Shown: in pieces, positions 1 to 64,000 of the stretch | How positions within the stretch are numbered: the first letter of the stretch is position 1 | Layout of the letters: the number at the start of each line of letters is the position of its first letter | Origin: Patescibacteria group bacterium | Lineage (GTDB): Bacteria > Patescibacteriota > Patescibacteriia > Magasanikbacterales > UBA922 | Length of the DNA: 64,000 nucleotides | Direction of reading: 5' to 3' | Assembly (NCBI GenBank): GCA_018823045.1 | Contig: JAHJIX010000013.1 | Coordinates: 21,125 to 85,124, forward strand | The notes under the pieces: generated by a model | The model's input: only the letters and a program-made list of their open reading frames with translations | Told to the model about the DNA's origin: nothing | Database searches by the model: none | Translations under genes and position numbers: made by a program

Positions 1-119
1 TATAGAGATGAAATGTGTAGATAGGAGCACTCATAATAACGGAAATAGTGGTAAAAACACTAAAAATTAGCGCAAATATTCGATTAATTATACTAAGATT
101 ATACTGTATATTTTTCCTC

Positions 120-148
120 TTGACAAGTTATCTATTTTCGGCTATACT
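120..148 (+). promoter_or_regulatory. sigma70-type promoter, TTGACA-17nt-TATACT, upstream of rpmA
   Basis: TTGACA at 120-125, 17-nt spacer, TATACT at 143-148, 38 nt upstream of the rpmA ATG. Confidence 0.55.
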
Positions 149-186
149 ACGCACACATATTACTTTAATTCTATACATACCGCTCT

Positions 187-468
187 ATGGCACATAAAAA
201 GGCGGGTGGATCCACCAGGTTGGGCCGTGATTCCAATCCACAGTATCTTGGTACGAAAATCAGTGATGGTCAAGCAATCAAGACAGGAATGATCATTGTA
301 AGACAACGTGGTACAAAAATTTACCCAGGAAAAAATGTCAAAAAAGGAAAAGATGACACATTGTATGCAACAGCTGCAGGTGTTGTTAAATTTACTAAAA
401 CAAAAACAAAACGTTTTAATGGTAAATTAAAAATGAGAACATTTGCCAATGTTGCCATTACAGAGTAA
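187..468 (+). CDS. rpmA: 50S ribosomal protein L27
   Basis: 93 aa. N-terminus [22 protein letters not shown] is the canonical L27 signature. Confidence 0.95.
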
Positions 469-482
469 CATTTCTTCACATA

Positions 483-519
483 AAAAAACAATCCCGATTT
501 AATCGGGATTGTTTTTTTA
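483..519. terminator. bidirectional rho-independent terminator between rpmA and the mazG-like gene
   Basis: Perfect hairpin aacaatcccgatt/aatcgggattgtt flanked by A and T runs. Confidence 0.7.
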
Positions 520-529
520 TGCAAATAGT

Positions 530-865
530 CTAGTAAACCCGCTCTGCAATTTTATCCATTTTTCTTTCTAGTGCAGAAACAATATCAATATCCATGTTTT
601 TGGCAAGTAAACATGTTGTAATGAGCACATCGGCAAATTCATCAGCTAATGCGCCACTCTCTTTTGCTAATTTTTCTTTTCGTTGATATCCATGACTTCT
701 CAACACTTCTTGTGATAATTCTCCTAATTCTTCTGTAATCTTTGCAACCATTGGAAAATCAAGTACCTGCTTTCCTCCTTCATCTACCTGATAATATGCT
801 AACAATCGTTTATGCTCTGTATTGATAAATGTTAAAAAATCCTGCATATTCATATGCCAATTCAT
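530..865 (-). CDS. MazG-like nucleotide pyrophosphohydrolase (small all-alpha NTP-PPase)
   Basis: 111 aa. EExGEL-type motif (ITEELGELSQEV) and ADEFADVL are typical of the MazG/YpjD NTP pyrophosphatase fold. Confidence 0.7.
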   Translation of the reverse strand: MNWHMNMQDFLTFINTEHKRLLAYYQVDEGGKQVLDFPMVAKITEELGELSQEVLRSHGYQRKEKLAKESGALADEFADVLITTCLLAKNMDIDIVSALERKMDKIAERVY

Positions 866-947
866 TAAATATAATAATCTCGTTTACTATAACATACTTC
901 TGTACTATTGAAAAAAGAGCCTGTTTAAGATATGATGTAAGAAAGAT

Positions 948-2429
948 ATGATAAATGAATCAACACAATCTATCCAAAGCCTCCTAAAACAAATGGAGTC
1001 TTATACAAAAAATACCGATTTAGAGATTGTCCGGCTTGCTTATGATTTTGCAGATGAAGCGCACAAAGGACAAACGAGAAAATCAGGAGAACCATACATT
1101 ACTCACCCACTTGCAGCAGCGCATATTTTAGCAGACATGCGTATTGACCCCATTATTATTACCGCAACTTTATTACACGATGTTCCAGAAGATACCGCTA
1201 TAACACTTGAAGAAATTGAAGAAAACTTTGGCCAAGAAATTCGTAGACTTGTAGAAGGGATTACAAAACTAGGAAAATTAAAATATCGTGGTGTTGAAAG
1301 ATATATTGAAAATTTGCGAAAAATGTTTGTTGCCATGGCAGAAGACATCCGTGTCATGATTATTAAATTTGCCGATCGCATTCATAATTTAACAACACTC
1401 GGAGCACTGCCACCACAAAAAGCATACCGTATTGCACTTGAAAGTTTAGAAATTTATGCCCCAATTGCAGGAAGGCTTGGCATGGACGAATTAAAAGGTG
1501 AACTTGAAGATTTATCATTTCAATATGTCTACCCAAAAGAATATCAACGAATTAAACAACTCAGAGATAATCGTATATTAGGAAGAGAACAATACTACCA
1601 ACAAATTGTTGATACAACAAAAAAAGAATTAGAAGATGCACATATTCCAGTCACTTCTATTACAGGAAGAAATAAACGACTGTATAGTTTTTATCAAAAA
1701 TTACTGAAAAAAGATAATGAGGTTCATCGTGTCTATGATTTAATGGCTATTCGTATTATTGTACCAACTATTGGAGATTGTTATGCAACGCTTGGTATTT
1801 TACACAACTATTGGAAACCAATGAAAGGAAGGATTAAAGATTATATTTCACAACAAAAACCAAACGGATACCGATCACTTCATACAACAGTATTTGGTAA
1901 AGATGGTGATGCTATCGAATTTCAAATTAGAACAACTGAAATGGATGAAGAAGCACATTTTGGAATAGCTGCCCATTGGCATTATGATGAAAAAGGAGTC
2001 AGCATCCCGAGAAGAGAAGTTGAATGGGCAAAAGAATTAGCTGAAATACAAAAAGATATTTTAACAAAATTATCTGATCTTGAAGAAATTAAAATAGACT
2101 TTTTACAAACACGAATTTTTGTCTTCACACCAAAAGGAGATGTCATTGACTTACCCGAAGGAGCGACCCCCGTAGACTTTGCGTATCATATTCATACTGA
2201 TATAGGAAATAAATGTACCGGTGCAATTATTAACGATAAAATGCAAAGCCTTGATACTGAATTGAAAAATGGAGACATTGTTGATATTACTATTGATAAA
2301 AACAGGAAAGGGCCCAATCCTGATTGGGTTCATTTTGTCAAAACACATACAGCAAAAGCACGCATTAAAACGTACCAAAATAAAAGAAAAATGCCAACAT
2401 GGCTTAAATCAGTTCTTCCAAAAAAATAA
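948..2429 (+). CDS. RelA/SpoT homologue, short form: HD hydrolase + (p)ppGpp synthetase + TGS, no C-terminal ACT/RRM
   Basis: HDVPEDT HD motif; synthetase motifs RIKDYISQQKPNGYRSLHTTV and EFQIRTTEMDEEAHFGIAAHW; TGS segment RIFVFTPKGDVIDLPEGATPVDFAY. Only 493 aa. Confidence 0.9.
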   Translation: MINESTQSIQSLLKQMESYTKNTDLEIVRLAYDFADEAHKGQTRKSGEPYITHPLAAAHILADMRIDPIIITATLLHDVPEDTAITLEEIEENFGQEIRRLVEGITKLGKLKYRGVERYIENLRKMFVAMAEDIRVMIIKFADRIHNLTTLGALPPQKAYRIALESLEIYAPIAGRLGMDELKGELEDLSFQYVYPKEYQRIKQLRDNRILGREQYYQQIVDTTKKELEDAHIPVTSITGRNKRLYSFYQKLLKKDNEVHRVYDLMAIRIIVPTIGDCYATLGILHNYWKPMKGRIKDYISQQKPNGYRSLHTTVFGKDGDAIEFQIRTTEMDEEAHFGIAAHWHYDEKGVSIPRREVEWAKELAEIQKDILTKLSDLEEIKIDFLQTRIFVFTPKGDVIDLPEGATPVDFAYHIHTDIGNKCTGAIINDKMQSLDTELKNGDIVDITIDKNRKGPNPDWVHFVKTHTAKARIKTYQNKRKMPTWLKSVLPKK

Positions 2430-2435
2430 TAACAA

Positions 2436-2470
2436 AAAAATAGCCCCATATAATGTGGCTATTTTTTTAA
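2436..2470. terminator. bidirectional intrinsic terminator between the rel gene and parB
   Basis: Hairpin aatagcc/ggctatt with flanking A/T runs. Confidence 0.6.
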
Positions 2471-2477
2471 TACGTTT

Positions 2478-3347
2478 TTAACTTAATTCCTCGAGCAAAC
2501 GACGGAGTTCATCTTTTGAATGATAGACAATCACAATCGTTCCTTTGTCTCCTTTTTTACTAATGCGCACTTTTGCTCCAAGACGCTCTTCGATTAACTG
2601 CTCTTGTGCGATAAGATTTGGATCACGACGAACAGATCCCTTTCGAGATTTTTCTCCATGAGCCGCCACTTGTTTTTCTACTTCACGCACAGAAATCTTT
2701 TGCCCCATCATTGACTGAAATAAAGCAATTTGCTCTCTTTCTGACTTTAAACTAAGTAGTGCCCTTGCTTGTCCCATTTTTAATGACCCTTCAATTAATG
2801 CACGTTGAATTTCATCTGGTAAATCAAGTAAACGAATGGTATTTGCAATCACTGGACGACTCTTCCCTACTTGTTCGGCAACATCTTGTTGACGCAAACC
2901 AAATTCATCAATTAATCGTTTATATGCAAACGCTTCTTCAATTGGGTTTAATTTTTGGCGTTGAATATTTTCAATTAACGCTAACTCTAATTTTTCCTGC
3001 TCAGTTGCTTGACGCACAATAGCAGGAATAGTTGCCAATTTTGCCAATTGTGCAGCACGAAAACGACGTTCCCCTGCAATAAGCTCATACCCACCGTCTA
3101 CACGCTCAGTCACATTAATTGGCTGCATGATACCGTGCTTCTGAATAGATGTGACTAAATCTTCTAAATCACTCGGAGAAAATTGTTTTCTTGGTTGATG
3201 TGGATTTGGCACAATTTCAGACAAAGGCACATGCCAAATGCGATCGGTATTTGGTACAGAAACAGACGTCTGTGTTGCCACAGGCGATGATGTTGTTATT
3301 ACTTTTTGTTGCGGAATAAGTGAGTTAAGTCCTTTACCCAAAGCCAT
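2478..3347 (-). CDS. parB: chromosome partitioning protein ParB/Spo0J
   Basis: ParB box GERRFRAAQLAK, HTH region, 289 aa, directly downstream of parA. Confidence 0.92.
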   Translation of the reverse strand: MALGKGLNSLIPQQKVITTSSPVATQTSVSVPNTDRIWHVPLSEIVPNPHQPRKQFSPSDLEDLVTSIQKHGIMQPINVTERVDGGYELIAGERRFRAAQLAKLATIPAIVRQATEQEKLELALIENIQRQKLNPIEEAFAYKRLIDEFGLRQQDVAEQVGKSRPVIANTIRLLDLPDEIQRALIEGSLKMGQARALLSLKSEREQIALFQSMMGQKISVREVEKQVAAHGEKSRKGSVRRDPNLIAQEQLIEERLGAKVRISKKGDKGTIVIVYHSKDELRRLLEELS

Positions 3348-3361
3348 AGAAAATACGATTA

Positions 3362-4120
3362 TTATTTTTTGGCAATTTCACGTGCTAACCGTGTATATGC
3401 CTTAGCTCCCTTTCCTCGAGGGTCATAATGAAAAATAGATTGTCCAAAACTTGGCGCTTCTGCTAAACGAACAGTTCGAGGAATAACTGAACGAAAAATA
3501 TTATTTGGAAAATGTTGGTAAAGTTCATTTAACACATCTTCTGATAACCGTGTTCTCTTATCAAACATCGTAATTACCGCACCCAAAATAGTCATTTCTG
3601 GTTTTACATGTTCTTTCAATAAAGCAATTGTCTCAAGTAATTGACTTAATCCCTCAAGTGCATAATATTCTGCTTGCACAGGAATAAGAATCTCATCAGC
3701 TGCCACTAAACTATTAATTGTAAGCAATCCAAGTGATGGTGGACAATCAATAATAATATAATCATATCCATGACCCGCTTGCTCAAGTAATTTTCTTAAT
3801 TGATGTTCTCGCTCTTCGACATCAACTAATTCAATATTTGCTCCTGCCAAATTTGCCGTACTTGGCACAATGCGTAATCCATCGTGTGCCGTATTTACTA
3901 TCACATCATGTAAACGTTTTTGTTCAGCTAATACCTCATAAATTCCATGTAAAATGTTCTCACGTGCATGTCCTAATCCACTTGTGGCATTCCCCTGAGG
4001 ATCCATATCAACAAGTAACACAAAATTACCCATCTCAGCGAGGGCAGCAGCCAAATTAACAGAAGTAGTTGTCTTCCCTACTCCCCCTTTTTGATTAACA
4101 ACGGAAATAATACGGCTCAT
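3362..4120 (-). CDS. parA: chromosome partitioning ATPase ParA/Soj
   Basis: Deviant Walker A NQKGGVGKTTTSVNLAAALA; 252 aa. Confidence 0.93.
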   Translation of the reverse strand: MSRIISVVNQKGGVGKTTTSVNLAAALAEMGNFVLLVDMDPQGNATSGLGHARENILHGIYEVLAEQKRLHDVIVNTAHDGLRIVPSTANLAGANIELVDVEEREHQLRKLLEQAGHGYDYIIIDCPPSLGLLTINSLVAADEILIPVQAEYYALEGLSQLLETIALLKEHVKPEMTILGAVITMFDKRTRLSEDVLNELYQHFPNNIFRSVIPRTVRLAEAPSFGQSIFHYDPRGKGAKAYTRLAREIAKK

Positions 4121-4191
4121 GGTGATCGATTAATCCTAAAAAATTCGAAGAAATAAAAAATAACTCCTCATCTCTCCTATTATAAACTATA

Positions 4192-4220
4192 TTGACAAAA
4201 AGCTCAATATTCGATATAAT
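4192..4220 (+). promoter_or_regulatory. sigma70-type promoter (TTGACA-17-TATAAT) driving tRNA-Leu
   Basis: TTGACA at 4192-4197, 17-nt spacer, TATAAT at 4215-4220. Confidence 0.55.
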
Positions 4221-4258
4221 ACGCTACGTAAGAATTTGAAACATATCTATTCTTCAAT

Positions 4259-4340
4259 GCCCGAATGGCGGAACTGGTAGACGCGCGCGACTCAAAATCG
4301 CGTTCCTTCGGGAGTGAGAGTTCGATTCTCTCTTCGGGCA
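4259..4340 (+). tRNA. tRNA-Leu(CAA), type II with long variable arm
   Basis: Acceptor GCCCGAA/TTCGGGC; D-arm GGCGGAACTGGTAGAC; anticodon stem cgcga/tcgcg with loop CTCAAAA (anticodon CAA); long variable arm; T-arm GAGTTCGATTCTC. CCA is not encoded. Confidence 0.85.
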
Positions 4341-4345
4341 CCGCG

Positions 4346-4367
4346 AAAAATAGCCCTAGGCTATTTT
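4346..4367 (+). terminator. hairpin immediately 3' of tRNA-Leu
   Basis: aaaatagccctaggctatttt, a perfect palindromic stem around CTAG. Confidence 0.5.
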
Positions 4368-4390
4368 GAAATAATAACGTCAACCGAGTA

Positions 4391-4426
4391 AAAAAAGAAA
4401 CGCTAGAATGCGTTTCTTTTTTTTTG
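4391..4426. terminator. bidirectional intrinsic terminator (3' end of the large secreted-protein gene on the minus strand)
   Basis: agaaacgc-tagaat-gcgtttct stem with T-runs on both sides. Confidence 0.65.
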
Positions 4427-4437
4427 TTTTATTTTTA

Positions 4438-6888
4438 TTATGGTACTTCTCGAATAGCAACATTATCAATAGCAATCAGCCCATTACGTACCCCAAATAC
4501 AATACGCAAATCATCAGTGTCTTCGTCAACAGTAAATGTACGACTATACGACTCCATTCCATTACGAGTCTTTGGGAAGAAATCATAACGATATTCAATA
4601 TCACTATTTGATTTATGATTACCAATAAAGGCTTTCATTTGCCCACTATCACGATAGTAATCAAAACTAAACTCATACGTTTTTCCGGCTTCAACAGAAA
4701 TTCCTGTTTGTTGAAATCCTCCACTCGTCTCTAAAGCATTTACCACCATTTGTTGACGTGTTGCTGGATTAACCCATAATGAATGACTAAATAGCTGATT
4801 TGGTCCCCAACTACGCCATGCATCATGTGGATTCAACCACTCAATATTACCATCAACAACGAGATTTGTTGTATCATGAGGTGTAATAAATATATCATCG
4901 AGAGAAAATTCAGCATCTTTTCCATTAATCACTAAACGAAAATCTGTTGAACTTGGTGCTATAAATACACGATGATACTCTTTCCATTCACCATTGGTAG
5001 GATAAACACGATCATTATTTCCTTCAAAATCTCTATTTGAATCATTATCACCTAAACGTGGATAAATTCTTCCACTCTCTAATTTATATTTAAATTTCAA
5101 TTCATACGTTTCACCAGGGATCACATTCAATCCACGTTGTTGTACACCTGAAGAAGTTCCTCTTGCATCAACATACATTTCTCCTGATTCTTGATATAAC
5201 TTAATAGGATGACCATAACGAACCCAACGTCTCATTTCTGTAATATCATTTGATGTTGGTTCTGGAAGAAATAAATTCGAGTTAAATAATACATCATTAT
5301 CTAAAACGACATGCCCTTGTAATTGCCCACTATATACATATAACTGAGGAAATCCAGGATTTGATACCTCACCTAAATATACTCTATTTAAACTCATAAC
5401 TTCTCCATGTGATCCAATACTATATTGCGCATAATTTCCCTTATCTCGCACAGCCAAAAACTCACCATTATCATCCTGCATAGTCCATTTGCCGTGATCA
5501 ATCAACACAAGTTTTCCATTATATTCTTGTATATAGGGATTTTTTAAACTATTTTCTACAATATAAGCACTTCCAGTATTTGCAACTGGGTCACGTTGCA
5601 ACAAATGATGTATACCAGATTGACTATAATATAATGCATTTGTACCAACAAATACATATGGTCTACCGATCTCGGCTAATTCAAATGAAGTCAACTTTGT
5701 TGTTCCTTGTCCTAATCTTGCTAAATTTAAATGAAGCATAGAGTCATCATCCCATGTTGTTCCATATACAACAATAGGCTCTGCATATTGATTATATTCT
5801 CCAATAGCAAATGTCGATTTAAAAATTGACTCTTCATTTGGAAGAAATAATGCTTCAGTATTTACGATAACATTATTAACAATAGTTTCTACAAATAATT
5901 GTCCTGTAGCACCTTTATCTTCCCAAAGCACATAGACCTCTCCATTATCAGTCACATATAACTCTGCTGTATGAAATTGAGTAATATACTCAATATTTGA
6001 AGAAAGAGACGCAATTTTTAAAGGAGCAGCCCAAGCACCTGATACATAAGAGCTATAATATACTCCTAAATTATCCGTATCAAGTGGAGTATAATATTCA
6101 TCAGGATATAATACCCACATTATATGTTGATTTCCTGCATCATCTAATCTAATTTGGAATTGTGCAATGGCTAAATCACCACCAATACTCGCATAATCAT
6201 ATACCAATTCAGCATCACTCCAATTTCCTTGAATGTTACGAATCTTCGTATACAATTTTTCACCTGTTTTATAAACAAGATGATAATTTCCTTCATCGTC
6301 AAACACACCATCATAACGCAAATCCCAACCTTCTCCTGGAATTTGTTGCTCAGGAATAGTTGCTGAATTCCAAACCATTTGATCATATGAATAACCTTCA
6401 ATCATTTCAACATCACCAATATCAATCGTTTCTACTCCAGAACCATCTGTAACAGGTTCAGCAATAACAGTATATGATGAACTCGCAGTTTCTCCATCTA
6501 CAATAGGGCCATCAACAGGCTCCCCATCTAGATACAGTTGCATTCCTGTAAAATCAGGTGTTTCTTCTTGACCATCAATAATAAGGCTTTCAACAACAAC
6601 TTCCTCATCTCCTGAATCAGCAGTAATAGCAAATATTACTTCACCACCTGTTTCATCTTCTACAATAGGACCATCAACTGGCTCCCCATCAAGAAGGAGT
6701 TGTATTCCTGTTATTTCAGGATCATTTGCATTTGGGTCTTCTACACTAATACCCTCAACAATAACATCTTCATCTGTAGCATCTACAGTGACTGCTAAAG
6801 TCATTTGTGGCACAATAGCTGTTAACACAGTCAAAAATGCGATAATAAGTTTATTCATAACATCTTGTACAAAAAAAACACCATACAC
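4438..6888 (-). CDS. large secreted protein with internal tandem repeat (DGEPVDGPIV modules); hypothetical
   Basis: 816-aa ORF. Signal peptide MNKLIIAFLTVLTAIVPQMTLAVT; the likelier start is the ATG at 6858. Two ~50-aa near-identical repeats; no catalytic motif recognised. Confidence 0.6.
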   Translation of the reverse strand: MYGVFFVQDVMNKLIIAFLTVLTAIVPQMTLAVTVDATDEDVIVEGISVEDPNANDPEITGIQLLLDGEPVDGPIVEDETGGEVIFAITADSGDEEVVVESLIIDGQEETPDFTGMQLYLDGEPVDGPIVDGETASSSYTVIAEPVTDGSGVETIDIGDVEMIEGYSYDQMVWNSATIPEQQIPGEGWDLRYDGVFDDEGNYHLVYKTGEKLYTKIRNIQGNWSDAELVYDYASIGGDLAIAQFQIRLDDAGNQHIMWVLYPDEYYTPLDTDNLGVYYSSYVSGAWAAPLKIASLSSNIEYITQFHTAELYVTDNGEVYVLWEDKGATGQLFVETIVNNVIVNTEALFLPNEESIFKSTFAIGEYNQYAEPIVVYGTTWDDDSMLHLNLARLGQGTTKLTSFELAEIGRPYVFVGTNALYYSQSGIHHLLQRDPVANTGSAYIVENSLKNPYIQEYNGKLVLIDHGKWTMQDDNGEFLAVRDKGNYAQYSIGSHGEVMSLNRVYLGEVSNPGFPQLYVYSGQLQGHVVLDNDVLFNSNLFLPEPTSNDITEMRRWVRYGHPIKLYQESGEMYVDARGTSSGVQQRGLNVIPGETYELKFKYKLESGRIYPRLGDNDSNRDFEGNNDRVYPTNGEWKEYHRVFIAPSSTDFRLVINGKDAEFSLDDIFITPHDTTNLVVDGNIEWLNPHDAWRSWGPNQLFSHSLWVNPATRQQMVVNALETSGGFQQTGISVEAGKTYEFSFDYYRDSGQMKAFIGNHKSNSDIEYRYDFFPKTRNGMESYSRTFTVDEDTDDLRIVFGVRNGLIAIDNVAIREVP

Positions 6889-7038
6889 GGTGTCTTACTA
6901 AATAATTGTATAATTAAAATATACACTCTTTTGAGCAATAGGAGAAAGATGTACTTTCTTCAAAAAAGGCATAGATCTATTATTATAATGCCGTTAGCAT
7001 AGCACATTTTTGACATTTTGTCAAAAAAACACCCTCTA

Positions 7039-7554
7039 TCAAAATAAAGAAAACACCCCATTAGCCGAAATAGTAATAAGCGTCATAATCGTTGCCGCAA
7101 GACAAACACCTGTTAATATAAGGGGTACAGCACGCTTGAATGGAATATTAAACACAAAGGCAGCAAGAGACCCTGTCCACGCACCAGTAAAAGGAAGTGG
7201 AATACCAACAAATATAACTAAAGCAACTGCACCATACTTTGCATATTTTCCAGAAAATTTTTTTTCAGCTTCTTTTAACTTCTTATTCAACATATGTCCC
7301 AAAACTTTTTGCTTCATTACCCAAACATGTACTTTTGGCATAATATAAAGCAGAATAACCGTAGGAAACATATTCCCCGCAATTGCAATGAGAGCATTTT
7401 TAAATAAAGGCAAATGATATACACTAATACCTATTGGAATTGACGCACGCAGTTCTGTGATAGGAAGCATGGATAAAAAAAATACAGCCCACTCTGGTGG
7501 AAATCCGGCTACCCAATCAATTGGATTAATAAAATGGCTCAACATATACGACAT
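7039..7554 (-). CDS. small membrane protein, putative small multidrug-export family (ELR motif)
   Basis: 171 aa, 4 TM, conserved TELRASIPIG motif. Chosen over the antisense ORF 7010..7348. Confidence 0.55.
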   Translation of the reverse strand: MSYMLSHFINPIDWVAGFPPEWAVFFLSMLPITELRASIPIGISVYHLPLFKNALIAIAGNMFPTVILLYIMPKVHVWVMKQKVLGHMLNKKLKEAEKKFSGKYAKYGAVALVIFVGIPLPFTGAWTGSLAAFVFNIPFKRAVPLILTGVCLAATIMTLITISANGVFSLF

Positions 7555-7556
7555 AA

Positions 7557-8627
7557 TTACTCTTCAACAACTTTGCCAACGGCAAGTTGTCCTTCCTTTA
7601 TTTCATCAGGCCAAGTATAATTTTCAAATGCCCAATTTGCAGCATCACGCGCTTCAGTAAAACGAGCCGTATGACTTTCTGTTCCAAAAGCAATAACATG
7701 AACAACGTGACCAAATTCATCAGCAACATCACACACAAAATTATATCCAGCTGCAGGAATATACCCTGTCTTTCCTCCAATAAATTCAGCAAAATCATTT
7801 GGAATCCAACCGAGTAAAATCCAATTGGTATTCCACATGTGATGTGATTTATCTCTTTTTTCTGAATACAATGTATATTCTTTTGTCAATAACGCATCTT
7901 TAATCTTTTCATGACGGAGTGCCTCTTGTAATAAAATAGATATGTCAGATGGAGAAGAAACATTCCTACTATCAAGCCCAGTCGGATCAGCAAAATACGT
8001 ATCCCCCATCCCCAACTCATACGCTTTTTCATTCATACGCGCAACAAATGCTTCCCGTTGCCAACCAACAGCATCAGCTAAACTCATAATTGCTTTATTT
8101 GATGAAGCTACTAATGCAGCATACCATAATTCCTCTAGGGTGTATACATCACCAGCATACATATGTGCATCAGATAAATCTTCTGAAACAACAGTCGTTG
8201 TGCTTGTCCAATCAGGATCTTGTTCTAATAACAATAGTGCACTCATAAGTTTGGTAATACTTGCAATTGCTTGTACACCATATTCGTTTTTAGCTAACAA
8301 TACCATTCCTGTTTCAGCATCTTTTACCAACAATCCTTGTGCAGTAAACTCTTCTACATCAAGCATTTCTTCTCCCGTAAATTCAGGAACTGGTGGCGCA
8401 ATAACCGGTAATTCAACTACAATATTTTTTTGTGGTTCTTTTTGTATTGGTTTATTAAATGAAAACGGTAACATCGACTCTCCCAAATACGTAATAGGCT
8501 CAACTGTCAATTGCCCCATATAATAAAATGACACTCCAGCAAAACCGGTCATAATAAATAATCCCACAAGCAATGTCTTTACAAATGATGAGAGTGGTTT
8601 TTTCTTTGTATGTGAAAGATGAAACAT
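7557..8627 (-). CDS. D-alanyl-D-alanine carboxypeptidase (peptidase S11, PBP5-like), membrane anchored
   Basis: SxxK (ASITKLM), SxN (ASSNKA) and KTG (GGKTGY) motifs; N-terminal TM helix. Confidence 0.85.
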   Translation of the reverse strand: MFHLSHTKKKPLSSFVKTLLVGLFIMTGFAGVSFYYMGQLTVEPITYLGESMLPFSFNKPIQKEPQKNIVVELPVIAPPVPEFTGEEMLDVEEFTAQGLLVKDAETGMVLLAKNEYGVQAIASITKLMSALLLLEQDPDWTSTTTVVSEDLSDAHMYAGDVYTLEELWYAALVASSNKAIMSLADAVGWQREAFVARMNEKAYELGMGDTYFADPTGLDSRNVSSPSDISILLQEALRHEKIKDALLTKEYTLYSEKRDKSHHMWNTNWILLGWIPNDFAEFIGGKTGYIPAAGYNFVCDVADEFGHVVHVIAFGTESHTARFTEARDAANWAFENYTWPDEIKEGQLAVGKVVEE

Positions 8628-8630
8628 AGC

Positions 8631-9167
8631 CTATATATCAGATAATGTTTCTTCAATATGTGCGTGTTGGTGTAACTCATTATATTCTGGTAACTGCTCC
8701 TGACCAGTAATGCCCAAATGTGCCAAGGCTTGAGTTGATAATTGATATACTGGCAATAATTTTTCTTCATCTTCTAATTCGATAATTACATCACGCATGA
8801 GCAAATTTCTTAAAATAACAGCACAATTTACCCCACGAATTTGCTCTAACTCTGGTCGGGTAATTGGTCCTCTATATGAAATAATCGTCAGTGTCTCTAA
8901 CTGCGCTTTTGTTAATTCTCCCCCAATATCATAAGAAATAAATTGATCAACAACATCAGCATATGTCGGATTAGTCCCCATATGAACACGATCTTCTACA
9001 ACAAACAAATGAATACCAGAAGCATCATGATTATATTTTGTTTCAAGTGTTTGAATACTTTCTTCTACATCAGCATACGCACGACCGGTGGCCTTTGCAA
9101 GTGCCGTAAATGACAATGGTTTTGATGCAACAAATAATATACTTTCAAGTGCGGCGAATAATTCCAT
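8631..9167 (-). CDS. scpB: segregation and condensation protein B
   Basis: 178 aa; ScpB winged-helix repeats (ISYRGPITRPELEQIRGV). Confidence 0.85.
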   Translation of the reverse strand: MELFAALESILFVASKPLSFTALAKATGRAYADVEESIQTLETKYNHDASGIHLFVVEDRVHMGTNPTYADVVDQFISYDIGGELTKAQLETLTIISYRGPITRPELEQIRGVNCAVILRNLLMRDVIIELEDEEKLLPVYQLSTQALAHLGITGQEQLPEYNELHQHAHIEETLSDI

Positions 9168-9170
9168 AGT

Positions 9171-9863
9171 TTAAACGTTAGAGACAATAATATCTTCAAA
9201 ATTCCCAGATTGAGTTAAGTGAATACTCCGTTGCTTGACCAATTCAAGTAATGCTAAAAAACCAACAATCATCTCTGTTTTATTTTCTGTATGTGTAATA
9301 ATATCTTGAAATCGTATTCTTTTTGTTTTTTTCAACAATGCTCTTATATGATCAATTTTATGTTTCATACTCACCTGTCGATCAATTTGCACCTGTGGTA
9401 ATGCCTTTCTTGGTGCCAAACGATGAACCAATTGCAACATTGTTTGATGCAACTCACTTTGAACTAAACGCTCAGGTAATGGTCGATCTATACGAATATG
9501 CATTGGCTCTGTACGAAACACCCCATGTGCCTTATCTTGCCACTTCGCTTCAATAACCTTACTTGCTTCAACAAATTGTTGATATACACGCAACTGTTCT
9601 TCTAAACTTGTTTCATCTTCTTGTTCAAAAGAAAATTGCGGTAATAACATCTTTGATTTTAACAATACCAATTTAGCAGCAATAACTAAAAAGTCCACTA
9701 ATTCATCGGCATCAATTTCTTCAAGTGTATCGACATAGCACAAATACTGCTCGGTTACTTCAGATAAAGCAATATCTGTAATGGTCATCTTTTTTTCTTG
9801 AATCAAAGAAAGCAACAATGCCAAAGGCCCACTAAATTGTCCAGTCGAAAAAGAGACTTCCAT
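9171..9863 (-). CDS. scpA: segregation and condensation protein A
   Basis: 230 aa, ScpA family, directly upstream of scpB. Confidence 0.8.
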   Translation of the reverse strand: MEVSFSTGQFSGPLALLLSLIQEKKMTITDIALSEVTEQYLCYVDTLEEIDADELVDFLVIAAKLVLLKSKMLLPQFSFEQEDETSLEEQLRVYQQFVEASKVIEAKWQDKAHGVFRTEPMHIRIDRPLPERLVQSELHQTMLQLVHRLAPRKALPQVQIDRQVSMKHKIDHIRALLKKTKRIRFQDIITHTENKTEMIVGFLALLELVKQRSIHLTQSGNFEDIIVSNV

Positions 9864-9899
9864 GTCATCTTGTACTTAAATATAAACCAAAATGTATCA

Positions 9900-11642
9900 C
9901 TATTTTACTACATTTTCTTCATTCTGTACATTGTTCGCATAGGTAAAAATAGCATAACGCTCTGAACGATATATTTCAATAAAATATGAAGATTCAAATA
10001 ATTCTTTAGAAAACCAAATAGTATCCCCTCTCAGTGTCCCAGGGAAATCATCTAAATCAAAAATCAGTGGATAGCCTGCATCTTCTTTAGCATATAATAC
10101 GAAATAATCAATATCTTTGGTTTTATCATATGAATAGAGCATGTCAAAGGCTTTATCAATATTTTTCTCTTCTGCAATACTATTTAACATATAATATGTT
10201 TCAGAAAATTGCGCTGCTGGATGTGAATTATGTTGATTAAAATACAACACATCATCATAAGTTAAAAAGGCATGTAATTCAGGAAGTCCACTTACCATCA
10301 TTTTTGGAGTAGCAGTCACTGTATCGCCAAAAAAATCAAGCAACTCAACAATATCTGCTTTATTGTGTATTGATCTTTCATATATACCCAATACATTTTC
10401 ATCATCAGCAAAAGTCCCAAATATACTTGTTGGTACAAATAAAAGTAATGCACATAACCCAACATTTTTTTGTGTTATATGTTTCCACTTCTTTTTTTCT
10501 AATAATAAATACCACTGTGCAAGTGCATATGCTGCAGCTAATGCAAGAATCGGTGTATTAAAAAAGAGGAATCCTTTTGCTTCTTGCATAGGAGAGGCAA
10601 AAAATAATACCATTACCATCCCCATAATTTGCCACAAATTACCAGCCACAAACAATGATAAAAGAATACGGATATACATAACTTTTCTATATATAATCAA
10701 AGAAAGTAAACCAACGAAAGCCACCAGCCCACTTAAGCTCAAAGAAAATAACGGTATTGAAGTTGCAATACCTTCGATGGTAAATAATCCTAACTGCCAA
10801 TTTTCAGAACCATAGAGATAATATGATTGTATCAGTGGAAGTAAAAAAATAGAACCAATCGCCAAGACAATACTCCCGACAAATGCAAACAACGCATAAT
10901 CTTTTAGACGAGTCTTTTTATTATTAAACAGATGAAAAATAGCAACACCCAGAGCAGCAAGCGCAAACCAAAAATAAAAGAGAAGAAACAGAACTCCTCC
11001 ACTACAACCGTAGACAAGCACTCGTTTCCAATTCATGCGTGCATAATATATATCTCGAGCTAAAAAGACACTCCACAAAATAACCCCAACCCCACTCACT
11101 AATTCATATGGTTTATTTATATTTGAGGCCCAAGGAATAAGCATGAACACAAGAAGTACTCCCAACATCCAGGCAACGGGAGCTACTTTTTTTTTCTCAT
11201 CTTTCCAATACCAGGCTTGTACGGCATACATCATAATAGGGAAAAATGCAAAAGTAACTGCTGTCCCTACTTTTGCCATTTGTACCCCATTTAAATGCAT
11301 AAACCGTCCAAAGATCGCAATGATTTGAAAAAATAATGCAGGATAAAATGCAGGTAAATAACTATAGGCAAAATCAGAAAACATTCCTTTATATGCAAAG
11401 CCTTGATACATTGCAGCAATAGTAATTTCATCTCCCTTTAAGCCCCAAAAAGATAATTGAGTCCCATGCACTAAGGCAGCATAACCCAATGCAGTCAGTC
11501 CACCAAACACAATAAGAAATATAGATGGACGCATTTTTTTATATATTGCAATAATTCCAAATACAAGTAAAACAAAAAACAGCAATTTAATAATAATTAA
11601 TTGCTGTATTTGTGGATATGACAGTAGTATATCCATATACAA
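9900..11642 (-). CDS. large polytopic membrane protein with C-terminal soluble domain; possibly GT-C-like glycosyltransferase (uncertain)
   Basis: 580 aa, roughly 12-13 predicted TM helices, no recognisable motif. Confidence 0.35.
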   Translation of the reverse strand: MYMDILLSYPQIQQLIIIKLLFFVLLVFGIIAIYKKMRPSIFLIVFGGLTALGYAALVHGTQLSFWGLKGDEITIAAMYQGFAYKGMFSDFAYSYLPAFYPALFFQIIAIFGRFMHLNGVQMAKVGTAVTFAFFPIMMYAVQAWYWKDEKKKVAPVAWMLGVLLVFMLIPWASNINKPYELVSGVGVILWSVFLARDIYYARMNWKRVLVYGCSGGVLFLLFYFWFALAALGVAIFHLFNNKKTRLKDYALFAFVGSIVLAIGSIFLLPLIQSYYLYGSENWQLGLFTIEGIATSIPLFSLSLSGLVAFVGLLSLIIYRKVMYIRILLSLFVAGNLWQIMGMVMVLFFASPMQEAKGFLFFNTPILALAAAYALAQWYLLLEKKKWKHITQKNVGLCALLLFVPTSIFGTFADDENVLGIYERSIHNKADIVELLDFFGDTVTATPKMMVSGLPELHAFLTYDDVLYFNQHNSHPAAQFSETYYMLNSIAEEKNIDKAFDMLYSYDKTKDIDYFVLYAKEDAGYPLIFDLDDFPGTLRGDTIWFSKELFESSYFIEIYRSERYAIFTYANNVQNEENVVK

Positions 11643-11645
11643 ATA

Positions 11646-13409
11646 TTATTCTTTTATATCAATTGCAATAGACAATTCTTGCAATTGTTCATGTGGCATA
11701 ACTGAAGGAGCTCCCAACATAAGATCTTTTGCTTTTTGATCTTTCGGAAAAGCAATTACTTCTCGAATATTAGGCTCACCAGCAAACAGCATAACTAAAC
11801 GATCAATTCCCCAAGCAATACCACCATGTGGCGGAGCACCATATTCAAATGCTTCGAGCATATGCCCAAAACGTGCTTGTGCTTGTTCATCAGAAATTCC
11901 TAACACATCAAACACACGTTTTTGCATACCCTTATCGTGAATACGAATAGATCCCCCACCAATTTCATTTCCATTTAGAACCATGTCATATGCTTTTGCG
12001 AGTGCCTTTTCAGGACTGGTTTCCATGTCTTCGATATTTTTTGGTGATGTAAATGGATGATGTTTTGCTTGAAAACCCATTGTCTCATCATGCTCAAACA
12101 TTGGGAAATCAGTTACCCAACATAATGCAAAGACACTGTCATCTCGAAGTCCTAATTGATCAGCAACTGCTAAACGAACATGCCCTAACGCATCACAAGC
12201 AATATCCCAAGTGTCAGCAGCAAATAACACAATGTCGCCTACTTCTGCTCCAGATTCTTTTATGATAACTTGTAATTCTTCTTCTGAAAAAAACTTTGCA
12301 ATTGGAGAACGTACACCTGCTTCTTCGACAAACAAATAAGCTAATCCTTTTGCTTTATAAATCTTTGCAACATCAGTTAATCTATCAATATCTTTACGAG
12401 AAAATTGTGCCCCACCTTTTACGCAAAGTGCTTTTACCACTCCACCTTGCTCAACTGCACTTTTAAATACAGAAAACTCAGAATCTTTTACTTTTTCACT
12501 TATATCTACCAATGGTAAATCAAAACGAATATCTGGTTTATCACTCCCATACGTATTCATTGCATAAGCATAGGTCATTTGAGGAAATGGCACTTCTTTT
12601 ACTTTTTTCTCTGGTGCAAATGTTTTAATCAAATCAAGCATGAGTGATTCATTTAACTGCATCACATCACTTTCTTCAACAAAAGACATTTCCATATCAA
12701 GCTGCGTAAATTCAGGTTGACGATCTCCGCGTTGATCTTCATCACGAAAACAACGAGCAATTTGGAAATATTTATCTAAACCAGCGACCATCAACAACTG
12801 CTTCATTTGTTGTGGAGATTGTGGCAACACATAAAAATTTCCTGGATACAAACGAGATGGTACCAAATACTCTCGACTTCCTTCGGGTGTTCCTTTTACT
12901 AAAATTGGTGTTTCAATCTCAAGAAAATCAGCCTTCTCCATAAAATCACGGATGGCTTTTACCATTTTTGTGCGAAGAATAATATTATTTTTCAACCGTT
13001 CACGACGAAGTTCTAAATACCGATATTTTAACCGTAATTCCTCATCTTCTTCTCCCTTATCTGTTTCAAATATTTCAAATGGCATTGGTTTTGACGTATT
13101 CAACACTTTTACGGTACTTGCATGAATTTCAATCTCTCCTGTTTTTAAGTCATTGTTCACCGCCTCAATATCTCGATCAACGACAATTCCTTCTACTTGA
13201 ATTACATACTCATACTTGAGTGTATCAACCACAGCAAAATCAGCCCCTGTTTCCTTATTGAATACAACTTGTACTCGCCCATATCTATCACGTAAATCAA
13301 CAAATACTAATTCACCAAAGTTTCTTCTTTTGTGTACCCAACCAGAAAGAGTCACGCTCTCGCCGACTTGTGGTTTACGCAGTTCCCCGCATGTATGAGT
13401 TCTCAACAT
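11646..13409 (-). CDS. aspS: aspartyl-tRNA synthetase (bacterial type with GAD insertion)
   Basis: 587 aa; N-terminal OB fold; class II motifs FRDE and GGGSIR; canonical AspRS start. Confidence 0.95.
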   Translation of the reverse strand: MLRTHTCGELRKPQVGESVTLSGWVHKRRNFGELVFVDLRDRYGRVQVVFNKETGADFAVVDTLKYEYVIQVEGIVVDRDIEAVNNDLKTGEIEIHASTVKVLNTSKPMPFEIFETDKGEEDEELRLKYRYLELRRERLKNNIILRTKMVKAIRDFMEKADFLEIETPILVKGTPEGSREYLVPSRLYPGNFYVLPQSPQQMKQLLMVAGLDKYFQIARCFRDEDQRGDRQPEFTQLDMEMSFVEESDVMQLNESLMLDLIKTFAPEKKVKEVPFPQMTYAYAMNTYGSDKPDIRFDLPLVDISEKVKDSEFSVFKSAVEQGGVVKALCVKGGAQFSRKDIDRLTDVAKIYKAKGLAYLFVEEAGVRSPIAKFFSEEELQVIIKESGAEVGDIVLFAADTWDIACDALGHVRLAVADQLGLRDDSVFALCWVTDFPMFEHDETMGFQAKHHPFTSPKNIEDMETSPEKALAKAYDMVLNGNEIGGGSIRIHDKGMQKRVFDVLGISDEQAQARFGHMLEAFEYGAPPHGGIAWGIDRLVMLFAGEPNIREVIAFPKDQKAKDLMLGAPSVMPHEQLQELSIAIDIKE

Positions 13410-13476
13410 ATATTTTTAGCTTAATGAACCCTTTTATACTAGCAATAAATGCCTTTTTTTGCAAGAGGAAATTACA

Positions 13477-13502
13477 AAAAGATGGAATGACCCATCTTTT
13501 TG
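13477..13502 (-). terminator. intrinsic terminator downstream of ORF 13524..14084
   Basis: agatgg-aatgac-ccatct hairpin plus T-run. Confidence 0.5.
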
Positions 13503-13523
13503 ATTATATAGTGTATTACAATA

Positions 13524-14084
13524 CTATTCCCCAACAATTTCAGGATACTTTTCTCTAAATGCATCAGTAAATGGACAATCATTCATACAGGTTGGCGCCC
13601 AATATACAGAGATATCTCCACGAGCAGCAAAAGTAAATCCTTCACGCACACCATCATGAAATATAGCAATTACTTGATATGCATCTCCTACGGCTGCTGG
13701 CACAGTAATATCTAAAGCAATAAGATCAACCATATCTTCATTATGGTAATCAATATATGGTTCTACTAATTTTTTTACTACTAACGCTTTTTCTTCGGCA
13801 CTCAATACTCCTGCACGAGCATAAGTGACTACTGGTAAATCAAGATCAGTACTTGACTTAACTTGCCCAACTTCGCCAAGAGCGATTGTACATAATTCAT
13901 CAGCTTCTTCTTTATCTTCAACAAGTGTATCAACTGTTTCCTCAAGCTCATTCATCGTCACTTTACAAGATGATTCTAACTCATTGATATGCATATCCCC
14001 CCAAAAATATACGCCACCACCAATGATAATGGTTGTAAAAAGTATACTCACTAATACAGCAATAAGTGTTTTTTTTTCTGGCAT
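13524..14084 (-). CDS. hypothetical membrane-anchored protein
   Basis: 186 aa, single N-terminal TM, no motif. Confidence 0.45.
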   Translation of the reverse strand: MPEKKTLIAVLVSILFTTIIIGGGVYFWGDMHINELESSCKVTMNELEETVDTLVEDKEEADELCTIALGEVGQVKSSTDLDLPVVTYARAGVLSAEEKALVVKKLVEPYIDYHNEDMVDLIALDITVPAAVGDAYQVIAIFHDGVREGFTFAARGDISVYWAPTCMNDCPFTDAFREKYPEIVGE

Positions 14085-14155
14085 AAAATATGTTAAATAT
14101 ATATAGTAAGGATATTACATATTCGATATTAAAGCAAGCTACATACTACATAATA

Positions 14156-15934
14156 CTATAACTCTTCTACCCAAATATCTTTCACACCATCACCATCTTC
14201 ATCATATGGTAACTCTTCTTCTTCTTTTTCACAAAGAGCATTACATCCATCACCATTTTCTTTATTCCCATCATCACACTCTTCATGAAGTTTTCTTTCG
14301 AGAATTCCATTTCCACAACTGCTCACCATTCCTCCACCGGAAGTTGACGCAGCAGTAACTACTTCGGGGATTTCTTCTTCTGTGACTTGAAGATCCTCAC
14401 GCACTTCTTCTGGAGATGGATTTGTTTTTTGTGTTAATTTCATTTTGACTCTTGCTGCTGGTATACCCGCAATTTTGTGATCAAATTCTTTCCATGTATT
14501 ATCATCTTCCTCCATATTAAATTCAAATACCTTTGCAGAGTGTTCGCCACCTTTTTCCCAACGCATCTGTTGAAGAAGCATAGAAAAAGTCATTTCTTGG
14601 CAAATCTTTACAATAGGAGCATAACTATTAAATGGACCCACACTTGCCATTTTTCCACCATCCAAACCAAAGTTTGGACAATCATTCAAAAAGTCACTAT
14701 ATTTATTGAGTGCGGGCATTTTTTTGAGAGTAAAGGGATCTTTGAAATAAAGCGGTGTGGCAAAAATTCTTTCATCTACTTTTGGAACTCCAAGAATATC
14801 GAAAGTAAGTGTTGTTTTGTCACCATCGTATTCACTCTTTCCCTCTAAGTAAAGACCCTCTATAATTCCATCTTTTGATAGATTTTGTATTTCGGCAAGA
14901 GGAAAAACATTTTCACGCCAAGCAAAATCATATTTGAGTTCACCACTTCCATAAATATTTCCTTCAATATTCCCTATGAAATTTGGGTCAACATCCTGAA
15001 CAGAATGATCTACCATAAGACGAAAATTTCCTCGGGTATTTACAGGGCGCGCAGTAAAATGTCCCAAAGTTTTATTTTCAGAAAGATCTTCTATTTCAAT
15101 TTCTCCATCGTACACCTGACAATTTCCAGCGGGATCAATATCAAATCCCCACTGAAATGCAATTTTCCAGCTATCCATGATGTTGCTTCTCTTCTCACAA
15201 GTTTGTTTATCAGTTTCTGGATCGTAGGTACAAATACTATTATAGTCTTCTGTTTTCACCTCAACACTTGTCACTTCCCATTTTCCTTGTGTTTTTGCTT
15301 TACAGCCCTTATGCACCGTGAACATCTCCCAATCAGCTCGGCCTGCCTTTGCTACATAAGTAACTTTACCAGAGAATTCTACGGCTCCTTCTGGTGGATT
15401 TTGAGAGATTCTCATGAGTTCCGCCTTTACTTCTTCTGGAATTTTTACTGTTCCATAACGCTCCTGACTGATACTATAATTAGAAAAATGTTTAAGTTCA
15501 GCTCCAATCATATTTCTGTCAGCGCTGAGACTCGATGCTACTTGGCGAAAAATAATTTCTCCATCCAAATCTAATACTTGCACAACCGTCAAATCTTTAT
15601 CCTTATGTTCTTCTGGAATCATAAAAGAAACATACACAGGATCATTGGCAAAATTCTTCACCCCATCAACCCTATCAAAGTTGTAAATTGGGAGAAGAGC
15701 TTCTTCATGAGTAAGCGTACTCTCATTTACTTCTATATCTGCAAATTCTTTACTTGTTTTGAGAAAAAAATCCTTTCCATTACTAATCAGTTTACCGCTG
15801 TCCGTTTCTTTTACACTTACTTCAATTTTTTCACCTTTGGTATTATCCATAGAAGAAGATTCATCCTTTGAAGAAAAAAGAGAACAACCACTAAAGATAA
15901 ATAAAAGAGCAAATAAAATAAATATTTTTTTCAT
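14156..15934 (-). CDS. lipoprotein with C-terminal Myxococcus-type cysteine-rich repeat
   Basis: Lipobox signal MKKIFILFALLFIFSGC; C-terminal CGNGxxExxxECDDGNxxxGDGCxxxC repeat. Confidence 0.65.
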   Translation of the reverse strand: MKKIFILFALLFIFSGCSLFSSKDESSSMDNTKGEKIEVSVKETDSGKLISNGKDFFLKTSKEFADIEVNESTLTHEEALLPIYNFDRVDGVKNFANDPVYVSFMIPEEHKDKDLTVVQVLDLDGEIIFRQVASSLSADRNMIGAELKHFSNYSISQERYGTVKIPEEVKAELMRISQNPPEGAVEFSGKVTYVAKAGRADWEMFTVHKGCKAKTQGKWEVTSVEVKTEDYNSICTYDPETDKQTCEKRSNIMDSWKIAFQWGFDIDPAGNCQVYDGEIEIEDLSENKTLGHFTARPVNTRGNFRLMVDHSVQDVDPNFIGNIEGNIYGSGELKYDFAWRENVFPLAEIQNLSKDGIIEGLYLEGKSEYDGDKTTLTFDILGVPKVDERIFATPLYFKDPFTLKKMPALNKYSDFLNDCPNFGLDGGKMASVGPFNSYAPIVKICQEMTFSMLLQQMRWEKGGEHSAKVFEFNMEEDDNTWKEFDHKIAGIPAARVKMKLTQKTNPSPEEVREDLQVTEEEIPEVVTAASTSGGGMVSSCGNGILERKLHEECDDGNKENGDGCNALCEKEEEELPYDEDGDGVKDIWVEEL

Positions 15935-15961
15935 AATTTATAAATTACATTATTAAATAAG

Positions 15962-15991
15962 AAAACCACTCAAATATATATGAGTGGTTTT
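15962..15991 (-). terminator. intrinsic terminator of lipoprotein gene 16008..16709
   Basis: aaaaccactca-atatatat-gagtggtttt. Confidence 0.6.
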
Positions 15992-16007
15992 ATCAAAATA
16001 ATACTAC

Positions 16008-16709
16008 TTAGTATTTGAAATTGTTATATTCAGCTCCTCCATTTTTTTGAGTTACTTCTAATACTTTTTTGTAATCAACAACAGTAATGTCTAAAGTACC
16101 ATCAGCTTCAACAGTAATAACCATTTGATATGGATTTCCGTCAGTCGTTTCACCACCATTCATAAGATCAAAATTGGTATACATTGCTCCTTTGTTTGCT
16201 TCTTCAAGTTCAGCTAAAGCTTCTGCTGGCATATATTGTTTCATTCCTTCAAGAGCTTCCATGCTTGCATCCATAAGTGTTGATTTTGGTACATTTGCAC
16301 CCTTAGCAATTCTTTCAGCTTCTTTCATTGCTTGTTCATAATCTCCTTTGTATTTGAGATTTATAGAATTAAATCCATCTCTTTTTTCTGTATATTCTTC
16401 TCCAAGAACAAGTTCCATTCCTTTTACATCATCAAAACCAACTTTTTTTGCCCAACTTGGCATTTTTTTGGCATCATGACCCGTAGCTTCTGCTGAATCC
16501 GCTTGCATGTCGTTCATCATTTTTTCTGCTTCCTCATCAGAAATTTCTCCATTCATGAGTTTTTCTTGTACATCAGACATTTGTTCCATTTGCTTTTCAG
16601 CTTGTTTCTCCATTTGTTCAAAAGCTTTTTCTTCTTTTGATTTACATCCAGTAGTCACAAAAGTGATACAAAGAATAAGAACAAGCAAGCCCAAATATGA
16701 TTTTTTCAT
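16008..16709 (-). CDS. hypothetical lipoprotein
   Basis: Lipobox LILCITFVTTGC; 233 aa, acidic. Confidence 0.55.
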   Translation of the reverse strand: MKKSYLGLLVLILCITFVTTGCKSKEEKAFEQMEKQAEKQMEQMSDVQEKLMNGEISDEEAEKMMNDMQADSAEATGHDAKKMPSWAKKVGFDDVKGMELVLGEEYTEKRDGFNSINLKYKGDYEQAMKEAERIAKGANVPKSTLMDASMEALEGMKQYMPAEALAELEEANKGAMYTNFDLMNGGETTDGNPYQMVITVEADGTLDITVVDYKKVLEVTQKNGGAEYNNFKY

Positions 16710-16780
16710 ATCAATAGATATTTAATAACTAATTACTGATTATACTATACAATTTTTCCAATATTTACAACTGTGTACAA

Positions 16781-17785
16781 CTATTTCTTTTTTCGTATTT
16801 TTGCCACAAAAAAACTTTCAATATCTTTTGTCGGCAAAATGCGCAATGTTTTTTCTACACCAGTAAGCGCTTTTTTGCCTTTCCATTCCATGACCGGTTT
16901 CATTTTCTTTAATCCAGGAATGACAATATCTATTACTTCAGCTTCATCCCCTACTCGCTCAAGTAATTTAGAAATACGCATTTCATTTTCTTCTGGAGCC
17001 ATAGTACATGTTGAATACACCAATGTTCCACCTGGTTTTAGTGCTGACCATGCAGCAAATAATAATTTTTGTTGACGGTACACGAGTGATTTAATTTTTT
17101 TCTCACTCCAATACCCATAGGTTTTTGGCACGCCTTCAATAAATCGGGCTTCTCCACTACACACAACATCAAGCAAAATTTTATCAAAATATTCAGGATA
17201 CTCACGACAAGTTGCTGAGCCATCTTCCATCTTCATACTAAAATCCCATCCTGGCGCCTCATCATGCGCAACACCCAAACTATTCATATTATGCTCTAAA
17301 CGTAAAAAACGCACATCATTTAATTCATTCGCCAATAGTTCCCCTTCTTTTTCCATCATGGCTGCAATTTGAGATGTTTTACTCCCAGGAGCGGCTGTTA
17401 AATCAAGCACAACATCACCTGGCTTTGGATCAAGCACAAGCGGAGGAACCATACTTGCTAAACTTTGAATATATACTTTTCCTTCTGTATAAATCTCTAA
17501 ATTGGTGAGATCCCGTTTTGACTTATTTTGTAAAATAAAGGCATCTTTATACCATGGCACATCAAGTGTTTTTATTCCAGCATCTTTTAATTCTTCACGT
17601 ATTTCTTCTCTTGTCGCTTTAATTCTATTCACACGAAATGTGGTCGGTTTATCTATAAATGTTTTTTTAATATCAGAAAACAGCGCAGGCCCTGCAATGG
17701 TCTCCATACGCTCTTCAAATTTTTCAGGGAGACTTGAGCTTAGTTTTTTTCCACGCTTCATTCCCTTTTTTTTCTTTTTTGCCAT
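16781..17785 (-). CDS. rRNA cytosine-C5 methyltransferase (NOL1/NOP2/Sun, RsmB/F family)
   Basis: SAM motif DLTAAPGSKT; catalytic Cys region VYSTCT. Confidence 0.8.
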   Translation of the reverse strand: MAKKKKKGMKRGKKLSSSLPEKFEERMETIAGPALFSDIKKTFIDKPTTFRVNRIKATREEIREELKDAGIKTLDVPWYKDAFILQNKSKRDLTNLEIYTEGKVYIQSLASMVPPLVLDPKPGDVVLDLTAAPGSKTSQIAAMMEKEGELLANELNDVRFLRLEHNMNSLGVAHDEAPGWDFSMKMEDGSATCREYPEYFDKILLDVVCSGEARFIEGVPKTYGYWSEKKIKSLVYRQQKLLFAAWSALKPGGTLVYSTCTMAPEENEMRISKLLERVGDEAEVIDIVIPGLKKMKPVMEWKGKKALTGVEKTLRILPTKDIESFFVAKIRKKK

Positions 17786-17915
17786 AGTATGATGAAATTA
17801 TTTTGGTGCAGGCAGTATAGCCTAAAATAACGAAAAATACAAGCATTCCACTAGACAAAACTATTACAACATGATATGTATATAATATCGTTCTTTCACA
17901 AACAACAGGAAATCC

Positions 17916-18317
17916 ATGAACAGAACCCTGACACAAATGGGAAGATTACAACAACTCGAAAAATTCTCACTGGCAGAACAGCGCTACATCAGGTTACTGG
18001 AAGAAGAGGGATTAATCCTTATTTACTCTATGATTCGAATTAAATTAATTCCCTTATGGCAATTTGACGATAACAAAAATATCTATCAAATTATTCCAGA
18101 AACACTCGAGTTATTAAAAAGAAGATTTCCCTTTCTCCCTGAAGAATGTCCCTCTGTTACCTATAACAAGATGGGATTATTTTTCTTTACACAACACTAT
18201 GACGGAGCGTTGGTTCATCAATTAATACGAACAGATATTGATAAAGTGATTCAAGCGAGAAATCATTTTATCCTTTCTGTTATTCAATATATCAACCGCC
18301 CCAAGGAGAACAAATAA
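17916..18317 (+). CDS. hypothetical protein
   Basis: 133-aa ORF with its own upstream AT-rich promoter region; no homology recognised. Confidence 0.4.
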   Translation: MNRTLTQMGRLQQLEKFSLAEQRYIRLLEEEGLILIYSMIRIKLIPLWQFDDNKNIYQIIPETLELLKRRFPFLPEECPSVTYNKMGLFFFTQHYDGALVHQLIRTDIDKVIQARNHFILSVIQYINRPKENK

Positions 18318-18344
18318 CCGTGAAAAAAAATATCACGTCAACAA

Positions 18345-18380
18345 CAAGCCCTCCATGTATTTGGAGGGCCTTTGCATTTT
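18345..18380. terminator. bidirectional terminator between ORF 17916..18317 and asnS
   Basis: gccctcca-tgtatt-tggagggc hairpin. Confidence 0.6.
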
Positions 18381-18391
18381 TATAGAAGTAA

Positions 18392-19690
18392 TTACGGTTT
18401 TAAACGATTCACCGTACGAGGAAATGGGATACACTCCCGAATATGCGCAACTCCTGACATCCAGCGCACCATACGCTCAAGTCCAATACCAAATCCTGAA
18501 TGTGGTACTGATCCATATTTTCGCAAATCGGTATACCAAGAATATTCTTTCTCATCAAGCCCATCTTCACGAATACGCTCTAACAATAAATCAAAATTAT
18601 CTTCACGCTGTGATCCACCAATAATTTCACCAGCGCCTTCAATACCAATTAAATCATCGTTTAACACATGCGCAGAATCTTCTGGATCAATTTTCATATA
18701 AAATGGCTTGATATTCTTTGGCCATTTTTCAATAAACACAGGAACATCTGAATCTTTTGTTAAAAGTCCTTCATCATCATTTCCTAAATCTTCACCAAAT
18801 TTGATGTCGCTCCCCAACTCATGCAATTTTTCAATCGCTTCTGTATAGGTATAACGAGTAAATGGCTTATCTACCACAGCTTGAAGTGGCGTAACATCTC
18901 GCTCTAATATTTCAAATTCTTTTGTACAATTCTTTAAACAAGACGCTACAATATGTTTTACTAATCCTTCTTGCAAGCCCACATTTTCATCATGCTCAAC
19001 AAAAGCTGCTTCTGCATCCATCATCCAAAATTCTGTTAGATGTCGTTTTGTGACACTTTTTTCTGCACGAAATACTGGCCCAAAATCATAACAACGCCCA
19101 ACTGAACCAATTGCTGCTTCAATATACAACTGCCCTGATTGAGATAAAAAGGCTTCTCCCAAATCAAAATATGGCACTGGGAATAAATCAGTCGTTCCTT
19201 CACAGGCATTTGGCGTAAAGATTGGAGAGTCTGTACGGATAAAATGCTCTTGGTGCAAATACTCGTTAATGGCAGTTTCTACTACATCGCGAATACGCAA
19301 AATTGCCCATTGCTTTTTACTACGCAACCACAAGTGACGATGCTCCATTAAAAAGTCTGGACCATGTTCTTTGTTGCCAATTGGGTACTCTTCTGCAATA
19401 TGGATAAGTTCTATACTCGTCACTTGTAATTCAAAGACTCCCTCTTTTTTAGGGTGTGCACTTATTGTACCCATAAGTGCAACTGAAGACTCTTGCGTTA
19501 CTTTATTTACCAGCTCCCAACTTGCCTCATCGACATCTGACTTCACAATCACGGCCTGCATAAAGCCACTGCCATCACGCAACTGAATAAAAGCAATTGA
19601 GCCACTTGAACGAATGTTTGCTACCCAACCCTTCATGGTAACGACTTGGTCAACATGTGCTGCGGCATCTGTAATAAATGTTTGTTTCAT
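18392..19690 (-). CDS. asnS: asparaginyl-tRNA synthetase
   Basis: 432 aa; class IIb; motif 2 FRAEKSVTKRHLTEFWMMDAE is AsnRS-specific. Confidence 0.9.
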   Translation of the reverse strand: MKQTFITDAAAHVDQVVTMKGWVANIRSSGSIAFIQLRDGSGFMQAVIVKSDVDEASWELVNKVTQESSVALMGTISAHPKKEGVFELQVTSIELIHIAEEYPIGNKEHGPDFLMEHRHLWLRSKKQWAILRIRDVVETAINEYLHQEHFIRTDSPIFTPNACEGTTDLFPVPYFDLGEAFLSQSGQLYIEAAIGSVGRCYDFGPVFRAEKSVTKRHLTEFWMMDAEAAFVEHDENVGLQEGLVKHIVASCLKNCTKEFEILERDVTPLQAVVDKPFTRYTYTEAIEKLHELGSDIKFGEDLGNDDEGLLTKDSDVPVFIEKWPKNIKPFYMKIDPEDSAHVLNDDLIGIEGAGEIIGGSQREDNFDLLLERIREDGLDEKEYSWYTDLRKYGSVPHSGFGIGLERMVRWMSGVAHIRECIPFPRTVNRLKP

Positions 19691-19827
19691 AATATGTATA
19701 ATTAAGTATATCTAGGTTATCATAGTATTCTCTATTTCTCAAGAGAGTTATTTTATTATCTGATGTTATTTATTCGACACTAATGAAGTGAACACTTGTT
19801 TACTCGGCGCAATGAAGTGGAGCCGAG

Positions 19828-19900
19828 CTCCTTGACCAGGACTTGAACCTGGAACCTACTGGTTAACAGCCAGTTGTTCTACCAATTGAACTATCAAGGA
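19828..19900 (-). tRNA. tRNA-Asn(GTT)
   Basis: Reverse complement TCCTTGATAGTTCAATTGGTAGAACAACTGGCTGTTAACCAGTAGGTTCCAGGTTCAAGTCCTGGTCAAGGAG. Anticodon loop CTGTTAA (anticodon GTT); T-loop TTCAAGT. Confidence 0.85.
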
Positions 19901-19998
19901 ATATTGTAATTACCATCTAGTGTCGAAATAGAACCAGTTATCCTCTCGTTCTATCTCCGCCCAATGCGGATCCGCCTTGGGCGGAAAGGAATACATAC

Positions 19999-20035
19999 AA
20001 AAAACCGCCTCGATTAGGCGGTTTGTATATTTTTT
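19999..20035. terminator. bidirectional intrinsic terminator (3' of ORF 20168..21769)
   Basis: ccgcctcgattaggcgg hairpin followed by a T-run. Confidence 0.7.
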
Positions 20036-20167
20036 GACTATACGAAACTACCCAATCTTTAAGAGACGGTTATTATTGCTATTATTTGTTCGTTGGTATT
20101 TCATATGTATTTACTATAGTATGTTTATTTTTATTTGTCAAATTTTTTTGTGGATGAACATTTTTTT

Positions 20168-21769
20168 CTATATGGAAAACTCTTCTTGTGTATCTAATAA
20201 TCCCTCTATTGCTAACATTGCATAATAAGCAGCATTTTTTATAATAGTAATATCACCCAAATATCGTCTATAAAAAGTTAATCCTTGATAATTATCTCGA
20301 TTCCTATTAGATTTACGAATTCTTTCAAGACTATCTTCAATTATTCCATCATGTAAGGGTGAAAAATATTCAAAATCAAATCCAAAAATTTCTAACTGTG
20401 GCCTACCCTCTAAAATATTAATTTTAAAAGCAAAACCATCATGATCTCTGTTTTCAAAACCATTCTTTATAATAGTTTCATCCCTCAATGCTTCTAACTT
20501 ATTTTGCATTCTTATAGATTTTATCAAAGCAAAGTCATTAAAAGTAAGTTCTTGTATAGAAGTTTCTTTTCTCAAACCTAACCACTTAAGTAAAGATTTT
20601 AAAGAAGATTCTGTATTTCTGTAACTATATTTTAAAACTCTCGGATGTTCTACAAATGTTTTAGCCATTTCTCTAATAACATTAAACTCATCCTCATACA
20701 TTTCCCTATTTTCCAAAATTTCTTGAGATAATTGTTGTATAGCAGAACCATCTTCTATCAAGCCTTCAGTATATTCAAATACCGTAAATTGAAAACCATC
20801 TAAAAAAGTAACTGTAGCTACAGGACTTTCCCAGTTAAGCTTAATATCTCCTTGCTCTATAACAGCATTCTCTTGAAAATATTCAGCTACTTGAAATTCT
20901 TGTAAAGAAGTTATACCTGGTTTATGTCCATGTCTCATTGTATCCTTATGTCTTGCTGTTTTTTTCTCTTTTAAAATATACTTCGAAGAACCGACAAGAA
21001 GCTCATAAACTCTATCTTTAATCTGTCTTCTTTTCTTCCAATTTTGAGGATTTAATAATTCTTGCCTTTTTGTTTCATTCTCAATATTAAGAGTTATTGT
21101 TGTGCCACTTGGCAATACAAATTCATTTTCATTCATCATTTCGATATCTTGTCCATCACTCAAAACCTCAGCTTGCAATGCAAGCAATTTCACTTCCCGA
21201 GCAAAACGATATCTTTGAGTTATTATCAATCTTTCTGAAGCAGTAATCCCATGCAAAAAAACACCCGAATCAACAATCCTCTTTAATTCCTCATAAAATT
21301 CTGGAGTATATTGATTATCATGCCCTTGTAAAAGATATTTAATAGTAGACTCTAAATTATGTAGCTGTGGGGCATTACTAATATCAGGAACTACTTCCTC
21401 ATCTGGAACAGGTGCTAACTCCAAAAAGTCTCCTATTTGCTCTTTATACCTTTCTAATAATCTTGCAATTCTTTCATTAGAAGACAGGGCCTCTAAAAAC
21501 GCCCCTGATAATGATTCATCTACTGGTAAGTCAATAAATCTTTTAGCGATCTCTCGTACTTCTGGAACACTTAATATTTCCCTACGAGCAGCTTCAGTTA
21601 ACAAAAGCCATTGTCGATTTAATTCTTTATATGAATATTTGCTTGCAGATTCTCCATCTAATACAGGAACTCGTATTTCTATATCATCAATTGAAAGTTC
21701 TTCAGCAACCTCTGTACTCACTGGCGTTTCTGAAGCAGGTGTAAAAGTTGAAGATTCTCTTCTTTCCAT
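20168..21769 (-). CDS. hypothetical protein, 533 aa, acidic N-terminal region; no recognisable domain
   Basis: Long intact ORF flanked by terminators and sited beside tRNA-Asn. Confidence 0.5.
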   Translation of the reverse strand: MERRESSTFTPASETPVSTEVAEELSIDDIEIRVPVLDGESASKYSYKELNRQWLLLTEAARREILSVPEVREIAKRFIDLPVDESLSGAFLEALSSNERIARLLERYKEQIGDFLELAPVPDEEVVPDISNAPQLHNLESTIKYLLQGHDNQYTPEFYEELKRIVDSGVFLHGITASERLIITQRYRFAREVKLLALQAEVLSDGQDIEMMNENEFVLPSGTTITLNIENETKRQELLNPQNWKKRRQIKDRVYELLVGSSKYILKEKKTARHKDTMRHGHKPGITSLQEFQVAEYFQENAVIEQGDIKLNWESPVATVTFLDGFQFTVFEYTEGLIEDGSAIQQLSQEILENREMYEDEFNVIREMAKTFVEHPRVLKYSYRNTESSLKSLLKWLGLRKETSIQELTFNDFALIKSIRMQNKLEALRDETIIKNGFENRDHDGFAFKINILEGRPQLEIFGFDFEYFSPLHDGIIEDSLERIRKSNRNRDNYQGLTFYRRYLGDITIIKNAAYYAMLAIEGLLDTQEEFSI

Positions 21770-21879
21770 ATAATTGTATTAAAAAAATAATCAATACTAT
21801 TATAATAACACATCCTTAGATTTAAATCTAAAGTAAAGGATGGATGAATACACTCAATGCACAAAATATAACAGGCAAT

Positions 21880-22596
21880 CTAGACACCCCCAAAGTAAAT
21901 ATCTTTTATTTTTTTACTTTTCAATATCTCTTTACCACCTACTAAAGCAACCGTTCCGTTCTCTAAGATATATGTCTTGTCAGCTATCTCCACAGCTTGT
22001 TTAGCATTTTGTTCAACCAAAATCACTGTTACTCCTCGTTTATTTATTTCAACTATTTTGGCAAAAACCTCTTTCATCATCTTGGGCGATAATCCTAAAG
22101 ATGGCTCATCTAATAGTAATAATTCAGGATTTTGAATTAAACTTCGTGCAATTGCTAACATTTGCTGTTGACCACCACTTAATGTTGCTGCATTTTGATT
22201 TTGTTTTTGTTTTAATATTGGAAACTTCCTATAAATATCCTCAATATTTTTGTTTATTAGTTCTTTCTCCTTAAACACAAAAGCCCCCATTTCTAAATTT
22301 TCTTTTACTGTCATATTCGTGAAAACTTGTCTCCCTTGCGGTACATAACTTATTCCAAAGTTAATTAAATCGTAGGTTGGAAGCTTTTTGATATTCTTAT
22401 CTTTAAAAAATATTTTTCCACTATTAATATCACACAAATTAAAAATACTTTTAAGTAAGGTTGATTTACCAGCACCATTAGGACCAATTATCGCTGTTAT
22501 TTCACCTGCAGCAAAAGACATGTCAATCTCCTTGATGACTTGACTCTTATTGTATCCTGATTGTAAATTTTTAATTTTTATCATATTATCCTTCAC
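21880..22596 (-). CDS. livF: branched-chain amino acid ABC transporter ATP-binding protein LivF
   Basis: Walker A GPNGAGKST; signature LSGGQQQMLAIARSL. Confidence 0.9.
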   Translation of the reverse strand: MKDNMIKIKNLQSGYNKSQVIKEIDMSFAAGEITAIIGPNGAGKSTLLKSIFNLCDINSGKIFFKDKNIKKLPTYDLINFGISYVPQGRQVFTNMTVKENLEMGAFVFKEKELINKNIEDIYRKFPILKQKQNQNAATLSGGQQQMLAIARSLIQNPELLLLDEPSLGLSPKMMKEVFAKIVEINKRGVTVILVEQNAKQAVEIADKTYILENGTVALVGGKEILKSKKIKDIYFGGV

Positions 22597-23335
22597 CTAA
22601 ATAAGCTTTCAAAACTTGTTTATTGTTCTTTATCTGCTTAGGAGTTCCTTCAGTTAAAACACTACCTTGATCCAGCACAATAACTCTATCTGCAATTCCA
22701 AGTGTAAAAGCCATATCATGTTCAATAAGCAATATCGTCTCTCCTTGTTTTTTCAAATCAAGAAGAATCTCTGATATTTTAGTTCGTAATTTAGGAGAAA
22801 CCCCAGCAACAGGTTCATCCAGCATTAAAAAGGAATGCGGATTAAGAATTGTTCGTCCTAATTCTATCAATCTTTTCTGACCATAACTTAAATCTTTAGC
22901 TAACACATTTTTAGTTTTTTTCATTCCTAACATTTCTAAAATCTTTTTAACTTTCTGAATTTTATCAGTCTGTTTAGGAGTTTTTGAAAACAAATTAAAC
23001 CAAAACTTAGTATCAGTATTATCTAATGCAAGTAATAAATTATCTTCTACTGTTAGATTTTCAAATAACCTTGCCTTTTGGAACAATCTTGATATACCAG
23101 CATTAGATACTTCTTCAGGAAGTGAATTTGTAATATCTTTCTGATCAAAAAAGATTTTCCCTGTATCAGGTTTTATTACACTAGAAATCAAGTTAAACAA
23201 CGTTGATTTACCAGCCCCATTTGGACCTATTAAAGCAGTAATGGTATTGGGTTCAACCTTAAATGAGCAATTATTTACTGCCTTTACACCTCCAAAGTTT
23301 TTACTTATTTTTTTTATTTTAAGCATATTATTCAA
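22586..23335 (-). CDS. livG: branched-chain amino acid ABC transporter ATP-binding protein LivG
   Basis: Walker A GPNGAGKST; LSYGQKRLIELGR signature. Confidence 0.9.
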   Translation of the reverse strand: MNNMLKIKKISKNFGGVKAVNNCSFKVEPNTITALIGPNGAGKSTLFNLISSVIKPDTGKIFFDQKDITNSLPEEVSNAGISRLFQKARLFENLTVEDNLLLALDNTDTKFWFNLFSKTPKQTDKIQKVKKILEMLGMKKTKNVLAKDLSYGQKRLIELGRTILNPHSFLMLDEPVAGVSPKLRTKISEILLDLKKQGETILLIEHDMAFTLGIADRVIVLDQGSVLTEGTPKQIKNNKQVLKAYLGEG

Positions 23336-24209
23336 GACTAACTTTACCGTAAAATCCTTTGGGCCTATACATTAAAATCAGTAATAACACCAAAGCATAT
23401 ATAATTTGCCTAACTGGGCCAACTACTGAAGACGAGAAACCAATAAAACGCAATGGCTCCGGCAATAAAACTAAAACAATCGTTGCAAGCACTGTTCCTT
23501 TAAGTGATGCAATTCCACCTATAATAACAATTGATAATATAGGAATTATCTGCATAAAACCAAAAGAAGAAGGATCAATAAAGCTTATATAGTGAGCGTA
23601 TAAACTACCGGCAATACCAGCAAAAAAGGCAGAAACAGCGAGACTATAACTCTTTATTTTAAAAGTATTCTTACCTAAAGTTCTCACAGCCAATTCATCA
23701 TCTCTAATAGCTTCTAAAACCTTTCCAAATGGTGATTTTACTATTTTATTAATAATTGCGTATGAAAAAACAGCAATAATACTGACAAAAAATAAATAGG
23801 ATGCATTACTTTTTATTTGCAAAATTCCTAAATCAGGTTTAGGAATACCAGCTAATCCTAAAGCCCCATTTGTTAAATCAGTCCAATTTAAGGCGATAGC
23901 ATATATGACAAAAGTAAATCCTAAAGTAGCCAATGCTAAATAATCCCCCTTTAGCTTATTTGTTGGGAACGCAAGCAAGTACCCAAATAGAGCACTCACA
24001 ATACCAGCCATTAAAAATGAAACAATAAAAGGCACACCATTTAATGTGAGTAATGCTGAAGTGTAAGCACCTATTGCATAAAATGCTATGTGACCTAAAT
24101 TAAGTAATCCTGTATAACCTAAAGCTAACTGCAATGATAAACACAGAATTAAATAAATTCCTATTAAAATTAAGAGATGAATAATATAAGCTGATAACAT
24201 AATTTCCAA
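23328..24209 (-). CDS. livM: branched-chain amino acid ABC transporter permease LivM
   Basis: 293-aa polytopic permease, overlapping coupling with livG. Confidence 0.85.
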   Translation of the reverse strand: MEIMLSAYIIHLLILIGIYLILCLSLQLALGYTGLLNLGHIAFYAIGAYTSALLTLNGVPFIVSFLMAGIVSALFGYLLAFPTNKLKGDYLALATLGFTFVIYAIALNWTDLTNGALGLAGIPKPDLGILQIKSNASYLFFVSIIAVFSYAIINKIVKSPFGKVLEAIRDDELAVRTLGKNTFKIKSYSLAVSAFFAGIAGSLYAHYISFIDPSSFGFMQIIPILSIVIIGGIASLKGTVLATIVLVLLPEPLRFIGFSSSVVGPVRQIIYALVLLLILMYRPKGFYGKVSLE

Positions 24210-25097
24210 TTAAATAATTTTGCCTGAAAAATCTTTTTTACCCAATATTCCTTGTGGTCTCAGTATCAAGAACATAAATAATACAATAAAAGCAATAGCG
24301 TCTTTATAGCCTGAAGGCAAAAACCAAATACCTAAGACTTCAATCAATCCTAATAGAAACGCTCCAATAATTGCACCTGGGACACTCCCAATACCACCAA
24401 TTATTGAGCCCGTAAATCCTTTGATTATTAAATTTGTCCCCATAACTGGATCTAGATTTTGCTCCATACTTATTAAAACCCCTGCAATACCTGCTACAGA
24501 AGAACCAATTATAAAACTCCAAGCATAAATTTGCTTTGATGAAATTCCAACTATTTCCGCGACATCTTTGTTGTTTGAAACGGCCCTCATTGCTTTGCCT
24601 AATTTTGTTTTTTTCATAAACAGCAATAGGCCCAAGAATAGAATTATAGCAGTGAATATTATTACAATTTGAAGTGGTGTAATCATTGCACCAAAAATAT
24701 TAATTCCAATACTACCTTCAAGAAAGTCGATTGTTTTAACACTCGGCCCAAAGAATAATAAGATTAATGACTCCAACAAGATAAGCAAGGCAACACTTGC
24801 AATCAATAAGATAACACTGCTCGCCTTTCTTTTTCTCATTGTTTTATAAACAAATTCATTCACAATCCAACCTAAACATCCAGCAAATATTATTGTAAAA
24901 ATTACAGATAAGCAAAAATTAATCCCCAAAAATGCAAACATTACATACAAAAAATATCCGGCAAAAGTCACAACTACTCCGTGAGCAAAATGAATAAATT
25001 TATTTGTTGAATAGATTAACGAAAAACCAGATGCAACTAATGCATATATGGCCCCTGCAATTAAACCATTCAATAATAGTTGGATAAAAATTGACAT
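24210..25097 (-). CDS. livH: branched-chain amino acid ABC transporter permease LivH
   Basis: 295-aa permease, adjacent to livM. Confidence 0.85.
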   Translation of the reverse strand: MSIFIQLLLNGLIAGAIYALVASGFSLIYSTNKFIHFAHGVVVTFAGYFLYVMFAFLGINFCLSVIFTIIFAGCLGWIVNEFVYKTMRKRKASSVILLIASVALLILLESLILLFFGPSVKTIDFLEGSIGINIFGAMITPLQIVIIFTAIILFLGLLLFMKKTKLGKAMRAVSNNKDVAEIVGISSKQIYAWSFIIGSSVAGIAGVLISMEQNLDPVMGTNLIIKGFTGSIIGGIGSVPGAIIGAFLLGLIEVLGIWFLPSGYKDAIAFIVLFMFLILRPQGILGKKDFSGKII

Positions 25098-25165
25098 ATT
25101 ATTATATTTTTAAAAAGAAAAGGACTCGAATATAGAACCCTTTTCTTTTTTTATAAATATGAATA

Positions 25166-26299
25166 TTATTTTGATCGAATCAAACTCCATTTGTTATCAA
25201 CAAATTCATATACATCATTGCCCAATTGTAACGCTCGGTCTTCAAACCCACTCGAATTAATTATTCCACTTCCTACACCATCATATTTTTTTAGCCCCTC
25301 AAATATACATTCTTTATCACCCGCACGACATTGTTCAAAAACATCTTTTAAGATAATCATTTGATCATATCCAATCATTGAATACGTAAGAACAATCCCC
25401 TCAGCTTTTTCATACTTCTGATTATATTTATCAGCAAACTCAGATTCAGGCAATGATTCAGGATCTACAAAATCAACACTCAATACATTTCCTTTTAACT
25501 TAGATGCTTTACTTGCTAAGCTCTCATTAAAAATACATTCTGAGGCAGTAGCACAGAAAAATGACATATCAAGCCCTAATTCATTTATTTGGTCAAACAT
25601 TTCAATATACTCAAAATCAATTCCAACAGTAAGTAATGCATCTACACCATCTTGTTTTGCTTTTAACAAGTGAGTTCTATAATCTTTTTCACCAAACTCA
25701 TACCAGTATTCTGAAATATCTAACTCAGCCTTTTTTGCTCCCTCAAGACAAAACTCATTATACCCAGTCTTTGACATGAGAACGCCAAGTTTTTTGTACT
25801 GGCTATTTTCTTTTGCATATCTAATTAAATCTTCACAACCAGTGAGAGAGTCAAAATTAATTTTGAACGTATAAGGATTGTCTAACACACTTCTAGCAAA
25901 AGACGCTGTGATTAAAGGAGTCTCTGCATTTTCTGAAATTGGATTCATTGCAATTGCTGAAATATGAAATAATGTAGTTAAAACATCTGGATTTTCAGTA
26001 TCAATGAGAAAATTGGCAGCAGTTGCACTTTTACCAGTATTCATACTGTCATCTTCAACTACTAGCTTTATGTTTTTCCCATTAATCCCCCCTTGTGCAT
26101 TAATTTCTTCAACAGCAAGTTCCATTCCTTGTACCCAAGGTTTTCCTAAACTAGCTCCTGGCCCAGATAAAGATGTTACTACACCTACTGTATATGTTTC
26201 ATCTTTATTTGTTTTGTTTTCATTTGCTATCAAGGATACTGCAATTATGATTACAACAGCAATTACCCCTATTAATATGCTTTTTTTCTTGTTGTTCAT
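25166..26299 (-). CDS. livK: Leu/Ile/Val-binding periplasmic substrate-binding protein
   Basis: 377 aa, signal/TM anchor, type I periplasmic-binding fold, first gene of the liv operon. Confidence 0.8.
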   Translation of the reverse strand: MNNKKKSILIGVIAVVIIIAVSLIANENKTNKDETYTVGVVTSLSGPGASLGKPWVQGMELAVEEINAQGGINGKNIKLVVEDDSMNTGKSATAANFLIDTENPDVLTTLFHISAIAMNPISENAETPLITASFARSVLDNPYTFKINFDSLTGCEDLIRYAKENSQYKKLGVLMSKTGYNEFCLEGAKKAELDISEYWYEFGEKDYRTHLLKAKQDGVDALLTVGIDFEYIEMFDQINELGLDMSFFCATASECIFNESLASKASKLKGNVLSVDFVDPESLPESEFADKYNQKYEKAEGIVLTYSMIGYDQMIILKDVFEQCRAGDKECIFEGLKKYDGVGSGIINSSGFEDRALQLGNDVYEFVDNKWSLIRSK

Positions 26300-26426
26300 A
26301 GTATGTTTATTTAATTAATTACCTATTACTATAGCACATTTTATCTGTTTTGTCAAGTCTTTTGTCATAATGCGCTATTTTATTTTATGAATATTTACGC
26401 TATTTTTATGCTAATTACAGGCATTC

Positions 26427-26455
26427 TTGACAAACACGCTCGCGTATAGTATACT
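26427..26455 (+). promoter_or_regulatory. sigma70-type promoter (TTGACA-17-TATACT) for the TrmB-family regulator
   Basis: TTGACA 26427-26432; TATACT 26450-26455. Confidence 0.55.
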
Positions 26456-26495
26456 ATATTTGACGATTTAATCGACAAAATAATTAACAAAACAT

Positions 26496-27239
26496 ATGCT
26501 TATAACTGAATATTTAGAAAAAATTGGACTTAGTAAAAAAGAAGCAAAAGTATACCTTGCTAATCTTGAATTAGGCCCCTCTTCTATAGCCCTTATTGCT
26601 TCACGTTCTGGTGTCAAACGAACAACAGTTTACGAAGTAATGAAATCATTAAAAGAAAAGCAATTAGTTTCCATTACTGGAAAAGGGAAAAAAATACTAT
26701 ATATAACGACAGAACCAGAAAAAATCAAAACGATACTAGAACAACAAATGACATTGTTTAGTGATATTCTTCCACAATTACGATCACTTTCAAAAACAGC
26801 GCGCAAACGCCCTACGATTCAAGTATTTGAAGGAATTGAGGGGCTCTATTCTATCTATGAAGATATTATAAAAGAAAAAAAGCAACTATGTTCTATTGTA
26901 GCTTTTTCAAAAATGCAATCTGATCTTTCAAAAAAAATTGCAGAAGAATTCGTAAAAGATCGTGTGAAGCATAATATATTTGCACAAGTTATTGCACCAG
27001 ATTCAAAAACTTCTATTGAATGGCAAAAAATTGATAAACAATCTGCACGAGAAATGCGCTTAATTGATAAAGAAAAATATCCATTTTCAATTGAAATTTC
27101 AATATATGGAAATAAAACAGCCTTTATTTCTTTCAAAGAAAATGAACTTTTTGGAGTAATTATTCAATCAGCAGAAATTACAAAAACCATGAAATTAATG
27201 TTTACGTTTTTTTGGGCATCACTCGGAAAACAAAAGTAA
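26496..27239 (+). CDS. TrmB-family transcriptional regulator
   Basis: N-terminal HTH LGLSKKEAKVYLANLELGPSSIALIASRSGVKRTTVYEVMKSL typical of TrmB. Confidence 0.75.
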   Translation: MLITEYLEKIGLSKKEAKVYLANLELGPSSIALIASRSGVKRTTVYEVMKSLKEKQLVSITGKGKKILYITTEPEKIKTILEQQMTLFSDILPQLRSLSKTARKRPTIQVFEGIEGLYSIYEDIIKEKKQLCSIVAFSKMQSDLSKKIAEEFVKDRVKHNIFAQVIAPDSKTSIEWQKIDKQSAREMRLIDKEKYPFSIEISIYGNKTAFISFKENELFGVIIQSAEITKTMKLMFTFFWASLGKQK

Positions 27240-27260
27240 TAATACTAAATGACAAAAATT

Positions 27261-27288
27261 AAAAACAGCCATATATATGGCTGTTTTT
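27261..27288 (+). terminator. intrinsic terminator of the trmB-like gene
   Basis: aaaaacagcc-atatatat-ggctgttttt. Confidence 0.7.
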
Positions 27289-27307
27289 AATTACTTTTCC
27301 TAAAATC

Positions 27308-27592
27308 CTATTTCCCAGACTTATTATTCCGTGTTCCCAGGCTTCGCTTTCTTGCCGCACCTGCGATACTTGTTGGTTTGGGTTTAAAGCCAATATTATT
27401 TTTGCTGTTACTACTAAGGTATCCCTTATTAGCAGTATCCTTACCCTCTTTTGGATTTCCATCCTTTGTTTCTTGTTGTCTTTGTTTTTTAAGAATTTGG
27501 CTTAACATAGATATATTTAATATAATTACATGTATAGAAACTACCATATATCTGTCGATTAGTAAAGGGGTAAGCGGTTTGTATCTTTTCAC
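27308..27592 (-). CDS. hypothetical small membrane/basic-tail protein (possible)
   Basis: 94-aa ORF overlapping the radical-SAM stop by 4 nt (ATGA coupling); N-terminal hydrophobic segment, K-rich tail. Confidence 0.3.
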   Translation of the reverse strand: MKRYKPLTPLLIDRYMVVSIHVIILNISMLSQILKKQRQQETKDGNPKEGKDTANKGYLSSNSKNNIGFKPKPTSIAGAARKRSLGTRNNKSGK

Positions 27593-28416
27593 TCCCGAAA
27601 AAGTACCCGTCCCTCTACTCCTTCCGCTCTACAAATTTTTTCAATCTCTGGTCTAAGCTTTTTCCAATAGTCGGTTTTTGAAAAATAAATCTTTTCATAC
27701 TTTAAAAGCAAATGTGGCCGTTCTTTTTTTAGCCAATCTTTTACCCCTGGCCATATCATCCCACGAATATTCAAACCATCAAACATATAAAAATTTACCG
27801 CATGCTTTGTCTTTTTTATTATAGTCTTCCAGTCTGTGAGATAAGGAAAGATTGGCGCCACAAAAACATAGGTTTTTATCCCCAAAGAAGAGAGCTCTTC
27901 AAGTACTTTTATTTTTTCTTCAAAAGAAGAGGCTCCTGACTCAATTTGTTTTCTTGCGATTTCAGAAGTAGTCGTAATTGATATACCTACTTGGCAATCC
28001 TTGAACTGCAAAAACAGGTCAGCATCTCTTAATACTAATTTTGACTTAGTAAGAATATTTAATCTTGGCTCAAGAGGAATAAGCTTTTCCAAAGTTTTTC
28101 GAGTCACTTCATACTTTTTTTCTATTGGCATGTACGGATCGGTAACAGAAGAAAAAGAAATCAGTTTATTTTTATACTTATCACTTTTTGTTGGTACTAA
28201 ATCTGGGGCATTTATCTTCACATCAACAAATCTCCCCCATTCTTCCTCATGGCCACTAAACTTTTTCATATAACTGGCATAGCAATAAGAACAGGCATGC
28301 GTGCAGCCTACATAAGGGTTGATAACATAATCTATCGTCGGAATTTTTGATGGACTGATTATTGATTTTGCTTGTATTTCTTTTATTATCATTTTGGAGG
28401 AGAATGAAAAAAACAA
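27589..28416 (-). CDS. radical SAM protein, SplB/DNA-repair-photolyase-like (COG1533 family)
   Basis: CxxxCxxC cluster motif VINPYVGCTHACSYCYA; 275 aa. Confidence 0.75.
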   Translation of the reverse strand: MFFSFSSKMIIKEIQAKSIISPSKIPTIDYVINPYVGCTHACSYCYASYMKKFSGHEEEWGRFVDVKINAPDLVPTKSDKYKNKLISFSSVTDPYMPIEKKYEVTRKTLEKLIPLEPRLNILTKSKLVLRDADLFLQFKDCQVGISITTTSEIARKQIESGASSFEEKIKVLEELSSLGIKTYVFVAPIFPYLTDWKTIIKKTKHAVNFYMFDGLNIRGMIWPGVKDWLKKERPHLLLKYEKIYFSKTDYWKKLRPEIEKICRAEGVEGRVLFRE

Positions 28417-28440
28417 AGATGTAGATTATTTGAATATTTT

Positions 28441-29037
28441 TTATTCCTCTAATTCTATCCTTCGACGACGTTCATCAAGAGTCTCCCCTTCATACATCCA
28501 ATACACTGTTCCTTGTACTTGATATTGATATCCCAATAGCTTTTGTGCAGAAGCCGAAGGGCTTGTAATTTCTCCATCAAATTCAATCAATCGTTTATCA
28601 ACAACCTTTGCAGTTATATTTTCATCATTAACAAAAACAAGTTCAGCTCCAACAGGTATATTTGCCATTTTAAAATTAAAAACAGATCTTCTTGTACGTG
28701 CTTGATTGAGAGCTTGTTGATCTTCTACCGATTCTACATAATCTTGCTTTGGTGTAACATTTTCTATTTCTGCAAGTTTAAGTGCTGATACCACTCGTTC
28801 AGGAGACAATTCAAAGAACTCTCGATTTGATCGTACTCGTAAATCAAGAAAAGCATCATGAAGTTGTTTTTCTACAAATTGTGAATCACTCACAGTACAA
28901 GCATAAAAACACTCAAAAGGAAGAGGTACACTGGTATTATCAAGAGTACGGATTCGTTGTTCTAAGTTTGTTGTTCGTCCTATTTTGATATAGCCAGGCA
29001 TGGCTTCGTTTATGAGGAGGTAGATTATTTGGGGCAT
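28441..29037 (-). CDS. T5orf172 (GIY-YIG-like, MUG113) domain protein
   Basis: IYLLINEAMPGYIKIGRTTNLEQRIRTLDNTSVPLPFE matches the T5orf172 core; 10 nt downstream of res. Confidence 0.7.
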   Translation of the reverse strand: MPQIIYLLINEAMPGYIKIGRTTNLEQRIRTLDNTSVPLPFECFYACTVSDSQFVEKQLHDAFLDLRVRSNREFFELSPERVVSALKLAEIENVTPKQDYVESVEDQQALNQARTRRSVFNFKMANIPVGAELVFVNDENITAKVVDKRLIEFDGEITSPSASAQKLLGYQYQVQGTVYWMYEGETLDERRRRIELEE

Positions 29038-29046
29038 ATTATATAT

Positions 29047-31764
29047 TTAAGAAAGTAAGGAAATCACATCTTTCACAGGACCCTTAAATTCAACATCCTC
29101 AAATTCTTCAAAATGTTTTTCTCCACATTTAATTTTCAATTTTTCTGAATCACGTAAATTTTCAGTTTCATTTTTACCTTTACTTTCTACAACAAAATAT
29201 ATTTTTTTATCTCCATCAAAAACAACTGCCCAATCTGGATTATATGAACCAATAGGAGTTTCAATTTTAAACCAATATGGTAATTTAATATAAAATTTCA
29301 CATCCTCATTTGATTCTAAATCCTGTGCAAACTTATTTTCAATATCAGAGTCACAAATAATATAATTATACAAAGTTTTTTCTTGATTTTGTACTTGATA
29401 CATATTATCAATATATCCCTCTAATTCATCATTTTCAAAACTTTTCATCTCCCAACTATCTCCTACTATTCTTTCATATTTAATACCATCTATCATCATT
29501 TTATTTAATACTAAATTAATTTTCAAAGAAAAAATATCAATAAACTGTTGAGGGTTTTTGAAAACTCCTTCAATCTTTCCTGATTCTTTAATAATTCTTA
29601 AAATAGTATTTTTAGTAAGATTTGTTTTATTTTGAATATTCTCTAAAATATTAGGTATTCTAAAATTATAAATACTTATATCCTTTTCTTTGAAACTTTT
29701 CAAATGACTATCTACTTTCTCTCGCGTAAGATTCAAACTTACTTTTGTATTTTGCAATTTTACTACTTTAATTTCTACATTTTCTAACTCTTGAGCACAT
29801 TTTTCAATTAATTCTTCTGTATTATACTCTACTTGATAACGAGTTTTATGTTTTATTTTATCCCAAAGCTCCTTAAAGTTTTCATCTAATGCATAAGATT
29901 TTTTCAAATGAACTTTTTTCTTTTTTGCTTTGTTTTTTATTCTTCCCGTAAAATTCACTCCACAATCTTCTTCAATCTCTGTTTGTAATGTTTTCGCGAA
30001 ATCCTCATAACTTTCATTAGCAATAACAGTTAAAACATTGATGTTTTCATCAAAAATACGTATGCCTTCTTGATTTACAGGTAAACGTAAACCACGCCCA
30101 ATTTCTTGGCGTTTCTTCATTTCTGAATGTGATTCATTTAATGTACAAATTTGAAATACATTTGGATTATCCCATCCTTCACGCAAAGCTGAATGAGAAA
30201 ATATAAAACGAAGTGGTTCATCTAAAGATAATAATTTTTCTTTATGCTTCATAATAAGAGCATAAGTATCATCATCAACTTTTGTATTTCCCTTTGTATC
30301 TTTTAATAATCCTTTTTTATCTTGAGAAAAATATCCATTGTGAATTTTATCGATATCATTAGAAAGAAGCCCTTTATATTTTGGATTTTCTTTGAAATTA
30401 TTACATATTTCTTCAAACCACTCTGCAAACTTTCCTTGTAATACCTCACCATCTTGATAATTTCTATAATTCGCAACTTTATCAATAAAAAATAAAGATA
30501 AAACCTTAATTCCTTTTCCTTGCAATTTTTTTTCTCTATCTAAATGATTTTGGATAGTCTTTTGAATTTGAAATTTCATTATTTCATCACGATAATCCCC
30601 CTCAGAATGTCCAACATAAATATTTTTTCCATTTGAAAGTCCTATCATTTCTCCATCAACATCAATTTCATCTATAATATAATTATTTTTATATAATTCT
30701 CTTTCTCCCGACAATTTATATAAATCATCTCCTACTTTAACAGTAATTATTTTTTTACTTACTCCATTTTTATTTCCTACATCAATTTTAACCTTTGCAT
30801 TTACTCGTCTTTTTTGTGCATGAACTGATTTCAATTCCACAAAAGCTTGATTATAATTTTCTTCACTTACAATAGAATCTACTTCAATCTTTTTTACCAA
30901 TCCTAAATCATAGGCATCCACAGGATCAAGTTTATAGACAAGATTATAATGATGTTTATGTGTAGCAGAATAACGAAGAGTACAAATAGGATTTAAATTT
31001 TTAATTGCTTTTTTTCGTATATCAGTTTCCATGTTTTGAGGTTCATCTACGATAACAATAGGTTTTACCCCTTGAATATATTCCATAGGTACTCCCCAAT
31101 CACTATTTTTATAGATAATATTTTTTCCCTTTTTACTTGCACTAAATTTCGCAAAAGAATCAATATTAATCACTAATATTTGAAGAGCATTTGTTGTAGC
31201 AAAATTCTTTAATTGTCCTCGTTTCTTTGGATCATATACATAGAAATCCATTTCTGGATTTTCATAGAGCATAGAAAAATGATCTTTTGTAATTTGAAGA
31301 TTTTTTATTACACCTTCTTTAATAGCAATACTAGGAACCACAATAACGAATTTTTTAAATCCATATTGCTTATATAATTCATGAATAGTACGCAGATATA
31401 CATAAGTTTTTCCAGTACCCGTTTCCATTTCTACTGAGAAGTTCATTCCTGAACTTAAACTAACAGTATTATCATCCCAAAGCTCTTCTTTTTGCCAAAT
31501 TAATTCTTTATTCCACAAATTATCTTCGTCTGAAATCTCAATGTTATTATTTTGTTGAATATCTATCAAATTTTTCTTTATAATTGCAGGCTCCAATAAC
31601 AATTTATTTCCAACCAAAAAACTATTTATAATAGGTAATTGGCCTAATACTTGTGATAATTCTAAAGAAAAGTCACTACCATTTGGCTGACCTTTAAAAA
31701 TATCTGTTATTGATTTTATAGCATCAAGCTGATATTGCTGTGATGGATCAAATTGAAGTTTCAT
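29047..31764 (-). CDS. res: Type III restriction endonuclease Res subunit (SF2 helicase-nuclease)
   Basis: 905 aa; Walker A ETGTGKTY; motif II VIVDEPQN; helicase motifs; C-terminal PD-(D/E)xK-like region. Confidence 0.85.
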   Translation of the reverse strand: MKLQFDPSQQYQLDAIKSITDIFKGQPNGSDFSLELSQVLGQLPIINSFLVGNKLLLEPAIIKKNLIDIQQNNNIEISDEDNLWNKELIWQKEELWDDNTVSLSSGMNFSVEMETGTGKTYVYLRTIHELYKQYGFKKFVIVVPSIAIKEGVIKNLQITKDHFSMLYENPEMDFYVYDPKKRGQLKNFATTNALQILVINIDSFAKFSASKKGKNIIYKNSDWGVPMEYIQGVKPIVIVDEPQNMETDIRKKAIKNLNPICTLRYSATHKHHYNLVYKLDPVDAYDLGLVKKIEVDSIVSEENYNQAFVELKSVHAQKRRVNAKVKIDVGNKNGVSKKIITVKVGDDLYKLSGERELYKNNYIIDEIDVDGEMIGLSNGKNIYVGHSEGDYRDEIMKFQIQKTIQNHLDREKKLQGKGIKVLSLFFIDKVANYRNYQDGEVLQGKFAEWFEEICNNFKENPKYKGLLSNDIDKIHNGYFSQDKKGLLKDTKGNTKVDDDTYALIMKHKEKLLSLDEPLRFIFSHSALREGWDNPNVFQICTLNESHSEMKKRQEIGRGLRLPVNQEGIRIFDENINVLTVIANESYEDFAKTLQTEIEEDCGVNFTGRIKNKAKKKKVHLKKSYALDENFKELWDKIKHKTRYQVEYNTEELIEKCAQELENVEIKVVKLQNTKVSLNLTREKVDSHLKSFKEKDISIYNFRIPNILENIQNKTNLTKNTILRIIKESGKIEGVFKNPQQFIDIFSLKINLVLNKMMIDGIKYERIVGDSWEMKSFENDELEGYIDNMYQVQNQEKTLYNYIICDSDIENKFAQDLESNEDVKFYIKLPYWFKIETPIGSYNPDWAVVFDGDKKIYFVVESKGKNETENLRDSEKLKIKCGEKHFEEFEDVEFKGPVKDVISLLS

Positions 31765-31892
31765 AAGTTATTTTTTCTAATATTTTTTTCTCTAGCTAAT
31801 TTAAAACTAGTTTAAATTAAAAGATAGACCTTAATTTAGATAAAAAACACACTCTCTAACTAATCTCTAACTAATTCAGATCTAATTTTGAA

Positions 31893-32420
31893 CTAGTTTA
31901 AATCTAAATTATTTATAATTTTTTCAACGAAAACAGTGCAAAAATGTAACATATTAATAAATATTTCCCAATGATTAAATAATGTATCAAATATCACCAA
32001 AAACAGAACTCCTAAAAAAATCTTTAATTTAAACAAATTATATAACTTTTGAAAAATAGTATTTATAATTTCTATAAAATCAAATCTATACTCATCTATT
32101 TTCTTTACAAAGATTCTTCCAATAACTAAAGAACCAATTAAAAAAACATATTCTTTCATATTTACATTTCCTGTTTTAGATAAAGCAGCAATAATAACGT
32201 ATCCAACAAGAATTAAGACAAAAGCAGATGTTGAAAAATTTCTATTAACAGTATTTATAAAATTTTCAGGAACACGACTCCAATCACCCCCAGAATAACC
32301 AGAAGGAAGCTCCTCTGCAGGAGCAGAATCAACAGCTGTAATATTTCTATTGTCTAAACCCAGAGGCACAAAATCTCGCAAATCATCGTAACCTATCCCT
32401 CTAGTTTCATTATCATCCAT
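31893..32420 (-). CDS. hypothetical 3-TM membrane protein embedded between mod and res
   Basis: 175 aa; soluble N-terminal ~60 aa then three hydrophobic helices; no homology recognised. Confidence 0.5.
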   Translation of the reverse strand: MDDNETRGIGYDDLRDFVPLGLDNRNITAVDSAPAEELPSGYSGGDWSRVPENFINTVNRNFSTSAFVLILVGYVIIAALSKTGNVNMKEYVFLIGSLVIGRIFVKKIDEYRFDFIEIINTIFQKLYNLFKLKIFLGVLFLVIFDTLFNHWEIFINMLHFCTVFVEKIINNLDLN

Positions 32421-32426
32421 ATCTAC

Positions 32427-33200
32427 CTAATTATCTAAACTAAAAAAATAATCAATAAATCCTTTAAATTTTTTTTCTATACTAGAACTACTCTCAAGAG
32501 CCCATTCTTTCAACTTATCTAAATTGTCAAAATTTAAATCTTTTTGACTTAAATCAATATCAAAATAGATACCACTCTTATGATTAAAACTATCATATAA
32601 ATCATTTTTAAATATTTTACTGATAACCTCATTCTTAGTCATAGGTCCTGTAGTAAAATTAACAAATTTTGCATCACTTTGCATATTTATTGCTAAAAAC
32701 CCAGTATCTACTATTTTTCCACCCATTTTCTTTTCTATTACACCTGAATCTTTCAACATTATGTTTTTATAAATACTTTTTACTTCATCTACACCAATTC
32801 CATATTTATGATAAAATATAGAACTTTTTATTCCTATCCGCGAAATATCACCAACTTTATATTTTTTAAATTCATCTAAAATTTCAAAAAGTTTATTTAT
32901 ATAATCTTTAAAATCTTCAAAATCGTTACTAACCTCTATTTGTAATCCAAAGTTTTCCCAACTAAAAAATAAAATTTTATCAAAATTATTATTTGCAATA
33001 TCAAACCGTGAACCAGTCAATTTAAGATTTTCCCAATCCATTTTCTTTATAATATAATCTCCCATTTCTCCTTTATAATCCATAAAAGTGAGATTTCTAT
33101 TTTTAAACCGTATTTCAAATGTATGCCTAGCAATAAAATGATCTTTTTGCTTTTTACCCATAAAAATAAAATTATATAACCTTAAAATCAATCTTTGCAC
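32427..33200 (-). CDS. hypothetical cytoplasmic protein embedded between mod and res
   Basis: 257-aa ORF (likely start MGKKQKDHF near 33161), K/D/F-rich, no recognisable motif; overlaps mod stop. Confidence 0.5.
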   Translation of the reverse strand: MQRLILRLYNFIFMGKKQKDHFIARHTFEIRFKNRNLTFMDYKGEMGDYIIKKMDWENLKLTGSRFDIANNNFDKILFFSWENFGLQIEVSNDFEDFKDYINKLFEILDEFKKYKVGDISRIGIKSSIFYHKYGIGVDEVKSIYKNIMLKDSGVIEKKMGGKIVDTGFLAINMQSDAKFVNFTTGPMTKNEVISKIFKNDLYDSFNHKSGIYFDIDLSQKDLNFDNLDKLKEWALESSSSIEKKFKGFIDYFFSLDN

Positions 33201-35163
33201 TTGCCATTTGCAAAAATGTATTTTTCTTTAATTGATCAAGTGCACCAAAAGCTTCATCAAGACATATAAATTTTTCTGGTTTACCTGCCAAAATAGCATC
33301 AATTAAATTTTTATTCACTCCATTTTCAAGACAAATAGCTAATTTACCATTATTAATAGAAAAATAACTCGTATTTCCAACATCCTTCTTTTCAACAGAT
33401 ACATTCAAATCTAAACCACTTTTCAAAACTAATTCATACAAAATGTTTTCTTGTGTAGAATCTTCTTTCACATTATCTACAAAAAAATCCATTTGTCTCA
33501 ATAATTGTTCTACATCTTTTACATCATTTCTCCAAATCTTGAAATTACTTTCTTCAAGTTTGAATACTTTAAAACCAAGATCAAAAGTATCATCTAATTG
33601 CTTTTCTTCTTTTATTTTCTTTCCAGCACGTCGAATACGTTCTTTTGCAATATCAGCAATTGTTTTATATCCTGCTTTATAAGCTTCACTTTTTTCATCA
33701 CAAAGTTCTGGAAGTTGCACAGATATACACTTACGATTTCCACCATGTTCAGCATTCAGTGCCATTACTGCGTGTGCTGTTGTTGCTGAACCTGCAAAGA
33801 AATCTAAAATCATGTCACCATCTTGAACTACAAAATTACATAATCTATTTAAAATATTAATTGATTTAGGGTTATTAAAAACTGATCTACCGATAAGATT
33901 ATCGACAATTTTAGAAGAGCTTCTACCATCCTCATAAATCATTGTTTTTAATGCATCCCTTGCATTTTCTAATCTTTTTTTAGGCTTAATAAGTACATTA
34001 TGATCTACCCCAAAAAGGATATTATCCTCTTTTATCATATTATCTAAAGTTTCTTTGGGAAACCTAAATCCTTTATCAGGAATTTTACAAACTTTTCCCG
34101 TTTCAGGATGAATAACATCATATCGATAACCTCCAAATTTTGTATTTGCAATATCACCATCATGAAAAACACCTCTTTTATCTACATTATCATAATGAGA
34201 AACTTTAGGTAATTCATTTTTATGTTCTTTTATCCATGTCCGTAATTCTTTTTGAATTAAATTTAAATTATTAATATATTTTTGTTTTAACTCATCATAC
34301 TTAATTTGTATTTTTAAAGCATTGTTATTTTTTCCAATCCAAAAACCCTGTTTAATTTTATCCTTAGCATAACAAATAATATATTCATGTTCAGTATTAA
34401 TTTGAGTTGGATTATTATCTGTAGCTGTTTGAATTATTAAACTACCCAAAAAATTCTCCTCCCCAAATATTTCATTCATTATCATCCTCAAATTATGTAC
34501 CTCATTATCATCAATACTCACAAAAATCACCCCATCGTCCTTCATCAAGTTTCTCGCTAAAAAAAGACGTGGATACATCATATTAAGCCAATCAGAATGA
34601 TAATGTCCTCTATCTTTTGAATTTTTCATCAGCCCATCATTCCTATAATTTCCTTCATCATCAACAATTCCAGCATCTTCCTCATAATCTGACTTTTTTT
34701 GTTTGAAATTATCATTATAAATAAAATCATTTCCTGTATTATACGGAGGATCAATATAAATCATCTTTACCTTTCCATAATACGATTTTTGCAAAACCTT
34801 TAAAACATCAAGATTATCTCCCTCAATAAAAAGATTTTCTGTTGCATCAAAATTCACCGACTCTTCTCGAATAGGTTTTAAAGTTGAAGTTGTAGGTTCT
34901 TGAATTACACGAAAACAATTACTTTTCCCTGCCCAATTCATTCCATATTGTTCTATATTCATCTCTACCTCATCTCCCAAGGTCTGTTTCAACCTATCAC
35001 AATCTATTTTACCTTCTGTAAAGATTTCGGGAAATTTTTCTCGTATCATTGCCAAAAGTTCTTCTTGAGCATTAAGTGATTTTCCATTCATTGTATTGTT
35101 TTTCATACTAAAATATTTCAATTTGTATAAATATAGAATAACGCGTATTCCACGGATTGTCAA
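33172..35163 (-). CDS. mod: Type III restriction-modification methyltransferase Mod (N6-adenine)
   Basis: DPPY motif IYIDPPYNTGNDF; SAM-binding region; likely true start MKNNTMNGKS at 35106. Confidence 0.85.
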   Translation of the reverse strand: MTIRGIRVILYLYKLKYFSMKNNTMNGKSLNAQEELLAMIREKFPEIFTEGKIDCDRLKQTLGDEVEMNIEQYGMNWAGKSNCFRVIQEPTTSTLKPIREESVNFDATENLFIEGDNLDVLKVLQKSYYGKVKMIYIDPPYNTGNDFIYNDNFKQKKSDYEEDAGIVDDEGNYRNDGLMKNSKDRGHYHSDWLNMMYPRLFLARNLMKDDGVIFVSIDDNEVHNLRMIMNEIFGEENFLGSLIIQTATDNNPTQINTEHEYIICYAKDKIKQGFWIGKNNNALKIQIKYDELKQKYINNLNLIQKELRTWIKEHKNELPKVSHYDNVDKRGVFHDGDIANTKFGGYRYDVIHPETGKVCKIPDKGFRFPKETLDNMIKEDNILFGVDHNVLIKPKKRLENARDALKTMIYEDGRSSSKIVDNLIGRSVFNNPKSINILNRLCNFVVQDGDMILDFFAGSATTAHAVMALNAEHGGNRKCISVQLPELCDEKSEAYKAGYKTIADIAKERIRRAGKKIKEEKQLDDTFDLGFKVFKLEESNFKIWRNDVKDVEQLLRQMDFFVDNVKEDSTQENILYELVLKSGLDLNVSVEKKDVGNTSYFSINNGKLAICLENGVNKNLIDAILAGKPEKFICLDEAFGALDQLKKNTFLQMASAKIDFKVI

Positions 35164-35226
35164 ACCTATAAAATGCTAAATTAAGATAAAAAAATGATAT
35201 TAGATCTATCATATTTAACAAAATAC

Positions 35227-35255
35227 TTGACAACTCAAGTACTTTACAATATACT
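35227..35255 (+). promoter_or_regulatory. sigma70-type promoter (TTGACA-17-TATACT) for the MarR gene
   Basis: TTGACA 35227-35232; TATACT 35250-35255. Confidence 0.5.
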
Positions 35256-35289
35256 AAACATATACTTGACTAATCAACTAATAATTATT

Positions 35290-35724
35290 ATGAATAACAC
35301 AAACCTCAACACACTCCTTCACCTCAATAAAGCACACACCGCCCTTACCAAACGATTTGATCGTGGTATGGGCAATGGTATTGGATTTAACGAATTTCTT
35401 ATTCTCTTTTATATTCATCAAGCAGACAATACACAACTCCGCCGAATTGACCTTGCCGAAAAAATAGGAATTACGGCATCAGGCATTACTCGCCTCCTCC
35501 TCCCTATGGAAAAGATAGGGCTTATACAAACAGTCGCAAATCAAGGAGATGATGCACGAGTACGTATGGTAAAAATAACAAAAGGAGGAAAAGAAAAAAT
35601 GAATGAAGCACAAGAGCAACTTGATCTCTTTCTTGCAGAAGTATTTAAATGTATTGATGATAAAAATAAAGAGCTCCTTTCTGACATGCTTATACAGATA
35701 GGTGGCAAAGCGTTGATGCTTTAA
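35290..35724 (+). CDS. MarR-family transcriptional regulator
   Basis: Winged-helix region LRRIDLAEKIGITASGITRLLLPMEKIGLIQT. The annotated ORF begins at 35194, but ATG 35290 (MNNTNL) fits the promoter. Confidence 0.7.
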   Translation: MNNTNLNTLLHLNKAHTALTKRFDRGMGNGIGFNEFLILFYIHQADNTQLRRIDLAEKIGITASGITRLLLPMEKIGLIQTVANQGDDARVRMVKITKGGKEKMNEAQEQLDLFLAEVFKCIDDKNKELLSDMLIQIGGKALML

Positions 35725-35752
35725 AATTTAAAAAGAAAATACCCTTTTTCCA

Positions 35753-36808
35753 TTACTCCTCTCCCTCCAATACCCTCTTGATCTCCCGGTCAAAATCTGA
35801 CTCAAAAAGTCTATCCTGCACAATTCTATATTTTTCAAATTGTGTTTCTGCATGTAACTTAGCTTGTTCACGACTCATCTTTCCACTATTCATCAAAATT
35901 TCTCTGTCATTAAATTCTAAAAAAGAATCAAGCCTTTTGCTCCAATCTTCCATAGTCATCGGAATATTTCTCTCTGCCTGCATTTCTGCATAATCCAAAT
36001 ACATAGAAACAAGTCTTTCGAGAAAATTTATTTCTTTTGAATTGAGGTAATTCTTTGCGATACTTACATCATATTTTTGAATTTTGCCATTTGGGGCATC
36101 AGCCCAACTGGTCAATCCCATATTTTCTTTTTCTGCATTCGCTCTTTCAACAATCAACTCTGCAGCGGTATGCCTATGTACTGCATAATGTAATTTATTT
36201 TGAACAATTTTAAAAAATGTTATTGTCGTCGGAGCAGAAGAATCATAATCAACACTCATGGCATAGATATCTGTTACTTTTTGGTAAAACATTCTTTCAC
36301 TCAATCGAATTTCTCTAATTTTTTGCAATTGACGCTCAAAAAAGACTTTATCAAATTGATTTGCTTTTTTGAGCCTCTCAGTGTCCATCGTCCACCCTTG
36401 AATCGTGTAATCTTTTACTATTTGCCTTGCCCATTTACGAAATTGCACGGCTCTTTCATTTTCTATTTTGAATCCAATAGAAATAATTGTCTGAAGATTA
36501 TAATGTGTTGCATTGTAATTTTTTCCATCAGAAGCAGTTATTAAGTATTGCTTAATAACTGCTTCATCAATTTCATTATCATCAGAAAGCCTTTTTAAAT
36601 GCTGATTGATTGCAGACACAGAAACTCCATACATTTCTGCCATCATCTTTTGAGTCATCCATATATTTTCGTCTTCATATCTCACTTCTATACTTTCAGG
36701 ATCATTCCCAGTAGAAGACACAAAAGTCAAATACTGTGCAGTACTTGCTTGTATCACTTGTGGAAATGATTGTTTCTTTTCTTTTTTTGACATAAAAAAT
36801 ACTGGCAT
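35753..36808 (-). CDS. RhuM-family protein (virulence/defence-island associated DNA-binding protein)
   Basis: N-terminal ENIWMTQKMMAEMYGVSVSAINQHLK and conserved core typical of the RhuM family. Confidence 0.7.
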   Translation of the reverse strand: MPVFFMSKKEKKQSFPQVIQASTAQYLTFVSSTGNDPESIEVRYEDENIWMTQKMMAEMYGVSVSAINQHLKRLSDDNEIDEAVIKQYLITASDGKNYNATHYNLQTIISIGFKIENERAVQFRKWARQIVKDYTIQGWTMDTERLKKANQFDKVFFERQLQKIREIRLSERMFYQKVTDIYAMSVDYDSSAPTTITFFKIVQNKLHYAVHRHTAAELIVERANAEKENMGLTSWADAPNGKIQKYDVSIAKNYLNSKEINFLERLVSMYLDYAEMQAERNIPMTMEDWSKRLDSFLEFNDREILMNSGKMSREQAKLHAETQFEKYRIVQDRLFESDFDREIKRVLEGEE

Positions 36809-36910
36809 TATATAAACACTCTTCTATACTGCCAGTATACACCCCAAAAAAGCCCAGTGTCAAACCAATAAAACACCCCTATATATAAGCAAATATATTA
36901 CAAAAGCAAA

Positions 36911-36938
36911 TTACTAGTATAATACGTTATACTAGTAA
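36911..36938. promoter_or_regulatory. perfect 11-bp inverted repeat operator (TTACTAGTATA-N6-TATACTAGTAA) upstream of rhuM
   Basis: Seen directly; overlaps a TATAAT-like hexamer. Confidence 0.5.
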
Positions 36939-37004
36939 TTTAAAACACCAATTTTACTGCTAAATTAAGCAATAAAAAATTCAATTTTCTTGTTAGAAAA
37001 AACA

Positions 37005-37040
37005 AAAAACAGCCTAAAATCACTATTTTTAAGCTGTTTT
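37005..37040 (-). terminator. intrinsic terminator of the small Cys-rich gene
   Basis: aacagcctaaaa / ttttaagctgtt stem with T-run. Confidence 0.55.
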
Positions 37041-37065
37041 CATATATTTTATGTATTTCAAATCC

Positions 37066-37233
37066 CTAATTTCCACACTCCCCACCACAACAAGGATATC
37101 CATCTTCTGCTTCTTTTTTATCAGGACAACAATGTTTACAATGGGGGCACTCTTTATCTTCATCCTCACAATGCAATGGGCACTTTAAATGATCGTTTAA
37201 TGGAGCACCGCATGCACATTTTTTTTCTTCCAT
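37066..37233 (-). CDS. small cysteine-rich protein (55 aa, 13 Cys, metallothionein-like or zinc-ribbon-like)
   Basis: My own translation: MEEKKCACGAPLNDHLKCPLHCEDEDKECPHCKHCCPDKKEAEDGYPCCGGECGN. Below the ORF-track cutoff; followed by terminator 37005..37040. Confidence 0.45.
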   Translation of the reverse strand: MEEKKCACGAPLNDHLKCPLHCEDEDKECPHCKHCCPDKKEAEDGYPCCGGECGN

Positions 37234-37289
37234 ATGTCCCGTGTATTAGAAATTATACTTTTAGTATAGCATATATTTTGTGACATCCC

Positions 37290-38006
37290 CTACTCCACCA
37301 AAAGAATATCTTTAATCACAACATCTTGTAAAGGATGGTCTTTTTCGTCTGTTTGTAAATTTTCGATAAAATGCACAACATCCATACCTGCAATAACAGA
37401 ACCGAAATGCGTATGCTTACCATCAAGCCAAGGCGTATTTTCTGCGGTGACAATAAAAAACTGTGACCCATTTGTATTTGGCCCTGAGTTTGCCATCACT
37501 AAACTGGCATACACAATTGGTCGCCCAGTTACTTCATCAATAAAACTATAGCCTGGGCCACCTGCGCCATCATTTGTTATATCATTATCTTTGGTCAGTG
37601 GATCTCCCCCTTGAATCATAAATCCAGGGATGACTCGATGAAATGTCGTACCGTTATAAAAACCTTTTTTTACAAGAGTCAAAAAGTTGTTCACGGCAAG
37701 CGGTGCCTCATTTGAGTAAAAAGCAACTTGAATTGATCCGATCGTTGTTTGAATAATTGCACCGCTATATTGACCAGCAAGTATCTCAATTGGCATATCT
37801 GCTTGCTCGTCTTTTTGTGTATCTTCAACTGGTTTATTCAATTTTTTTCCCTCAGAAACTGCCTCTAATTGCTCCATAACATCGGTATAGCCATCGTTGA
37901 CAGTTTCAATACCAGTGATTTCTTTTTGTGTATATGAGATAGGAGCCGTTGTTGTACCACAACCAACAAGAAATATACTCAACAAAAAAACAATACTATA
38001 TTTCAT
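37290..38006 (-). CDS. peptidyl-prolyl cis-trans isomerase, cyclophilin type, lipoprotein
   Basis: Lipobox [10 protein letters not shown]; cyclophilin motif [15 protein letters not shown]. Confidence 0.88.
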
Positions 38007-38015
38007 ACAAATATA

Positions 38016-38786
38016 TTAACGAATAAAAGCTTCTTGTACTTTTTCTGCAAAGATTTTTTGAATGCCATTCATTTCACTTGGTAAAAACGCTTGATACTCT
38101 GCAAATGCTAGGTCAAGTGTTTTCCCAGGACGAAATGTTTGGCCATACCATTTTTTTGCTCCTGCAATCATCTCTGCCATATCTTTAAGAGAAGCCTCCG
38201 AATGGATGTCTTTAACCAAAGTACTGCGAAATTCATAGGGAATTTCTTTTGACATAATCAATGCAATACTTTTTTGTATACGAGTCGCATCACCGGCAGG
38301 TCCTACAAGTCCCCCATACCCCGCTACATCACTTTTAAGATCCATAGCAACATAATCAATCAACTCTTGATCGTAAGCAGCAGCAAGCACCTCAGGATTT
38401 GATCCATTAGTATCTAATTTTACTAAAAATCCCATGTCTTTTATTTTTTTCATCACATCAAGCAAATCTTTTTGCAAGGTTGGTTCTCCACCACTAATAA
38501 CAACGCCATCAAGCTTCCCTTTGCGCTCTGTTAAAAATCGCAATACTGGTTCTTCGGTAAAAAAACTATGTTGTAATTCTTTTATTTTTTCTGGTAAAAC
38601 AAATTCAGGATTATGGCAATACCCACAACGAAAATTACAGCCGGGAGTAAAAATAATACAGGCTGTTTTTTCTGGATAATCAAGGACAGTAAATTTTTGA
38701 ATGCCGCTAATAAACATATAAATAATAAAAAATAGTATATATGAGCACTGTGAACTAAATACGTCATTGCGAGGTGGCGATAGCAC
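38016..38786 (-). CDS. nrdG: anaerobic ribonucleoside-triphosphate reductase activating protein (radical SAM)
   Basis: CNFRCGYCHNPE cluster motif; downstream of nrdD; likely true start MFISGIQ near 38717. Confidence 0.8.
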   Translation of the reverse strand: MLSPPRNDVFSSQCSYILFFIIYMFISGIQKFTVLDYPEKTACIIFTPGCNFRCGYCHNPEFVLPEKIKELQHSFFTEEPVLRFLTERKGKLDGVVISGGEPTLQKDLLDVMKKIKDMGFLVKLDTNGSNPEVLAAAYDQELIDYVAMDLKSDVAGYGGLVGPAGDATRIQKSIALIMSKEIPYEFRSTLVKDIHSEASLKDMAEMIAGAKKWYGQTFRPGKTLDLAFAEYQAFLPSEMNGIQKIFAEKVQEAFIR

Positions 38787-39016
38787 AGCGCGGCAATCTC
38801 ATAATTTCATGCACCAAACAATGGGATTGCTTCGTCGTACCCCCTCGCAATGACGTGGTTCTTTATAATTTACAATGATCATGTGTATATAATTTTTTCG
38901 CCCCACTTCTGATTCTACAGTTGAGAAAAGCCGTGGATAATACCACGGCTTTTCTTGAGAGTATCTGTGAATATATAATTTCTACAAGCATGAGGAAATT
39001 ATACAATAGACAAATT

Positions 39017-39190
39017 ATTACGCAGTGTATTGTTCACTAAAGGATTCATTTGATTCACTACATTCTTGAAAAAATGTTCGTGAACAAAATTCAGATTTTT
39101 TTCCTTTATTGTAAAATGTCACTGGACGATGATATCCCATTACTCGTGTCCATACTTCACATCGTGTACGTTGTGATTCTTTTGGTGCAG
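39017..39190 (-). other. NrdD glycyl-radical C-terminal segment (RCEVWTRVMGYHRPVTFYNKGKKSEF), in frame with nrdD but behind an insert with two stops
   Basis: My own translation. TRVxGY glycyl-radical motif; same reading frame as nrdD; no canonical start codon. Confidence 0.6.
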
Positions 39191-39238
39191 CTACCATATA
39201 TTTTTTTGATAAAAATAATAAATAATAGTATAGGTATT

Positions 39239-41359
39239 TTATTTATGACTCTCACTACTTGTATGCTGTTTTCTAAATTCATGATCTTTTGAATCTGTTT
39301 CTTTAAATCCAAGCTCTTCATCACACACCGGACAAAAGTCAAACTCACCTTTAATATATCCATGCTTTGGACAAATAGAAAATGTAGGAGAAATAGTAAT
39401 GTACGGAAGGTGATAATTTTCTAATGCTTTTTTCACCAAATTTCGACATGCTTCAGGAGTGCTTAAACGTTCACTCATATAACAATGGAATACTGTTCCA
39501 CCGGTATATTTTGTTTGCAACTCATCTTGTAAATCAAGGGCTTCAAATAAATCATCTGTATAACCTACTGGAATTTGAGATGAATTCGTGTAATATGGTG
39601 CTTCTTTTGTGCCTGCTTGTAAAATATCGTCACCAAATCTTTTTTGATCTTCTCGCGCAAAACGATATGTTGTTCCTTCTGCAGGAGTCGCTTCTAAATT
39701 ATATAAATTTCCTGTTTCTTCTTGATATTCTTGCAATTTTTCTCGCATAAAATCAAGAATTTCAAGTGCTAATTTTTGTCCTTCTTTGGTGGTAATATTT
39801 TCTTTATCATCAGTAAAATTTCTAATTGATTCATTTATTCCATTTATACCAATCGTAGAAAAATGACTAGAAAGTGTTCCTAAATAACGTTTTGTGTATG
39901 GAAATAATCCTCGATCCATCCATTTTTGAATTTCTATTCGTTTTAACTCTAATGATGTTTTTGCCAAATCCATCAAATGTCCAAGACGTTCAAAATATGC
40001 TTTTTTATCTCCTTTTTGTGTATATCCAATTCGTGCCGCATTAATGGTGACCACACCAATTGACCCAGTCATTTCTGCAGATCCAAAGAGTCCACCACCA
40101 CGTTTCTTTAATTCTTTTAAATCAAGTTGCAAACGACAGCACATTGAACGGACGTCACTTGGTTTTAAATCTGAATTTAAGAAATTTTGGAAATAGGGCG
40201 TTCCATATTTTGCTGTCATTTCAAACAATGGTAATGCTTTTTCATCTTCCCAATCAAAATCTTTGGTAATATTATACGTTGGAATAGGAAATGTAAAGGT
40301 TCGCCCTTTTGAATCTCCCTTTGTCATGACTTCAATAAATGCTTTGTTAACCAAATCCATTTGGGGTTTTAGCTCACCAAACGTATATGGAAAAATTTTG
40401 CCACCTAAAATCAATTGCTTATCTTTTAAATCATCTGGAACAGTCCAATCAAGTGTAATATTGGTAAATGGTGTTTGTGTTCCCCAACGTGATGGGATGT
40501 TTAGATTAAACACAAATGATTGAATGTTTTGGTACACATAGTCATACACTTTTTTACTGATGTATGCTTCTTTTGCTTCATCACTAGCAAACATCATACC
40601 ATTTTCTTCAATTTCTTCACGTAATTCTAATTCATACTTTTTAACAAATGGGGCCATGTACGTATCAAAACTAGAAAATGCTTGTGCACCTGCCCATTCA
40701 TTTTGAAGTGTTCCTAAAAAATTAATCATTTGTGCCACCGCAGAACTCAAATGTTTTGGCGGGCCTGATTCAATTTTATTTTGCACTCCATTAAATCCTT
40801 CTTCAAGAAGAGCACGAAGACTCCATCCAGCACAATATCCTGAAAACATATCCAAATCATGTACGTGAAAATCTCCATTTCTATGTGTATCACCTACTGA
40901 CTGTGGCAAGATATGACTCAACCAATAATTTGCAGTCACTTTTCCTGATGTATTTAAAATCATTCCACCAAGAGAATATCCTTGATTTGAATTTGCGTTC
41001 ACGCGCCAATCCAATTTATCTAAATATTCTGAAACGGTTTTTCCTACTTCAACAATAACATTTTTTTGTTTGCGATCTTCCCCATGCTTTGCTCGGTATA
41101 AAATGTATGCCTTTGCTGCTGCAACGTATTCTTGTTTAATCAACACCTCTTCAACAATATCTTGCAATTGCTCTACCATTGGAACACTATCTGCATACAA
41201 TTCTTCCGCTTTTTTATATACATCTTTTGCAACGGTACGTGCAATACTCATGTCATCTGTTCCTGTTGCTTGCAAAGCAGCATATATTGCCTGCTCAATC
41301 TTTTTAATATCAAAATCAACAATAGCACCATTACGTTTTTGAATTTTGTGGAGGGGCAT
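39239..41359 (-). CDS. nrdD: anaerobic ribonucleoside-triphosphate reductase (class III RNR) lacking the terminal glycyl-radical motif in this ORF
   Basis: ATP-cone N-terminus, NrdD core, C-terminal Zn-ribbon CPKHGYIKGEFDFCPVC; ORF ends 30 aa after the ribbon. Confidence 0.9.
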   Translation of the reverse strand: MPLHKIQKRNGAIVDFDIKKIEQAIYAALQATGTDDMSIARTVAKDVYKKAEELYADSVPMVEQLQDIVEEVLIKQEYVAAAKAYILYRAKHGEDRKQKNVIVEVGKTVSEYLDKLDWRVNANSNQGYSLGGMILNTSGKVTANYWLSHILPQSVGDTHRNGDFHVHDLDMFSGYCAGWSLRALLEEGFNGVQNKIESGPPKHLSSAVAQMINFLGTLQNEWAGAQAFSSFDTYMAPFVKKYELELREEIEENGMMFASDEAKEAYISKKVYDYVYQNIQSFVFNLNIPSRWGTQTPFTNITLDWTVPDDLKDKQLILGGKIFPYTFGELKPQMDLVNKAFIEVMTKGDSKGRTFTFPIPTYNITKDFDWEDEKALPLFEMTAKYGTPYFQNFLNSDLKPSDVRSMCCRLQLDLKELKKRGGGLFGSAEMTGSIGVVTINAARIGYTQKGDKKAYFERLGHLMDLAKTSLELKRIEIQKWMDRGLFPYTKRYLGTLSSHFSTIGINGINESIRNFTDDKENITTKEGQKLALEILDFMREKLQEYQEETGNLYNLEATPAEGTTYRFAREDQKRFGDDILQAGTKEAPYYTNSSQIPVGYTDDLFEALDLQDELQTKYTGGTVFHCYMSERLSTPEACRNLVKKALENYHLPYITISPTFSICPKHGYIKGEFDFCPVCDEELGFKETDSKDHEFRKQHTSSESHK

Positions 41360-41506
41360 AATGTAAACAAATTAAATGAAGGATATATTAAGTAAGACCC
41401 ATCCAAGATAGCTGAGGAATTCCTTCCAATCAGTTCTAGATTTCTGTTGTTTCTTACATATATAATAGCACGTTTTTTCCACCAAAACAAAATTGGCTAA
41501 ACAAAC

Positions 41507-41531
41507 GAAAAACCGGCACTTTTGCCGGTTT
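41507..41531 (-). terminator. intrinsic terminator after the gpmI-like gene
   Basis: aaccggca-cttt-tgccggtt hairpin. Confidence 0.65.
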
Positions 41532-41550
41532 AGCTGTGGATAAATTGTGG

Positions 41551-43050
41551 TTAAAATAATGAGTGCCCCACCATATGTTGTGGTTTGTCAAGCTTTTTAT
41601 AAAAAAGAAGAGATGGGGCTATATCTAGCAAAGAACCACTTGGAGGCGCTAATCGCATGTTCCCTTCTGGAACATCACCATACCGTAATGCCTGACCACG
41701 AAAGACCTCTGCGATACATAAAACGGGAACAGTTTCACTCAAATCATGTGCATTAAATGAACCAACAATCATGTGTAATCCACCCAAAGATAACACATGC
41801 TCACTCACCCGATGAATATACTCATCAAGAATAGTATATGCATCATCAATGACATGTTGATCATGTGTGGCAATACAATCATCAAGATATTGCATTGAAA
41901 CCATAAGTACTCCATCAACAAGCTCACTTTGCATAATAACTTTTTTCATTAACATATCAACATGCTTGCGTAAACGAACCAAAGGATCTAAACCAATCTC
42001 CGGCATATCAATCATATGATGTTCATACTCCGTTTGCAAAACTCCTTCTGAGGTATGTAACCGTCCCAGAAGTAAAGGATATCCTTTCCCATCACTAATA
42101 TATGCTTGTGCAATATTATGCTCACGTAAAACATCTAATAAAGTGTCTGTATGTAATGGTCCAGACCATAATACTTTTGCCGGAATACCTTGTGCATATG
42201 ATACCAAGGTATACCCTGAACGAAACATCTGATCATCAACTTGTGTATGCACAGAAGATGGAACAAAACACAATTTAACCAATTGCGCAGTGTGTGCTCT
42301 TTTTGTATCAAAAAATAAAACAATATCACCTGAATGATATGCAGGACTATCCTGCGTCATGACTGGCGGAAGTGTTTCAAGTGTATATTCTTTTTCTAAT
42401 AAAAGACGCACAAAATCAAGTAATTTTGCTGATCGCGTTTCTTCTGCATCCCGATTAAATATGCCATCATATGCACGTTGCGTTCTTTCCCAATGATTAC
42501 TTGCATCACAACCATATCGACTTCCAACAACCGTCCCAATTTGTATTCCATCCATATCTTGAATAGCGGCAAGTGTTAAAAGAAAACGATCCATTGTTAA
42601 CAATTCATCTGAAGCAATAACAATATGAACAACAATTGCCGTTGTAATTTCTTTTATTTCTCTTGTTTGCATAAAACAACGTATCCGTCGTAATAACGCT
42701 TCCGTTTCTAAAGAAAGCGACACAATCATATGCACTGTATTTTTCGATTCTTTTATTTCTCTAAACAAATGATCAACTGCAGGTAATGACCAAAATGATT
42801 CATTATGAATTACATAATCTATCATATAATTTATAGGAGAAACACCTGTACCAATACTTGTATAGCCCAAAGCAACATTTCCTTCTCGAAGAGCACTTAC
42901 CCCTAACCCAACTCCACTTGCATGAAGTATCCCAGCAGGATATTCTTGAATATAATTCGCTATATGTTTTTTTGTATCAAAACGTGGCGCCTGTTCTTTC
43001 ACATCAATACCCCATCCATCAACAATAGTAAGTACCGTTGGTTGTATCAT
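41551..43050 (-). CDS. iPGM-like paralog with degenerate active site (probable pseudo-enzyme or divergent phosphomutase)
   Basis: N-terminal TIVDGWGI resembles iPGM. The catalytic Ser region (GNSEVGH) is replaced by REGNVALGY, and ADHGN by GSFNAHD. Confidence 0.6.
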   Translation of the reverse strand: MIQPTVLTIVDGWGIDVKEQAPRFDTKKHIANYIQEYPAGILHASGVGLGVSALREGNVALGYTSIGTGVSPINYMIDYVIHNESFWSLPAVDHLFREIKESKNTVHMIVSLSLETEALLRRIRCFMQTREIKEITTAIVVHIVIASDELLTMDRFLLTLAAIQDMDGIQIGTVVGSRYGCDASNHWERTQRAYDGIFNRDAEETRSAKLLDFVRLLLEKEYTLETLPPVMTQDSPAYHSGDIVLFFDTKRAHTAQLVKLCFVPSSVHTQVDDQMFRSGYTLVSYAQGIPAKVLWSGPLHTDTLLDVLREHNIAQAYISDGKGYPLLLGRLHTSEGVLQTEYEHHMIDMPEIGLDPLVRLRKHVDMLMKKVIMQSELVDGVLMVSMQYLDDCIATHDQHVIDDAYTILDEYIHRVSEHVLSLGGLHMIVGSFNAHDLSETVPVLCIAEVFRGQALRYGDVPEGNMRLAPPSGSLLDIAPSLLFYKKLDKPQHMVGHSLF

Positions 43051-43051
43051 A

Positions 43052-44626
43052 TTACATCATTAATGATTTTCCTGTCATTTCTTTTGGTTTAGGTATATCT
43101 AATACATCTAATACCGTTGGTGCAATATCTGCTAATATTCCTTTTGCACGTAACCGTTTATGTACTACTGGCTCAGAAACAATAATACATGGCACAGGAT
43201 TTGTTGTATGTTCAGTTAATACGGCTCCTGTTTGCTTATTCACCATTTGTTCAGCATTACCATGATCTGCAATAATCATTAAAGTACCCCCCACTTTTTT
43301 TATTTGTGTCACTAATCGTTTTATTTGTGTATCAACAACATGCACTGCTTTTTTTGCCGCCTCAATATTTCCTGTATGGCCAACCATATCAACATTAGGA
43401 TAATTCACGCAAATAAATTGATACGTATTTTTTTCAAGTGATGTCAAAATAACATCCGTAATTTCTTTCGCTTTCATTTGCGGATAATCGGCATATGAAT
43501 CATGACCCGATGAAGAAATGAGTTTTCGATCCTCTCCGTTGACAATATCAGCGTGTCCACCATTCATAAAATACGTCACATGTGCATATTTTTCAGTTTC
43601 TGAAATATACAACTGCTTCATATGATCACCCAACACTTGTGGCAAGGTATTAACCAAATCAGCACTAGGAAATGCAGTAAAAATATCCGGTAGGTCAGGA
43701 CCAAAATCAGTCATCGCTACAAAACGAATGTTTTTAGGACGCTTTGTTCGGGTAAATGCTCCTGGATTCATTTTTTTAAATTGAGGTTGCACAAATGCTT
43801 TGGTAATCTGTCGTGCACGATCACTTCTTGCATTAAAAAATAAAATAACATCATTATCTTGTATAGGCCCAACAGGTTTCTTTCCATCATAAACAACTGT
43901 TGGTTGAATAAACTCATCAGTTTCTCCTCGACTATATGCTTGAGCAATCGCTTCTTCAGCTGAATGCATATGACAAATTCCCTTTCCAAGCACCATTGCC
44001 TCATAAGCTTTTTTTGTTCTCTCCCAAATTTTATTGCGATCCATTGCATACAAACGCCCCATCACTGTTGCAATTTTTTCGTGTGGCTGCATGTGTTTAC
44101 GCAATTCTTTTAAATAGGTTACCGCTTCATGTGGTGGAGAGTCTCGCCCATCAGTAAACACATGAACATATACCTTGTTCACTTTTTCTTGACGACATAA
44201 TTTTAACAATGCATAGAGATGTTTTGGAGATGCATGAGCACTTTGCCCATTAGTCAACAAACCCATAATGTGCACCGCTGTATTATATTTTTTTGCATGA
44301 TATATAGCTTGCTTACATGCTTCATTTTTAAAAAAAGTTCCATCTTCAATTGCTTCAGTGATATGAACTAAATCTTGTTTAACAATTCGACCAGCACCAA
44401 TATTTAAATGTCCAGCTTCTGAATTTCCTTCTTGATCTTTAAATAAACCAACAGCCTTTCCATGCGCAGCAACAACTGTCGTTGGATATTCTTTCATGAG
44501 CCCATACAAATATGGAGCCGTTTCTTTTGTAATGGCATTTCCATCTTTTGCATGTTCATTTAAACCAAAACCATCAAGGATAGCTAATACCAATGGTGCT
44601 GTCGTTTCTTTTGTCGTCTGCTTCAT
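43052..44626 (-). CDS. gpmI: 2,3-bisphosphoglycerate-independent phosphoglycerate mutase
   Basis: LAILDGFGL, GNSEAGHLNIGAGR, TDGRDSPP, ADHGNAE, TEHTTNPVP; 524 aa. Confidence 0.92.
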   Translation of the reverse strand: MKQTTKETTAPLVLAILDGFGLNEHAKDGNAITKETAPYLYGLMKEYPTTVVAAHGKAVGLFKDQEGNSEAGHLNIGAGRIVKQDLVHITEAIEDGTFFKNEACKQAIYHAKKYNTAVHIMGLLTNGQSAHASPKHLYALLKLCRQEKVNKVYVHVFTDGRDSPPHEAVTYLKELRKHMQPHEKIATVMGRLYAMDRNKIWERTKKAYEAMVLGKGICHMHSAEEAIAQAYSRGETDEFIQPTVVYDGKKPVGPIQDNDVILFFNARSDRARQITKAFVQPQFKKMNPGAFTRTKRPKNIRFVAMTDFGPDLPDIFTAFPSADLVNTLPQVLGDHMKQLYISETEKYAHVTYFMNGGHADIVNGEDRKLISSSGHDSYADYPQMKAKEITDVILTSLEKNTYQFICVNYPNVDMVGHTGNIEAAKKAVHVVDTQIKRLVTQIKKVGGTLMIIADHGNAEQMVNKQTGAVLTEHTTNPVPCIIVSEPVVHKRLRAKGILADIAPTVLDVLDIPKPKEMTGKSLMM

Positions 44627-44637
44627 ATAAATATATA

Positions 44638-45807
44638 TTATTGTAACTTGAGCCCAGCACTTGTATAATTATTTGACGCATTCCATAGTAACCAACCACC
44701 ATCACTATATGCTTCTACTTGATCAATTTGCTCTCGAATTTTTGCTCCATCATAGTATGCACCAATATGAAATGCTTGAATCCAAGGACGCGCTTCTGCA
44801 CGATGTCCTTCAAAATATGGTGCCCCTTTTCTCATACCATTTTCAATCACAGCACCAGGATATGCAGCTGGATTTGCTAAATTTAAATGCCCTGGAGGAT
44901 AATGAGATGGATACATCATCGGACAAATATAATCAACATGGTCCACTGCATCTTCTAAACGCTGTCCAATTGAAATACCATCATGACGCTCCATCACAAA
45001 GCCAAACATATCTAGAGAGATATGAATCGGCTCATCTTGTAATTCTTCATCTAAATAGGAAAAAAAGTCTCCCATAACCTCATAAAGTTTTCTCTCACCA
45101 TTGGTGTAAGCAATTGCGCGCATATTTCCATCAGAAGGAAAACGAACATAATCAAAATTCACTTCATCAAAACCAAATGACGCTGCCTCTTTTGCAATGG
45201 CCACATTATATTCCCAAACATGCTCATTACTCGGATCTACCCAAGACAACCCCATATTATCATACCATAAACCACCCGAATGGTTATGAATGGCCCAATC
45301 AGGTCTATTTCTTGCAAGTGCAGGATCTTGAAACACGGTTTGCCGTGCAATCACATAAATACCATGCTCATGAAATTTTTCAATTGTAGCGGTAATGTCA
45401 CGTAAACGATTATCTTCAACACCCATTTCATTTACTAACTCAACATCACTATCATACAAAATATATCCACTATAATCTTTAATATCAATGACCACTGCAT
45501 TTAATTCTGTTTGATCAATTAAGGCAATCATACGATCAACGGTCTTTTGTGACCCCGCTGAATACGCAGTTAAATAAATACCTTTTGCTTCTATCTTTTC
45601 TGGTTTTGCACGTGGAGGTGCTACTTCATGGAGTATTGCTGCTTGGTTAAATGCGATATAGCTCTCTGCAATTTGATTATTAAGCTCTTGTACATATATC
45701 TGTGTTTGCAAGCTACTTTGCCAAATAAATAAAATAGCCAACAATCCACACACTGATACAATAAACCACGGTATTATTTTTGATTTCATATACCCATATA
45801 ATAACAA
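44638..45807 (-). CDS. putative glycoside-hydrolase-like TIM-barrel protein (GHL/DUF4015-type), membrane anchored
   Basis: N-terminal TM; conserved VVIDIKD, GFDEVNFDYVRFP motifs. Confidence 0.55.
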   Translation of the reverse strand: MLLYGYMKSKIIPWFIVSVCGLLAILFIWQSSLQTQIYVQELNNQIAESYIAFNQAAILHEVAPPRAKPEKIEAKGIYLTAYSAGSQKTVDRMIALIDQTELNAVVIDIKDYSGYILYDSDVELVNEMGVEDNRLRDITATIEKFHEHGIYVIARQTVFQDPALARNRPDWAIHNHSGGLWYDNMGLSWVDPSNEHVWEYNVAIAKEAASFGFDEVNFDYVRFPSDGNMRAIAYTNGERKLYEVMGDFFSYLDEELQDEPIHISLDMFGFVMERHDGISIGQRLEDAVDHVDYICPMMYPSHYPPGHLNLANPAAYPGAVIENGMRKGAPYFEGHRAEARPWIQAFHIGAYYDGAKIREQIDQVEAYSDGGWLLWNASNNYTSAGLKLQ

Positions 45808-45829
45808 AAAAACAACATATACTCAATGC

Positions 45830-46453
45830 TTATACCAATCCAACATCTTCTGCAATAATTAATTCACCTTGTCTCAAAATAGATATATGATCAGGATCAA
45901 CACGAACAATCGTTGAAGGTGCTTTATGTGATAATGTACCTGCATCAATTAATATATCAGGTTGGTGTTCTTTCCCCGCAAACATACTTTTTATGTCATC
46001 AACATCGTACGGACTATCAAGAGATGCTATATTTGCAGAACTTGACACTAATGGCACACCCAATGTTGCCACCAATTCATGAGCCAAAGGATGACTGGTT
46101 ACTCGAAACGCAATCGTCTCTGTTTCATGAATAATTCCTTTAGCAAGAGCAGTATCTGCATGTACTGAAGCAACCACCGTCAAAGGTCCTGGCCAATACA
46201 TCTGCGCTAATTGATCAAGTAAGGGATTCCAAATAACATATTCTTTTGCCATAGCGATATCAGCCATAAGCACAAGCATTGTTTTTCCTTGCTGTCTTTC
46301 TTTTATCGCAAATAACTGATCAACCGCTTTTTGATTGGTTGCATCACAACCAAGCCCATAACAGGTCTCTGTTGGATACACAATAGTTTTTCCTCGCTTC
46401 AATTCTTTTATCAAATCAGAAATATCACATTGTTCTTCTTCAATATATTTCAT
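45830..46453 (-). CDS. tsaC: L-threonylcarbamoyladenylate synthase (YrdC/Sua5 family)
   Basis: YPTETCYGLGCDATN YrdC signature; 207 aa. Confidence 0.85.
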   Translation of the reverse strand: MKYIEEEQCDISDLIKELKRGKTIVYPTETCYGLGCDATNQKAVDQLFAIKERQQGKTMLVLMADIAMAKEYVIWNPLLDQLAQMYWPGPLTVVASVHADTALAKGIIHETETIAFRVTSHPLAHELVATLGVPLVSSSANIASLDSPYDVDDIKSMFAGKEHQPDILIDAGTLSHKAPSTIVRVDPDHISILRQGELIIAEDVGLV

Positions 46454-46456
46454 ATA

Positions 46457-47632
46457 TTATTCTTTTATCAAACGAAGGTATGCATAGACAAATGGATCAA
46501 GCTCTCCATCAAGTACGGCATCAGTATCAACAGTCTCATGTTTTGTTCGTGCATCTTTTACCATTTTGTACGGATGCAAGACATATGATCTGATTTGATT
46601 GCCCCACTCTGCTGTTTTATGTTCTCCACGTAAACTTTGCCTTTTTTCTTCTTCTGCTTTTTCTTGTAGTATTTGTAATTTTGACTGTAATACACGCAAA
46701 GCCGTTTCCTTATTTTGTATTTGTGATCGTTCATTTTGACACGACACCGTTATCCCTGTTGGAATATGAACAACGCGCACTGCAGAATAAGTTGTGTTCA
46801 CACTTTGACCACCCTTTCCACTCGACATAAAGGTATCAATACGTAATTCTTTTGGATCAATCTCAACAGCTCCTGCACTATCAATTTCAGGAGTCACTTC
46901 AATTGAGGCAAACGAAGTATGACGCATAGACTCAGCATCAAACGGAGAAATACGCACCAAACGATGAACCCCATGCTCTGCCTTCATGTGTCCATACGCA
47001 AACTCTCCAACAATCCGAATCGTCGCTGACTTTATCCCAACTTCTGTCCCACGTGATTCATCAAGCAATGTAGTCTTCCATCCTTTTTTCTCAGCATAGC
47101 GCATAACCATTCTTCGAAGCATTTCTGCCCAATCTTGCGCTTCTGTCCCCCCGGCTCCCGCAGCAAAAGAAACAATAGCCGCATGATCATCATAGCGCCC
47201 ATCAAATAATGTTTTGTCTTCAAGTTTGGCTACTTTCTTTTGAAGTAATTTTGCTTGCGTAAGCATTTCAGTAAAATCTTTTGAATCTTCATCGCTTAAC
47301 TCAACTAAAGATTGAATATCTTTGCTATCTCGCACAATCTGCTCTACTTCGGCTACTTCATTTTGTAATACAGTCAAACGCTGACCTTTTTTCGTTGCAA
47401 TATCTGGAGTATCCCAAATAGAAGCCTCAGATAATGCTGCTTCAAGTAGTGGAATCTCTTTTTTCTTCTCTTCAATACGAAGCAAGGTATAAATAGTTTT
47501 ACCCTTTTCCCCTAATTCTTGTAATAAAGATACTACTTCATGTTTATCCATATAGCCTATATTATACTCAATCAAGCGAAAAAAAGCAAGAAAATCATAT
47601 AAAAAACACTCTTTGGGACTACTAGTTGACAA
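46457..47632 (-). CDS. prfB: peptide chain release factor 2
   Basis: GGQ motif and SPF tripeptide (RF2 specificity). Contiguous ORF, no programmed frameshift seen; probable true start MDKHEVV near 47552. Confidence 0.88.
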   Translation of the reverse strand: MSTSSPKECFLYDFLAFFRLIEYNIGYMDKHEVVSLLQELGEKGKTIYTLLRIEEKKKEIPLLEAALSEASIWDTPDIATKKGQRLTVLQNEVAEVEQIVRDSKDIQSLVELSDEDSKDFTEMLTQAKLLQKKVAKLEDKTLFDGRYDDHAAIVSFAAGAGGTEAQDWAEMLRRMVMRYAEKKGWKTTLLDESRGTEVGIKSATIRIVGEFAYGHMKAEHGVHRLVRISPFDAESMRHTSFASIEVTPEIDSAGAVEIDPKELRIDTFMSSGKGGQSVNTTYSAVRVVHIPTGITVSCQNERSQIQNKETALRVLQSKLQILQEKAEEEKRQSLRGEHKTAEWGNQIRSYVLHPYKMVKDARTKHETVDTDAVLDGELDPFVYAYLRLIKE

Positions 47633-47654
47633 AAAGGCTAAAATGTGCTATACT
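47626..47654 (+). promoter_or_regulatory. sigma70-type promoter (TTGACA-17-TATACT) for lipoprotein gene 47739
   Basis: TTGACA 47626-47631; TATACT 47649-47654. Confidence 0.5.
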
Positions 47655-47738
47655 GAGCCGTTATTTTAGTAGATGAGCCCTTAATCCTTAGGGTAACATC
47701 TCAACATAACACTTGTTCACTACAAGAAAGGAGTCGTC

Positions 47739-48392
47739 ATGACTCGCATCGTCATCATCCTTACCATCCTTCTCTCCACCTTCTCCGCTTGTATGGAGAT
47801 TGATGTGGAGCGAATTGAAGAAACCAAAACCCTTCGCCAAGATAGCGAAGAAGCAGTCAATTTGTCATATGGTATTTATACTTGTGATGATTATACCTAT
47901 TGCTATTATAATGGAGAATCTTGGTGCTTCTCAAATTCAGATATCCTCGATATATTTGATGAAGAAATACAAGTTGTTTCTTCTAGAGAAATGAACTTTT
48001 TGACTACTATAGCAAAAAGTTATATCGATGAACCAGGAGCACTATTTCAATTACCAAATGGGATCATTTACATGGTCCAAACGAGTATGTATAAAGGCAT
48101 ACTCATGGTGCACGAAATTGTGGATCCCGAAGTTGCCCTTGAGTGCTTTCAATTAGAAGATGAACCCATCTTCCAAGCTCCCGATGAGTTTGTGGAAATA
48201 TTCGAAAAAGTCAGTTACCCATATGAGATAACTGATACCGATTGCTCAGGGATGATCCCTGCCCTCAAATGCCACTTTGGTGTAGAGTGGACAATCTCCA
48301 CCTGCACCAACGGTCTAGATGATGACTGCGATGGCCTCCTCGATGAGGATGAGCCTGATTGCGCTCACTTGTTTGTTGAAGAGGACCCTTAA
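47739..48392 (+). CDS. hypothetical lipoprotein with acidic Cys-rich C-terminus
   Basis: Signal/lipobox LSTFSAC; C-terminal CTNGLDDDCDGLLDEDEPDC. Confidence 0.55.
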   Translation: MTRIVIILTILLSTFSACMEIDVERIEETKTLRQDSEEAVNLSYGIYTCDDYTYCYYNGESWCFSNSDILDIFDEEIQVVSSREMNFLTTIAKSYIDEPGALFQLPNGIIYMVQTSMYKGILMVHEIVDPEVALECFQLEDEPIFQAPDEFVEIFEKVSYPYEITDTDCSGMIPALKCHFGVEWTISTCTNGLDDDCDGLLDEDEPDCAHLFVEEDP

Positions 48393-48443
48393 CCCAATAT
48401 ATTACTTTTTATGAAAAAGAACTATATTGGGTTCTTTTTTTTG
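48392..48443 (+). terminator. long-stem intrinsic terminator
   Basis: aacccaatata ... tatattgggtt, then T8. Confidence 0.65.
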
Positions 48444-48514
48444 TTAATTTTTCAAAAGAAAAAGACACCCACATAAACGGATGTCTTTTTATATTTTTTA
48501 TATTTTTTATATTA

Positions 48515-50176
<1,662 letters not shown>

Positions 50177-50190
50177 TCATTCGTACAATA

Positions 50191-50308
50191 CTCCTCCCCC
50201 TACGAGGGGGAGTTAGAGGGGGTTCATTTTTACAATTGATATAATTAAGTAGTAATCATTCTTTATCTACTCCGAAAGACCCCACCTAACCTCCCCTCAT
50301 AGGGGAGG
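50191..50308 (-). repeat. pair of GC-rich hairpins in the groES-groEL intergenic region
   Basis: ctccccc-tacga-gggggag (50194-50212) and cctcccc-tcata-ggggagg (50290-50308), within an otherwise AT-rich spacer. Confidence 0.5.
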
Positions 50309-50331
50309 AACAATATAAATAACTTATTTTT

Positions 50332-50622
50332 TTACTCAATAATTGCTAAAATATCTTCTGCATCAAAAATTTTATATTCTTCCCCATTCATTGTTACATC
50401 ATCTCCGCCCCATGATTTAACAAGAACATTATCCCCAACACTCACTTCCATTGCAATAGGTGTTCCCGTATCTGAAACTTTTCCTGGACCAACCGCAATA
50501 ATTTTCCCCTCTGTTTTTTTCTCTTTATCCACATTGCTCGGCAAAACTATGCCAGATTTTGTTACTTCATCTTCCTTTGCAAGTTGAATAAGTACTCTAT
50601 TTCCAAGTGGTTTGATGTTCAT
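50332..50622 (-). CDS. groS: co-chaperonin GroES
   Basis: 96 aa; MNIKPLGNRVLI... canonical. Confidence 0.95.
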   Translation of the reverse strand: MNIKPLGNRVLIQLAKEDEVTKSGIVLPSNVDKEKKTEGKIIAVGPGKVSDTGTPIAMEVSVGDNVLVKSWGGDDVTMNGEEYKIFDAEDILAIIE

Positions 50623-50650
50623 ATATATATGATTAAAGAATAAATAGACA

Positions 50651-50677
50651 TTATCACTCTTATTTAATGAGTGCTAA
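50651..50677 (-). promoter_or_regulatory. CIRCE operator (HrcA binding site) upstream of groES
   Basis: TTATCACTC-N9-GAGTGCTAA matches the TTAGCACTC-N9-GAGTGCTAA consensus with one mismatch. Confidence 0.75.
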
Positions 50678-50993
50678 TGACATATAGTATTTTACAATAT
50701 CCATGATATTTGTCAAGAGAACAATAGATCTAAAAATAGAGCATATTATTGTAAATAAAAAAGCCCACTATTGGCATACGCCCACAAAGCCGTCCATTAT
50801 GAGATGTCGTGATGCCTGTCGTTCCACGAAATCGAATGGCGAGCAATATGTGCAATATGCCAATACTGAGCTCTTAACTGATATCTATTTTCTCATGAAT
50901 AGCCTCTTTTGTCAATAGGATACCTATAAACAAGTTATACACAGTATAAAATAAAAAATGGGTGCAGCTCTTACAAAGCTACACCCGTCCAAA

Positions 50994-51314
50994 TCAACTC
51001 GTCGGTGTACCCATCATCAAAGACTCAGGATCACAGGGGACAAACGCCCCACCCTGACGAACGAGACGACCTTCCAAAACGAGGATACCCTTGTCCTCCC
51101 CAAAAACAGGGATACAACGGGTCTCGGTCCTACGGAGATCCTTCTGCCCTGGGACACAGGTTACAGGTCCGATGCGTAGCTTTCCATCCTTCCCTACCAA
51201 ATACCCATAAGCTCCTCCATCTACTGGCTGACAATAGCAAGCAAACTTGCCATCACAGGCAAAGGTGGAAGAAGGGATATTGATGAGGATGAGTGAAAAG
51301 ATAAACCACTGCAT
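50994..51314 (-). CDS. small secreted Cys-containing protein in a GC-rich islet
   Basis: 106 aa; signal peptide MQWFIFSLILINIPSSTFA; local GC far above flanks; terminator 50959-50990. Confidence 0.5.
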   Translation of the reverse strand: MQWFIFSLILINIPSSTFACDGKFACYCQPVDGGAYGYLVGKDGKLRIGPVTCVPGQKDLRRTETRCIPVFGEDKGILVLEGRLVRQGGAFVPCDPESLMMGTPTS

Positions 51315-51496
51315 GTTGGCCTCCTAAACCAAACGTTATTGATCAGATGTCCCTCCTAACTAAGGGACTAGAGAGTATCGCACAAAATGAAGAGTTTGTC
51401 AACCCTATATTCCTTAAACAAGCAAAAAAATATGTATTAAAAAAGAACATAGCCTGCCCCCTGCCCTATCTATAAATAGGTCAAAAGACTATGTTC

Positions 51497-52165
51497 TTAT
51501 TCTCCTTCCTCCTTTTTTTTGAAGATGTTTACTATCTGCTCACGATAATCATCTATTTCTTCCTGTGCCTTAAAAAGTTTCTCTTTAGTCCCCTCAAAGT
51601 CAGCTATTGGGAAAAGAGGGAACATTGCAAAAAGCAACAATACGAAAAAACTATCAAAATCAGGGGCAAAGGTGATCCAAGCAATTATCATAACCATTAT
51701 CGTAGACAGCATATAACCAATTTCAAAGTAATTTCTTATTTTAAGACTTACTTTACTAAAAAAGACAATGTCTTCTTCTTGATTCTTGAGCAAATATTCA
51801 ACAATATTCTGTATCCCACCCATATTCGTGGTGAAATACTCTATTGTGAAAATTTGCTTGAATACAACACTCATTTTTTCAACTTGATTATATCTTTTCT
51901 TTAAGGAAGATAACTCATTTTCAACTATCTTACTTTGATAAGCATCCATATTCCTACATATTCTCCACAGAGGGTAAAGAATCACCAAGATTGCGGAATA
52001 ACCATTATCAGAAATTCCATAGTGCCTCAAGATATGGAAAAGAACAAGGCTAATCAAGAAAATATAAGAGCCAATTAACAAAAGTGACAATAACTCCATC
52101 ACTATGAATTTTAAAAAGAGCCAGATGCATTTCATATTGAAACACCCCCTTTGTGTAACGTCCAT
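51497..52165 (-). CDS. hypothetical membrane protein
   Basis: 222 aa, 4 TM, acidic C-terminus. Confidence 0.45.
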   Translation of the reverse strand: MDVTQRGCFNMKCIWLFLKFIVMELLSLLLIGSYIFLISLVLFHILRHYGISDNGYSAILVILYPLWRICRNMDAYQSKIVENELSSLKKRYNQVEKMSVVFKQIFTIEYFTTNMGGIQNIVEYLLKNQEEDIVFFSKVSLKIRNYFEIGYMLSTIMVMIIAWITFAPDFDSFFVLLLFAMFPLFPIADFEGTKEKLFKAQEEIDDYREQIVNIFKKKEEGE

Positions 52166-52209
52166 CAGACTTAATGGACTATATATTTAACCACAAAATG
52201 CAGAAAATG

Positions 52210-53553
52210 TCAATAGCTACTCTTTTTATCCACAAACAAAACAAATATAATCGCCATCATTACCACCCCAACCCAACTTGTATACAAATAGTGGTCACAA
52301 AAAAACAATGGGGCAAATATAATACATCTATCCCACCGAAACTGTTTAGGAGACATGCGTAAATACTTTTTAACAAAAACAGAGAGTGCATATAGCGCTA
52401 AAATAAGGCCCGCGATACCATATTCTATAAAAAATAATAACGGAACAACATGCACTGGTTGAAGCATATATCCTGAAAGATTGTTATCAAGCATAAACAT
52501 TTGAGCAGTATAATTACCCACCCCAACACCACGAGGCCAATACCATTTAAGCATGTTTCCTGCAGTGGATACAGATGTTACTCGTTCATGAATTGATTGC
52601 ACTTCATGCGCACTAGCACCAAATAATCGTGTTGTAGTAATAGAAGAAAAAGTAATTCCAAAAATTAACAACATGAACACGATTGGTAATACAATATAGA
52701 GTAGTTTATCCCACTTTTTCTTTTTATATACTTCAATACATACACATAGTAATAATATTCCTAACCCCAACAATGCAGAACGACTCCAGGTAAATAATAA
52801 TGCCATACTATGGAGCGCAACAATCGAAACATGGACATAACGCCATTTTTTTGCAACAGGATATATAAAAACCAACAACACCATTGCTAGTAACAAATAC
52901 CCACCTAAGATATTCGGATGTGGTAAACTTCCATATGCACGCAACCAACGCTCCCCTTCTGTAACGATAACAGAAGTCCCTGGCATATGCGCAACATGTT
53001 CAGTCAAACCAAATAGTGTTGAAGACCCACCTGTTTTTTGTAATAAAAATTGACCAATTGCAAAAAAAGATTGAGTAGTACTCCCGATAATAAATGGAAT
53101 AATAATCTTTTTTAATGGTATATCTAAAAGTAAAAAGAAAAGAATCGTTCCCTGTAAAAATACTCGAGCGACATGTAATGCCAGTGATGTATCTGCCGCC
53201 CAAAAAATAGATATATATCCATATAGTACTGGTAACAGCAATATAAACATGTATTTATATTGCTTTTGTAAAACACTTTCTGAAAAATCAAACTTGATCT
53301 TTAACAGTGTCGGAATCATCCTTGTCAGCAAAAACAACCAAAAAACAATTTCTGTGATATAAAAACCAAGTGTCCCATATGTCCATGGAGACCCACCTAC
53401 TTCAGCAACACGATACAGTAATACCGTTTGCCATGGAAGTAATATTAAAAATGCCCACAATAATACTGGTTCAACAGCAGTACTCCATTTTACCAATTTA
53501 GGCAACAGCTTCTTGCCACAACTTTTGAAATAATTTTCGACGATCATTTTCAT
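52210..53553 (-). CDS. O-antigen ligase/polymerase family membrane protein (Wzy_C-like)
   Basis: 12 TM; conserved WSRSALLGLG loop motif. Confidence 0.6.
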   Translation of the reverse strand: MKMIVENYFKSCGKKLLPKLVKWSTAVEPVLLWAFLILLPWQTVLLYRVAEVGGSPWTYGTLGFYITEIVFWLFLLTRMIPTLLKIKFDFSESVLQKQYKYMFILLLPVLYGYISIFWAADTSLALHVARVFLQGTILFFLLLDIPLKKIIIPFIIGSTTQSFFAIGQFLLQKTGGSSTLFGLTEHVAHMPGTSVIVTEGERWLRAYGSLPHPNILGGYLLLAMVLLVFIYPVAKKWRYVHVSIVALHSMALLFTWSRSALLGLGILLLCVCIEVYKKKKWDKLLYIVLPIVFMLLIFGITFSSITTTRLFGASAHEVQSIHERVTSVSTAGNMLKWYWPRGVGVGNYTAQMFMLDNNLSGYMLQPVHVVPLLFFIEYGIAGLILALYALSVFVKKYLRMSPKQFRWDRCIIFAPLFFCDHYLYTSWVGVVMMAIIFVLFVDKKSSY

Positions 53554-54424
53554 GAAATTTTAATATATTATCTGAAATAATAACACGAGAATCAGCTTCA
53601 TATTGAATGCTTTTTCTATTTTTTTTCATTTTTGTATCTTGTAACCCTTTGGCCAAATTATTCACCATATCACCATAAGCACCCTTCCATGCGATTTCAA
53701 AAAATCGTTTCACAATCTTACTCATACGATGATCTTTGACAAACCACTCCTTTGACACATGTACTTCATATTTTGACCGAACATGTGCATCTGCCCAAGT
53801 ATTTTCTAATTGTATCCGCCGATACACATGATGTGGATCATATATTGGTATCAAGGTTTTTAACCAATAAGCCAAATAAATATCTGGCGAGGAATCAATA
53901 CGAATCGCAGAAAAATTGAGTGCCGTATCTACCCCATAAAAACTTAAACAAATACGATCTGTTGTCTTTTTATTTGAACGACGAATACCGCGAAGTGCCG
54001 TAATCATCGTTACTAAAAAACGTGTAATCCATATTCTTCCTTGCTTCACCACAATAAACACATCAATATCACTATCTTTGTCTACGCCTATTTGTATCTG
54101 ATTACACACATAAACCGCTTGCACAAATGGAATATAACGATACAACTTTGCAGCCTTCTTTGCTATTTTCATTTTCTTTGCGACAAACCACTGACGCTTT
54201 CTTCGTACAGTAATATGCGCTTGTTTCCCCGCTAACATATAATAGCCTTCTGAAAAAACAATCCGATCATCATCTAATTGCTCAAGAGCCTTAAAAAACT
54301 CTGCATAAGATAGTTTTGGCCCTTCCCACAAATACTGATACAACTCTTCACGTGTCAGTGGATACGAAAATAAATCAAAATAGACCAAGGTATGATAAAT
54401 AGATTGTGACAAAGCATTATCCAT
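53498..54424 (-). CDS. hypothetical protein with nucleotidyltransferase-fold motif
   Basis: G...DKDSDIDVFIVV resembles the Pol-beta-type NTase GS-x-DxD motif; overlaps the downstream ligase gene by 56 nt. Confidence 0.45.
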   Translation of the reverse strand: MDNALSQSIYHTLVYFDLFSYPLTREELYQYLWEGPKLSYAEFFKALEQLDDDRIVFSEGYYMLAGKQAHITVRRKRQWFVAKKMKIAKKAAKLYRYIPFVQAVYVCNQIQIGVDKDSDIDVFIVVKQGRIWITRFLVTMITALRGIRRSNKKTTDRICLSFYGVDTALNFSAIRIDSSPDIYLAYWLKTLIPIYDPHHVYRRIQLENTWADAHVRSKYEVHVSKEWFVKDHRMSKIVKRFFEIAWKGAYGDMVNNLAKGLQDTKMKKNRKSIQYEADSRVIISDNILKFHENDRRKLFQKLWQEAVA

Positions 54425-54505
54425 ATGACACTAGTGTATCACATATAACCAATTGTTTAAAATAATAAAAAACAGGCCGTTATGTCACGCCTGTTTTTCC
54501 CTTAT

Positions 54506-54793
54506 TTATTCTTCTCGTAAAGCAACTGCTGGAGTTGAGGATTGAACATGTTTTGACTCTGATACTTTTACATCATCTTTTATGACCGTATCGTAAACAC
54601 GCATAATCTTTTCTTCAAACCCAATAACCTGATCACGATGCACACGCAGCATTGCTCCAAAAGGACGTTTCACATCATACTGAACAATCGCTTGATTATC
54701 TGTATCAAACAAGACATCAACGACTTTGCCTAAGTCAGTATTTAACTTTGTCTTTACCCGCATGCTTTTTAATTGTTTGAGAGATAAGCGCAT
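54506..54793 (-). CDS. PRC-barrel domain protein (YlmC/YmxH-like)
   Basis: 95 aa; pattern of the small PRC barrel. Confidence 0.5.
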   Translation of the reverse strand: MRLSLKQLKSMRVKTKLNTDLGKVVDVLFDTDNQAIVQYDVKRPFGAMLRVHRDQVIGFEEKIMRVYDTVIKDDVKVSESKHVQSSTPAVALREE

Positions 54794-54796
54794 ATA

Positions 54797-55543
54797 TTAT
54801 TCAATAATAGTGCCTTCAATAACATCACTGTTTTCTTCTTTTGATTTTTTTAAAATGAAATGTTGTTGCAGTGCTTGAGCAAGTGTTGATAAAAACCAAT
54901 ACAATGCCAAACCACCAGGCAATTGTGTACTAATAATCACTGTCATGATTGGCATAAAATACAACATTTGCTTATTCATCATGGTCATCATGTTTTCATC
55001 TTTTGCACCCTCACCTGCTTTTTGCGGCGCTTTCTTTATAGAAAACATTTTTGCTTGCCAATATTGCGCGGCACCAGCAAATACACCTAACACAATATTT
55101 GGATTAGCCAATTCAAATATTCCTAAAGAAACAGTATTAATGTGACCTGGATTTTGTATGAATGCATATAGCATTTCAAAATTATTGCTAGATAAACCAT
55201 CACGAAGTACCCAATACAATGATAAAAATATCGGTAATTGGATGAGTAATGGCAAACAAGAACCAAATGGATTTACCTTATGCTCTTTATAGAGCTTCAT
55301 GGTCTCTTGTGCTAATGTTTGTTGATCATCTTTATATTTTGCTTTCAATGCATCCATCTTTGGTTGCAATTCAGATAAAGACTTTTGTGCATTAATTGAT
55401 TTACTTGTTAGTGGATACAATGCTAACTTTAATAATACTGTAATAATTAAAATAGCAACCCCAACATCAGGGACGAGGTCATATAACCCAACAAATAAGT
55501 TAAAAATTGGTTGATACAGTATTGTTTGAAATATTTCGGTCAT
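54797..55543 (-). CDS. yidC: membrane protein insertase YidC (short form)
   Basis: 248 aa; conserved core LALYPLTSKS ... NPFGSCLPLLIQLPIF. Confidence 0.88.
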   Translation of the reverse strand: MTEIFQTILYQPIFNLFVGLYDLVPDVGVAILIITVLLKLALYPLTSKSINAQKSLSELQPKMDALKAKYKDDQQTLAQETMKLYKEHKVNPFGSCLPLLIQLPIFLSLYWVLRDGLSSNNFEMLYAFIQNPGHINTVSLGIFELANPNIVLGVFAGAAQYWQAKMFSIKKAPQKAGEGAKDENMMTMMNKQMLYFMPIMTVIISTQLPGGLALYWFLSTLAQALQQHFILKKSKEENSDVIEGTIIE

Positions 55544-55594
55544 AAAGTAGGTTAATATCTATGTTGTGGAGTATAGCAAGATTAGCGATAAAAA

Positions 55595-56731
55595 TCAACC
55601 GTTTTGCTCGTAGATAGCTAAGGTCTGCTCAGCCATTTGCTTCCATGAATATCTTGACAATTCGCCTTTTGCACGCTCTTTTAGCACAAAACGAATATGA
55701 TCATCGCTGAGTGCCCGGTACATTTGCTCTGCCAATTGCTCTTTATTTTCAGGATCAGCATATAGTGCAGCTTCTCCTAAAATTTCAGGAAGACAGGTTC
55801 TGTCAGACGATACAACAGGCACACCATATTTCATTGCTTCTAGTGGTGGCAAGCCAAACCCTTCATATAAACTTGGTGTAACAAAAAGTGATGCCGTTTC
55901 ATATAACACTTTTAATTGATCATCTGGAACAAAGTCAGTATAAATTACTTGTGTACATGCTCTCATTTCCTTACTTTCAAGCAGACGTGTATAAAAAGGA
56001 TTTTTCTGCCCCACCAATACTAATTGATAATCATTTCCATATGTTTGTTCAAAAACATGCCAGGCCTCGAGTAATCCTTTTACATTTTTATGTGGATACG
56101 CTGCACCCACATATAACACATGGGGTCGAAATATATTATATGTTTCAAGCACAGACAATGGTTTCCCTTCACCCTCTTTAATATCAATAGGGGCTTCATA
56201 TGATACCGTCATTTTTTCTTTTGGCACACGCAATGTTGTATGAACATCTTCTTTAGTAAACATACTTGGCACTAAAACATGCCGTGCCTTTTTTACCGCA
56301 TGACTTAAAATAAAACGATGCACTCTATTTTTAAAGAAAAAAAGAAGTGGTCCCAAAGTAGTTGCTTCTGGCCTTGGAAAATGATACATAATAAGATCAT
56401 GCACGGTCACCACAAATGGATCATTATACAAATATGGCACATTCCAATGTGGGAAATGCATACAGTCAACTCCTTCTGCACGAATAAGCGCTGGCATTTC
56501 TTTTTGTTCTTTAAAAGAATACCAAGGAATCTCTGTATACACTACACGTATATTTGCATGAAGTTCTTGAAACAATGGCATATATATTTGCGCCATTTCT
56601 TTTTTCATAAACAACACAAAACTATGTTCTTTACTTTTTTCTAATGCAAACATATGCAATAACAACTGCTCAATATATCGCCCAATGCCAAAGCTTGGAC
56701 TAATCATGCGAGCATCAATACCAATATTCAT
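55595..56731 (-). CDS. glycosyltransferase family 4
   Basis: EGFGLPPLEAMKYGVPVV EX7E motif. Confidence 0.8.
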   Translation of the reverse strand: MNIGIDARMISPSFGIGRYIEQLLLHMFALEKSKEHSFVLFMKKEMAQIYMPLFQELHANIRVVYTEIPWYSFKEQKEMPALIRAEGVDCMHFPHWNVPYLYNDPFVVTVHDLIMYHFPRPEATTLGPLLFFFKNRVHRFILSHAVKKARHVLVPSMFTKEDVHTTLRVPKEKMTVSYEAPIDIKEGEGKPLSVLETYNIFRPHVLYVGAAYPHKNVKGLLEAWHVFEQTYGNDYQLVLVGQKNPFYTRLLESKEMRACTQVIYTDFVPDDQLKVLYETASLFVTPSLYEGFGLPPLEAMKYGVPVVSSDRTCLPEILGEAALYADPENKEQLAEQMYRALSDDHIRFVLKERAKGELSRYSWKQMAEQTLAIYEQNG

Positions 56732-57840
56732 AATATATTATTTATAAGAGAAAGAAATTGTTTTGCTGAAGATTCCCACTGAAATAATTCTACTTGTTTC
56801 TTGTCCAAAACACAAAAACGTTCTCGCAAATCACTACTCGTTAACATATGGCCAATTCCATCAGCAATAGTATCAATATGATACGGATCAACATAATACG
56901 CAGCTCCTCCCATAACTTCTGGGAGTGATGATGAATTACTCGTAATCACAGGACAATGATAATATGCAGCTTCTACGGGAGGAAACCCAAATCCTTCATA
57001 AAAACTCGGGAATAATGCAAGTGTTGCATGCTCATAGAGAAAACGCTTTTGCTCAGCAGAAATATAGCCAAGTGCATGAACACCAGGTGTATATTGTACC
57101 ATAGCTTGCACATCTTTGCACTTCCAACCAGGAGCTCCGGCTAATACTAAGTCATACCCCATATCATGGGCATGACTTTTTACATATGCATGAATAATAC
57201 CACGAATATTTTTTCTTGGTTCGCATGTTCCAACATACACCATATATTTTTGAGGCAAATGTTCTATTACCTCACTTTTTTCTATGGCGGTCACTCCTGG
57301 ATAGATCACAGATACTTTTTCTTCTGAAAAATGATAATAATCAACCACATCTTGCTTGGTATTATATGATGGAACAATGACCTGATCAGCTAATCGTGCC
57401 TGTCTTTTTGCATTCACTAATTTATGCCATAATTGTTGTTTTTTTGTAAAAAATTTTGGATATAACAAAAAAGACAAATCATGAATCGTCATAATATGTC
57501 GAACGTCCAAAGACAATGGTGTAAAATGCATATTAGGAGAAAACCATACATCAACAACACTCCCTGTTTTTTTACTTACATATTGATCAAGACGTGGATA
57601 ATGCAAGAGATACAAACAGAAATGAAGAAACTTATTTGACATAGGCAAATGCACCGATTGTACATGAGTATACTTTTGCCATTTTTTAGGAAATTTTACC
57701 TGCTGTTTTCCACTTGTGAATAAGGTAAATATGTGTTGCGTTTCTAAAGAAAACAAGGAATCCAAAAGTCCTTCAATATACTGACCCACTCCAGTTTTAT
57801 ACTCTCCCATCCAAGGACGAAGATCAATCGCAATATGCAT
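56728..57840 (-). CDS. glycosyltransferase family 4
   Basis: EGFGFPPVEAAYYHCPVI motif. Confidence 0.8.
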   Translation of the reverse strand: MHIAIDLRPWMGEYKTGVGQYIEGLLDSLFSLETQHIFTLFTSGKQQVKFPKKWQKYTHVQSVHLPMSNKFLHFCLYLLHYPRLDQYVSKKTGSVVDVWFSPNMHFTPLSLDVRHIMTIHDLSFLLYPKFFTKKQQLWHKLVNAKRQARLADQVIVPSYNTKQDVVDYYHFSEEKVSVIYPGVTAIEKSEVIEHLPQKYMVYVGTCEPRKNIRGIIHAYVKSHAHDMGYDLVLAGAPGWKCKDVQAMVQYTPGVHALGYISAEQKRFLYEHATLALFPSFYEGFGFPPVEAAYYHCPVITSNSSSLPEVMGGAAYYVDPYHIDTIADGIGHMLTSSDLRERFCVLDKKQVELFQWESSAKQFLSLINNIL

Positions 57841-57841
57841 A

Positions 57842-58966
57842 TTAACGAATATCTAAACGACACTGATTTAACCCACGTGACATTTCTTCATAGCGATCAT
57901 GTACATATCTTTGAATTTTTTGTTTAAAAATTTCTGCTGAAAATTTTTGTGCATGCGCTTGAATGGCAACTCTATCCCATGTTTGTGTATCAAAAAAAAG
58001 CATCGTATCAAGAAGATCTTCCCATGTTTGCTGATAAAAAAACACCCCTGTTTTATCTGGAATAACGGTTTCTGTAACCCCACCAATTCCATAAGCAATC
58101 ACCGGACAACCACTTGCCATAGCTTCAATAGGAGTAATCCCAAAATCTTCTAATTGTGGATGTAAAAATCCTTTTGCTTTTGATAACAAATTATTTTTTT
58201 CTTCATCAGAAATACGCCCTAAAAAATGAATATTTTCTTTGGCCATGTTTTTTAATTTTTTTTCTTCTGAACCCGTTCCAAAAATATAGAGCGGCCAACC
58301 TAAACGATTAAAGACATGAATGAGTAAATCAAACCGTTTATATGATACTAAACGCCCACCTGAAATATAATATTTTTCTCCCTTATCTGATACCAATCCT
58401 TGTTCCACATCTACTGGCGGATATAGTACATCACTATCCCGTCTATAATATTTTTCTATACGCTGATGAACCGTATTTGAATTTGCAATAAAATGGTCAA
58501 CACGATCAACACTCATTTTATCCCATAAACGAAGATGGTGAATCAACTGACGCAACACCACACGCAAGACCACATTATATTTAAGAGAATCAATATACTC
58601 ATGTGTATCAGTCCAAAGATACCGTGTTGGTGTATGACAATACGAAATATGCAATGTATTTGGACGCGTTAAAACACCCTTTGCAAAAGCACTTGTAGAA
58701 GAAAGAACAACATCAAATTCATCTAAATTATGTCGTTCTGTTGCTCGAGGCATTAAAGGTAAAAGCCAGCGATAGATACGTCCAATCCCAGGGAATCGCC
58801 CGATAAATGATTGATGAATTTCTGCATTATCAAATCCTTCAACGCTCCCCTTTTTATGAAATAATACAAAAATGGGCGCTTCTGGCCAGATCTCATGAAA
58901 GGCTTTTAGTACCCGCTCGGCTCCCCCATCTTGTGCTAAGTAATCATGAACTAATGCAATTTTCAT
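57842..58966 (-). CDS. glycosyltransferase family 4
   Basis: EDFGITPIEAMASGCPVI motif. Confidence 0.8.
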   Translation of the reverse strand: MKIALVHDYLAQDGGAERVLKAFHEIWPEAPIFVLFHKKGSVEGFDNAEIHQSFIGRFPGIGRIYRWLLPLMPRATERHNLDEFDVVLSSTSAFAKGVLTRPNTLHISYCHTPTRYLWTDTHEYIDSLKYNVVLRVVLRQLIHHLRLWDKMSVDRVDHFIANSNTVHQRIEKYYRRDSDVLYPPVDVEQGLVSDKGEKYYISGGRLVSYKRFDLLIHVFNRLGWPLYIFGTGSEEKKLKNMAKENIHFLGRISDEEKNNLLSKAKGFLHPQLEDFGITPIEAMASGCPVIAYGIGGVTETVIPDKTGVFFYQQTWEDLLDTMLFFDTQTWDRVAIQAHAQKFSAEIFKQKIQRYVHDRYEEMSRGLNQCRLDIR

Positions 58967-59003
58967 ACGCTATCAACAATAATCTTAGAATCAAAACAAC
59001 AAC

Positions 59004-60422
59004 TTACACTACATCTCGTCTCTTAAATAATATGAAAGGAGTTTTAATAAAAACAATAAAATCAAGCCATAAACTCCAACGCTCAATATAGAGTAAATCC
59101 AATTGCATTTCTTCTTCAAAACTCAAATCACTTCTTCCTGAAATTTGAGCAAGTCCTGTAATCCCTGGACGAATACTAAACACTGTTGGATGATCTTTTT
59201 CATAATGAGCAACCTCTCTTGGTTGATGTGGACGAGGACCAACAATACTCATTTCTCCTTTTATGACATTTATAAATTGGGGTAATTCATCGATACTAAA
59301 ACGACGAATGACATGACCAAATTTTGTCACTCTTGGATCATTTGCAATCTTATAAATAGGACCTTTCTTTGTACTTTGTTTTTTAATGAGTTCCTTTTCT
59401 CGTTCTTCAGCCTCTGCACCAGATACGCCAAATTGTGCACCTGTAGAATCCACTTGATACATCGAACGAAATTTATATGTAAAAAAAGTTTGTCGTTTTA
59501 ACCCGACACGTTCATTTTTGTAAATAACCGGCCAACCCGTCTCAAGTAAAATAACAATTGAAGTGAGTAATAACACAGGACTCACTAATACAAGTACTAC
59601 CACACTCAATACAGTATCAAATAAACGTTTTGTCACCTTTCCCCATCCATCAAGTCGTGTTGGCTTTAACTCAACCATTGGTATACCAACAAGTGGGTGA
59701 ATACTCATATTAGAAGAGAGTGTCGCAAATACATCCGCTGAATACGTAAAACGAATATGCGCTTGATTTGCAAAACGAAGCAATGCTAATGACTCTTTTT
59801 CTCGAACATGTGACTCAGTTAAAATCACTTGTTCAATATATAATTTTTCTAATTTCTTCTGTACTTCTTTTGTAAAATGAGGAAAGATTCCAACAACGGT
59901 ATACCCTAATTCTTTTCTTTCTTTAAATGCTTTTTTTAATGTTTTTGCAACGTCATTGTCTCCAATAATCACCACATGCTTTAAGCCATAACCTTTTCTA
60001 TATGCCAACGCTTTTACTGCCAGCACCCATAAACGCCCGAGGATAATAAATATTGTCCCCATAATCCAACCAGCAGCAAGCAAAAATCGAGAATCAAAAA
60101 TTTGCTGGCTAAATACGAGATACATTGAAATAATAGAAAGTGCTGCCAAAGAAGTTATCACAATACGAGACATGTCTTTTGCAAATCGTCGATGTACTTG
60201 TGGCGTATACAGCCCCGCAAAGGCAAAAAGTACAATCCAAATAACAATTGGCCAAAACGCGTACTCTAAAAATTGTATGAGAGAAAAGTCAAACAATACG
60301 GGACGCGCTACCACAACACGCTCACTCAAACGAAGCGCATAAGCACTGAGTGCAGCACAAAGCAACATCACAGCATCAATAGGTACTTGAAGTACCATAA
60401 AAAAGAGTTCAAAACGTTTCAT
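59004..60422 (-). CDS. undecaprenyl-phosphate sugar phosphotransferase (WbaP/bacterial sugar transferase family)
   Basis: Conserved C-terminal domain KFRSMY, DELPQFINVIKGEMSIVGPRP. The ORF track extends to 60707, but the real start is probably MKRFELFF at about 60422, outside rnpB. Confidence 0.8.
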   Translation of the reverse strand: MKRFELFFMVLQVPIDAVMLLCAALSAYALRLSERVVVARPVLFDFSLIQFLEYAFWPIVIWIVLFAFAGLYTPQVHRRFAKDMSRIVITSLAALSIISMYLVFSQQIFDSRFLLAAGWIMGTIFIILGRLWVLAVKALAYRKGYGLKHVVIIGDNDVAKTLKKAFKERKELGYTVVGIFPHFTKEVQKKLEKLYIEQVILTESHVREKESLALLRFANQAHIRFTYSADVFATLSSNMSIHPLVGIPMVELKPTRLDGWGKVTKRLFDTVLSVVVLVLVSPVLLLTSIVILLETGWPVIYKNERVGLKRQTFFTYKFRSMYQVDSTGAQFGVSGAEAEEREKELIKKQSTKKGPIYKIANDPRVTKFGHVIRRFSIDELPQFINVIKGEMSIVGPRPHQPREVAHYEKDHPTVFSIRPGITGLAQISGRSDLSFEEEMQLDLLYIERWSLWLDFIVFIKTPFILFKRRDVV

Positions 60423-60474
60423 ATAGATTGGTGTTATTTCCCTTATTATAGTGCAAAAAAAACAATACGTCAAC

Positions 60475-60503
60475 TTGACAAAAGAGTAAAAATATGATAT
60501 ATT
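60475..60503 (+). promoter_or_regulatory. sigma70-type promoter (TTGACA-17-TATATT) for RNase P RNA
   Basis: TTGACA 60475-60480; TATATT 60498-60503. Confidence 0.55.
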
Positions 60504-60510
60504 GTATAAG

Positions 60511-61039
60511 TCTTTTTTCTGCAGATGATCGCTTGAGCCTATATGGCTTGAGAGGAAAGTCCGAACTTCCTCTGACTTGTCAGAGTCATGGTAGTGGCTA
60601 ACGACCACCTCTCTATTTGTGAAAATATGAGACGGGAAAGTGCCGCAGAGACTATACTCGTTTTGCATAACAAAACGACCCTGAGTCTGCCGAAGGGTTT
60701 CAACCAATCGAGCAGAAGCATTATATCAGAGTTATTTTGTTATGCAAGACAAAAGGTGAAAAGTGTAGAGATATTTTTATTCTATAGATAAAAGTTACTC
60801 TACTCGATTATATGGCAACATATAATTGTGGTAAACCCTACCTGGAGAAAGAGCAGCCTTGGCTTCACTTCATTACGCCTCGTTTACAAAACGTAGCATA
60901 GATGCACTGTTTACAGGGCGCAATGAAGTGAAGCCCTGGAAAAGTTCGCTCGTTAGAGCAAAATAGCAATGTTTTGCCTAGAGAAATGATCATCACCTGC
61001 ATAGCAGGAACAAAATTCGGCTTATAGCAGAAAAAAAGA
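60511..61039 (+). ncRNA. rnpB: RNase P RNA (type-B-like features) carrying a long expansion hairpin
   Basis: P4 strands GAGGAAAGTCCG (60551) and ACAAAATTCGGCTTATAGC (61007-61025); GGGAAAGTGCCGCAGAG module (60643); P1 pairing cttttttctgc / gcagaaaaaag; own promoter and terminator (61041-61076). Confidence 0.8.
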
Positions 61040-61088
61040 CAAAAAAGCAGCAAAATAGTAATTTGTTGCTTTTTTGTACACAAAAGAA

Positions 61089-61117
61089 TTGACAAATACT
61101 TAAAAATAGCTTAGTAT
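61089..61117 (+). promoter_or_regulatory. sigma70-type promoter (TTGACA-17-TAGTAT) for ORF 61168
   Basis: TTGACA 61089-61094; TAGTAT 61112-61117. Confidence 0.45.
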
Positions 61118-61167
61118 AGCTAAGCCCTAGAGGGGTCATTACAAAACAAGAACCAAAACATACCCGA

Positions 61168-61848
61168 TTGGAGATAAACATGTGTGATAAAACAAAAGAA
61201 TTCGGCATAAACATCATCATTGGAACAAATCACTCCGATTTTGTACCAAAGGGTGCAAGAGAAATTATTGAAGAATTCTTGAGAAAATTTCTTCAATATT
61301 TAAACATACCCGCCGAACATATCTATACCGTGATCTTAGGTCAAATGACAAAAGGGACGGGAACAAAAATCAATAGGGGTATTCATGTAATTCGTTTTAC
61401 TAATGGAAAACAAATTACATTAGAATTCCAAGCTACTAATGGAAAAGGAAAAGGTGATGGAAATGGTGGTGCACGTGAATATCATTTCACTCCGCCCCAA
61501 CATCTGTTAGACAGCAGTGGAAAAACTCCTGAAGAGCTATTTAACATTATGCGTAAAATAGCTAAGGGAGAAGAAACACCCACAGAACGAGTAACACGCC
61601 TCTTGAGAGAAAAGCAACAGGCACAAAGAGAAAGGCAACAGGCACAAAGTGAACTTGCTAAAATAAAAAGAGAAATAGGAAAACTCGAACAAAGAGCGGA
61701 AAATGCTGAACTTACAGTATTATCTAGAGATGAAGAAATAGGAGAAGTCGCAGGAAATATTGCAACTTCTCTACATGAATTCATAATTAACACGTATGGG
61801 GGGGAACTTCCTCAAGAAATTATGACTCTTGTAAAAGAACAACTCTAA
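61168..61848 (+). CDS. hypothetical protein with C-terminal coiled-coil
   Basis: 226-aa ORF (alternative start MCDKTKEF at 61180); Q/E/R-rich heptad region; no domain recognised; flanked by inverted copies of CCTAGAGGGGT. Confidence 0.5.
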   Translation: MEINMCDKTKEFGINIIIGTNHSDFVPKGAREIIEEFLRKFLQYLNIPAEHIYTVILGQMTKGTGTKINRGIHVIRFTNGKQITLEFQATNGKGKGDGNGGAREYHFTPPQHLLDSSGKTPEELFNIMRKIAKGEETPTERVTRLLREKQQAQRERQQAQSELAKIKREIGKLEQRAENAELTVLSRDEEIGEVAGNIATSLHEFIINTYGGELPQEIMTLVKEQL

Positions 61849-61851
61849 ATT

Positions 61852-61882
61852 AAGAAAGCCACCCCTCTAGGTGCTTTTTTTT
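61852..61882 (+). terminator. intrinsic terminator of ORF 61168
   Basis: agccacc-cctctag-ggtgct then T8. Confidence 0.6.
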
Positions 61883-62023
61883 ACGCAAAAAATATGTATA
61901 TAACAAAAAAAGTTTCATATATTATGAGACTTTTTTTATTAATTGTGCTTGCCGAGATATGGCGACAAACCTGATACTGTATGCCACGTAAAATTCTCCC
62001 TACGGTCGAATCACGTGGCATGT

Positions 62024-62047
62024 AAAAAACAGCTAACGCTGTTTTTT
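62024..62047. terminator. bidirectional intrinsic terminator 3' of tRNA-Leu(GAG)
   Basis: aaaacagc-taac-gctgtttttt. Confidence 0.65.
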
Positions 62048-62051
62048 CATG

Positions 62052-62136
62052 TGCTCAGAAGAGGACTTGAACCTCCACGAGAAAAAATTCTCACAAGGCC
62101 CTCAACCTTGCGCGTCTACCATTCCGCCACCTGAGC
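62052..62136 (-). tRNA. tRNA-Leu(GAG), type II
   Basis: Reverse complement GCTCAGGTGGCGGAATGGTAGACGCGCAAGGTTGAGGGCCTTGTGAGAATTTTTTCTCGTGGAGGTTCAAGTCCTCTTCTGAGCA. Anticodon loop TTGAGGG (anticodon GAG); long variable arm. Confidence 0.8.
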
Positions 62137-62148
62137 ATATGCGCCTTA

Positions 62149-62910
62149 TTAAAAGCGACGTTCTTTACCCACAATCATTGCTACACGACTTTTTGCAAGA
62201 CGAATAGTAATTTTTGTCTCTTTTGTTACTCGACCATCTGCTTCAACCACAAATGGTTTTTTGCTACTTACAACCATTTCTTCAAATGGAAAAACACTCG
62301 GATCTTCATAAATATCTCGCCAAACACCCTTTTTATGCATTGGTCGCAAAAAGGCTTCTAGTTTTCCATCTTGAGGGTGAATAATATATTGATGCTTACC
62401 TTTATCTTTCCATACAAATGGTTGAAGATTACATACGACAAGCTCCATTTTATTATTCTTTGAAGAAACCAAAAACTTTTCATCATACTCAACCTCAATT
62501 GGATGAGGTGGAATATGTAATTGAGAAATAAAGTAACGATTATTTACCCAACCAACATCTAAGCGAATTTTTCTACGACGAGACAGAGTGTCACAAGCTT
62601 CTACACCAATGGGAATACCAAGAACCGGTGCAATAGTATTATTTCCTCCTACAGGTAAAAAACCAAAGATAATATCACTTTTAGCTGCATGAGATAAGAC
62701 TCTTCCAAAAGTTGCATCATTCCCGACGATAACGACGGTTGTTGCCCCTTTTAATATTTCATCTTCAATAATAGCCCCTGAATTTGTAAACTGTTGTAGC
62801 CGAATTATTTTACCAGCAATACCAAAATCTGTCAAACGGTTTTCGATTGATTTCATGACAGTGTCGTATTTTTTTTGACGAAGAAAGTCATCGTACAAAT
62901 AGATGTACAT
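62149..62910 (-). CDS. diacylglycerol-kinase catalytic-domain family lipid kinase (YegS/BmrU-like), divergent
   Basis: 253 aa; DAGK_cat-like N-terminal half with degenerate GGDGT (VGNDATFG). Confidence 0.5.
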   Translation of the reverse strand: MYIYLYDDFLRQKKYDTVMKSIENRLTDFGIAGKIIRLQQFTNSGAIIEDEILKGATTVVIVGNDATFGRVLSHAAKSDIIFGFLPVGGNNTIAPVLGIPIGVEACDTLSRRRKIRLDVGWVNNRYFISQLHIPPHPIEVEYDEKFLVSSKNNKMELVVCNLQPFVWKDKGKHQYIIHPQDGKLEAFLRPMHKKGVWRDIYEDPSVFPFEEMVVSSKKPFVVEADGRVTKETKITIRLAKSRVAMIVGKERRF

Positions 62911-62971
62911 AATATGAGATGATAAAATAACCTATAGAAACTAGGATTCCCTTAGAATACACGTTCAAATA

Positions 62972-63460
62972 CTATACGTCAAATTCATCAAGCTCTTCTT
63001 CTGTAACATCATCTAGCTCGGTAACAGTAGATTTTCTTCCACGGCTAACACGACGATGCACTGGTTTCCCGCCTTCAATATCAATACCATTCATAGAAAT
63101 CTTTCCTTGAATGAGTGCCCCTGGAGCAACAGCAAATGTCTTACAAGTAATATCCCCAGAAATTTGTGCGGTTTCAGTTAATTCTAATTGATCTTCAATC
63201 TTTAAATTTCCTTTCACTTGTCCTGAAATAATCGCAAATCCTGCTTTTACATTTGCAAGAATTTTTGCACCCTCTTCTACGACAAGTTGACGGCTAGTTG
63301 TTACACTTCCAGAAACAGATCCTTTTACAATAATATTCCCTTCAGAAGCAAAATCACCCTCAACATTTACAGAAGGCCCAACAACTGTCTCTACTTCATC
63401 AGCATGACCACTTCCTACAAATTGGTCAACATCAGTATCTACATTTTGTTTTTGAAACAT
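62972..63460 (-). CDS. bactofilin (polymer-forming cytoskeletal protein)
   Basis: Beta-helical repeats VNVEGDFASEGNIIVKGSVSGSV...; acidic C-terminal tail. Confidence 0.8.
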   Translation of the reverse strand: MFQKQNVDTDVDQFVGSGHADEVETVVGPSVNVEGDFASEGNIIVKGSVSGSVTTSRQLVVEEGAKILANVKAGFAIISGQVKGNLKIEDQLELTETAQISGDITCKTFAVAPGALIQGKISMNGIDIEGGKPVHRRVSRGRKSTVTELDDVTEEELDEFDV

Positions 63461-63531
63461 AACAAAAATTATTTAAAAATAATAGTATTTATTTACCTAC
63501 ATAGTATACAAAAAAATAAAGAAAAAAACAA

Positions 63532-64000
63532 TCATTTCACTAAGCGCCGCTTATCCCCATACTGTACAACAATATCTTGTTTTTTTGCTTCTTCATTTTG
63601 TTTTTGTAACTCATGCTCTTCTATTCGTGGAATCCAAAAGCCAAAATCACTTCCTTTATGAAGTCCTCGACTCTTTGCCCACACTTTTCCCTTATGTGCT
63701 TCTATAAATTTTCGAGCAACATACAGTCCTAGACCAGTCCCATTGACATTTGTTCCTTCAACATTATGCCCTCTATAAAATTTTTGAAAGAAATTATCTT
63801 GATCAGCTTCACCAAATCCTTGCCCAGTATCTTTTACAGAAAAAATGACTCCACCATTTTCTTCTTTTACTACTACAGTTACTTTTCCTTTCTCCGTATA
63901 CTTAATTGCATTATCAATAAAATTACCCATCACCTCACGCAATTTATCAGCATCTATACAAATATTATCCATCTTCCCTGGATTTGTATATATAAGCTTT
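63532..64000 (-). CDS. sensor histidine kinase, C-terminal HATPase domain (gene continues beyond the window end)
   Basis: N, G1 and G2 boxes: IDNAIKYT, DTGQGF, GTGLGL. The reading frame is open to position 64000. Confidence 0.75.
   Translation of the reverse strand, partial: KLIYTNPGKMDNICIDADKLREVMGNFIDNAIKYTEKGKVTVVVKEENGGVIFSVKDTGQGFGEADQDNFFQKFYRGHNVEGTNVNGTGLGLYVARKFIEAHKGKVWAKSRGLHKGSDFGFWIPRIEEHELQKQNEEAKKQDIVVQYGDKRRLVK

Follow-up and report, generated by a model that had tools for sequence, protein, structure and literature searches.

A hairpin repeat at tRNA ends and within RNase P RNA of Candidatus Magasanikbacteria

Genomes of CPR/Patescibacteria measure roughly 1 Mb and are thought to be almost free of repeats, and the Magasanikbacteria are uncultured bacteria with tiny genomes. 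In the 64,000-nt stretch of DNA from a Patescibacteria group bacterium analysed here (the window), a motif that directly adjoins the tRNA-Asn gene recurs inside rnpB, the gene for RNase P RNA. Is this similarity more than chance and, if so, what kind of element would be found both behind a tRNA and within RNase P RNA? The motif belongs to a family of imperfect hairpins with covarying stems that occurs in several genomic contexts and is present or absent between relatives. The window holds one intact and one decayed unit after tRNA-Asn, and one inverted doublet that constitutes a long extension of helix P16/P17 in rnpB (Table 1).

The motif behind tRNA-Asn and its match in rnpB

When a 71-nt query was compared with the window by BLASTN, the two loci matched over 28 nt with 89% identity (34 bits; E = 1.4e-4), the 3' arm in rnpB aligning with positions 19797-19824. 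When dinucleotide-shuffled versions of the window were each compared all against all, an off-diagonal match of at least 34 bits turned up in 24 of 25, so that the similarity within the window alone is not above chance. The original prediction had argued for selection rather than chance similarity, which the pairwise match does not bear out on its own; the covariation across 20 family members is genuine, and it is only because of related sequences from elsewhere that the motif proved to be real. The same sequences support the homology assumed for the two copies. The sequences originally quoted are present, and the loop-proximal stretch, GCAATGAAGTGRA, is indeed identical at 19809-19821 and 60920-60932. 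The boundaries needed adjustment: with its cacttgttta lead the copy beside tRNA-Asn, given as 19796-19827, starts at 19793, and the rnpB copy, given as 60921-60953, lies inside the gene but about 15 nt further to the left, at 60905-60938.

On the plus strand beside tRNA-Asn the motif reads CTCGGC (19803-19808), gcaatgaagtgga (19809-19821) and GCCGAG (19822-19827), and it stops one base short of the 3' end of the minus-strand tRNA-Asn gene (19828-19900 according to Rfam, 19827-19900 according to ARAGORN). The start of this repeat unit 1 is the first trailer nucleotide, right after the discriminator base, and the best-supported reading is that unit 1 is the first structure of the tRNA-Asn trailer. 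It is matched by covariance model R1 at 19795-19830(-) with 49 bits (E = 3.5e-10), scores 34 bits with nhmmer and is predicted to fold with -11.6 kcal/mol (z = -3.4). No terminator-like structure was called at 19795-19830; unit 1 is devoid of a U-run, and the next sequence is UAAACAAG.

A further copy had been placed at 19786. AATGAAGTG does occur a second time, at 19782-19790 and 29 nt from the other copy, but as part of a decayed second tandem unit that has no stem of its own. In the related contig L005 (GCA_018650085.1; AsnRS 84% identical) three tandem 29-nt units follow tRNA-Asn at the same place as in the window, and together with the decayed unit 2 they explain the further copy.

tRNA-Asn lies directly upstream of asnS on the same minus strand. 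The AsnRS of the window is a 100% match to a protein of a 'Patescibacteria group bacterium', and the next-best matches (73-84%) are mostly from Candidatus Magasanikbacteria. Four contigs with identical AsnRS (L001-L004) have a spacer identical to that of the window and are thus uninformative, and in three relatives with 78-79% AsnRS identity (L006-L008) other genes, and no tRNA-Asn, are found upstream of asnS. An arrangement of tRNA-Asn and asnS with a promoter-like site in between is common only to the window and its closest relative, L005, in which the promoter-like stretch is conserved. A perfect 10-nt inverted repeat, TTCGACACTA/TAGTGTCGAA, at 19773-19782 and 19918-19927 brackets tRNA-Asn and unit 1. 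Its chance expectation in the region is about 0.07, it is not conserved in L005, and it could serve the pairing of 5' leader and 3' trailer in the precursor. Upstream of tRNA-Asn, both genomes have a conserved hairpin, AAACCGCCT...AGGCGGTTT, with a T-run after it (20002-20024 in the window; about 2489-2515 in L005), probably the terminator of the upstream gene.

Table 1. Features of the two window loci and genomic contexts of related units
Feature	Position	Strand	Evidence or sequence
asnS (asparagine--tRNA ligase), downstream of tRNA-Asn and the repeat units	18392..19690	-	NCBIfam NF003037, E = 2.2e-157
Promoter-like site between the repeat units and the asnS start codon	19705..19734	-	TAGAGA-18-TATACT; consensus scan, consensus match only
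Repeat unit 2, decayed tandem copy, 29-nt period	19763..19792	-	TTCACTTCATTAGTGTCGAATAAATAACAT; direct repeat AATGAAGTG
Repeat unit 1, intact	19798..19827	-	RNA: CUCGGC-UCCACUUCAUUGC-GCCGAG-UAAAC
tRNA-Asn (anticodon GTT), no encoded CCA	19828..19900	-	ARAGORN; Rfam RF00005, 73.3 bits; sequence
rnpB, bacterial type A RNase P RNA, 528 nt	60513..61040	+	Rfam RF00010, 162.4 bits, with alignment
P15-P16-P17 module	60851..60951	+	GAGC ... GCTC (P15), CC/GG (P16), doublet as extended P17; cmscan, comparison with L021/L022
5' arm of rnpB doublet, sense-type unit	60858..60887	+	CTTGGC-TTCACTTCATTAC-GCCTCG-TTTAC; R1 60855-60890(+), 35.5 bits
Apical spacer of P16/P17 hairpin, unrelated in sequence to L019 spacer	60888..60908	+	Alignment A3; folds
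3' arm of rnpB doublet, antisense-type, motif of the original prediction	60909..60938	+	GTTTA-CAGGGC-GCAATGAAGTGAA-GCCCTG; R1 60906-60941(-), 46.4 bits
L005: tandem trailer units			CTCCACTTCGTTGCGCCGAGTAAACAAGT; CTCTACTTGGTTGCGCCGAGTAAACAAGT; CTTTACTTTGTTGCATAGAGTAAACAAT
L028, L033, L035: rnpB P16/P17			Pattern loci
L030: both spacers of a tRNA-Ala, tRNA-Phe, tRNA-Pro cluster	158-614		Doublets fill the spacers to the nucleotide
L023: adjoining tRNA-Leu(CAA) and parA			
L029: 225 nt upstream of 16S rRNA			
L025, L034: 10 nt upstream of the leuS start codon			
L027, L031: between Band 7 and hrcA			
L024/L032, L026: antisense copies, then U-run			Intrinsic-terminator-like

A family of hairpin units

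An earlier scan of species-representative genomes, which do not include the window's own genome, with the pattern ACTTNNTTGCGCCNNGTAAACA returned only the L005 trailer and chance matches. This pattern required both ACTT and GTAAACA and was too strict, so that the scan is not usable as evidence of absence. Four of its matches, in Anaerolineae/Chloroflexota, represent one conserved stretch that bears no relation to the element beyond the 22 nt of the pattern. The degenerate pattern CTYYACTKSRTTGCGCCNNRTAAAC, which covers all known copies, was scanned against metagenome contigs and matched 13 loci, only a few being estimated to occur by chance; the viral contigs scanned gave no match. The 13 were counted as nine distinct loci, with L024/L032, L025/L034 and L027/L031 judged from their sequences to be the same locus. 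All loci to which the source gives a taxon name belong to Candidatus Magasanikbacteria, and L033 and L035, labelled only 'Patescibacteria group bacterium', have the synteny of rnpB and a sugar-transferase gene in common with the window. L028 and L029 come from one genome, Magasanikbacteria GW2011_GWC2_37_14, where strict copies were found at two places, one in rnpB and the other upstream of 16S rRNA.

Of the independent contexts, about two thirds involve a stable-RNA gene or a gene for an aminoacyl-tRNA synthetase. With respect to transcription, copies are seen in either orientation. This spread over several contexts is in line with the small repeated hairpin module originally suggested as a 'MITE-like' option. 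Arms abut mature tRNA ends to the nucleotide: as in the window and in L005, the trailer units of tRNA-Ala and tRNA-Phe in L030 begin at nucleotide +1 after the discriminator. In L030 the arm stems overlap the first or last tRNA nucleotides, including the encoded CCA of tRNA-Phe. The terminator-like copy in L024 folds with -23.6 kcal/mol (z = -5.6).

No transposase is encoded by the ten ORFs that flank units and that represent small parts of the genomes; their Pfam matches are MazF, LeuRS, TrxB-like, T5orf172, HrcA, Band 7 and ParA, and three have no significant family match. Proteins with a T5orf172/MUG113 domain (GIY-YIG-like) are encoded 8.6 kb from tRNA-Asn in the window (about 28441-29037; L001 654-1250) and 200 nt from the unit in L024 (767-1366), a proximity that is possibly a coincidence. 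On the far side of its unit, L023 carries a diverged 26-nt duplicate of the tRNA-Leu(CAA) 3' end (66-120 and 253-280) about 165 nt from the real tRNA end; it resembles an attL/attR remnant of integration, and parA/parB-like genes are next to it. The window also contains two pairs of diverged direct repeats. The first (22010-22589 vs 22719-23331; 59% identity) corresponds to two adjacent paralogous ORFs, 21880-22596 and 22586-23335, and the second (4533-4787 vs 4962-5213; 61% identity) lies 200-900 nt downstream of tRNA-Leu(CAA).

The structure of the unit was derived from alignment A5, which comprises 20 arms in 36 gap-free columns. A 6-bp stem closing a 13-nt loop, as drawn originally, gives way to an imperfect hairpin of greater length, which has two inner pairs (11-21, 13-19) and a small loop of 3-5 nt (CUKCR), followed by TAAAC. 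The outer stem of three to four pairs (columns 4-6 with 26-28) is variable, pairing being all that is required of it. There is a GGC/GCC clamp, of which a common GTC variant results in a U.C mismatch, and two invariant pyrimidine mismatches (U.C and C.U) are interspersed with the inner pairs. Pair 11-21 is CG, UG or UA and always paired; pair 13-19 is AU and has twice changed to GC. In this 8-pair hairpin 88% of the cells are paired, as compared with only 22-44% in registers slid by 1-3 columns, and the covariation of 0.412 (0.172 in shuffles) was reached by none of 500 shuffles. The original prediction was right in taking the stem differences for covariation, as pairs 5-27 and 6-26 each show seven double changes among the 20 members. 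Moreover, the bases 5' of pattern CTYYACTKSRTTGCGCCNNRTAAAC complement its free NNR in almost every match; since the 5' bases of the outer stem lie outside the search pattern, their complementarity is an independent test.

Single units fold with -10 to -12 kcal/mol. They occur singly, in short tandem arrays, or as inverted doublets folding into a long hairpin. Such doublets are found in the window rnpB and in L019, L027, L028, L029, L030, L033 and L035, with folds of about -50 to -82 kcal/mol (180-nt stretches, flanks included). In the partners of the L027 and L029 units and in the second doublet of L030 a nested hairpin replaces the loop. Loop sequences differ between sense and antisense copies, and in most rnpB arms the wobble pairs are consistent with the strand that is transcribed.

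Copies are few. R1 recognises three arms only in the window (49, 46.4 and 35.5 bits) and none in another 19 kb of this contig, which makes two loci in 83 kb. It detected no extra loci in the flanks of the other matches except the second L030 doublet, and none in 106 kb from L006-L008 and L021-L022. Matches to the strict pattern amount to about one per metagenome contig of 50-190 kb. Two of the three tRNA genes in the window have no unit; at its tRNA-Leu(CAA)/parAB locus no unit follows the tRNA, whereas L023 has one. The unit upstream of leuS is present in L025 and absent from L036 and L037, whose LeuRS belong to the same 90% cluster, and no target-site duplication is definable from filled and empty sites. 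A MazF/PemK toxin gene (6345-6737) lies immediately upstream of the pre-leuS unit in L025; L036 both lacks the unit and has a different upstream gene, so that the unit may have come with the toxin cassette. All four window copies read CATT and those of every other lineage CGTT, which points to a concerted change within the lineage.

An inverted doublet in helix P16/P17 of rnpB

The rnpB gene of the window, which contains cactgtttaCAGGGCgcaatgaagtgaaGCCCTG, owes its length to expansions in P12 and P15-P17 (P16/P17). In relatives the lengths range from 400 to 528 nt (L021, 400; L022, 432; L019/L020, 441; L028, 463; L033, 475; L035, 528). P15-P17 takes up 89 nt in the cmscan alignment as opposed to 40 model positions, and this 89-nt insert sits between model positions ggccAAAU and ggcc. 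It was assigned to helix P16/P17 as a hairpin that lies between both P15 strands and distal to the L15 internal loop, and that has homologous short hairpins in L021 and L022. The second expansion, about 80 nt in P12 (60664-60745), is lineage-specific and has no match to the repeat family; a shorter, partly alignable insert is found in L022, and none in L019, L021, L028, L033 and L035.

Four rnpB genes of relatives (L019-L022) were retrieved by means of the divergent, syntenic sugar-transferase gene that adjoins rnpB. L019 and L020 (transferase 76% identical) also have a long P16/P17 hairpin, and in L021 and L022 (transferase 58%) its place is taken by short hairpins (GCCGAU-UU-AUCGGC and GCC-GCAA-GGC). 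When reverse-complemented, the 3' arm of L019 reads CTCCACTGCGTTGCGCCTGATAAAC and is closely similar to the L005 trailer unit. The doublet is present in five lineages and absent from two. This distribution is patchy: the core identity of the L021 and L022 genes to the window rnpB (0.68-0.72) is the same as that of carriers, and the very divergent L033 gene (core 0.52-0.61) bears the doublet.

An inverted copy had been reported at 60862-60880. There is one, with a single mismatch, at 60864-60876, but its role is that of the pairing partner of the motif within the doublet. Likewise, the small hairpin drawn for rnpB is superseded by the minimum-energy fold, a long helix in which the motif pairs with its inverted partner at 60858-60887 (-45.1 kcal/mol, z = -5.5). 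The P15-P17 segment alone gives -45.1 kcal/mol for the window and -46.5 kcal/mol for L019. By itself the 5' arm of the window is unable to fold (-2.5 kcal/mol), and the long inter-arm helix is therefore the relevant fold in this rnpB. Across rnpB carriers 24-28 of its 30 positions are paired, several via G.U, and the loop differences between the arms are wobble-compatible with it. The two small hairpins are also maintained in the rnpB arms, with double changes favouring the small hairpin in two lineages.

Likeness to known elements and possible roles

At the gathering score Rfam identified only tRNA and RNase P in the window, and for the element in L023, L024 and L030 no family was found at E <= 1; a T-box or known synthetase leader RNA was rejected for want of an Rfam match. 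Inspection spoke against a K-turn or box C/D (tandem G.A pairs in the right geometry are absent), an integron attC site (no RYYYAAC/GTTRRRY cores; the conserved pentamers are internal, not terminal) and parS (no contiguous 16-bp palindrome). Copies are far too few for a DNA uptake sequence, and the resemblance to a tRNA 3' end or T-arm extends over only 7 nt. The G+C-rich stem-loop plus U-run of an intrinsic terminator is formed only by the antisense copies in L024 and L026, not by the window unit. A literature search for the sequence of the element found no paper containing it, and searches on CPR repeats and RNase P insertions yielded nothing specific, the CPR literature found mentioning only unexplained helix extensions of RNase P. 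As far as found, the family has not been described previously, and small dispersed hairpin repeats are apparently new for CPR/Patescibacteria.

The closest described systems are REP/REPIN elements and, reportedly, repeats in cyanobacterial rnpB. Vioque is said to have described, in 1997, STRR heptamers in helix P12 of RNase P RNA from heterocyst-forming cyanobacteria, and Elhai and co-workers reportedly reported small dispersed repeats of 21-27 nt in Nostoc in 2008. Shared features are the very small size of the dispersed repeats, a hairpin with compensatory changes, self-nesting, and tolerance in a peripheral rnpB helix. Phylum, sequence and helix (P12 versus P16/P17) are different, however, and here the inverted doublet is conserved across lineages. 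Rickettsia palindromic elements and Neisseria Correia elements are MITE-like hairpins that measure 100-150 bp, are restricted to species, reach high copy numbers and possess defined terminal repeats as well as target duplications. They too are miniature hairpin repeats tolerated inside functional genes or acting at transcript ends, but none of the properties just listed was observed for the present family. As to MITE features in general, inverted arms are present and L023 has the 26-nt duplicated tRNA 3' end, and at the leuS sites no duplication is definable.

REPINs of Proteobacteria are mobilised by RAYT tyrosine transposases (PMC3116915, PMC3337134). In common with REP, BIME and REPIN elements, the units are imperfect palindromic hairpins of 20-40 nt with conserved mismatches and a conserved motif near the hairpin foot, although the GTTTA(C)/TAAAC found here is analogous to their GTAG in position only. 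The family also shares the occurrence as singlets, tandem clusters and inverted doublets, in which two units with a short spacer between them form a long hairpin; the intergenic location in both orientations, sometimes as terminators; and the frequent combination of two arm subtypes in one doublet, reminiscent of Y and Z REPs in BIMEs. It differs from them by its low copy number in the partial contigs scanned, as opposed to tens to hundreds of extragenic copies per genome, and by a variable outer stem with a conserved inner core, the reverse of typical REPs. It further differs by its strong cross-lineage conservation, by copies inside an essential RNA gene and flush with tRNA ends, and by its host, a CPR bacterium, where no RAYT (Y1 transposase) is found among the ten flanking ORFs, which represent small parts of the genomes. 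For CPR RNase P RNAs, Lui et al. 2021 (PMC8172020) reported 'large extensions of helices' and a P15 that is extended, and the UGG motif that binds CCA was often missing. The window rnpB fits this description. In that study the extensions were not linked to a genome-dispersed repeat, whereas the P16/P17 extension described here consists of two family units.

We hold with moderate confidence that the motif is a unit of a low-copy dispersed imperfect-hairpin repeat of Candidatus Magasanikbacteria with REP/REPIN/BIME-like architecture. We infer that the unit is mobile, by way of a hairpin-specific transposase or template switching, and that as a transcript-end hairpin it may contribute to RNA stability or to termination; a role in stable-RNA maturation is possible. 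According to this proposal the unit would be copied to new sites at low frequency, preferably to the feet of existing hairpins or the ends of stable-RNA genes, either by a hairpin-recognising single-strand transposase or through template switching or gene conversion between copies. It would be retained at sites that tolerate an additional helix without harm, for instance in tRNA spacers, in untranslated regions or at the tip of a peripheral helix of the ribozyme. When transcribed it would form a stable stem-loop at transcript ends, serving as a terminator if a U-run follows and otherwise as a barrier at the 3' or 5' end. Against a purely selfish repeat count the low copy number, the strong conservation of the core between lineages and the clustering at stable-RNA and synthetase genes with arms flush with mature tRNA ends; function, and not a preference for insertion there, could be the reason for this clustering. 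The dispersed-repeat reading is also weakened by the lack of a definable target-site duplication, of a transposase among the ten flanking ORFs scanned and of a U-run behind unit 1 of the window.

Conceivable, if rather unlikely, is a functional hairpin that a protein recognises in trans, such as a nuclease that processes stable RNAs or a chaperone of their maturation. The mismatched inner stem and the loop would then be the recognition surface, the outer stem would need only to pair, and copies at RNase P RNA, in tRNA spacers and in 16S and synthetase leaders would be kept by recruiting the same factor. The combination of a conserved core and an outer stem that covaries is classic for hairpins bound by a protein. 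The core is conserved at 13-19 of 19 positions across rnpB genes whose own cores are only 52-75% identical; its conservation exceeds that of the surrounding rnpB and agrees better with a functional motif recognised in trans than with a parasite subject to drift. The enrichment of contexts for rnpB, tRNA, 16S, asnS and leuS, the low copy number, the strand fit of the wobble pairs and the location of the two strict copies in GW2011_GWC2_37_14 also favour such recognition. It is difficult to reconcile, however, with the use of both orientations, the loops differing by strand, with the missing pre-leuS unit in a relative of the same LeuRS cluster, with the dispensability of the rnpB doublet in L021 and L022, and with two other tRNA genes of the window that have no unit. 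The decayed tandem units and the variants with a nested hairpin resemble the dynamics of repeats more than they do a binding site that is fixed, and no candidate binding protein was identified.

Loop L15 of type A RNase P binds the tRNA 3' end, and the doublet in P16/P17 adjoins this loop. Docking of the precursor on RNase P RNA would have the sense hairpin of a trailer (or the antisense hairpin of a leader) pair with the complementary P16/P17 arm by kissing or strand exchange. That the arms act in this manner is improbable in our view, and equally improbable is that the substrate is thereby tethered beside L15, replacing a missing CCA-L15 contact. We are just as doubtful about an RNase P RNA with a built-in guide, whose P16/P17 arms would be complementary to hairpins exactly at the ends of certain pre-tRNAs and in 16S and synthetase leaders; if true, nature would have its own version of the engineered guide-linked RNase P. 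Consistent with docking, the tRNA-Asn gene lacks CCA and the 3' strand of L15, AAAAGUUC, contains no GGU, the UGG motif being absent from most CPR RNase P RNAs (PMC8172020). The +1 position of the trailer units in the window, L005 and L030 would suit it as well, as would the window-specific CATT common to the trailer and both rnpB arms and a duplex of trailer and 3' arm at -43.4 kcal/mol, compared with -40.5 kcal/mol for the native 5' arm. By contrast, RNAduplex pairs the window trailer better with the L035 arm (-47.1 kcal/mol) than with its own, and co-evolution of a trailer with its own rnpB arm was rejected, as the energies show no own-genome preference. Docking is further at odds with the single unit among three window tRNA genes, with copies at protein-gene terminators and spacers in either orientation, with rnpB arms that are locked in a very stable intramolecular helix, and with L021 and L022, which manage without the doublet.

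Chance similarity, or a one-off local duplication without wider meaning, would agree with the shuffled windows and with the two loci in 83 kb of contig but is the least probable explanation, being refuted by the recurrence of the unit, its stems covarying, in relatives (at both sites) and in 13 metagenome loci.

The 36-position covariance model can be used to annotate these elements and to improve rnpB and tRNA-operon annotation in Magasanikbacteria MAGs. The finding raises the choice between a repeat that was recruited into stable-RNA maturation and one that targets those genes for insertion, a question that rests on the exact placement at tRNA ends, in the 16S leader and at pre-synthetase sites and on the high conservation at low copy number. 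For CPR RNase P RNAs, the family accounts for one of their unexplained helix extensions, which consists of two units of a repeat that is found elsewhere too.

Follow-up and report, generated by a model that had tools for sequence, protein, structure and literature searches.

A block of genes at positions 27259-36944 of the window (the whole 64-kb stretch of DNA analysed) lies between the TrmB/Liv ABC genes and the genes for a cyclophilin PPIase, NrdG and NrdD. The radical-SAM, T5orf172, Type III Res and Mod, MarR and RhuM proteins that a sequence-only reading had assigned to this block were all located at their proposed positions by Pfam and PADLOC searches. Its description of the block as a cluster of defence families likewise stands, given that PADLOC models for REase_III, MTase_III and the candidate families PDC-S57 and PDC-S05 are matched and that an intact Type III restriction-modification (RM) system forms the centre. 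Both borders are hairpin terminators and neither is a tRNA gene, as had been proposed, with the nearest tRNA gene (tRNA-Asn) located at 19827-19900. The left border (27257-27292) is a perfect, bidirectional 36-nt palindromic hairpin with arms of 18+18 nt, and resembles an intrinsic terminator serving trmB (+ strand) and the res-T5orf172-rSAM transcript (− strand). The right border (37005-37041, − strand), which is located 3′ of the PPIase gene, is also intrinsic-terminator-like and consists of a 15-pair hairpin and a T-run. No integrase was found in the block, and no repeats of at least 11 nt were found flanking it.

The res gene (29047..31764, − strand; GC 0.268) codes for a Type III restriction subunit of 905 aa that carries the SF2 helicase motifs GTGKT and DEPQ and a C-terminal PD-(D/E)xK endonuclease domain. 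It matches Pfam ResIII (2e-13) and RE_endonuc (8.6e-39), PADLOC REase_III (6.8e-288) and the Res subunit of EcoP15I (4zcf_C; 2.7e-61). The mod gene (33172..35106, − strand) codes for a Type III DNA methyltransferase of 644 aa, in whose translation DPPY (motif IV) precedes FAGSATT (motif I) in the order of β-class enzymes. Its product matches Pfam N6_N4_Mtase (4e-35), PADLOC MTase_III (6.7e-199) and EcoP15I Mod (4zcf_A; 4.4e-106). The NCBI call for this gene starts at 35091 and yields 639 aa. Judged from these comparisons, the Type III RM system is intact, and both of its subunits are clearly homologous to those of EcoP15I. By homology, Mod would methylate one strand of a short asymmetric site, and a Res-Mod complex would conduct an ATP-driven search for unmethylated sites on incoming DNA before cutting it. 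The resemblance to EcoP15I/EcoPI (PDB 4ZCF) extends over most of the length of both proteins and includes the mod→res order, the order of the methylase motifs, the helicase motifs and the nuclease. However, in the window mod and res are separated by two additional genes and a 128-bp spacer, T5orf172 and radical-SAM genes are appended after res, and a divergent MarR regulator stands in place of any known control element.

The GIY-YIG-like T5orf172 gene (28441..29037, − strand; 198 aa; GC 0.362) lies 9 nt downstream of res, and its product matches the Pfam model (8.5e-17) and, over its full length, the PADLOC candidate family PDC-S57 (1.4e-72). Another 24 nt downstream is a COG1533-type radical-SAM gene (27589..28416, − strand; 275 aa; Pfam Radical_SAM 5e-14) with a native-like GC of 0.347, for which the NCBI call starts at 28392 and gives 267 aa. 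The earlier label ‘SplB-like’ is not supported for this protein, which scores 22 bits against a spore-photoproduct-lyase model with a cutoff of 400. Among annotated proteins, it comes closest to the ‘mobile pair protein B’ products of Bacteroides plasmids (~40% identity over 98% of the length), and its nearest NCBIfam model is the corresponding TIGR04470. However, the score of 218 bits is below the cutoff of 410, and the window has neither the obligatory partner protein A nor the TIGR04472 regulator. The protein is a stand-alone pair-B relative with no known defence role, and its listing among the defence-associated families is likewise not supported. We consider that T5orf172 and the partner-less radical-SAM gene may be accessory genes appended after res. 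At the other end of the block, the RhuM-family protein (35753..36808, − strand; 351 aa, or 346 aa in the NCBI call) matches Virulence_RhuM (2.6e-103) and the PADLOC candidate family PDC-S05 (8.6e-140).

A MarR-family regulator (35290..35724, + strand; 144 aa; Pfam MarR 2e-06) is transcribed divergently from mod. It was considered as a TIGR04472 ‘mobile pair’ regulator and rejected, with 21 bits against a cutoff of 240. The divergent mod/marR control region (35135..35280) contains promoter-like sites for mod (35163→35135, − strand) and for marR (35227-35255, + strand), as well as two operator-like palindromes, TACTTGACAACTCAAGTA (35224-35241), which overlaps the −35 element, and TACTTGACTAATCAACTA (35263-35280). 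Three matches to the palindrome motif are present in the window, versus 0.34 expected by chance. MarR is presumed to be the repressor of this region, and the divergent regulator and the two palindromes probably control the mod promoter. The region upstream of rhuM (36799..36941) has a promoter-like site (36863→36834, − strand) and an inverted repeat (36799-36838) that contains TATACTGCCAGTATA. The palindrome noted earlier was confirmed as a perfect inverted repeat upstream of rhuM, AAATTACTAGTATAA/TTATACTAGTAATTT, with 15-nt arms and a 4-nt spacer (36908-36941). RhuM might be expressed under the control of its own promoter and palindromes.

The sequence-only reading treated the ‘insert’ between mod and res as a curiosity. 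This ‘insert’ is a conserved two-gene cassette, and is of greater interest than any other part of the block. Its first gene, ORF-F (32427..33161, − strand; GC 0.238), starts 10 nt past the mod stop codon, ends 6 nt ahead of the ORF-E start, and codes for a soluble protein of 244 aa. The AF2 model of this protein (pLDDT 83.7, pTM 0.83) consists of two tandem β-α-β4-α halves, wherein a conserved charged patch (E16, R108, D152 and D203) is on or adjoining the β-sheet; R108, G110 and D203 are invariant. No close fold match was found in the PDB, where the best matches were RepDE, TBP and AdoMetDC (TM 0.27-0.37), and the best BFVD structure match was an unnamed protein (TM 0.54/0.63). A search of 1.84 billion representatives at E ≤ 1e-3 recovered 233 family clusters, all of ~230-250 aa, and identity is 35-66% over the full length across many loci. 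ORF-E (31893..32420, − strand) codes for a predicted small membrane protein of 175 aa with a polar/acidic N-terminal tail of ~60 aa and 2-3 transmembrane (TM) helices (Kyte-Doolittle). The conserved motif F(S/T)x..IGY..I..FG is seen in 11 loci, and the AF2 model is of low confidence (pLDDT 41) and not usable. Neither protein matched any Pfam, NCBIfam, PADLOC or PHROG model, and a comparison with 5027 PADLOC models that also employed distant family members gave no match. The 128-bp spacer between ORF-E and res (31765..31892) carries two TT(T/A)AAACTAGTTTAAA-type palindromes (31801-31816 and 31887-31902) and an 11-nt tandem repeat of TCTCTAACTAA (31853-31875), and may serve res as an internal promoter or operator. 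At other loci this spacer is missing and the genes abut.

ORF-F and ORF-E (F-E) occur together in about 16 independent loci; of the 233 family clusters, only about 16 were covered for gene context. F is followed by an E-like ORF (143-179 aa) built in the same way, with tail and TM helices, in every examined locus (the window, L087, L090-L092, L095, L097-L099, L101, L102, L109 and L110, and as an uncalled ORF in L105), and the two genes form an obligate pair. In seven of the about 16 loci, F-E lies within a Type III system or next to one, a fraction that may be inflated because the loci were partly reached from RM-embedded seeds. Four of these seven have the pair between mod and res, and the other three have it after mod, with the contig ending before a res gene is reached (including the mod-F(-E) arrangements of L090 and L094). 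The order mod-F-E-(x)-res is shared by two Type III lineages with a mutual identity of only ~25-30%, one represented by the window and L087, the other by L092, L093 and L098. Elsewhere, F-E lies behind a Type II M + MvaI/BcnI pair (L095) or an Eco57I-like methylase (L097), and at least six independent loci have no RM gene. One such locus (L101) has GIY-YIG, DUF1016, HNH, RhuM and PIF1-WYL genes beside F-E. The pair is also found adjoining AbiEii and a resolvase on a Rep3 plasmid-like contig (L102), near MazE, TIR and AAA_13 genes (L105), and immediately after an XRE + Peptidase_M78 regulator pair (L109) of the kind that sits before mod in L087. Some neighbours are non-defence genes: L099 has genes for a DegT aminotransferase and ETF, and in L110-L112 a gene for a CHAP peptidoglycan hydrolase comes straight after E. 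Given that the RM-embedded F sequences are not monophyletic and interleave with non-embedded ones, the cassette enters and leaves RM operons.

The earlier description of the whole block as AT-rich applies to the mod-F-E-res core, but neither to the outer genes, which have native GC values, nor relative to the left flank (20000-27258, with liv and trmB), which is itself GC-poor at 0.311. Overall, the block has a GC of 0.295 versus 0.3445 for the window, and the entire deficit resides in the core (29047-35106; GC 0.270), which is the lowest-GC 6-kb stretch of the 64 kb. Each core gene has a GC of 0.24-0.29, or 4-6 SD under the per-gene background of 0.364 ± 0.019, whereas GC is native-like in the rSAM/T5orf172 part (0.345) and in the MarR/RhuM part (0.330). 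The composition signal holds over 6 kb and not over the remainder of the 9.7 kb. No close relative of the host was found in the collections searched; the best of 185,579 species genomes has only 51% PPIase identity and no shared synteny, and the search turned up no relative without the block. These data leave some room for the view that the block is a long-resident variable region and not a recent island, with the low GC of the core arising from Lys/Asn/Ile-rich proteins rather than from foreign origin. Such residence would agree with a core GC3 (0.15-0.17 versus 0.24 ± 0.05) that is matched by an equal lowering of GC1 and GC2, with a synonymous codon-usage distance of 0.10 for Res and Mod that falls in the native range, and with the native-like composition of the four outer genes. 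It would also agree with a block that has no integrase, tRNA border or flanking repeat, and that is present on every contig with identical flank proteins (same species). However, in addition to the exceptional GC of the core, a Peregrinibacteria MAG carries a mod-F-E-(extra gene)-res cassette whose Mod, F and Res are 55-68% identical to those of the window, and which has wholly different neighbours and, as in the window, a GC below that of its own flanks. A core this similar in another CPR class among unrelated neighbours requires transfer at some time. We therefore regard long residence as rather unlikely, and infer acquisition of the core by horizontal transfer, for which the Peregrinibacteria cassette provides indirect support.

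Other explanations concern the nature of the two nested genes. ORF-E and ORF-F could be seen as spurious or decaying frames that remain from the disruption of a Type III operon by an insertion, since both have very low GC and neither has a family in the four HMM libraries. This view is effectively refuted by the conservation data, namely full-length retention of F in a 233-cluster family and conservation of E in motif and architecture, and it also conflicts with the confident predicted structure of F and the intact state of Mod and Res; we assign it a negligible probability. A more serious proposal is that F and E belong to a Type III RM subtype of four genes as integral accessory subunits, and are not an independent system. 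They might, for example, anchor or gate the Res-Mod complex at the site of phage DNA entry in the membrane, or regulate the activity of Res. The shared mod/res position in two divergent Type III lineages would fit this proposal, as would the packing of genes in L092 (intergenic gaps of 1-5 nt) and L087, where gaps of 1-13 nt or overlaps across the two loci imply one transcript and possibly co-translation. Moreover, some known Type III variants carry an additional conserved gene, such as one for a helicase-like ATPase 5′ of mod (PMC8259958). Integral subunits are nevertheless improbable in our judgement, given the RM-free loci, the association with unrelated RM types (Type II and Eco57I-like), the interleaving of embedded and non-embedded F sequences, and the palindrome-bearing spacer that separates E from res in the window. 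We give similarly little credence to a non-antiviral role, in which F-E is a selfish or cargo module (such as a toxin-antitoxin or addiction pair with E as a small membrane toxin) or a hitch-hiking holin-like lysis or envelope function. Its small size, 2-3 TM helices and charged tail make E resemble a holin or small membrane toxin, and the adjacent CHAP hydrolase, the plasmid-like contig with resolvase and AbiEii, and the neighbouring MazE would suit such a role. However, F-E had no match in 2.9 million IMG/VR viral contigs, INPHARED phages or PLSDB plasmids, which speaks against a role as a phage lysis cassette or as a common plasmid addiction module, and its repeated nesting in RM operons is the guilt-by-embedding pattern of defence genes. 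Because TA-like and abortive-infection functions overlap, this disagreement is partly a question of wording.

Genes nested in multi-gene defence systems mostly prove to be defence systems, and seven of nine tested were active; the PDC families derived from guilt-by-embedding are candidates and not validated systems (bioRxiv 10.1101/2024.01.29.577857). Our reasoning follows the same inference from the nesting of uncharacterised genes as that HEC/PDC catalogue (Payne et al. 2024), of which T5orf172 (PDC-S57) and RhuM (PDC-S05) of the block are members, whereas its models recognise neither F nor E. PrrC, an RM guardian embedded in a Type Ic RM system at the EcoprrI locus (PMC12707154), is likewise a non-RM gene nested in an RM operon, and the proposed logic of a latent suicide effector backing up restriction is the same. 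However, PrrC is a single protein with ABC-ATPase and tRNA (anticodon) nuclease parts in a Type I system, whereas F-E comprises soluble and membrane proteins with no nuclease or ATPase signature and occurs in Type III systems, beside Type II systems and also without RM. DarTG2, which is embedded in a Type I RM system in an EPEC defence island under the small palindrome-binding repressor RptR (PMC12255303), matches the window in being a two-gene module nested between RM genes, and its whole island is governed by a small repressor of short promoter palindromes, a role comparable to that presumed for MarR. DarTG is, however, an ADP-ribosyltransferase/glycohydrolase TA pair, and the window differs in its RM type and in having a divergent MarR rather than RptR. 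RexA/RexB of phage lambda is a two-component abortive infection system in which a soluble protein of ~250-280 aa is followed by a polytopic membrane protein of ~145 aa. F-E shares this arrangement of a soluble-protein gene directly upstream of a membrane-protein gene, and the proposed sensor → membrane-effector logic, but has no sequence or fold similarity to RexA/RexB, no PADLOC match and no prophage location. No RexA structure was among the 50 PDB fold matches listed for F.

With these comparisons in mind, we favour an autonomous F-E cassette that would be co-transcribed with the RM genes and serve as a second-line, abortive-infection-type defence behind restriction. F would act as a cytosolic sensor and E as a membrane effector, such that a phage that evades or disables restriction would cause F to activate E, which would then damage the membrane and stop the infected cell. 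We infer from these features that F-E is a candidate defence system that has gone unrecognised, comprising a sensor and a membrane effector and nested within RM operons. For the block as a whole, the balance tips somewhat towards a defence island of mosaic make-up on the chromosome of a Patescibacteria (CPR) member, with F-E as its nested sensor/membrane-effector candidate. The recurrent linkage of F-E to RM genes in other uncultured bacteria makes it a candidate, and probably a new companion defence module.

The mod (33172-35106) and res (29047-31764) genes of the block code for clear homologues of the EcoP15I enzymes, and together they are predicted to form an intact Type III restriction-modification (RM) system. 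Mod is a β-class N6/N4 methyltransferase (Pfam N6_N4_Mtase, 4e-35; EcoP15I Mod, 4zcf_A, 4.4e-106; PADLOC MTase_III, 6.7e-199) in which motif IV (IDPPYNTG) lies upstream of motif I (DFFAGSATT), as is the order in this class. Res matches ResIII (2e-13), RE_endonuc (8.6e-39), EcoP15I Res (4zcf_C, 2.7e-61) and PADLOC REase_III (6.8e-288), and its translation includes the SF2 motifs TGTGKT and VDEPQ and a C-terminal PD-(D/E)xK endonuclease (NPDW...VVESKG). Given that both translations carry the expected motifs, the predicted system looks functional. No simple-sequence tracts that could support phase variation were found in mod or res.

In canonical Type III systems res follows mod directly, whereas here the two genes are separated by 1407 bp that hold ORF-F (32427-33161), ORF-E (31893-32420) and a spacer of 128 bp (31765-31892). 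The strand and order of mod and res are canonical despite the intervening genes, and the separation is a departure from the usual layout that provides no argument against the enzyme type. A literature search for genes located between mod and res returned only a helicase-like third gene positioned 5' of mod.

ORF-F starts at the ATG at 33161 and codes for a soluble protein of 244 amino acids (F), and ORF-E codes for a small membrane protein of 175 amino acids (E). Neither has a match in Pfam, NCBIfam, PHROG or PADLOC, and distant members of the family likewise have none in PADLOC. A word-indexed search yielded only nine relatives of F. A full search with the profile, covering 1.84 billion cluster representatives, recovered 233 clusters at E <= 1e-3, all of 230-250 amino acids, and we therefore consider the family to be real but rare. 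Its named members are all annotated as 'hypothetical protein' and originate from metagenomes. The possibility that the two genes are spurious ORFs was rejected on the basis of these relatives and clusters.

The AlphaFold model of F, which has high confidence (pLDDT 83.7, pTM 0.83), consists of two tandem β-α-β4-α halves. The best of the 50 PDB matches listed by Foldseek are RepDE, TBP and AdoMetDC, with TM-scores of only 0.27-0.37; these are pseudo-dimeric α/β saddles to which the model bears no more than a loose likeness. One unnamed viral protein gives TM-scores of 0.54/0.63. A search of PDB sequences with the F profile found nothing (best E 0.72). The family TIGR04255, for which no paper was found, has no match to the F protein of the window, and only two of 78 members of the F family match it, with an E value of 0.002, such that any relationship would be remote at most. 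Residues R108, G110 and D203 are invariant and E16 and D152 nearly so, and all are placed by the model on or beside β-strands, so that the sheet may bear a surface for binding or catalysis. E begins with a polar, acidic tail of ~60 amino acids, after which come two or three hydrophobic helices; its AlphaFold model, made from an alignment of two sequences, is unusable (pLDDT 41.5).

The two genes travel together. At every readable locus among those fetched from other assemblies, an E-like ORF of 143-179 amino acids begins within a few bases after F (in L105 it is present though uncalled as a gene), and these ORFs share the tail-plus-transmembrane design and the motif F(S/T)x…IGY..I..FG. Seven loci, the window included, have the F-E cassette inside or next to a Type III system; it lies between mod and res at four of them and after mod on cut contigs at the other three. 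The operon of L087, from a Peregrinibacteria MAG, is 55% (Mod), 66% (F), 30% (E) and 68% (Res) identical to that of the window. L090 is a further Type III locus whose contig stops after E. L092, L093, L094 and L098 represent a second Type III lineage with Mod and Res only ~25-30% identical to those of the window; the four genes of L092 are separated by gaps of 1-5 nt, and the L094 contig stops after F. At two more loci F-E directly follows other RM genes, namely a Type II methylase with an MvaI/BcnI endonuclease (L095) and an Eco57I-like methylase (L097). Non-RM genes are thus recurrently nested in RM operons, as is the case for PrrC and DarTG.

The cassette also occurs without RM genes. Its surroundings are defence-island-like in the Pseudomonadota locus L101 (GIY-YIG, DUF1016, DUF2971, HNH, RhuM and PIF1-WYL), and in L105 its neighbours are MazE, TIR and AAA_13. 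On a Rep3 plasmid-like contig (L102-L104) it adjoins AbiEii, and elsewhere it is found near a serine recombinase (L091), among ordinary metabolic genes (L099) or directly after a pair of regulatory genes (L109). In the remaining loci, L110-L112, F-E stands ahead of a CHAP hydrolase; this predicted peptidoglycan hydrolase begins 14 nt after the cassette (L110 6001-7972, and likewise L111 and L112), which hints that in some lineages E could act with a cell-wall enzyme in a holin/endolysin-like manner. The identity matrix does not place RM-embedded F proteins in one clade, since the non-embedded L091 and L110 interleave with them, and the cassette therefore seems to enter and leave RM operons, in place of a shared evolution with a single RM lineage. 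A search with the F alignment A4 recovered eight metagenome loci and gave no match in IMG/VR. tblastn searches with the F protein of the window found no match among INPHARED phages or PLSDB plasmids, and two distant F members had none among PLSDB plasmids.

The nesting of uncharacterised genes in multi-gene defence operons is a recognised predictor of defence function, and seven of nine Hma-embedded candidates were validated by Payne et al. (bioRxiv 10.1101/2024.01.29.577857). That survey left out Type III RM systems, and its models have no match to F-E. Two other precedents are PrrC, which acts as an RM guardian from within Type Ic RM operons (PMC12707154), and DarTG2, which resides in Type I RM operons under the palindrome-binding repressor RptR (PMC12255303). 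Because of these embedding precedents, we favour a reading by analogy in which F-E would be an autonomous module of the abortive-infection kind, with F as the sensor and E as the membrane effector. The pair would be co-expressed with the RM enzyme, perhaps serving as its backup. RexA/RexB is alike in architecture only and is unrelated to F-E; no PADLOC match indicates homology to RexAB, and the 50 PDB fold matches listed include no structure of RexA.

An alternative is that F and E are integral accessories of the RM enzymes, as their place between mod and res could indicate; this has to be weighed against the loci where the cassette stands without RM genes and against the interleaving of embedded and free F proteins. 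Another is that the pair is cargo of a TA-like or lysis-related type. The AbiEii, MazE and CHAP neighbours are compatible with such cargo, and the recurrence beside RM genes of several kinds points instead to the defence module. A third alternative makes F-E a guardian in the strict sense, in which F would monitor the restriction enzyme encoded beside it (a Type III enzyme in the window, others elsewhere) or a phage anti-restriction factor. PrrC offers a parallel for this proposal. F-E would then be a new 'restriction guardian' class in which F senses blocked restriction and triggers E, whereupon the cell envelope collapses, and we regard this reading as improbable. On the sensor and membrane-effector reading, the cassette would be a further instance of RM-nested defence genes, here for a Type III system in CPR bacteria.

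The control regions of the block include several palindromes. The marR gene (35290-35724) is divergent from mod, and two copies of the 18-bp palindrome TACTTGA-N4-TCAAGTA lie over its promoter-like site; the window contains three matches to this pattern, compared with 0.34 expected by chance. Autoregulation by MarR together with control of mod is plausible from this arrangement. The rhuM gene (35753-36808) is preceded by palindromes and a promoter-like site of its own. A second pattern, TATACT-N3-AGTATA, has three matches in the window versus 0.19 expected by chance, including copies before rhuM (36825-36839) and just past the PPIase stop codon (37254-37268), both of them within 430 bp round the right border. 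The spacer of 128 bp that separates ORF-E from res contains two palindromes of the type TT(T/A)AAACTAGTTTAAA at a distance of 86 bp, together with a perfect tandem repeat of 11 nt (TCTCTAACTAA x2.1). No such spacer is present in homologous operons elsewhere, and L087 carries an extra gene of 267 amino acids at this position before res; the spacer could act as an internal promoter or operator of res, or be the scar of a lost gene. In L087 an XRE-type HTH gene paired with a Peptidase_M78 (ImmA/IrrE-like) gene is directly upstream of mod-F-E-res (952-1780), the same pair directly precedes the bare F-E of L109 (5207-5999), and in the window its position is taken by the divergent MarR. Across these three loci the regulators are exchanged and the cassette is retained.

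The block (27259-36944) is flanked on the left by a TrmB-family regulator and a Liv-type ABC transporter and on the right by a lipoprotein cyclophilin, NrdG and NrdD. With few exceptions, the genes of the window lie on the minus strand. The sequence-only reading, which described this region as an AT-rich, horizontally acquired defence island bordered by terminators, was largely correct in what it observed. Every gene family it named is present, the PADLOC run concurs, and the defence island label is fair as to gene content; islands built round Type III RM systems are ordinary. Both hairpin borders are real: the left one (27257-27292) is a perfect palindrome of 36 nt, the right one (37005-37041, minus strand) has a stem of 15 pairs and a T-run, and a tRNA scan found no tRNA gene at either. 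The operator palindrome upstream of rhuM likewise exists, having perfect 15-nt arms (36908-36941), and it explains why the block had been drawn to end at 36944. Between the left terminator and the stop codon of the radical-SAM gene is a gap of 296 bp (27293-27588) in which NCBI calls an ORF of 66 amino acids (27308-27508, minus strand) that is basic, of low complexity and without a family; this spacer has no Rfam match and an unremarkable fold (z = -1.96). A search for hidden RNA elements with Rfam at E <= 1 gave chance-level matches only.

Two of the outer genes are members of candidate families, which derive from embedding statistics and are not validated systems. T5orf172 (28441-29037) matches PDC-S57 (PDLC05041) at 1.4e-72, with residues 2-195 aligned to positions 5-207 of the 212-position profile, and RhuM matches PDC-S05 (PDLC04851) at 8.6e-140 and PF13310 Virulence_RhuM at 2.6e-103. 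L087 has a GIY-YIG/DUF4357 protein (PDC-S14) downstream of res with a C-terminal part similar to that of PDC-S57, so that a GIY-YIG-like accessory after res is a recurring theme. RhuM-family genes lie near F-E both in the window and in the unrelated Pseudomonadota locus L101 (9198-10217), and a Bacteroides plasmid has another close to a true radical-SAM mobile pair (L113 7508-8344); variable regions of this sort seem to carry RhuM frequently as a passenger.

The radical-SAM gene (27589-28416) had been labelled SplB-like, and this label is wrong. The protein scores 22.3 bits against a cutoff of 400 (TIGR04070) and 15.9 against 27 for Pfam SPL (PF20903), and it shares with SplB only the general COG1533-like radical-SAM core. 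Its closest annotated relatives are ~40% identical mobile pair B proteins of Bacteroides plasmids, one of which carries the true pair. Assignment as protein B (TIGR04470) also fails, with a score of 218 versus a cutoff of 410, and for the pair as a whole (TIGR04470/04471/04472) the block has no protein A and MarR scores 20.9 against a cutoff of 240. A defence role for this gene is unsupported. Two easy misannotations are corrected by these analyses, one being the naming of this gene as SplB or as part of a 'mobile pair' and the other concerning the extent of foreign composition.

The claim that the block is AT-rich holds only in its 6-kb core. GC content is 0.295 for the block versus 0.3445 for the window, and the deficit is limited to mod-F-E-res (29047-35106), which has the lowest GC (0.270) of any 6 kb in the 64-kb window. 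Taken singly, the four genes of the core have GC values of 0.24-0.29, compared with a per-gene background of 0.364 ± 0.019, whereas the outer genes (3.6 kb) are native-like (rSAM 0.347, T5orf172 0.362, MarR 0.384, RhuM 0.336). The compositionally foreign part is therefore only 6 of 9.7 kb. Transfer of the core is favoured by this deviant composition and by the 55-68% identical core of L087, which is in another CPR class, has other neighbours and is again GC-poorer than its surroundings. Against a simple transfer reading, GC1 and GC2 of the core are depressed as much as GC3, and Mod and Res have codon-usage distances in the normal range. The block contains no integrase, transposase or tRNA border, and a repeat search found no border repeats or att sites of at least 11 nt.

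Comparison with other genomes was sought through the PPIase. A scan of 185,579 species genomes gave 80 loci, the best being 51% identical (Falkowbacteria) and none syntenic, and tblastn of 21 window proteins against these loci revealed no common neighbourhood. Searches for identical TrmB, PPIase and F proteins returned the same species only, and every such contig has the block, which was found in GCA_018814165.1 (the 109-kb contig JAHJAC010000020.1, of which the window is part), a second MAG (GCA_018824665.1) and two Logan assemblies. Both contigs of the second MAG (L002, L107) terminate within res, and Logan contigs of SRR2544004 (L108, L004, L006) terminate in the left hairpin (~27286 of the window), mod and ORF-E. 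These breaks are probably due to assembler behaviour at palindromes, such as the 36-nt left hairpin, or to low coverage; strain heterogeneity in the island is another possible cause. Horizontal acquisition of the block is unproven, and the best description is a mosaic in which a mobile mod-F-E-res core is flanked by host-specific accessory and regulator genes.

The left flank, which had been taken as housekeeping, is also low in GC (0.311 for 20000-27258) and begins directly after tRNA-Asn (19827-19900, minus strand). GC falls from ~0.36 to 0.31 exactly at this tRNA gene and stays low through to trmB, across a protein of 533 amino acids without a Pfam family (20168-21769), the five-gene Liv-type transporter and trmB itself. 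A branched-chain amino-acid ABC importer is unusual in a CPR genome, and this 7-kb stretch (19827-27258) may itself have been acquired beside the tRNA gene. Elsewhere in the window, two neighbouring genes at 41551-44626 (499 and 524 amino acids) each have the iPGM_N domain of cofactor-independent phosphoglycerate mutase, either as tandem duplicates or in a split arrangement. At 60513-61040 the match to class A RNase P RNA covers 528 nt versus a model of 367 positions and therefore carries large insertions. It overlaps the 5' end of a mechanically listed ORF (59004-60707, minus strand), and thus the TTG start of this ORF is probably wrong.

The phage defences of CPR bacteria are poorly known. 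The F-E pair has been found only in uncultured organisms, yet RM systems of three kinds have it as a neighbour, and it turns up in further defence settings. If the guardian reading were true, F-E would be the first guardian described for a Type III RM system, and CPR bacteria would have yielded their first characterised defence module. If F-E is a defence or guardian module, the principle of 'guilt-by-embedding' would reach Type III RM, the prokaryotic immune repertoire would gain a new protein fold family, and the four-gene operon would offer a clonable system for layered immunity in tiny CPR genomes.

Follow-up and report, generated by a model that had tools for sequence, protein, structure and literature searches.

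An unannotated gene pair nested between mod and res of a Type III restriction-modification operon in a Patescibacteria bacterium

Genes nested in restriction operons and the locus analysed

Time and again, genes embedded in restriction-modification (RM) operons or in the operons of other defences have been shown to be defences themselves, as with PrrC (PMC12707154), TgvAB (PMC11411939) and the candidates collected by "guilt-by-embedding" (bioRxiv 10.1101/2024.01.29.577857). PrrC, an anticodon nuclease encoded in the Type Ic RM locus EcoprrI and co-expressed with its RM, is the conceptual model for a second-line response after a phage has defeated restriction (PMC12707154). TgvAB comprises two genes of previously unknown function that interrupt the Type I RM operon of Vibrio cholerae VPI-2 and act jointly, independent of the RM (PMC11411939). 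The survey of Payne et al. 2024, which yielded uncharacterised genes within multi-gene defence systems (HEC and PDC families; PADLOC PDC models), ranged over Hma, BREX, DISARM and Type I RM but did not extend to Type III (bioRxiv 10.1101/2024.01.29.577857). Our literature search found no paper describing genes between a Type III mod and res. A cytoplasmic component in tandem with a small multi-transmembrane (TM) protein is the build of Kiwa (KwaA/KwaB) and of the TM-effector variants of CBASS, Pycsar and Thoeris.

The locus studied here lies in a window of 64,000 nucleotides, the whole stretch of DNA that was analysed, from a Patescibacteria group bacterium (Table 1). Mod, in whose sequence DPPY and FAGS motifs are seen, is a Type III beta-class N6/N4 DNA methyltransferase by PADLOC and Pfam and shares 47-58% identity with the Mod proteins of related loci. 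By the same two resources, Res combines an SF2 helicase/ATPase with a C-terminal PD-(D/E)xK endonuclease. The two genes are not adjacent: genes A and B and a spacer, 1407 nt in total, intervene, and the same insertion splits mod from res at 12 other loci. An earlier note on this DNA had given the order as mod, a soluble gene, a three-TM gene, a spacer, res and T5orf172, all in one orientation, and the open reading frames together with the PADLOC and Pfam matches agree. Since mod and A are separated by only 10 nt and A and B by 6 nt, and since the spacer lacks a terminator, mod, A, B and res are probably co-transcribed. The total count of promoter-like sites in the region was not above that in shuffles, so the site upstream of mod is a candidate only. 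Phase-variation repeats were sought in mod and not found. The GC content of the island carrying the operon is below that of its flanks, and both PDC-S05 (RhuM) and PDC-S57 (T5orf172) lie on it (PADLOC).

Table 1. Features of the Type III RM locus in the window
Feature	Position	Strand	Evidence
mod, Type III RM methyltransferase, 644 aa	33172..35106	-	PADLOC MTase_III PDLC03634 6.7e-199; Pfam N6_N4_Mtase 4.2e-35
Gene A, cytoplasmic protein, 244 aa	32427..33161	-	No direct family match; TIGR04255-superfamily relative
Gene B, membrane protein, 175 aa, three TM	31893..32420	-	No family match; family via profile search
B-res spacer, 128 nt	31765..31892	-	Bounded by 27-nt direct repeat
res, Type III RM restriction subunit, 905 aa	29047..31764	-	PADLOC REase_III PDLC03647 6.8e-288; Pfam ResIII 2e-13 and RE_endonuc 8.6e-39
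T5orf172/GIY-YIG-like gene directly after res	28441..29037	-	Pfam T5orf172 8.5e-17; PADLOC defence candidate PDC-S57 1.4e-72
RhuM-family gene upstream of operon, island context	35753..36808	-	Pfam Virulence_RhuM 2.6e-103; PADLOC defence candidate PDC-S05 8.6e-140
Promoter-like site TTGACA-17-TATTCT upstream of mod, candidate operon promoter	35135..35163	-	Consensus scan, 10/12 match

The A-B pair resembles PrrC in being nested in an RM operon. However, PrrC is a single ABC-ATPase/anticodon-nuclease protein of a Type I locus, whereas A and B are two unannotated families, one of them a membrane component, found in Type III loci and also without RM. Neither the ABC-ATPase N-domain nor the anticodon-nuclease C-domain of PrrC was found by Pfam, NCBIfam or PADLOC, and the predicted fold of A is TBP-like, not P-loop. 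With TgvAB the pair shares the interruption of an RM operon by two genes, but TgvAB are GmrSD-like Type IV restriction proteins (DUF262/DUF1524), whereas A-B shows neither a nuclease nor an NTPase signature and one of its proteins, B, sits in the membrane. PDC-S05, PDC-S13 and PDC-S57 occur on the window island or at related loci; neither A nor B, in contrast, matches any PADLOC v2.0.0 model, the only match of A being to Csm3 at E = 0.02, which is noise, and B returning nothing. As for Kiwa, CBASS, Pycsar and Thoeris, the general build is the same, but PADLOC revealed no sequence relationship for A, B or 99 A-family members; A-B has no cyclase, TIR, SIR2 or DUF4868, and gene order and sizes differ.

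Two protein families and the spacer

The longest open reading frame of A encodes 257 aa and opens at a GTG within mod, which is how the earlier note had arrived at a 257-aa protein in tight overlap with mod. Every homologue of A is 243-244 aa long, with its start codon at the position matching the ATG at 33161 (MGKKQKDH...), and we therefore take A to be 244 aa from that ATG; the overlap is an artefact of the longest-frame start, A beginning 10 nt past the mod stop. Both genes are under purifying selection, with dN/dS values in unsaturated pairs of 0.054 for A and 0.14-0.18 for B, indicating that they are genuine genes. The dN of A equals that of Res (0.207 vs 0.210).

As the earlier note had observed from the letters, neither protein carries an assignable motif: searches of Pfam, NCBIfam, PADLOC and PHROGs gave no match, and Pfam found no transposase or integrase domain in either. 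Close homologues of A number 5 among 5.8 G proteins, and a profile search retrieved 180 cluster representatives, so that the family holds at least 180 clusters. When 99 A-family members were scanned, PADLOC returned just two isolated chance-level Cas matches and no meaningful defence-family match, and the Pfam and PADLOC matches of individual members were single and at chance level; the link to TIGR04255 alone remained. An 89-aa N-terminal "extension" of the member P0026 was considered as a fusion and is read instead as read-through of upstream tRNA-gene-like DNA.

The TIGR04255 link is transitive. P0089, a distant member of the A family, hits the A profile with an E value of 4.8e-10 and reaches 33.4 bits with TIGR04255 against a 30-bit cut-off, and 6/99 A-family members match TIGR04255 at E <= 0.01, whereas the window A gives no match to the TIGR04255 HMM at E <= 1 and thus stays below the curated 30-bit cut-off. 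Because the link runs only via P0089, A is a relative of the TIGR04255 superfamily and not a member. Judged by sequence, it is a distant branch of this uncharacterised superfamily, which NCBIfam describes as "sporadically distributed" and for which no function is recorded; our literature search found no paper mentioning TIGR04255. The two are alike in length (~230-250 aa), show colinear similarity and have in common the motifs E-x-R, D-x-[KR]-G, R-[IV]-G, G-P and D-x-D.

The AF2 model of A (pLDDT 77, pTM 0.77) has a predicted strand-helix order corresponding to two copies of the TBP-type repeat, a duplicated alpha/beta saddle; the TBP-like fold is defined by two tandem S1-H1-S2-S3-S4-S5-H2 repeats, a curved antiparallel sheet and significant TBP-fold similarity. 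Among its closest structural matches, none of them informative, are TBP and the replication initiators RepD/RepDE, and the A profile found nothing among PDB sequences, the best E value being 0.54 for a de novo design. A cluster of conserved polar residues (E16, R18, D28, R108, D152 and D203), with E16, R18, R108, D152 and D203 invariant, suggests ligand binding or catalysis.

For B, the coordinates, hydropathy and AF2 helices agree with the 175-aa, three-TM protein and the 6-nt gap reported in the earlier note. From the N terminus on, B is predicted to consist of a disordered, acidic tail (~1-46), an amphipathic helix (~47-62) and then TM helices at ~63-83, 92-110 and 136-156, the three TM segments being backed by both hydropathy and AF2. 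The model as a whole (pTM 0.25) is too poor for a fold search. In a positive-inside analysis, the net charge is negative in loop 1 and positive in loop 2, and the N-terminal tail is therefore predicted to be cytoplasmic; it carries a conserved M-x(4-5)-T-x-G-I motif. The B family was retrieved by profile search, and distant B partners were confirmed with local hmmsearch.

The spacer after B has the extent (128 nt) and the repeats earlier ascribed to it. The copies of the 27-nt direct repeat, at 31796-31822 and 31882-31908, are identical at 23/27 positions, a level reached by 0/300 dinucleotide shuffles, and the second copy overlaps the B stop codon. In relatives this slot holds a variable third gene, among them the PADLOC defence candidate PDC-S13 (1e-111, 1e-115). 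In the window spacer, scans found no terminator or strong promoter and no credible small open reading frame. A structured RNA was rejected in the absence of significant structure (z = -0.05). So was the idea that a Bro-N or 267-aa gene once present had decayed there, as tblastn gave no match.

Pairing and genomic context across relatives

The earlier note had staked its proposal on a conserved pairing of the two genes and on homologues not lying mostly outside defence contexts. B directly follows A in 15/15 loci with visible DNA downstream of A, with junctions of -11 to +6 nt, which places a soluble and a multi-TM protein in one probable transcription unit; the pairing holds down to ~30% A identity (30-38% in distant pairs). 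The pair stands immediately after a Type III mod or mod remnant at 13/17 distinct loci, all drawn from the closer part of the family of at least 180 clusters, with the TIGR04255-like distant members outside the sample. Narrower alignments for the locus search added only L012 and L020-L022. The pairing strongly backs the proposal, and the context supports a cassette nested in the RM system.

The embedded pairs fall into two Type III subfamilies (PADLOC PDLC03634/03647 vs PDLC03633/03648) between which Mod and Res are only ~21-35% identical, and that over short stretches, and in a neighbour-joining tree of A, built without support values, the two embedded groups lie in different clades. The pair has persisted through 55-66% divergence, at a rate equal to that of Res. 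Recurrent uncharacterised, non-mobilome genes inside a multi-gene defence system, the signature used in guilt-by-embedding, are thus found here at 13 loci in two subfamilies.

The remaining 4/17 loci stand alone, without mod: L014, L016 and L018, which hold pairs and have no RM within 8 kb, and L022, an A-only fragment with no mod upstream. Their neighbours on the islands where they lie include serine recombinases, tRNA-Gln, tmRNA/SmpB, SNase and DUF4238; those of L016 (CHAP and unknowns) are not recognisably defensive and were counted against a defence reading. At L009, where mod is reduced to a remnant of ~200 nt and res to 29 codons, intact copies of A, B and a Bro-N gene persist. Searches with A, B and a TIGR04255-like member by tblastn on phage and plasmid records and by IMG/VR scans gave no match.

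Possible roles of the pair and their meaning

We read A-B as an autonomous, horizontally mobile two-gene module embedded in Type III RM, most likely a second-line anti-phage system of the abortive-infection or growth-arrest type, and give this reading roughly even odds (a probability of about 0.5). That the cassette is autonomous follows from the existence of stand-alone pairs and from L009; the case for defence draws on the embedding in RM (13/17), on PDC-S13 in the slot after B and on PDC-S05 and PDC-S57 on the window island. The module, lodged after mod and before res, would be expressed along with the RM genes. A, with its TBP-like duplicated beta-saddle and conserved polar cluster, may act as a cytoplasmic sensor or regulator and B as a membrane effector, whose cytoplasmic tail (M-x(4-5)-T-x-G-I) would be held or released by A; once triggered, the three TM helices of B would perturb the membrane. 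Abortive infection is suggested by analogy with other pairings of a sensor and a membrane effector, and many non-defence modules are likewise built from a small TM protein and a soluble one. Where the earlier note had proposed a defence cassette nested in and co-regulated with the RM system, the nesting stands and co-transcription is probable; the defence role, like the A-B contact, the trigger and the membrane damage, is something we infer.

Functional coupling to Type III RM, which seems rather unlikely to us, would explain the embedding differently: A-B could be a guardian of Mod-Res that fires when a phage inhibits restriction, following the PrrC/EcoprrI logic, or an accessory that tunes or delays restriction or localises it, acting as a tether to the membrane close to where DNA enters. 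The PrrC precedent (PMC12707154), the tight gene junctions, the co-divergence of A with Res at the same rate and the identical position after mod and before res in 13/17 loci of two divergent subfamilies all favour such coupling, as does the fall of the embedded groups into different A-tree clades, although that tree, lacking support values, may reflect ancient co-divergence instead of repeated capture. Yet characterised Type III enzymes need Mod and Res only (PMC3333885), and four loci (L014, L016, L018 and L022) have no RM nearby. The survival of A-B at L009 after loss of mod and res is awkward for an obligate partner, and a guardian would fire once the RM disappears, yet the pair is intact there. 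The stand-alone loci and L009 likewise weaken the alternative offered in the earlier note, an accessory pair that modulates Type III restriction. A version in which A docks on Mod-Res or reads its DNA-translocation/cleavage state and so gates the membrane effector B, making the pair a Type III-specific partner, is a long shot that stays alive because the pair occupies one and the same position in two Type III subfamilies that are unrelated.

The pair might also be a non-defence hitch-hiker in variable regions, for instance a small membrane pair with a role in stress or transport, or an addiction pair of toxin-antitoxin type stabilising the islands and operons that carry it. Addiction modules are frequent in RM operons and islands, the layout would fit a membrane toxin with a cytosolic antidote, and L001 also carries PemK and Zeta toxins; moreover, no defence signature was found by PADLOC for A, B or the 99 A-family members, the L016 neighbours are not defensive and the pair travels with integrase-bearing islands. 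We nevertheless regard this as improbable, as repeated position-specific embedding in Type III operons and retention over 55-66% divergence at the Res rate are hard to square with neutral hitch-hiking. An addiction pair in particular sits poorly with A, which greatly exceeds typical antitoxins in size, is better conserved than they are and has an invariant polar cluster, and with the absence of A-B from the plasmid and phage collections searched, where addiction modules abound. We give still less credence to service of the mobile element rather than the host, whereby A-B would exclude competing elements or govern how episymbiotic CPR bacteria take up or transfer DNA, the A saddle being the part that binds DNA. 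The two TBP-type repeats of A, its nearest structural matches to TBP and RepD/RepDE and the location of stand-alone copies beside serine recombinases and at tRNA/tmRNA sites are consistent with it.

The comparative support for A-B is unusually clean, combining strict pairing, purifying selection, embedding in two subfamilies and survival past RM decay. The pair represents two protein families without annotation, and through A the orphan TIGR04255 superfamily gains its first biological handle. Type III RM lies outside the systematic surveys of nested genes, and the hosts are candidate-phyla (Patescibacteria) bacteria, in which phage defence is almost unexplored. As a defence system, A-B would contribute a sensor fold and a small membrane effector that are both new; as a partner coupled to Type III restriction, it would have no known predecessor. 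Should it prove to be a Type III guardian, no guardian or second-line trigger would have been described for Type III before it; the pair would also be the first defence module defined in CPR/Patescibacteria and would give the TIGR04255 superfamily its first function.

Operon layout and the slot between B and res

On the minus strand of the window, the ORF list and family scans gave the order RhuM, mod, A, B, spacer, res and T5orf172, with A (soluble) and B (a membrane protein) lodged between the genes for the Type III methyltransferase (Mod) and restriction subunit (Res). The earlier note had described A as a 257-aa protein overlapping mod, which proved to be a longest-ORF artefact from a GTG start; because its homologues are all 243-244 aa and share an equivalent start, A is assigned 244 aa, without overlap. 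The 6-nt gap between A and B and the 128-nt spacer were both borne out. Since neither a terminator nor a good promoter was called in the spacer, it is plausible that one transcript, begun at a promoter ahead of mod, extends to res. The GC content of the res-to-mod block, 0.23-0.30 vs 0.30-0.38 in the housekeeping flanks, fits an acquired island. Two PADLOC defence candidates flank the RM operon, PDC-S57 after res and PDC-S05 upstream of mod. Elsewhere in the window lies a bacterial class A RNase P RNA (162 bits), whose 528 nt against a 367-position model mean sizeable insertions.

Coordinates of features in the window and in related loci (L numbers)
Feature	Position	Strand	Details
RhuM-family gene	35753-36808	-	Pfam 2.6e-103; PADLOC candidate PDC-S05; upstream of mod
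MarR-like gene	35194-35724	+	divergent; between RhuM and mod
Type III mod	33172-35106	-	PADLOC MTase_III 6.7e-199
Gene A	32427-33161	-	ATG at 33161; 244 aa; start 10 nt past mod stop
Gene B	31893-32420	-	175 aa
First ~10 residues of B	32391-32420	-	
B-res spacer	31765-31892	-	128 nt
Direct repeat	31796-31822 / 31882-31908		27 nt
Tandem repeat	31853-31875		11-nt x 2.1
Type III res	29047-31764	-	REase_III 6.8e-288; ResIII + RE_endonuc
T5orf172 gene	28441-29037	-	PDC-S57 1.4e-72; directly after res
RNase P RNA	60513-61040		class A
Bro-N/DinD-like genes	L007:548-1375; L008:967-1809; L009:1716-2561; L004:3260-3460; L006:1420-1515		
267-aa gene	L001:4937-5740		between B and res
Regulator/island genes	L001:952-1780 and 8393-13112		
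LexA-like gene	L012:2518-3135		
Helicase gene	L007:4095-5678		
Decayed RM locus	L009:1-2620		
ssrA island	L018:6716-10658		

Most of the spacer is bracketed by a 27-nt direct repeat with 23/27 positions identical, a score equalled by 0 of 300 shuffles. The repeat duplicates the 3' end of B, its second copy overlapping the B stop codon, and an exact 11-nt x 2.1 tandem (TCTCTAACTAA) lies between the copies. At this position in related loci, res overlaps the end of B (L005, L012), a Bro-N/DinD-like gene intervenes (L007-L009, and L004 and L006 as judged from fragments), or an unrelated, unannotated 267-aa gene fills the slot (L001). The two Bro-N/DinD-like genes scanned, from L007 and L008, matched PADLOC PDC-S13 at 1e-111 and 1e-115. 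The window spacer held no trace of either third gene and no credible ORF, and its predicted RNA structure was not significant (z = -0.05); it may be a scar left by recombination at a hotspot for insertions.

Two paired protein families under selection

Searches of Pfam, NCBIfam, PADLOC and PHROGs returned no matches for A or B. At the sensitivity used, the pair was not found in phage, plasmid or IMG/VR collections. Among 5.8 billion clustered proteins, A had five close relatives and B one besides itself, to which a profile search added four, while an exhaustive profile search with A retrieved 180 cluster representatives (E <= 1e-3), all 225-255 aa. The A-family representatives looked up were metagenomic singletons almost without exception, and the named sources of homologues were Patescibacteria and Peregrinibacteria MAGs. 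Both are genuine genes under purifying selection, with dN/dS, taken from pairs without saturated synonymous sites, of 0.054 for A (L005 vs L012) and 0.18 (L005 vs L012) and 0.14 (L007 vs L008) for B. Between the window and L001, non-synonymous divergence was equal for A (0.207) and Res (0.210) and stood at 0.31 for Mod.

Conserved pairing in other genomes, which the earlier note proposed as a check, was followed over 17 distinct loci (identical contigs counted once), all of them from A-family members closer than the TIGR04255-like ones. A B homologue was the next gene after A in 15/15 loci with downstream DNA visible, the two genes overlapping by up to 11 nt or lying up to 6 nt apart. The pairing persists where A is only 30-38% identical to window A; the distant B partners score 27-32 bits against the B profile and have a ~45-65-aa hydrophilic tail, three hydrophobic helices and the TM1 motif F..S..V...GY[IV].I..FG.

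An AF2 model of A (pLDDT 77, pTM 0.77) shows the element order b-a-b-b-b-b-a, then b-a-b-b-(a)-b-a, and predicts that two repeats of the TBP type make up a single antiparallel sheet with helices packed behind it. R108, G110 and D203 are invariant in 99 A-family members, and conservation is 90% or more at E16, R18, D28, G31, F65, G72, D152 and G172. The positions that these residues occupy, strand one of each repeat and the strands next to it, suggest that the sheet may bear a site for ligand binding or catalysis. NCBIfam TIGR04255 is matched by 6 of these 99 members. One of the six, P0089, labelled TIGR04255 in IMG, aligns colinearly with that model above its curated cut-off and is picked up by the A profile too (4.8e-10). 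A is therefore, as judged from these profiles, a divergent branch of the uncharacterised TIGR04255 superfamily; window A falls below the model's own threshold and is not a member by that measure. No mention of TIGR04255 was found in the literature searched.

The model of B was poor (pTM 0.25). In it residues 1-49 are disordered, the stretch 47-61 is an amphipathic helix, and further helices span 64-80, 88-110, 115-149 and 151-173. Charges counted over 14 family members (+8/-16 in loop 1, +50/-27 in loop 2, +76/-137 in the tail) predict loop 1 outside and loop 2 inside, which would place the acidic tail in the cytoplasm. An N-terminal motif, M-x4-5-T-x-G-I, is conserved in all 14 aligned members, the most distant partners included, and the remainder of the 50-aa tail beyond the first ~10 residues is highly variable. 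This motif is a candidate short linear motif and a candidate docking site for A.

A-B inside and outside Type III operons

The nesting that the earlier note saw in the window recurs in Type III operons of two subfamilies. The window's Mod/Res lineage comprises 11 loci (window, L001, L004-L009 and L011-L013; Res 58-70% identical), L013 being a tentative assignment based only on 12 residues of the Mod C-terminus. In L021 and L020, A-B (A 37-44% identical) lies between Mod and Res of a different subfamily, with best PADLOC models PDLC03633/PDLC03648 vs PDLC03634/PDLC03647 for the window lineage and BLAST matches to the window's enzymes of 21-35%, in short motifs only. A neighbour-joining tree of A, without support values, puts the two embedded groups in different clades and stand-alone L014 beside the second. 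Given two subfamilies and different A clades, the order mod, A, B, res would have either at least two origins or an ancient one, and was kept in either case.

Neighbouring genes were also recorded. L001 has an HTH_3 and Peptidase_M78 pair (ImmA/IrrE-like) upstream of mod and, downstream of res, genes for a 253-aa unannotated protein, DUF2779, GIY-YIG/DUF4357, Peptidase_S24, PemK and Zeta-toxin. Directly upstream of mod in L012, a LexA-like repressor (LexA_DNA_bind + Peptidase_S24) hints at SOS-type control. The gene directly downstream of res in L007 encodes a helicase (PIF1/AAA_30) in which UvrD_C and WYL are weakly matched.

No Mod or Res occurs within 8 kb of A-B in L014/L015, L016/L017 and L018/L019, and no mod precedes A in L022. 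L014 has a serine recombinase and an SNase-LTD gene nearby, and L016 is 440 nt from tRNA-Gln. The A-family member P0026 (332 aa) has an 89-aa N-terminal extension containing SSNGRTEAFGAFNLGSIPS that looks like tRNA-gene read-through, not a fused domain; if so, its A gene also adjoins a tRNA. In L018, the genes after A-B are a convergent DUF4238 gene and a serine recombinase. The block abuts tmRNA and SmpB, a classic island site, and forms a compact island integrated at ssrA. The DUF4238 family has been reported as single-gene defence. In L009/L010, mod is a ~200-nt remnant (residues 34-64 joined to the final ~45, with a frameshift) and only the last 29 codons of res remain; A, B and the Bro-N gene are intact and A retains its conserved residues, and the pair therefore outlives its RM system. 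The L009 contig start resembles a tRNA gene 3' end by eye, yet ARAGORN calls none.

Interpretation of the module

A-B is a conserved, selected and mobile two-gene module that lies repeatedly inside Type III RM operons. The most economical reading, to which we give a probability of about 0.5, is that the RM operon houses A-B as a further defence module, of which A would be the soluble sensor and B the small membrane effector, in an abortive-infection-like arrangement. This is a common build of abortive-infection systems. Accessory genes embedded in RM operons have precedents in PrrC of EcoprrI (PMC12707154) and in TgvAB, within a Type I operon (PMC11411939), and a 'guilt-by-embedding' survey, with Type III RM outside its scope, validated seven embedded systems (bioRxiv 10.1101/2024.01.29.577857). 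The interpretation in the earlier note is partly supported: the cassette is real, paired, autonomous (in the stand-alone loci and the decayed L009) and nested, and a defensive role is suggested by embedding and architecture only.

Functional coupling of A-B to Type III restriction, as guardian or modulator, would accord with embedding at the same position in two subfamilies, but the stand-alone loci and L009 argue against it, and we regard it as unlikely. A non-defence or addiction function seems similarly doubtful. That the pair serves a mobile element we hold to be less likely still. As an embedded defence module, A-B would join the accessory modules already known in RM operons, and this one is built from two undescribed protein families.

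Follow-up and report, generated by a model that had tools for sequence, protein, structure and literature searches.

Two adjacent genes of a Patescibacteria group bacterium very probably encode a naturally split class III ribonucleotide reductase

The DNA analysed here (the window, 64,000 nucleotides of contig JAHJIX010000013.1 from a Patescibacteria group bacterium) carries on its minus strand a large nrdD gene, a small gene with a glycyl-radical motif and nrdG, in this order (Table 1). By profile search and alignment, the large ORF comprises an ATP-cone, the ten-stranded barrel of class III ribonucleotide reductases (RNRs), a finger loop and a Zn ribbon. It scored above the curated cut-offs of Pfam NRDD (E = 2.4e-174, 581.6 bits against a cut-off of 26.2, profile positions 2-529 of 562), TIGR02487 (460.6 bits, cut-off 326.35) and NCBIfam NF006126 (1067 bits, cut-off 548), which assigns it to the catalytic subunits of class III RNRs (NrdD), and it also matched Pfam ATP-cone. 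These family models place the enzyme in class III and not among the adenosylcobalamin-dependent enzymes of class II. The finger-loop motif M406-C407-C408-R409 occupies invariant columns in alignment A4, which consists of the fused window sequence and 68 continuous database homologues; the same alignment shows hardly any variation at C663 and H666 of the Zn ribbon (C663-x2-H666 ... C676-x2-C679) and a conserved C676-P677-x-C679. Thus, the large ORF has the finger-loop cysteine(s) in the barrel and the C-terminal Zn ribbon that characterize NrdD. What it does not have is the RVxGY glycyl-radical motif, which in NrdD stands at the C-terminus of the same chain: as a preliminary description of the locus had stated, the 706-aa ORF ends in ...SESHK-TAA after the Zn ribbon, with AAA as its final sense codon, and its alignment to the solved NrdDs 8p23, 4coi and 4u3e stops at the ribbon.

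Table 1 Features of the nrdD locus, with positions in the window
Feature	Position	Strand	Description	Basis or remark
nrdD large gene	39239..41359	-	706 aa + TAA	ORF list, Pfam, NCBIfam
C-terminal tail of the large subunit	39242..39322	-	27 aa, D680-K706, DEELGFKETDSKDHEFRKQHTSSESHK	after the Zn ribbon
A/U-rich hairpin over the nrdD stop codon	39209..39255	-		minimum-free-energy fold
Intergenic spacer	39198..39238	-	41 nt, A/T-rich, from the TAA of the large nrdD gene to the ATG of the small gene	sequence and three-frame translations
Small gene, glycyl-radical subunit	39018..39197	-	59 aa + TAA, MVAAPKESQRTRCEVWTRVMGYHRPVTFYNKGKKSEFCSRTFFQECSESNESFSEQYTA	ORF with ATG start
GGA codon of Gly21	39135..39137	-	RVMGY motif of the small protein	read from the sequence
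G+C-rich hairpin between the small gene and nrdG	38926..38957	-	13 bp	fold energy
nrdG	38016..38717	-	radical-SAM activase, 233 aa (NCBI gene call)	longest ORF extends to 38786

Just downstream of nrdD there is an unmistakable NrdD glycyl-radical segment (CEVWTRVMGYHRPV...), which the preliminary description had recognized correctly. It had, however, placed this segment in frame with nrdD, behind a 51-nt insert with two in-frame stops and with no ATG, GTG or TTG upstream of the motif, and this does not agree with the sequence. The supposed insert is an intergenic spacer whose 41 nt (2 mod 3) shift the small ORF into the +2 frame with respect to nrdD, and an ATG at 39197-39195 opens a 59-aa ORF (MVAAPKESQRTRCEVWTRVMGY...). 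The motif appeared to be in frame because LHQK, from one frame, had been joined to ESQRTR, from another, by a one-base mis-step across the run ccaaaagaa; the nrdD frame in fact continues beyond its TAA as NTYTIIYYFYQKNIW, a stop, LHQKNHNVHDVKYGHE and a second stop. The small ORF is called as a gene in both the NCBI record and a Logan assembly. Shine-Dalgarno-like motifs were found at just 3 of 51 genes of the window's genome, and A/T-rich leaders comparable to the spacer occur elsewhere in it.

The small ORF matched Pfam NRDD at profile positions 531-562 of 562 (E = 2e-7, above the gathering score), and the two ORFs tile this profile without overlap. They tile NF006126 as well, the large one up to position 653 and the small one over positions 649-682 of 684. 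NRDD was the sole Pfam match of the small ORF, and the Gly_radical domain that would indicate homology to pyruvate formate-lyase (PFL) was not among its matches. Besides the RVMGY glycine loop, the small subunit has a short extension at its C-terminus, and the columns of the glycine and the following tyrosine are invariant in A4 (G727 and Y728 in the fused numbering); Gly21 is thus the predicted glycyl-radical site, a role transferred from the family. In the database, each of the best 120 matches to the small ORF is a protein of 53-89 aa that stands alone. Among solved structures, the 59-aa protein on its own returned no meaningful match. The dN/dS ratio of the small ORF was 0.04-0.18 in pairs with unsaturated dS, and the protein was still conserved in pairs where dS was saturated. 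Judged from these substitution patterns, the small ORF is under purifying selection.

The tail that follows the Zn ribbon in the large subunit is conserved too. Among 120 homologous large subunits its consensus is CPKCD.ELGI..GeRfD.E.RKkY.S..AeK, its length is exactly 27 aa in 86, and its last residue is K or R in 109. The preliminary description had proposed a comparison of nrdD C-termini in relatives. The split recurs in 24 loci, and the glycine motif is present in none of the 120 closest large subunits, whereas 119 of 120 members of the continuous sister group have it. In the continuous relatives P0256-P0268, a linker of 20-37 aa lies at the break point and aligns with the tail and the N-terminus of the small protein, the tail corresponding to the start of the linker. 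On this alignment, the tail is the first half of the former linker. The break lies within a formerly long and flexible stretch that connected the Zn ribbon to the glycine loop, and the continuous relatives have kept this linker.

The layout of a large nrdD followed by a small glycine-loop ORF and usually by nrdG was found at 24 loci (23 plus that of Chitinilyticum, L069), from Patescibacteria, Sutterella including the cultured S. massiliensis, the cultured Chitinilyticum piscinae, a Terrimicrobiaceae MAG (Verrucomicrobium) and a Micrarchaeote; two of them are in isolate genomes (L017 and L069). The small ORF starts with ATG at all 24 loci. The spacers range from 1 to 329 nt, and the frame offset is 2 at ten loci, 1 at eight and 0 at six. 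Three of the small ORFs, all proteobacterial, have a clear Shine-Dalgarno motif in front of them (GAGGAGG in L024, GGAGGG in L017 and GGGGAGAG in L016). The break always lies between the Zn ribbon and the motif E-[VI]-[WY]-[ST]-R-x-x-G-Y. One further locus of the split type, L015, had no small ORF in the about 640 nt of downstream sequence that were available. In a neighbor-joining (NJ) tree of the large subunits, split sequences fall into three or more separate clades, which suggests at least three independent fissions or fusions. A scan of viral contigs gave one distant jumbo-phage match (47% identity), and in the part examined this match does not show the split. Most of the small ORFs are annotated as 'hypothetical protein' or have been missed.

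A truncated enzyme gene followed by its own missing motif resembles a fresh disruption, and the preliminary description had accordingly listed a pseudogene among its alternatives: a nonsense mutation or an indel would have cut nrdD, and the downstream piece would be a remnant in decay. We consider this extremely unlikely. The break point is shared across phyla and is identical in two assemblies, the dN/dS of the small ORF is far from that of a decaying sequence, the motif and length of the tail are conserved, the operon with nrdG is kept, and none of the 120 closest homologues is continuous. An assembly or sequencing artefact, in which a homopolymer indel makes a false break, had been raised likewise, and the region is indeed A/T-rich with runs of A and comes from a metagenome-assembled genome of an uncultured organism. 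But over the 2343 nt spanning nrdD, the spacer and the small ORF, the NCBI MAG contig does not differ at any position from a separate Logan assembly of run SRR2540949, and one indel cannot yield the additional ~140 nt of tail, spacer and N-terminus relative to the compact continuous genes. Because the two assemblies are identical over this stretch and the architecture recurs in other species, including the isolate genomes, the probability of an assembly error is next to nil.

The nrdG product matched NCBIfam TIGR02495 (NrdG2, 194 bits) and Pfam Radical_SAM and Fer4_12, and the gene is called at the window's locus (L001), so that a cognate radical-SAM activase is encoded nearby, as is usual for NrdD. 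A motif scan found an nrdG-like gene 3' of the small ORF on the same strand at 21 of the 22 loci with downstream sequence, often with a gap of 1-3 nt after the stop codon of the small ORF, and the Pfam gene table of Chitinilyticum likewise places an nrdG-like gene after the small ORF. Between the small gene and nrdG of the window, the G+C-rich hairpin folds at -24.9 kcal/mol (z = -5.94), and none of 200 shuffled sequences folded as well. It may serve as a terminator or attenuator of the transcript of the large and small genes; a simple terminator scan did not call it.

The hairpin over the nrdD stop codon is of a different kind. The 8-bp A/U stem (AUAAAUAA / UUAUUUAU) that had been described as a take-off hairpin does exist and includes the stop codon, but it does not fold significantly better than expected by chance (z = -1.58, with 14 of 200 shuffles folding at least as well), and it is probably a by-product of composition. 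This hairpin was part of the proposal that ribosomes bypass the gap as in phage T4 gene 60, taking off at the AAA before the TAA and landing at an AAA in the frame of the small ORF to give a continuous NrdD. Such an AAA exists; it had been located 60 nt downstream and in frame, and it is in fact codon 6 of the small ORF, 62 nt downstream and out of frame. The last sense codon, here AAA, also recurs in the small-ORF N-terminus at 13 of the 24 loci. Nevertheless, the idea is not supported, because it was built on the frame-reading error: its premise of an in-frame motif without a start codon was a misreading. The small ORF has its own ATG at every locus and a Shine-Dalgarno motif where the taxon uses them (L016, L017 and L024), so the downstream part does not lack an initiation site of its own. 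The gap is not conserved, 11 of the 24 loci have no matching codon, and AAA is a very common codon in a genome of 35% G+C. Moreover, residues before the supposed landing site would be pointless, yet the ORF from the ATG is always retained. We therefore regard bypassing as very improbable. The likeness to T4 gene 60 is superficial and is limited to a stop directly behind a codon that is found again further on, together with a local stem-loop; unlike in gene 60, the downstream part has its own conserved start, the gap and frame are unconserved, and the hairpin does not stand out from chance.

A related possibility is -1 (or +2) frameshifting at the last codon (CAU-AAA-UAA), which would fuse the ORFs through 15 codons (IKYLYYYLLFLSKKY) open in the small-ORF frame. 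This frame is open from 2 nt before the nrdD TAA onward, a hungry stop codon after AAA might permit slippage, and low-level -1 slippage at CAU-AAA-UAA, which would enter the open part of the frame, is conceivable for this one genome. However, a canonical slippery heptamer is absent, the linker that would result is unconserved, and all three relative frames (0, 1 and 2) occur among relatives; in L020, the closest of them, the offset is 1, and some same-frame loci have two stops between the ORFs (L018). The likelihood of programmed frameshifting is accordingly very small. Stop-codon readthrough was ruled out by the frame analysis and by the unconserved frame, gap and codons, and an alternative genetic code cannot join the ORFs because the stop is TAA and the frames differ. 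An Rfam scan at gathering thresholds over eight loci including that of the window, made for introns or structured RNAs in the spacers, found only tRNAs outside the region, and a group I or II intron would not fit into the 41-nt spacer. A split intein or trans-splicing was rejected as well, since neither the tail (27 aa) nor the small-protein N-terminus (about 10 aa) comes near the length required, and no intein family was matched.

For a structure model, the two pieces were joined end to end as an artificial fusion and submitted to AF2 with alignment A4. The fold matches the solved class III RNRs, and the glycine-loop part has a pLDDT of 80-92 (residues 711-750), while the junction is disordered (residues 689-704, pLDDT < 50) and the finger loop is of low confidence (residues 408-429). 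Because an artificial fusion was aligned to continuous homologues, the model is uninformative about the association of two separate chains.

Taken together, the locus very probably encodes a naturally split class III (anaerobic) RNR, in which the catalytic polypeptide comes from two adjacent, separately translated genes. The gene structure, the conservation, the purifying selection, the operon order and the complementarity of the two pieces to the family profile have been shown directly. We take the two-subunit enzyme to be genuine and selected, and bypassing, a pseudogene and an assembly artefact are set aside. In the mechanism that we propose, the two products would assemble into an active heteromer: the glycine loop of the small protein would dock into the barrel of the large subunit, at the place that the C-terminal glycyl-radical domain takes in one-piece NrdD, the NrdG encoded downstream would activate the small subunit by abstracting an H atom from Gly21, and the radical would then pass from Gly21 to the finger-loop cysteine, which would start the reduction of ribonucleotides. 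Any advantage that the split may bring is inferred as well. Many bacteria conserve this layout, which appears to be undescribed: no account of a split or two-gene NrdD was found in the literature searched.

By profile and fold, the enzyme belongs to the same family as the canonical one-piece NrdDs that act with NrdG (E. coli, phage T4, Thermotoga maritima and Prevotella copri; PDB 1h79, 4u3e, 4coi and 8p23). It shares with them the ATP-cone, the barrel, the double-cysteine MCCR finger loop, a motif class that has been defined before (PMC9669993), the Zn ribbon, the RVxGY loop and an adjacent NrdG2-type activase. In canonical NrdD, the glycine loop forms the C-terminal ~40 residues of the same chain, whereas here it is a separate 59-aa product, and the large chain ends in the conserved 27-aa tail, unlike in canonical NrdD. 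A division of an RNR has precedent in the class II enzyme NrdJa/NrdJb of Pseudomonas aeruginosa and other Proteobacteria, where the catalytic polypeptide is also encoded by two adjacent genes with the break at a fixed site, as in the split NrdD. The two genes form one operon and both pieces are needed for activity (PMC4520616). NrdJa/NrdJb differs in being B12-dependent, in having no glycyl radical, in its other break point and in the size of NrdJb (229 aa).

Small stand-alone copies of a glycyl-radical domain are also known, namely GrcA (YfiD) of E. coli and Y06I of phage T4, and the small protein resembles them in this respect, although its 59 aa cover the last 32 NRDD positions only. A presumed common trait is that the cognate activase activates the small protein and the barrel of a large partner receives it. 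GrcA is a homologue of PFL and rescues complete PFL after oxygen has cleaved its glycine loop (PMC8683613, PMC13450708). The small protein might by analogy be a spare part for an oxygen-cleaved complete NrdD encoded elsewhere, 64 kb of the genome being in view, and as a small stand-alone homologue of the C-terminal domain of a glycyl radical enzyme (GRE) it stands to NrdD as GrcA stands to PFL. We think this quite improbable: oxygen could not remove a glycine loop from the adjacent large subunit, which never carried one (0 of 120), and the small gene always lies between the large nrdD and nrdG. The enzyme thus has its only radical site on the small protein; unlike GrcA, it is obligatory and of the NrdD type, with a partner that has no loop of its own. 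The preliminary description had named a two-piece NrdD as an alternative, with a GrcA-like spare-part peptide started at a non-canonical codon. The division into two pieces has stood, while the start proved to be an ATG and the partner proved to have no loop for which a spare would be needed.

Glycyl radical enzymes bury the radical glycine in the barrel, yet the activase must reach this glycine, and the exit and re-entry of the glycine domain have so far been studied with PFL and its spare part GrcA. We tentatively put forward, as a possible but rather doubtful refinement, that the split is not a neutral gene fission but provides an exchangeable 'radical cartridge': NrdG would activate the free 7-kDa subunit without pulling a tethered glycine loop from the barrel, the activated subunit would dock into the 80-kDa body, and it would be replaced after oxygen cleavage at the glycyl radical. 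Docking would in that case be served by two conserved elements, the tail of the large subunit with its motif G..D..R..Y.S and the C-terminal extension of the small protein with its motif F.EC.AAN..F..Y.

Among cellular organisms, NrdJ has been stated to be the sole split RNR (PMC4520616), and according to a June 2026 review spare-part proteins are known for no GRE class other than the formate lyases (PMC13450708); the split NrdD corrects both statements. A class III RNR with a free glycine-loop protein of 6-7 kDa would be a two-piece system in which activation, docking, radical transfer and oxygen repair could be studied separately, and versions of it exist in cultured bacteria (Sutterella and Chitinilyticum). 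The large ORFs look complete but cannot work alone, which affects metabolic reconstructions of the Patescibacteria that rely on the split RNR. If the exchangeable-cartridge suggestion is true, the arrangement would give anaerobes that are exposed to oxygen, such as groundwater Patescibacteria and gut Sutterella, a built-in repair of their sole RNR.

The nrdD locus is very probably a conserved, selected, two-gene anaerobic RNR, and its interpretation in the preliminary description as a T4 gene 60-like ribosome bypass is wrong, although the underlying observation was right in part. A glycyl-radical segment does lie downstream of nrdD, whose large ORF terminates in ...FCPVCDEELGFKETDSKDHEFRKQHTSSESHK-TAA and contains no RVxGY motif, but this segment is carried in another frame by a small ORF that opens with its own ATG. 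A 41-nt spacer (2 mod 3) lies between the two ORFs, and past the TAA the nrdD frame translates as NTYTIIYYFYQKNIW, a stop, LHQKNHNVHDVKYGHE and a second stop. The segment had been described as in frame with nrdD, preceded by two in-frame stops and devoid of a start codon; all three statements were wrong because of a one-base slip in ccaaaagaa, which evidently fused 'LHQK' of the nrdD frame to 'ESQRTR...' of the small-ORF frame. The A/U hairpin proposed over the stop codon exists, but it is no better than those of shuffled sequences (z = -1.58; 14 of 200 shuffles fold at least equally well).

The large and small ORFs complement each other along a single family profile: they match positions 2-529 and 531-562, respectively, of Pfam NRDD (562 positions), and in NF006126 (684 positions) the large ORF extends to 653 while the small ORF spans 649-682. 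Alignments of the large ORF with solved NrdDs (P. copri 8p23; T. maritima 4coi and 4u3e) stop at the Zn ribbon. An artefact origin was rejected, since the 2343-nt stretch of nrdD, spacer and small ORF is identical in the Patescibacteria MAG contig JAHJAC010000020.1 (GCA_018814165.1) and in a separate assembly (Logan, run SRR2540949), in which both ORFs are predicted as genes. The small ORF and nrdG are 300 nt apart, and in the gap is a strong 13-bp G+C-rich hairpin, GAAAAGCCGUGG / CCACGGCUUUUC (38926-38957, minus strand; -24.9 kcal/mol, z = -5.9), which was not called by a simple terminator scan and may be a terminator or attenuator of the nrdD transcript.

Features of the nrdD locus and its neighbourhood
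Feature	Position	Strand	Remarks
nrdD large ORF	39239-41359	minus	706 aa; ATP-cone + Pfam NRDD, E = 2.4e-174; NCBIfam NF006126, 1067 bits
Small ORF	39018-39197	minus	59 aa; glycyl-radical sequence MVAAPKESQRTRCEVWTRVMGYHRPVTFYNKGKKSEFCSRTFFQECSESNESFSEQYTA
nrdG	38016-38717		downstream of small ORF; TIGR02495, 194 bits
Type III restriction-modification Res	29047-31764		in low-G+C stretch
Type III restriction-modification Mod	33172-35163		in low-G+C stretch
MarR-like gene	35194-35724		in low-G+C stretch
RhuM-family gene	35753-36808		in low-G+C stretch
iPGM paralogue adjoining nrdD	41551-43050		weak iPGM_N match only; no Metalloenzyme domain match
Upstream iPGM paralogue	43052-44626		complete

Two neighbouring regions were also observed. 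The stretch at 28000-36800 has a low G+C content (27-31% vs ~35%) and is probably an acquired island beside the nrd operon, and two tandem phosphoglycerate-mutase (iPGM) paralogues occupy 41551-44626.

When the large protein was scanned against one genome per GTDB species and the regions downstream of the resulting 64 loci (L-numbers) were read in three frames, the same split architecture was seen in a total of 24 loci, counted together with the window and Chitinilyticum piscinae. In these, 10-33 residues follow the second Zn-ribbon CxxC before the large ORF stops, and the motif E-[VI]-[WY]-[ST]-R-[VIT]-x-G-Y-x-R-P is encoded by a separate small ORF, which starts with ATG in all 24. Spacer lengths lie between 1 nt (L014) and 329 nt (L010), and the small ORF is in relative frame 2 in ten loci, frame 1 in eight and frame 0 in six, a spread to be expected of independent genes. 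In 21 of the 22 loci evaluable by motif scan, the small ORF has an nrdG-like radical-SAM gene downstream on its own strand, often 1-3 nt past the stop; Chitinilyticum has one too (Pfam gene table).

Several loci were unusual in other respects. Long spacers (L006, 231 nt; L010, 329 nt; L009, 146 nt; L048, 169 nt; L016, 302 nt; L017, 260 nt; L069, 121 nt) had no match in Rfam; the L006 and L010 spacers look mutually related and hold promoter-like and SD-like strings. The Nitrosomonadales MAG locus L015 has a truncated-type large subunit followed by a methyltransferase-like ORF, with no small ORF in the ~640 nt available downstream; its small gene may lie elsewhere or past the contig end. In Thermoplasmata L057, nrdD lies within an uninterrupted 1894-aa frame that may contain inteins, and in the jumbo-phage locus L070 (201-kb viral contig IMGVR_UViG_3300047567_000058) ~400 matching NrdD residues are dispersed across 2.5 kb, suggestive of an insertion.

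Small-ORF dN/dS values (Nei-Gojobori) were 0.04 (L011/L012 and L016/L017), 0.11 (L006/L010), 0.15 (window/L020) and 0.16 (L005/L056); in distant pairs synonymous sites are saturated, yet the proteins are 60-70% identical. The large-subunit tail has the consensus CPKCD.ELGI..GeRfD.E.RKkY.S..AeK among 120 database homologues, with a length of 27 aa in 86 and a terminal Lys/Arg in 109; judged from these sequences, the tail is constrained, as is the small ORF. A search of 5.8 billion proteins gave 2243 small-ORF candidates (E <= 1e-3); the best 120 are without exception stand-alone proteins, 53-89 aa long and labelled 'hypothetical protein' or 'anaerobic ribonucleoside-triphosphate reductase'. None of the best 120 large-ORF matches (699-735 aa) contains the glycine motif, which occurs in 119 of the best 120 matches of the continuous (one-piece) relative L019.

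In a neighbour-joining tree of the large-subunit core, split forms occur in at least three places: a large Patescibacteria and Proteobacteria/Verrucomicrobia group, with continuous L019, L021 and L023 nested inside; L033/L038/L051, sister to continuous L045; and the Micrarchaeote L043, sister to continuous L042. The small subunits of the second clade (L033:5093-5336, L038:5065-5332, L051:5088-5352) are 81-89 aa long, with their own CxxC...CxxC, an extra Zn-ribbon-like motif, before the glycine loop. Continuous database relatives (P0256-P0268) have a 20-37-residue linker from CPxCD to ER.xCEVW, to which the split tail and the N-terminus of the small protein together align; therefore, the fission(s) fell within an extended flexible linker. 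An AlphaFold2 model of an end-to-end fusion of the two window proteins, based on 68 continuous homologues (alignment A4), had a mean pLDDT of 81.3 and a pTM of 0.77, with a confident glycine-loop part (residues 711-750, pLDDT 80-92) and a disordered junction (residues 689-704, pLDDT < 50), and its top Foldseek matches were class III RNRs (target-normalised TM 0.66-0.79). This single-chain prediction fits a break within a disordered tether but says nothing on the association of separate chains.

Clear Shine-Dalgarno (SD) sequences precede three proteobacterial small ORFs: GAGGAGG (L024), GGAGGG (Sutterella massiliensis L017) and GGGGAGAG (L016). In the window, SD-like motifs were found upstream of only 3 of 51 long ORFs and typical leaders are A/T-rich (e.g., ...aaaaatatATG); the A/T-rich stretch ahead of the small ORF is thus nothing unusual for this organism, in which initiation seems to be largely SD-independent.

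Except that its glycine loop resides on a separate polypeptide, the window enzyme is a class III RNR by every test applied. By the family mechanism, barrel, allosteric sites and Cys-Cys finger loop (M406-C407-C408-R409) would come from the large subunit and Gly21 from the small one, and NrdG would put the radical in place; the MCCR finger loop is of the double-cysteine class (PMC9669993). Like GrcA/YfiD, the small-ORF product is a free glycyl-radical domain, but it falls outside that family, being of NrdD type and having a partner that lacks a loop. Full-text searches of papers available without subscription turned up no account of a split NrdD. As for functional consequences of the split, we propose as hypotheses, among others, an exchangeable 'radical cartridge', in which the small subunit would be activated free, dock into the large subunit and be replaced after oxygen cleavage.
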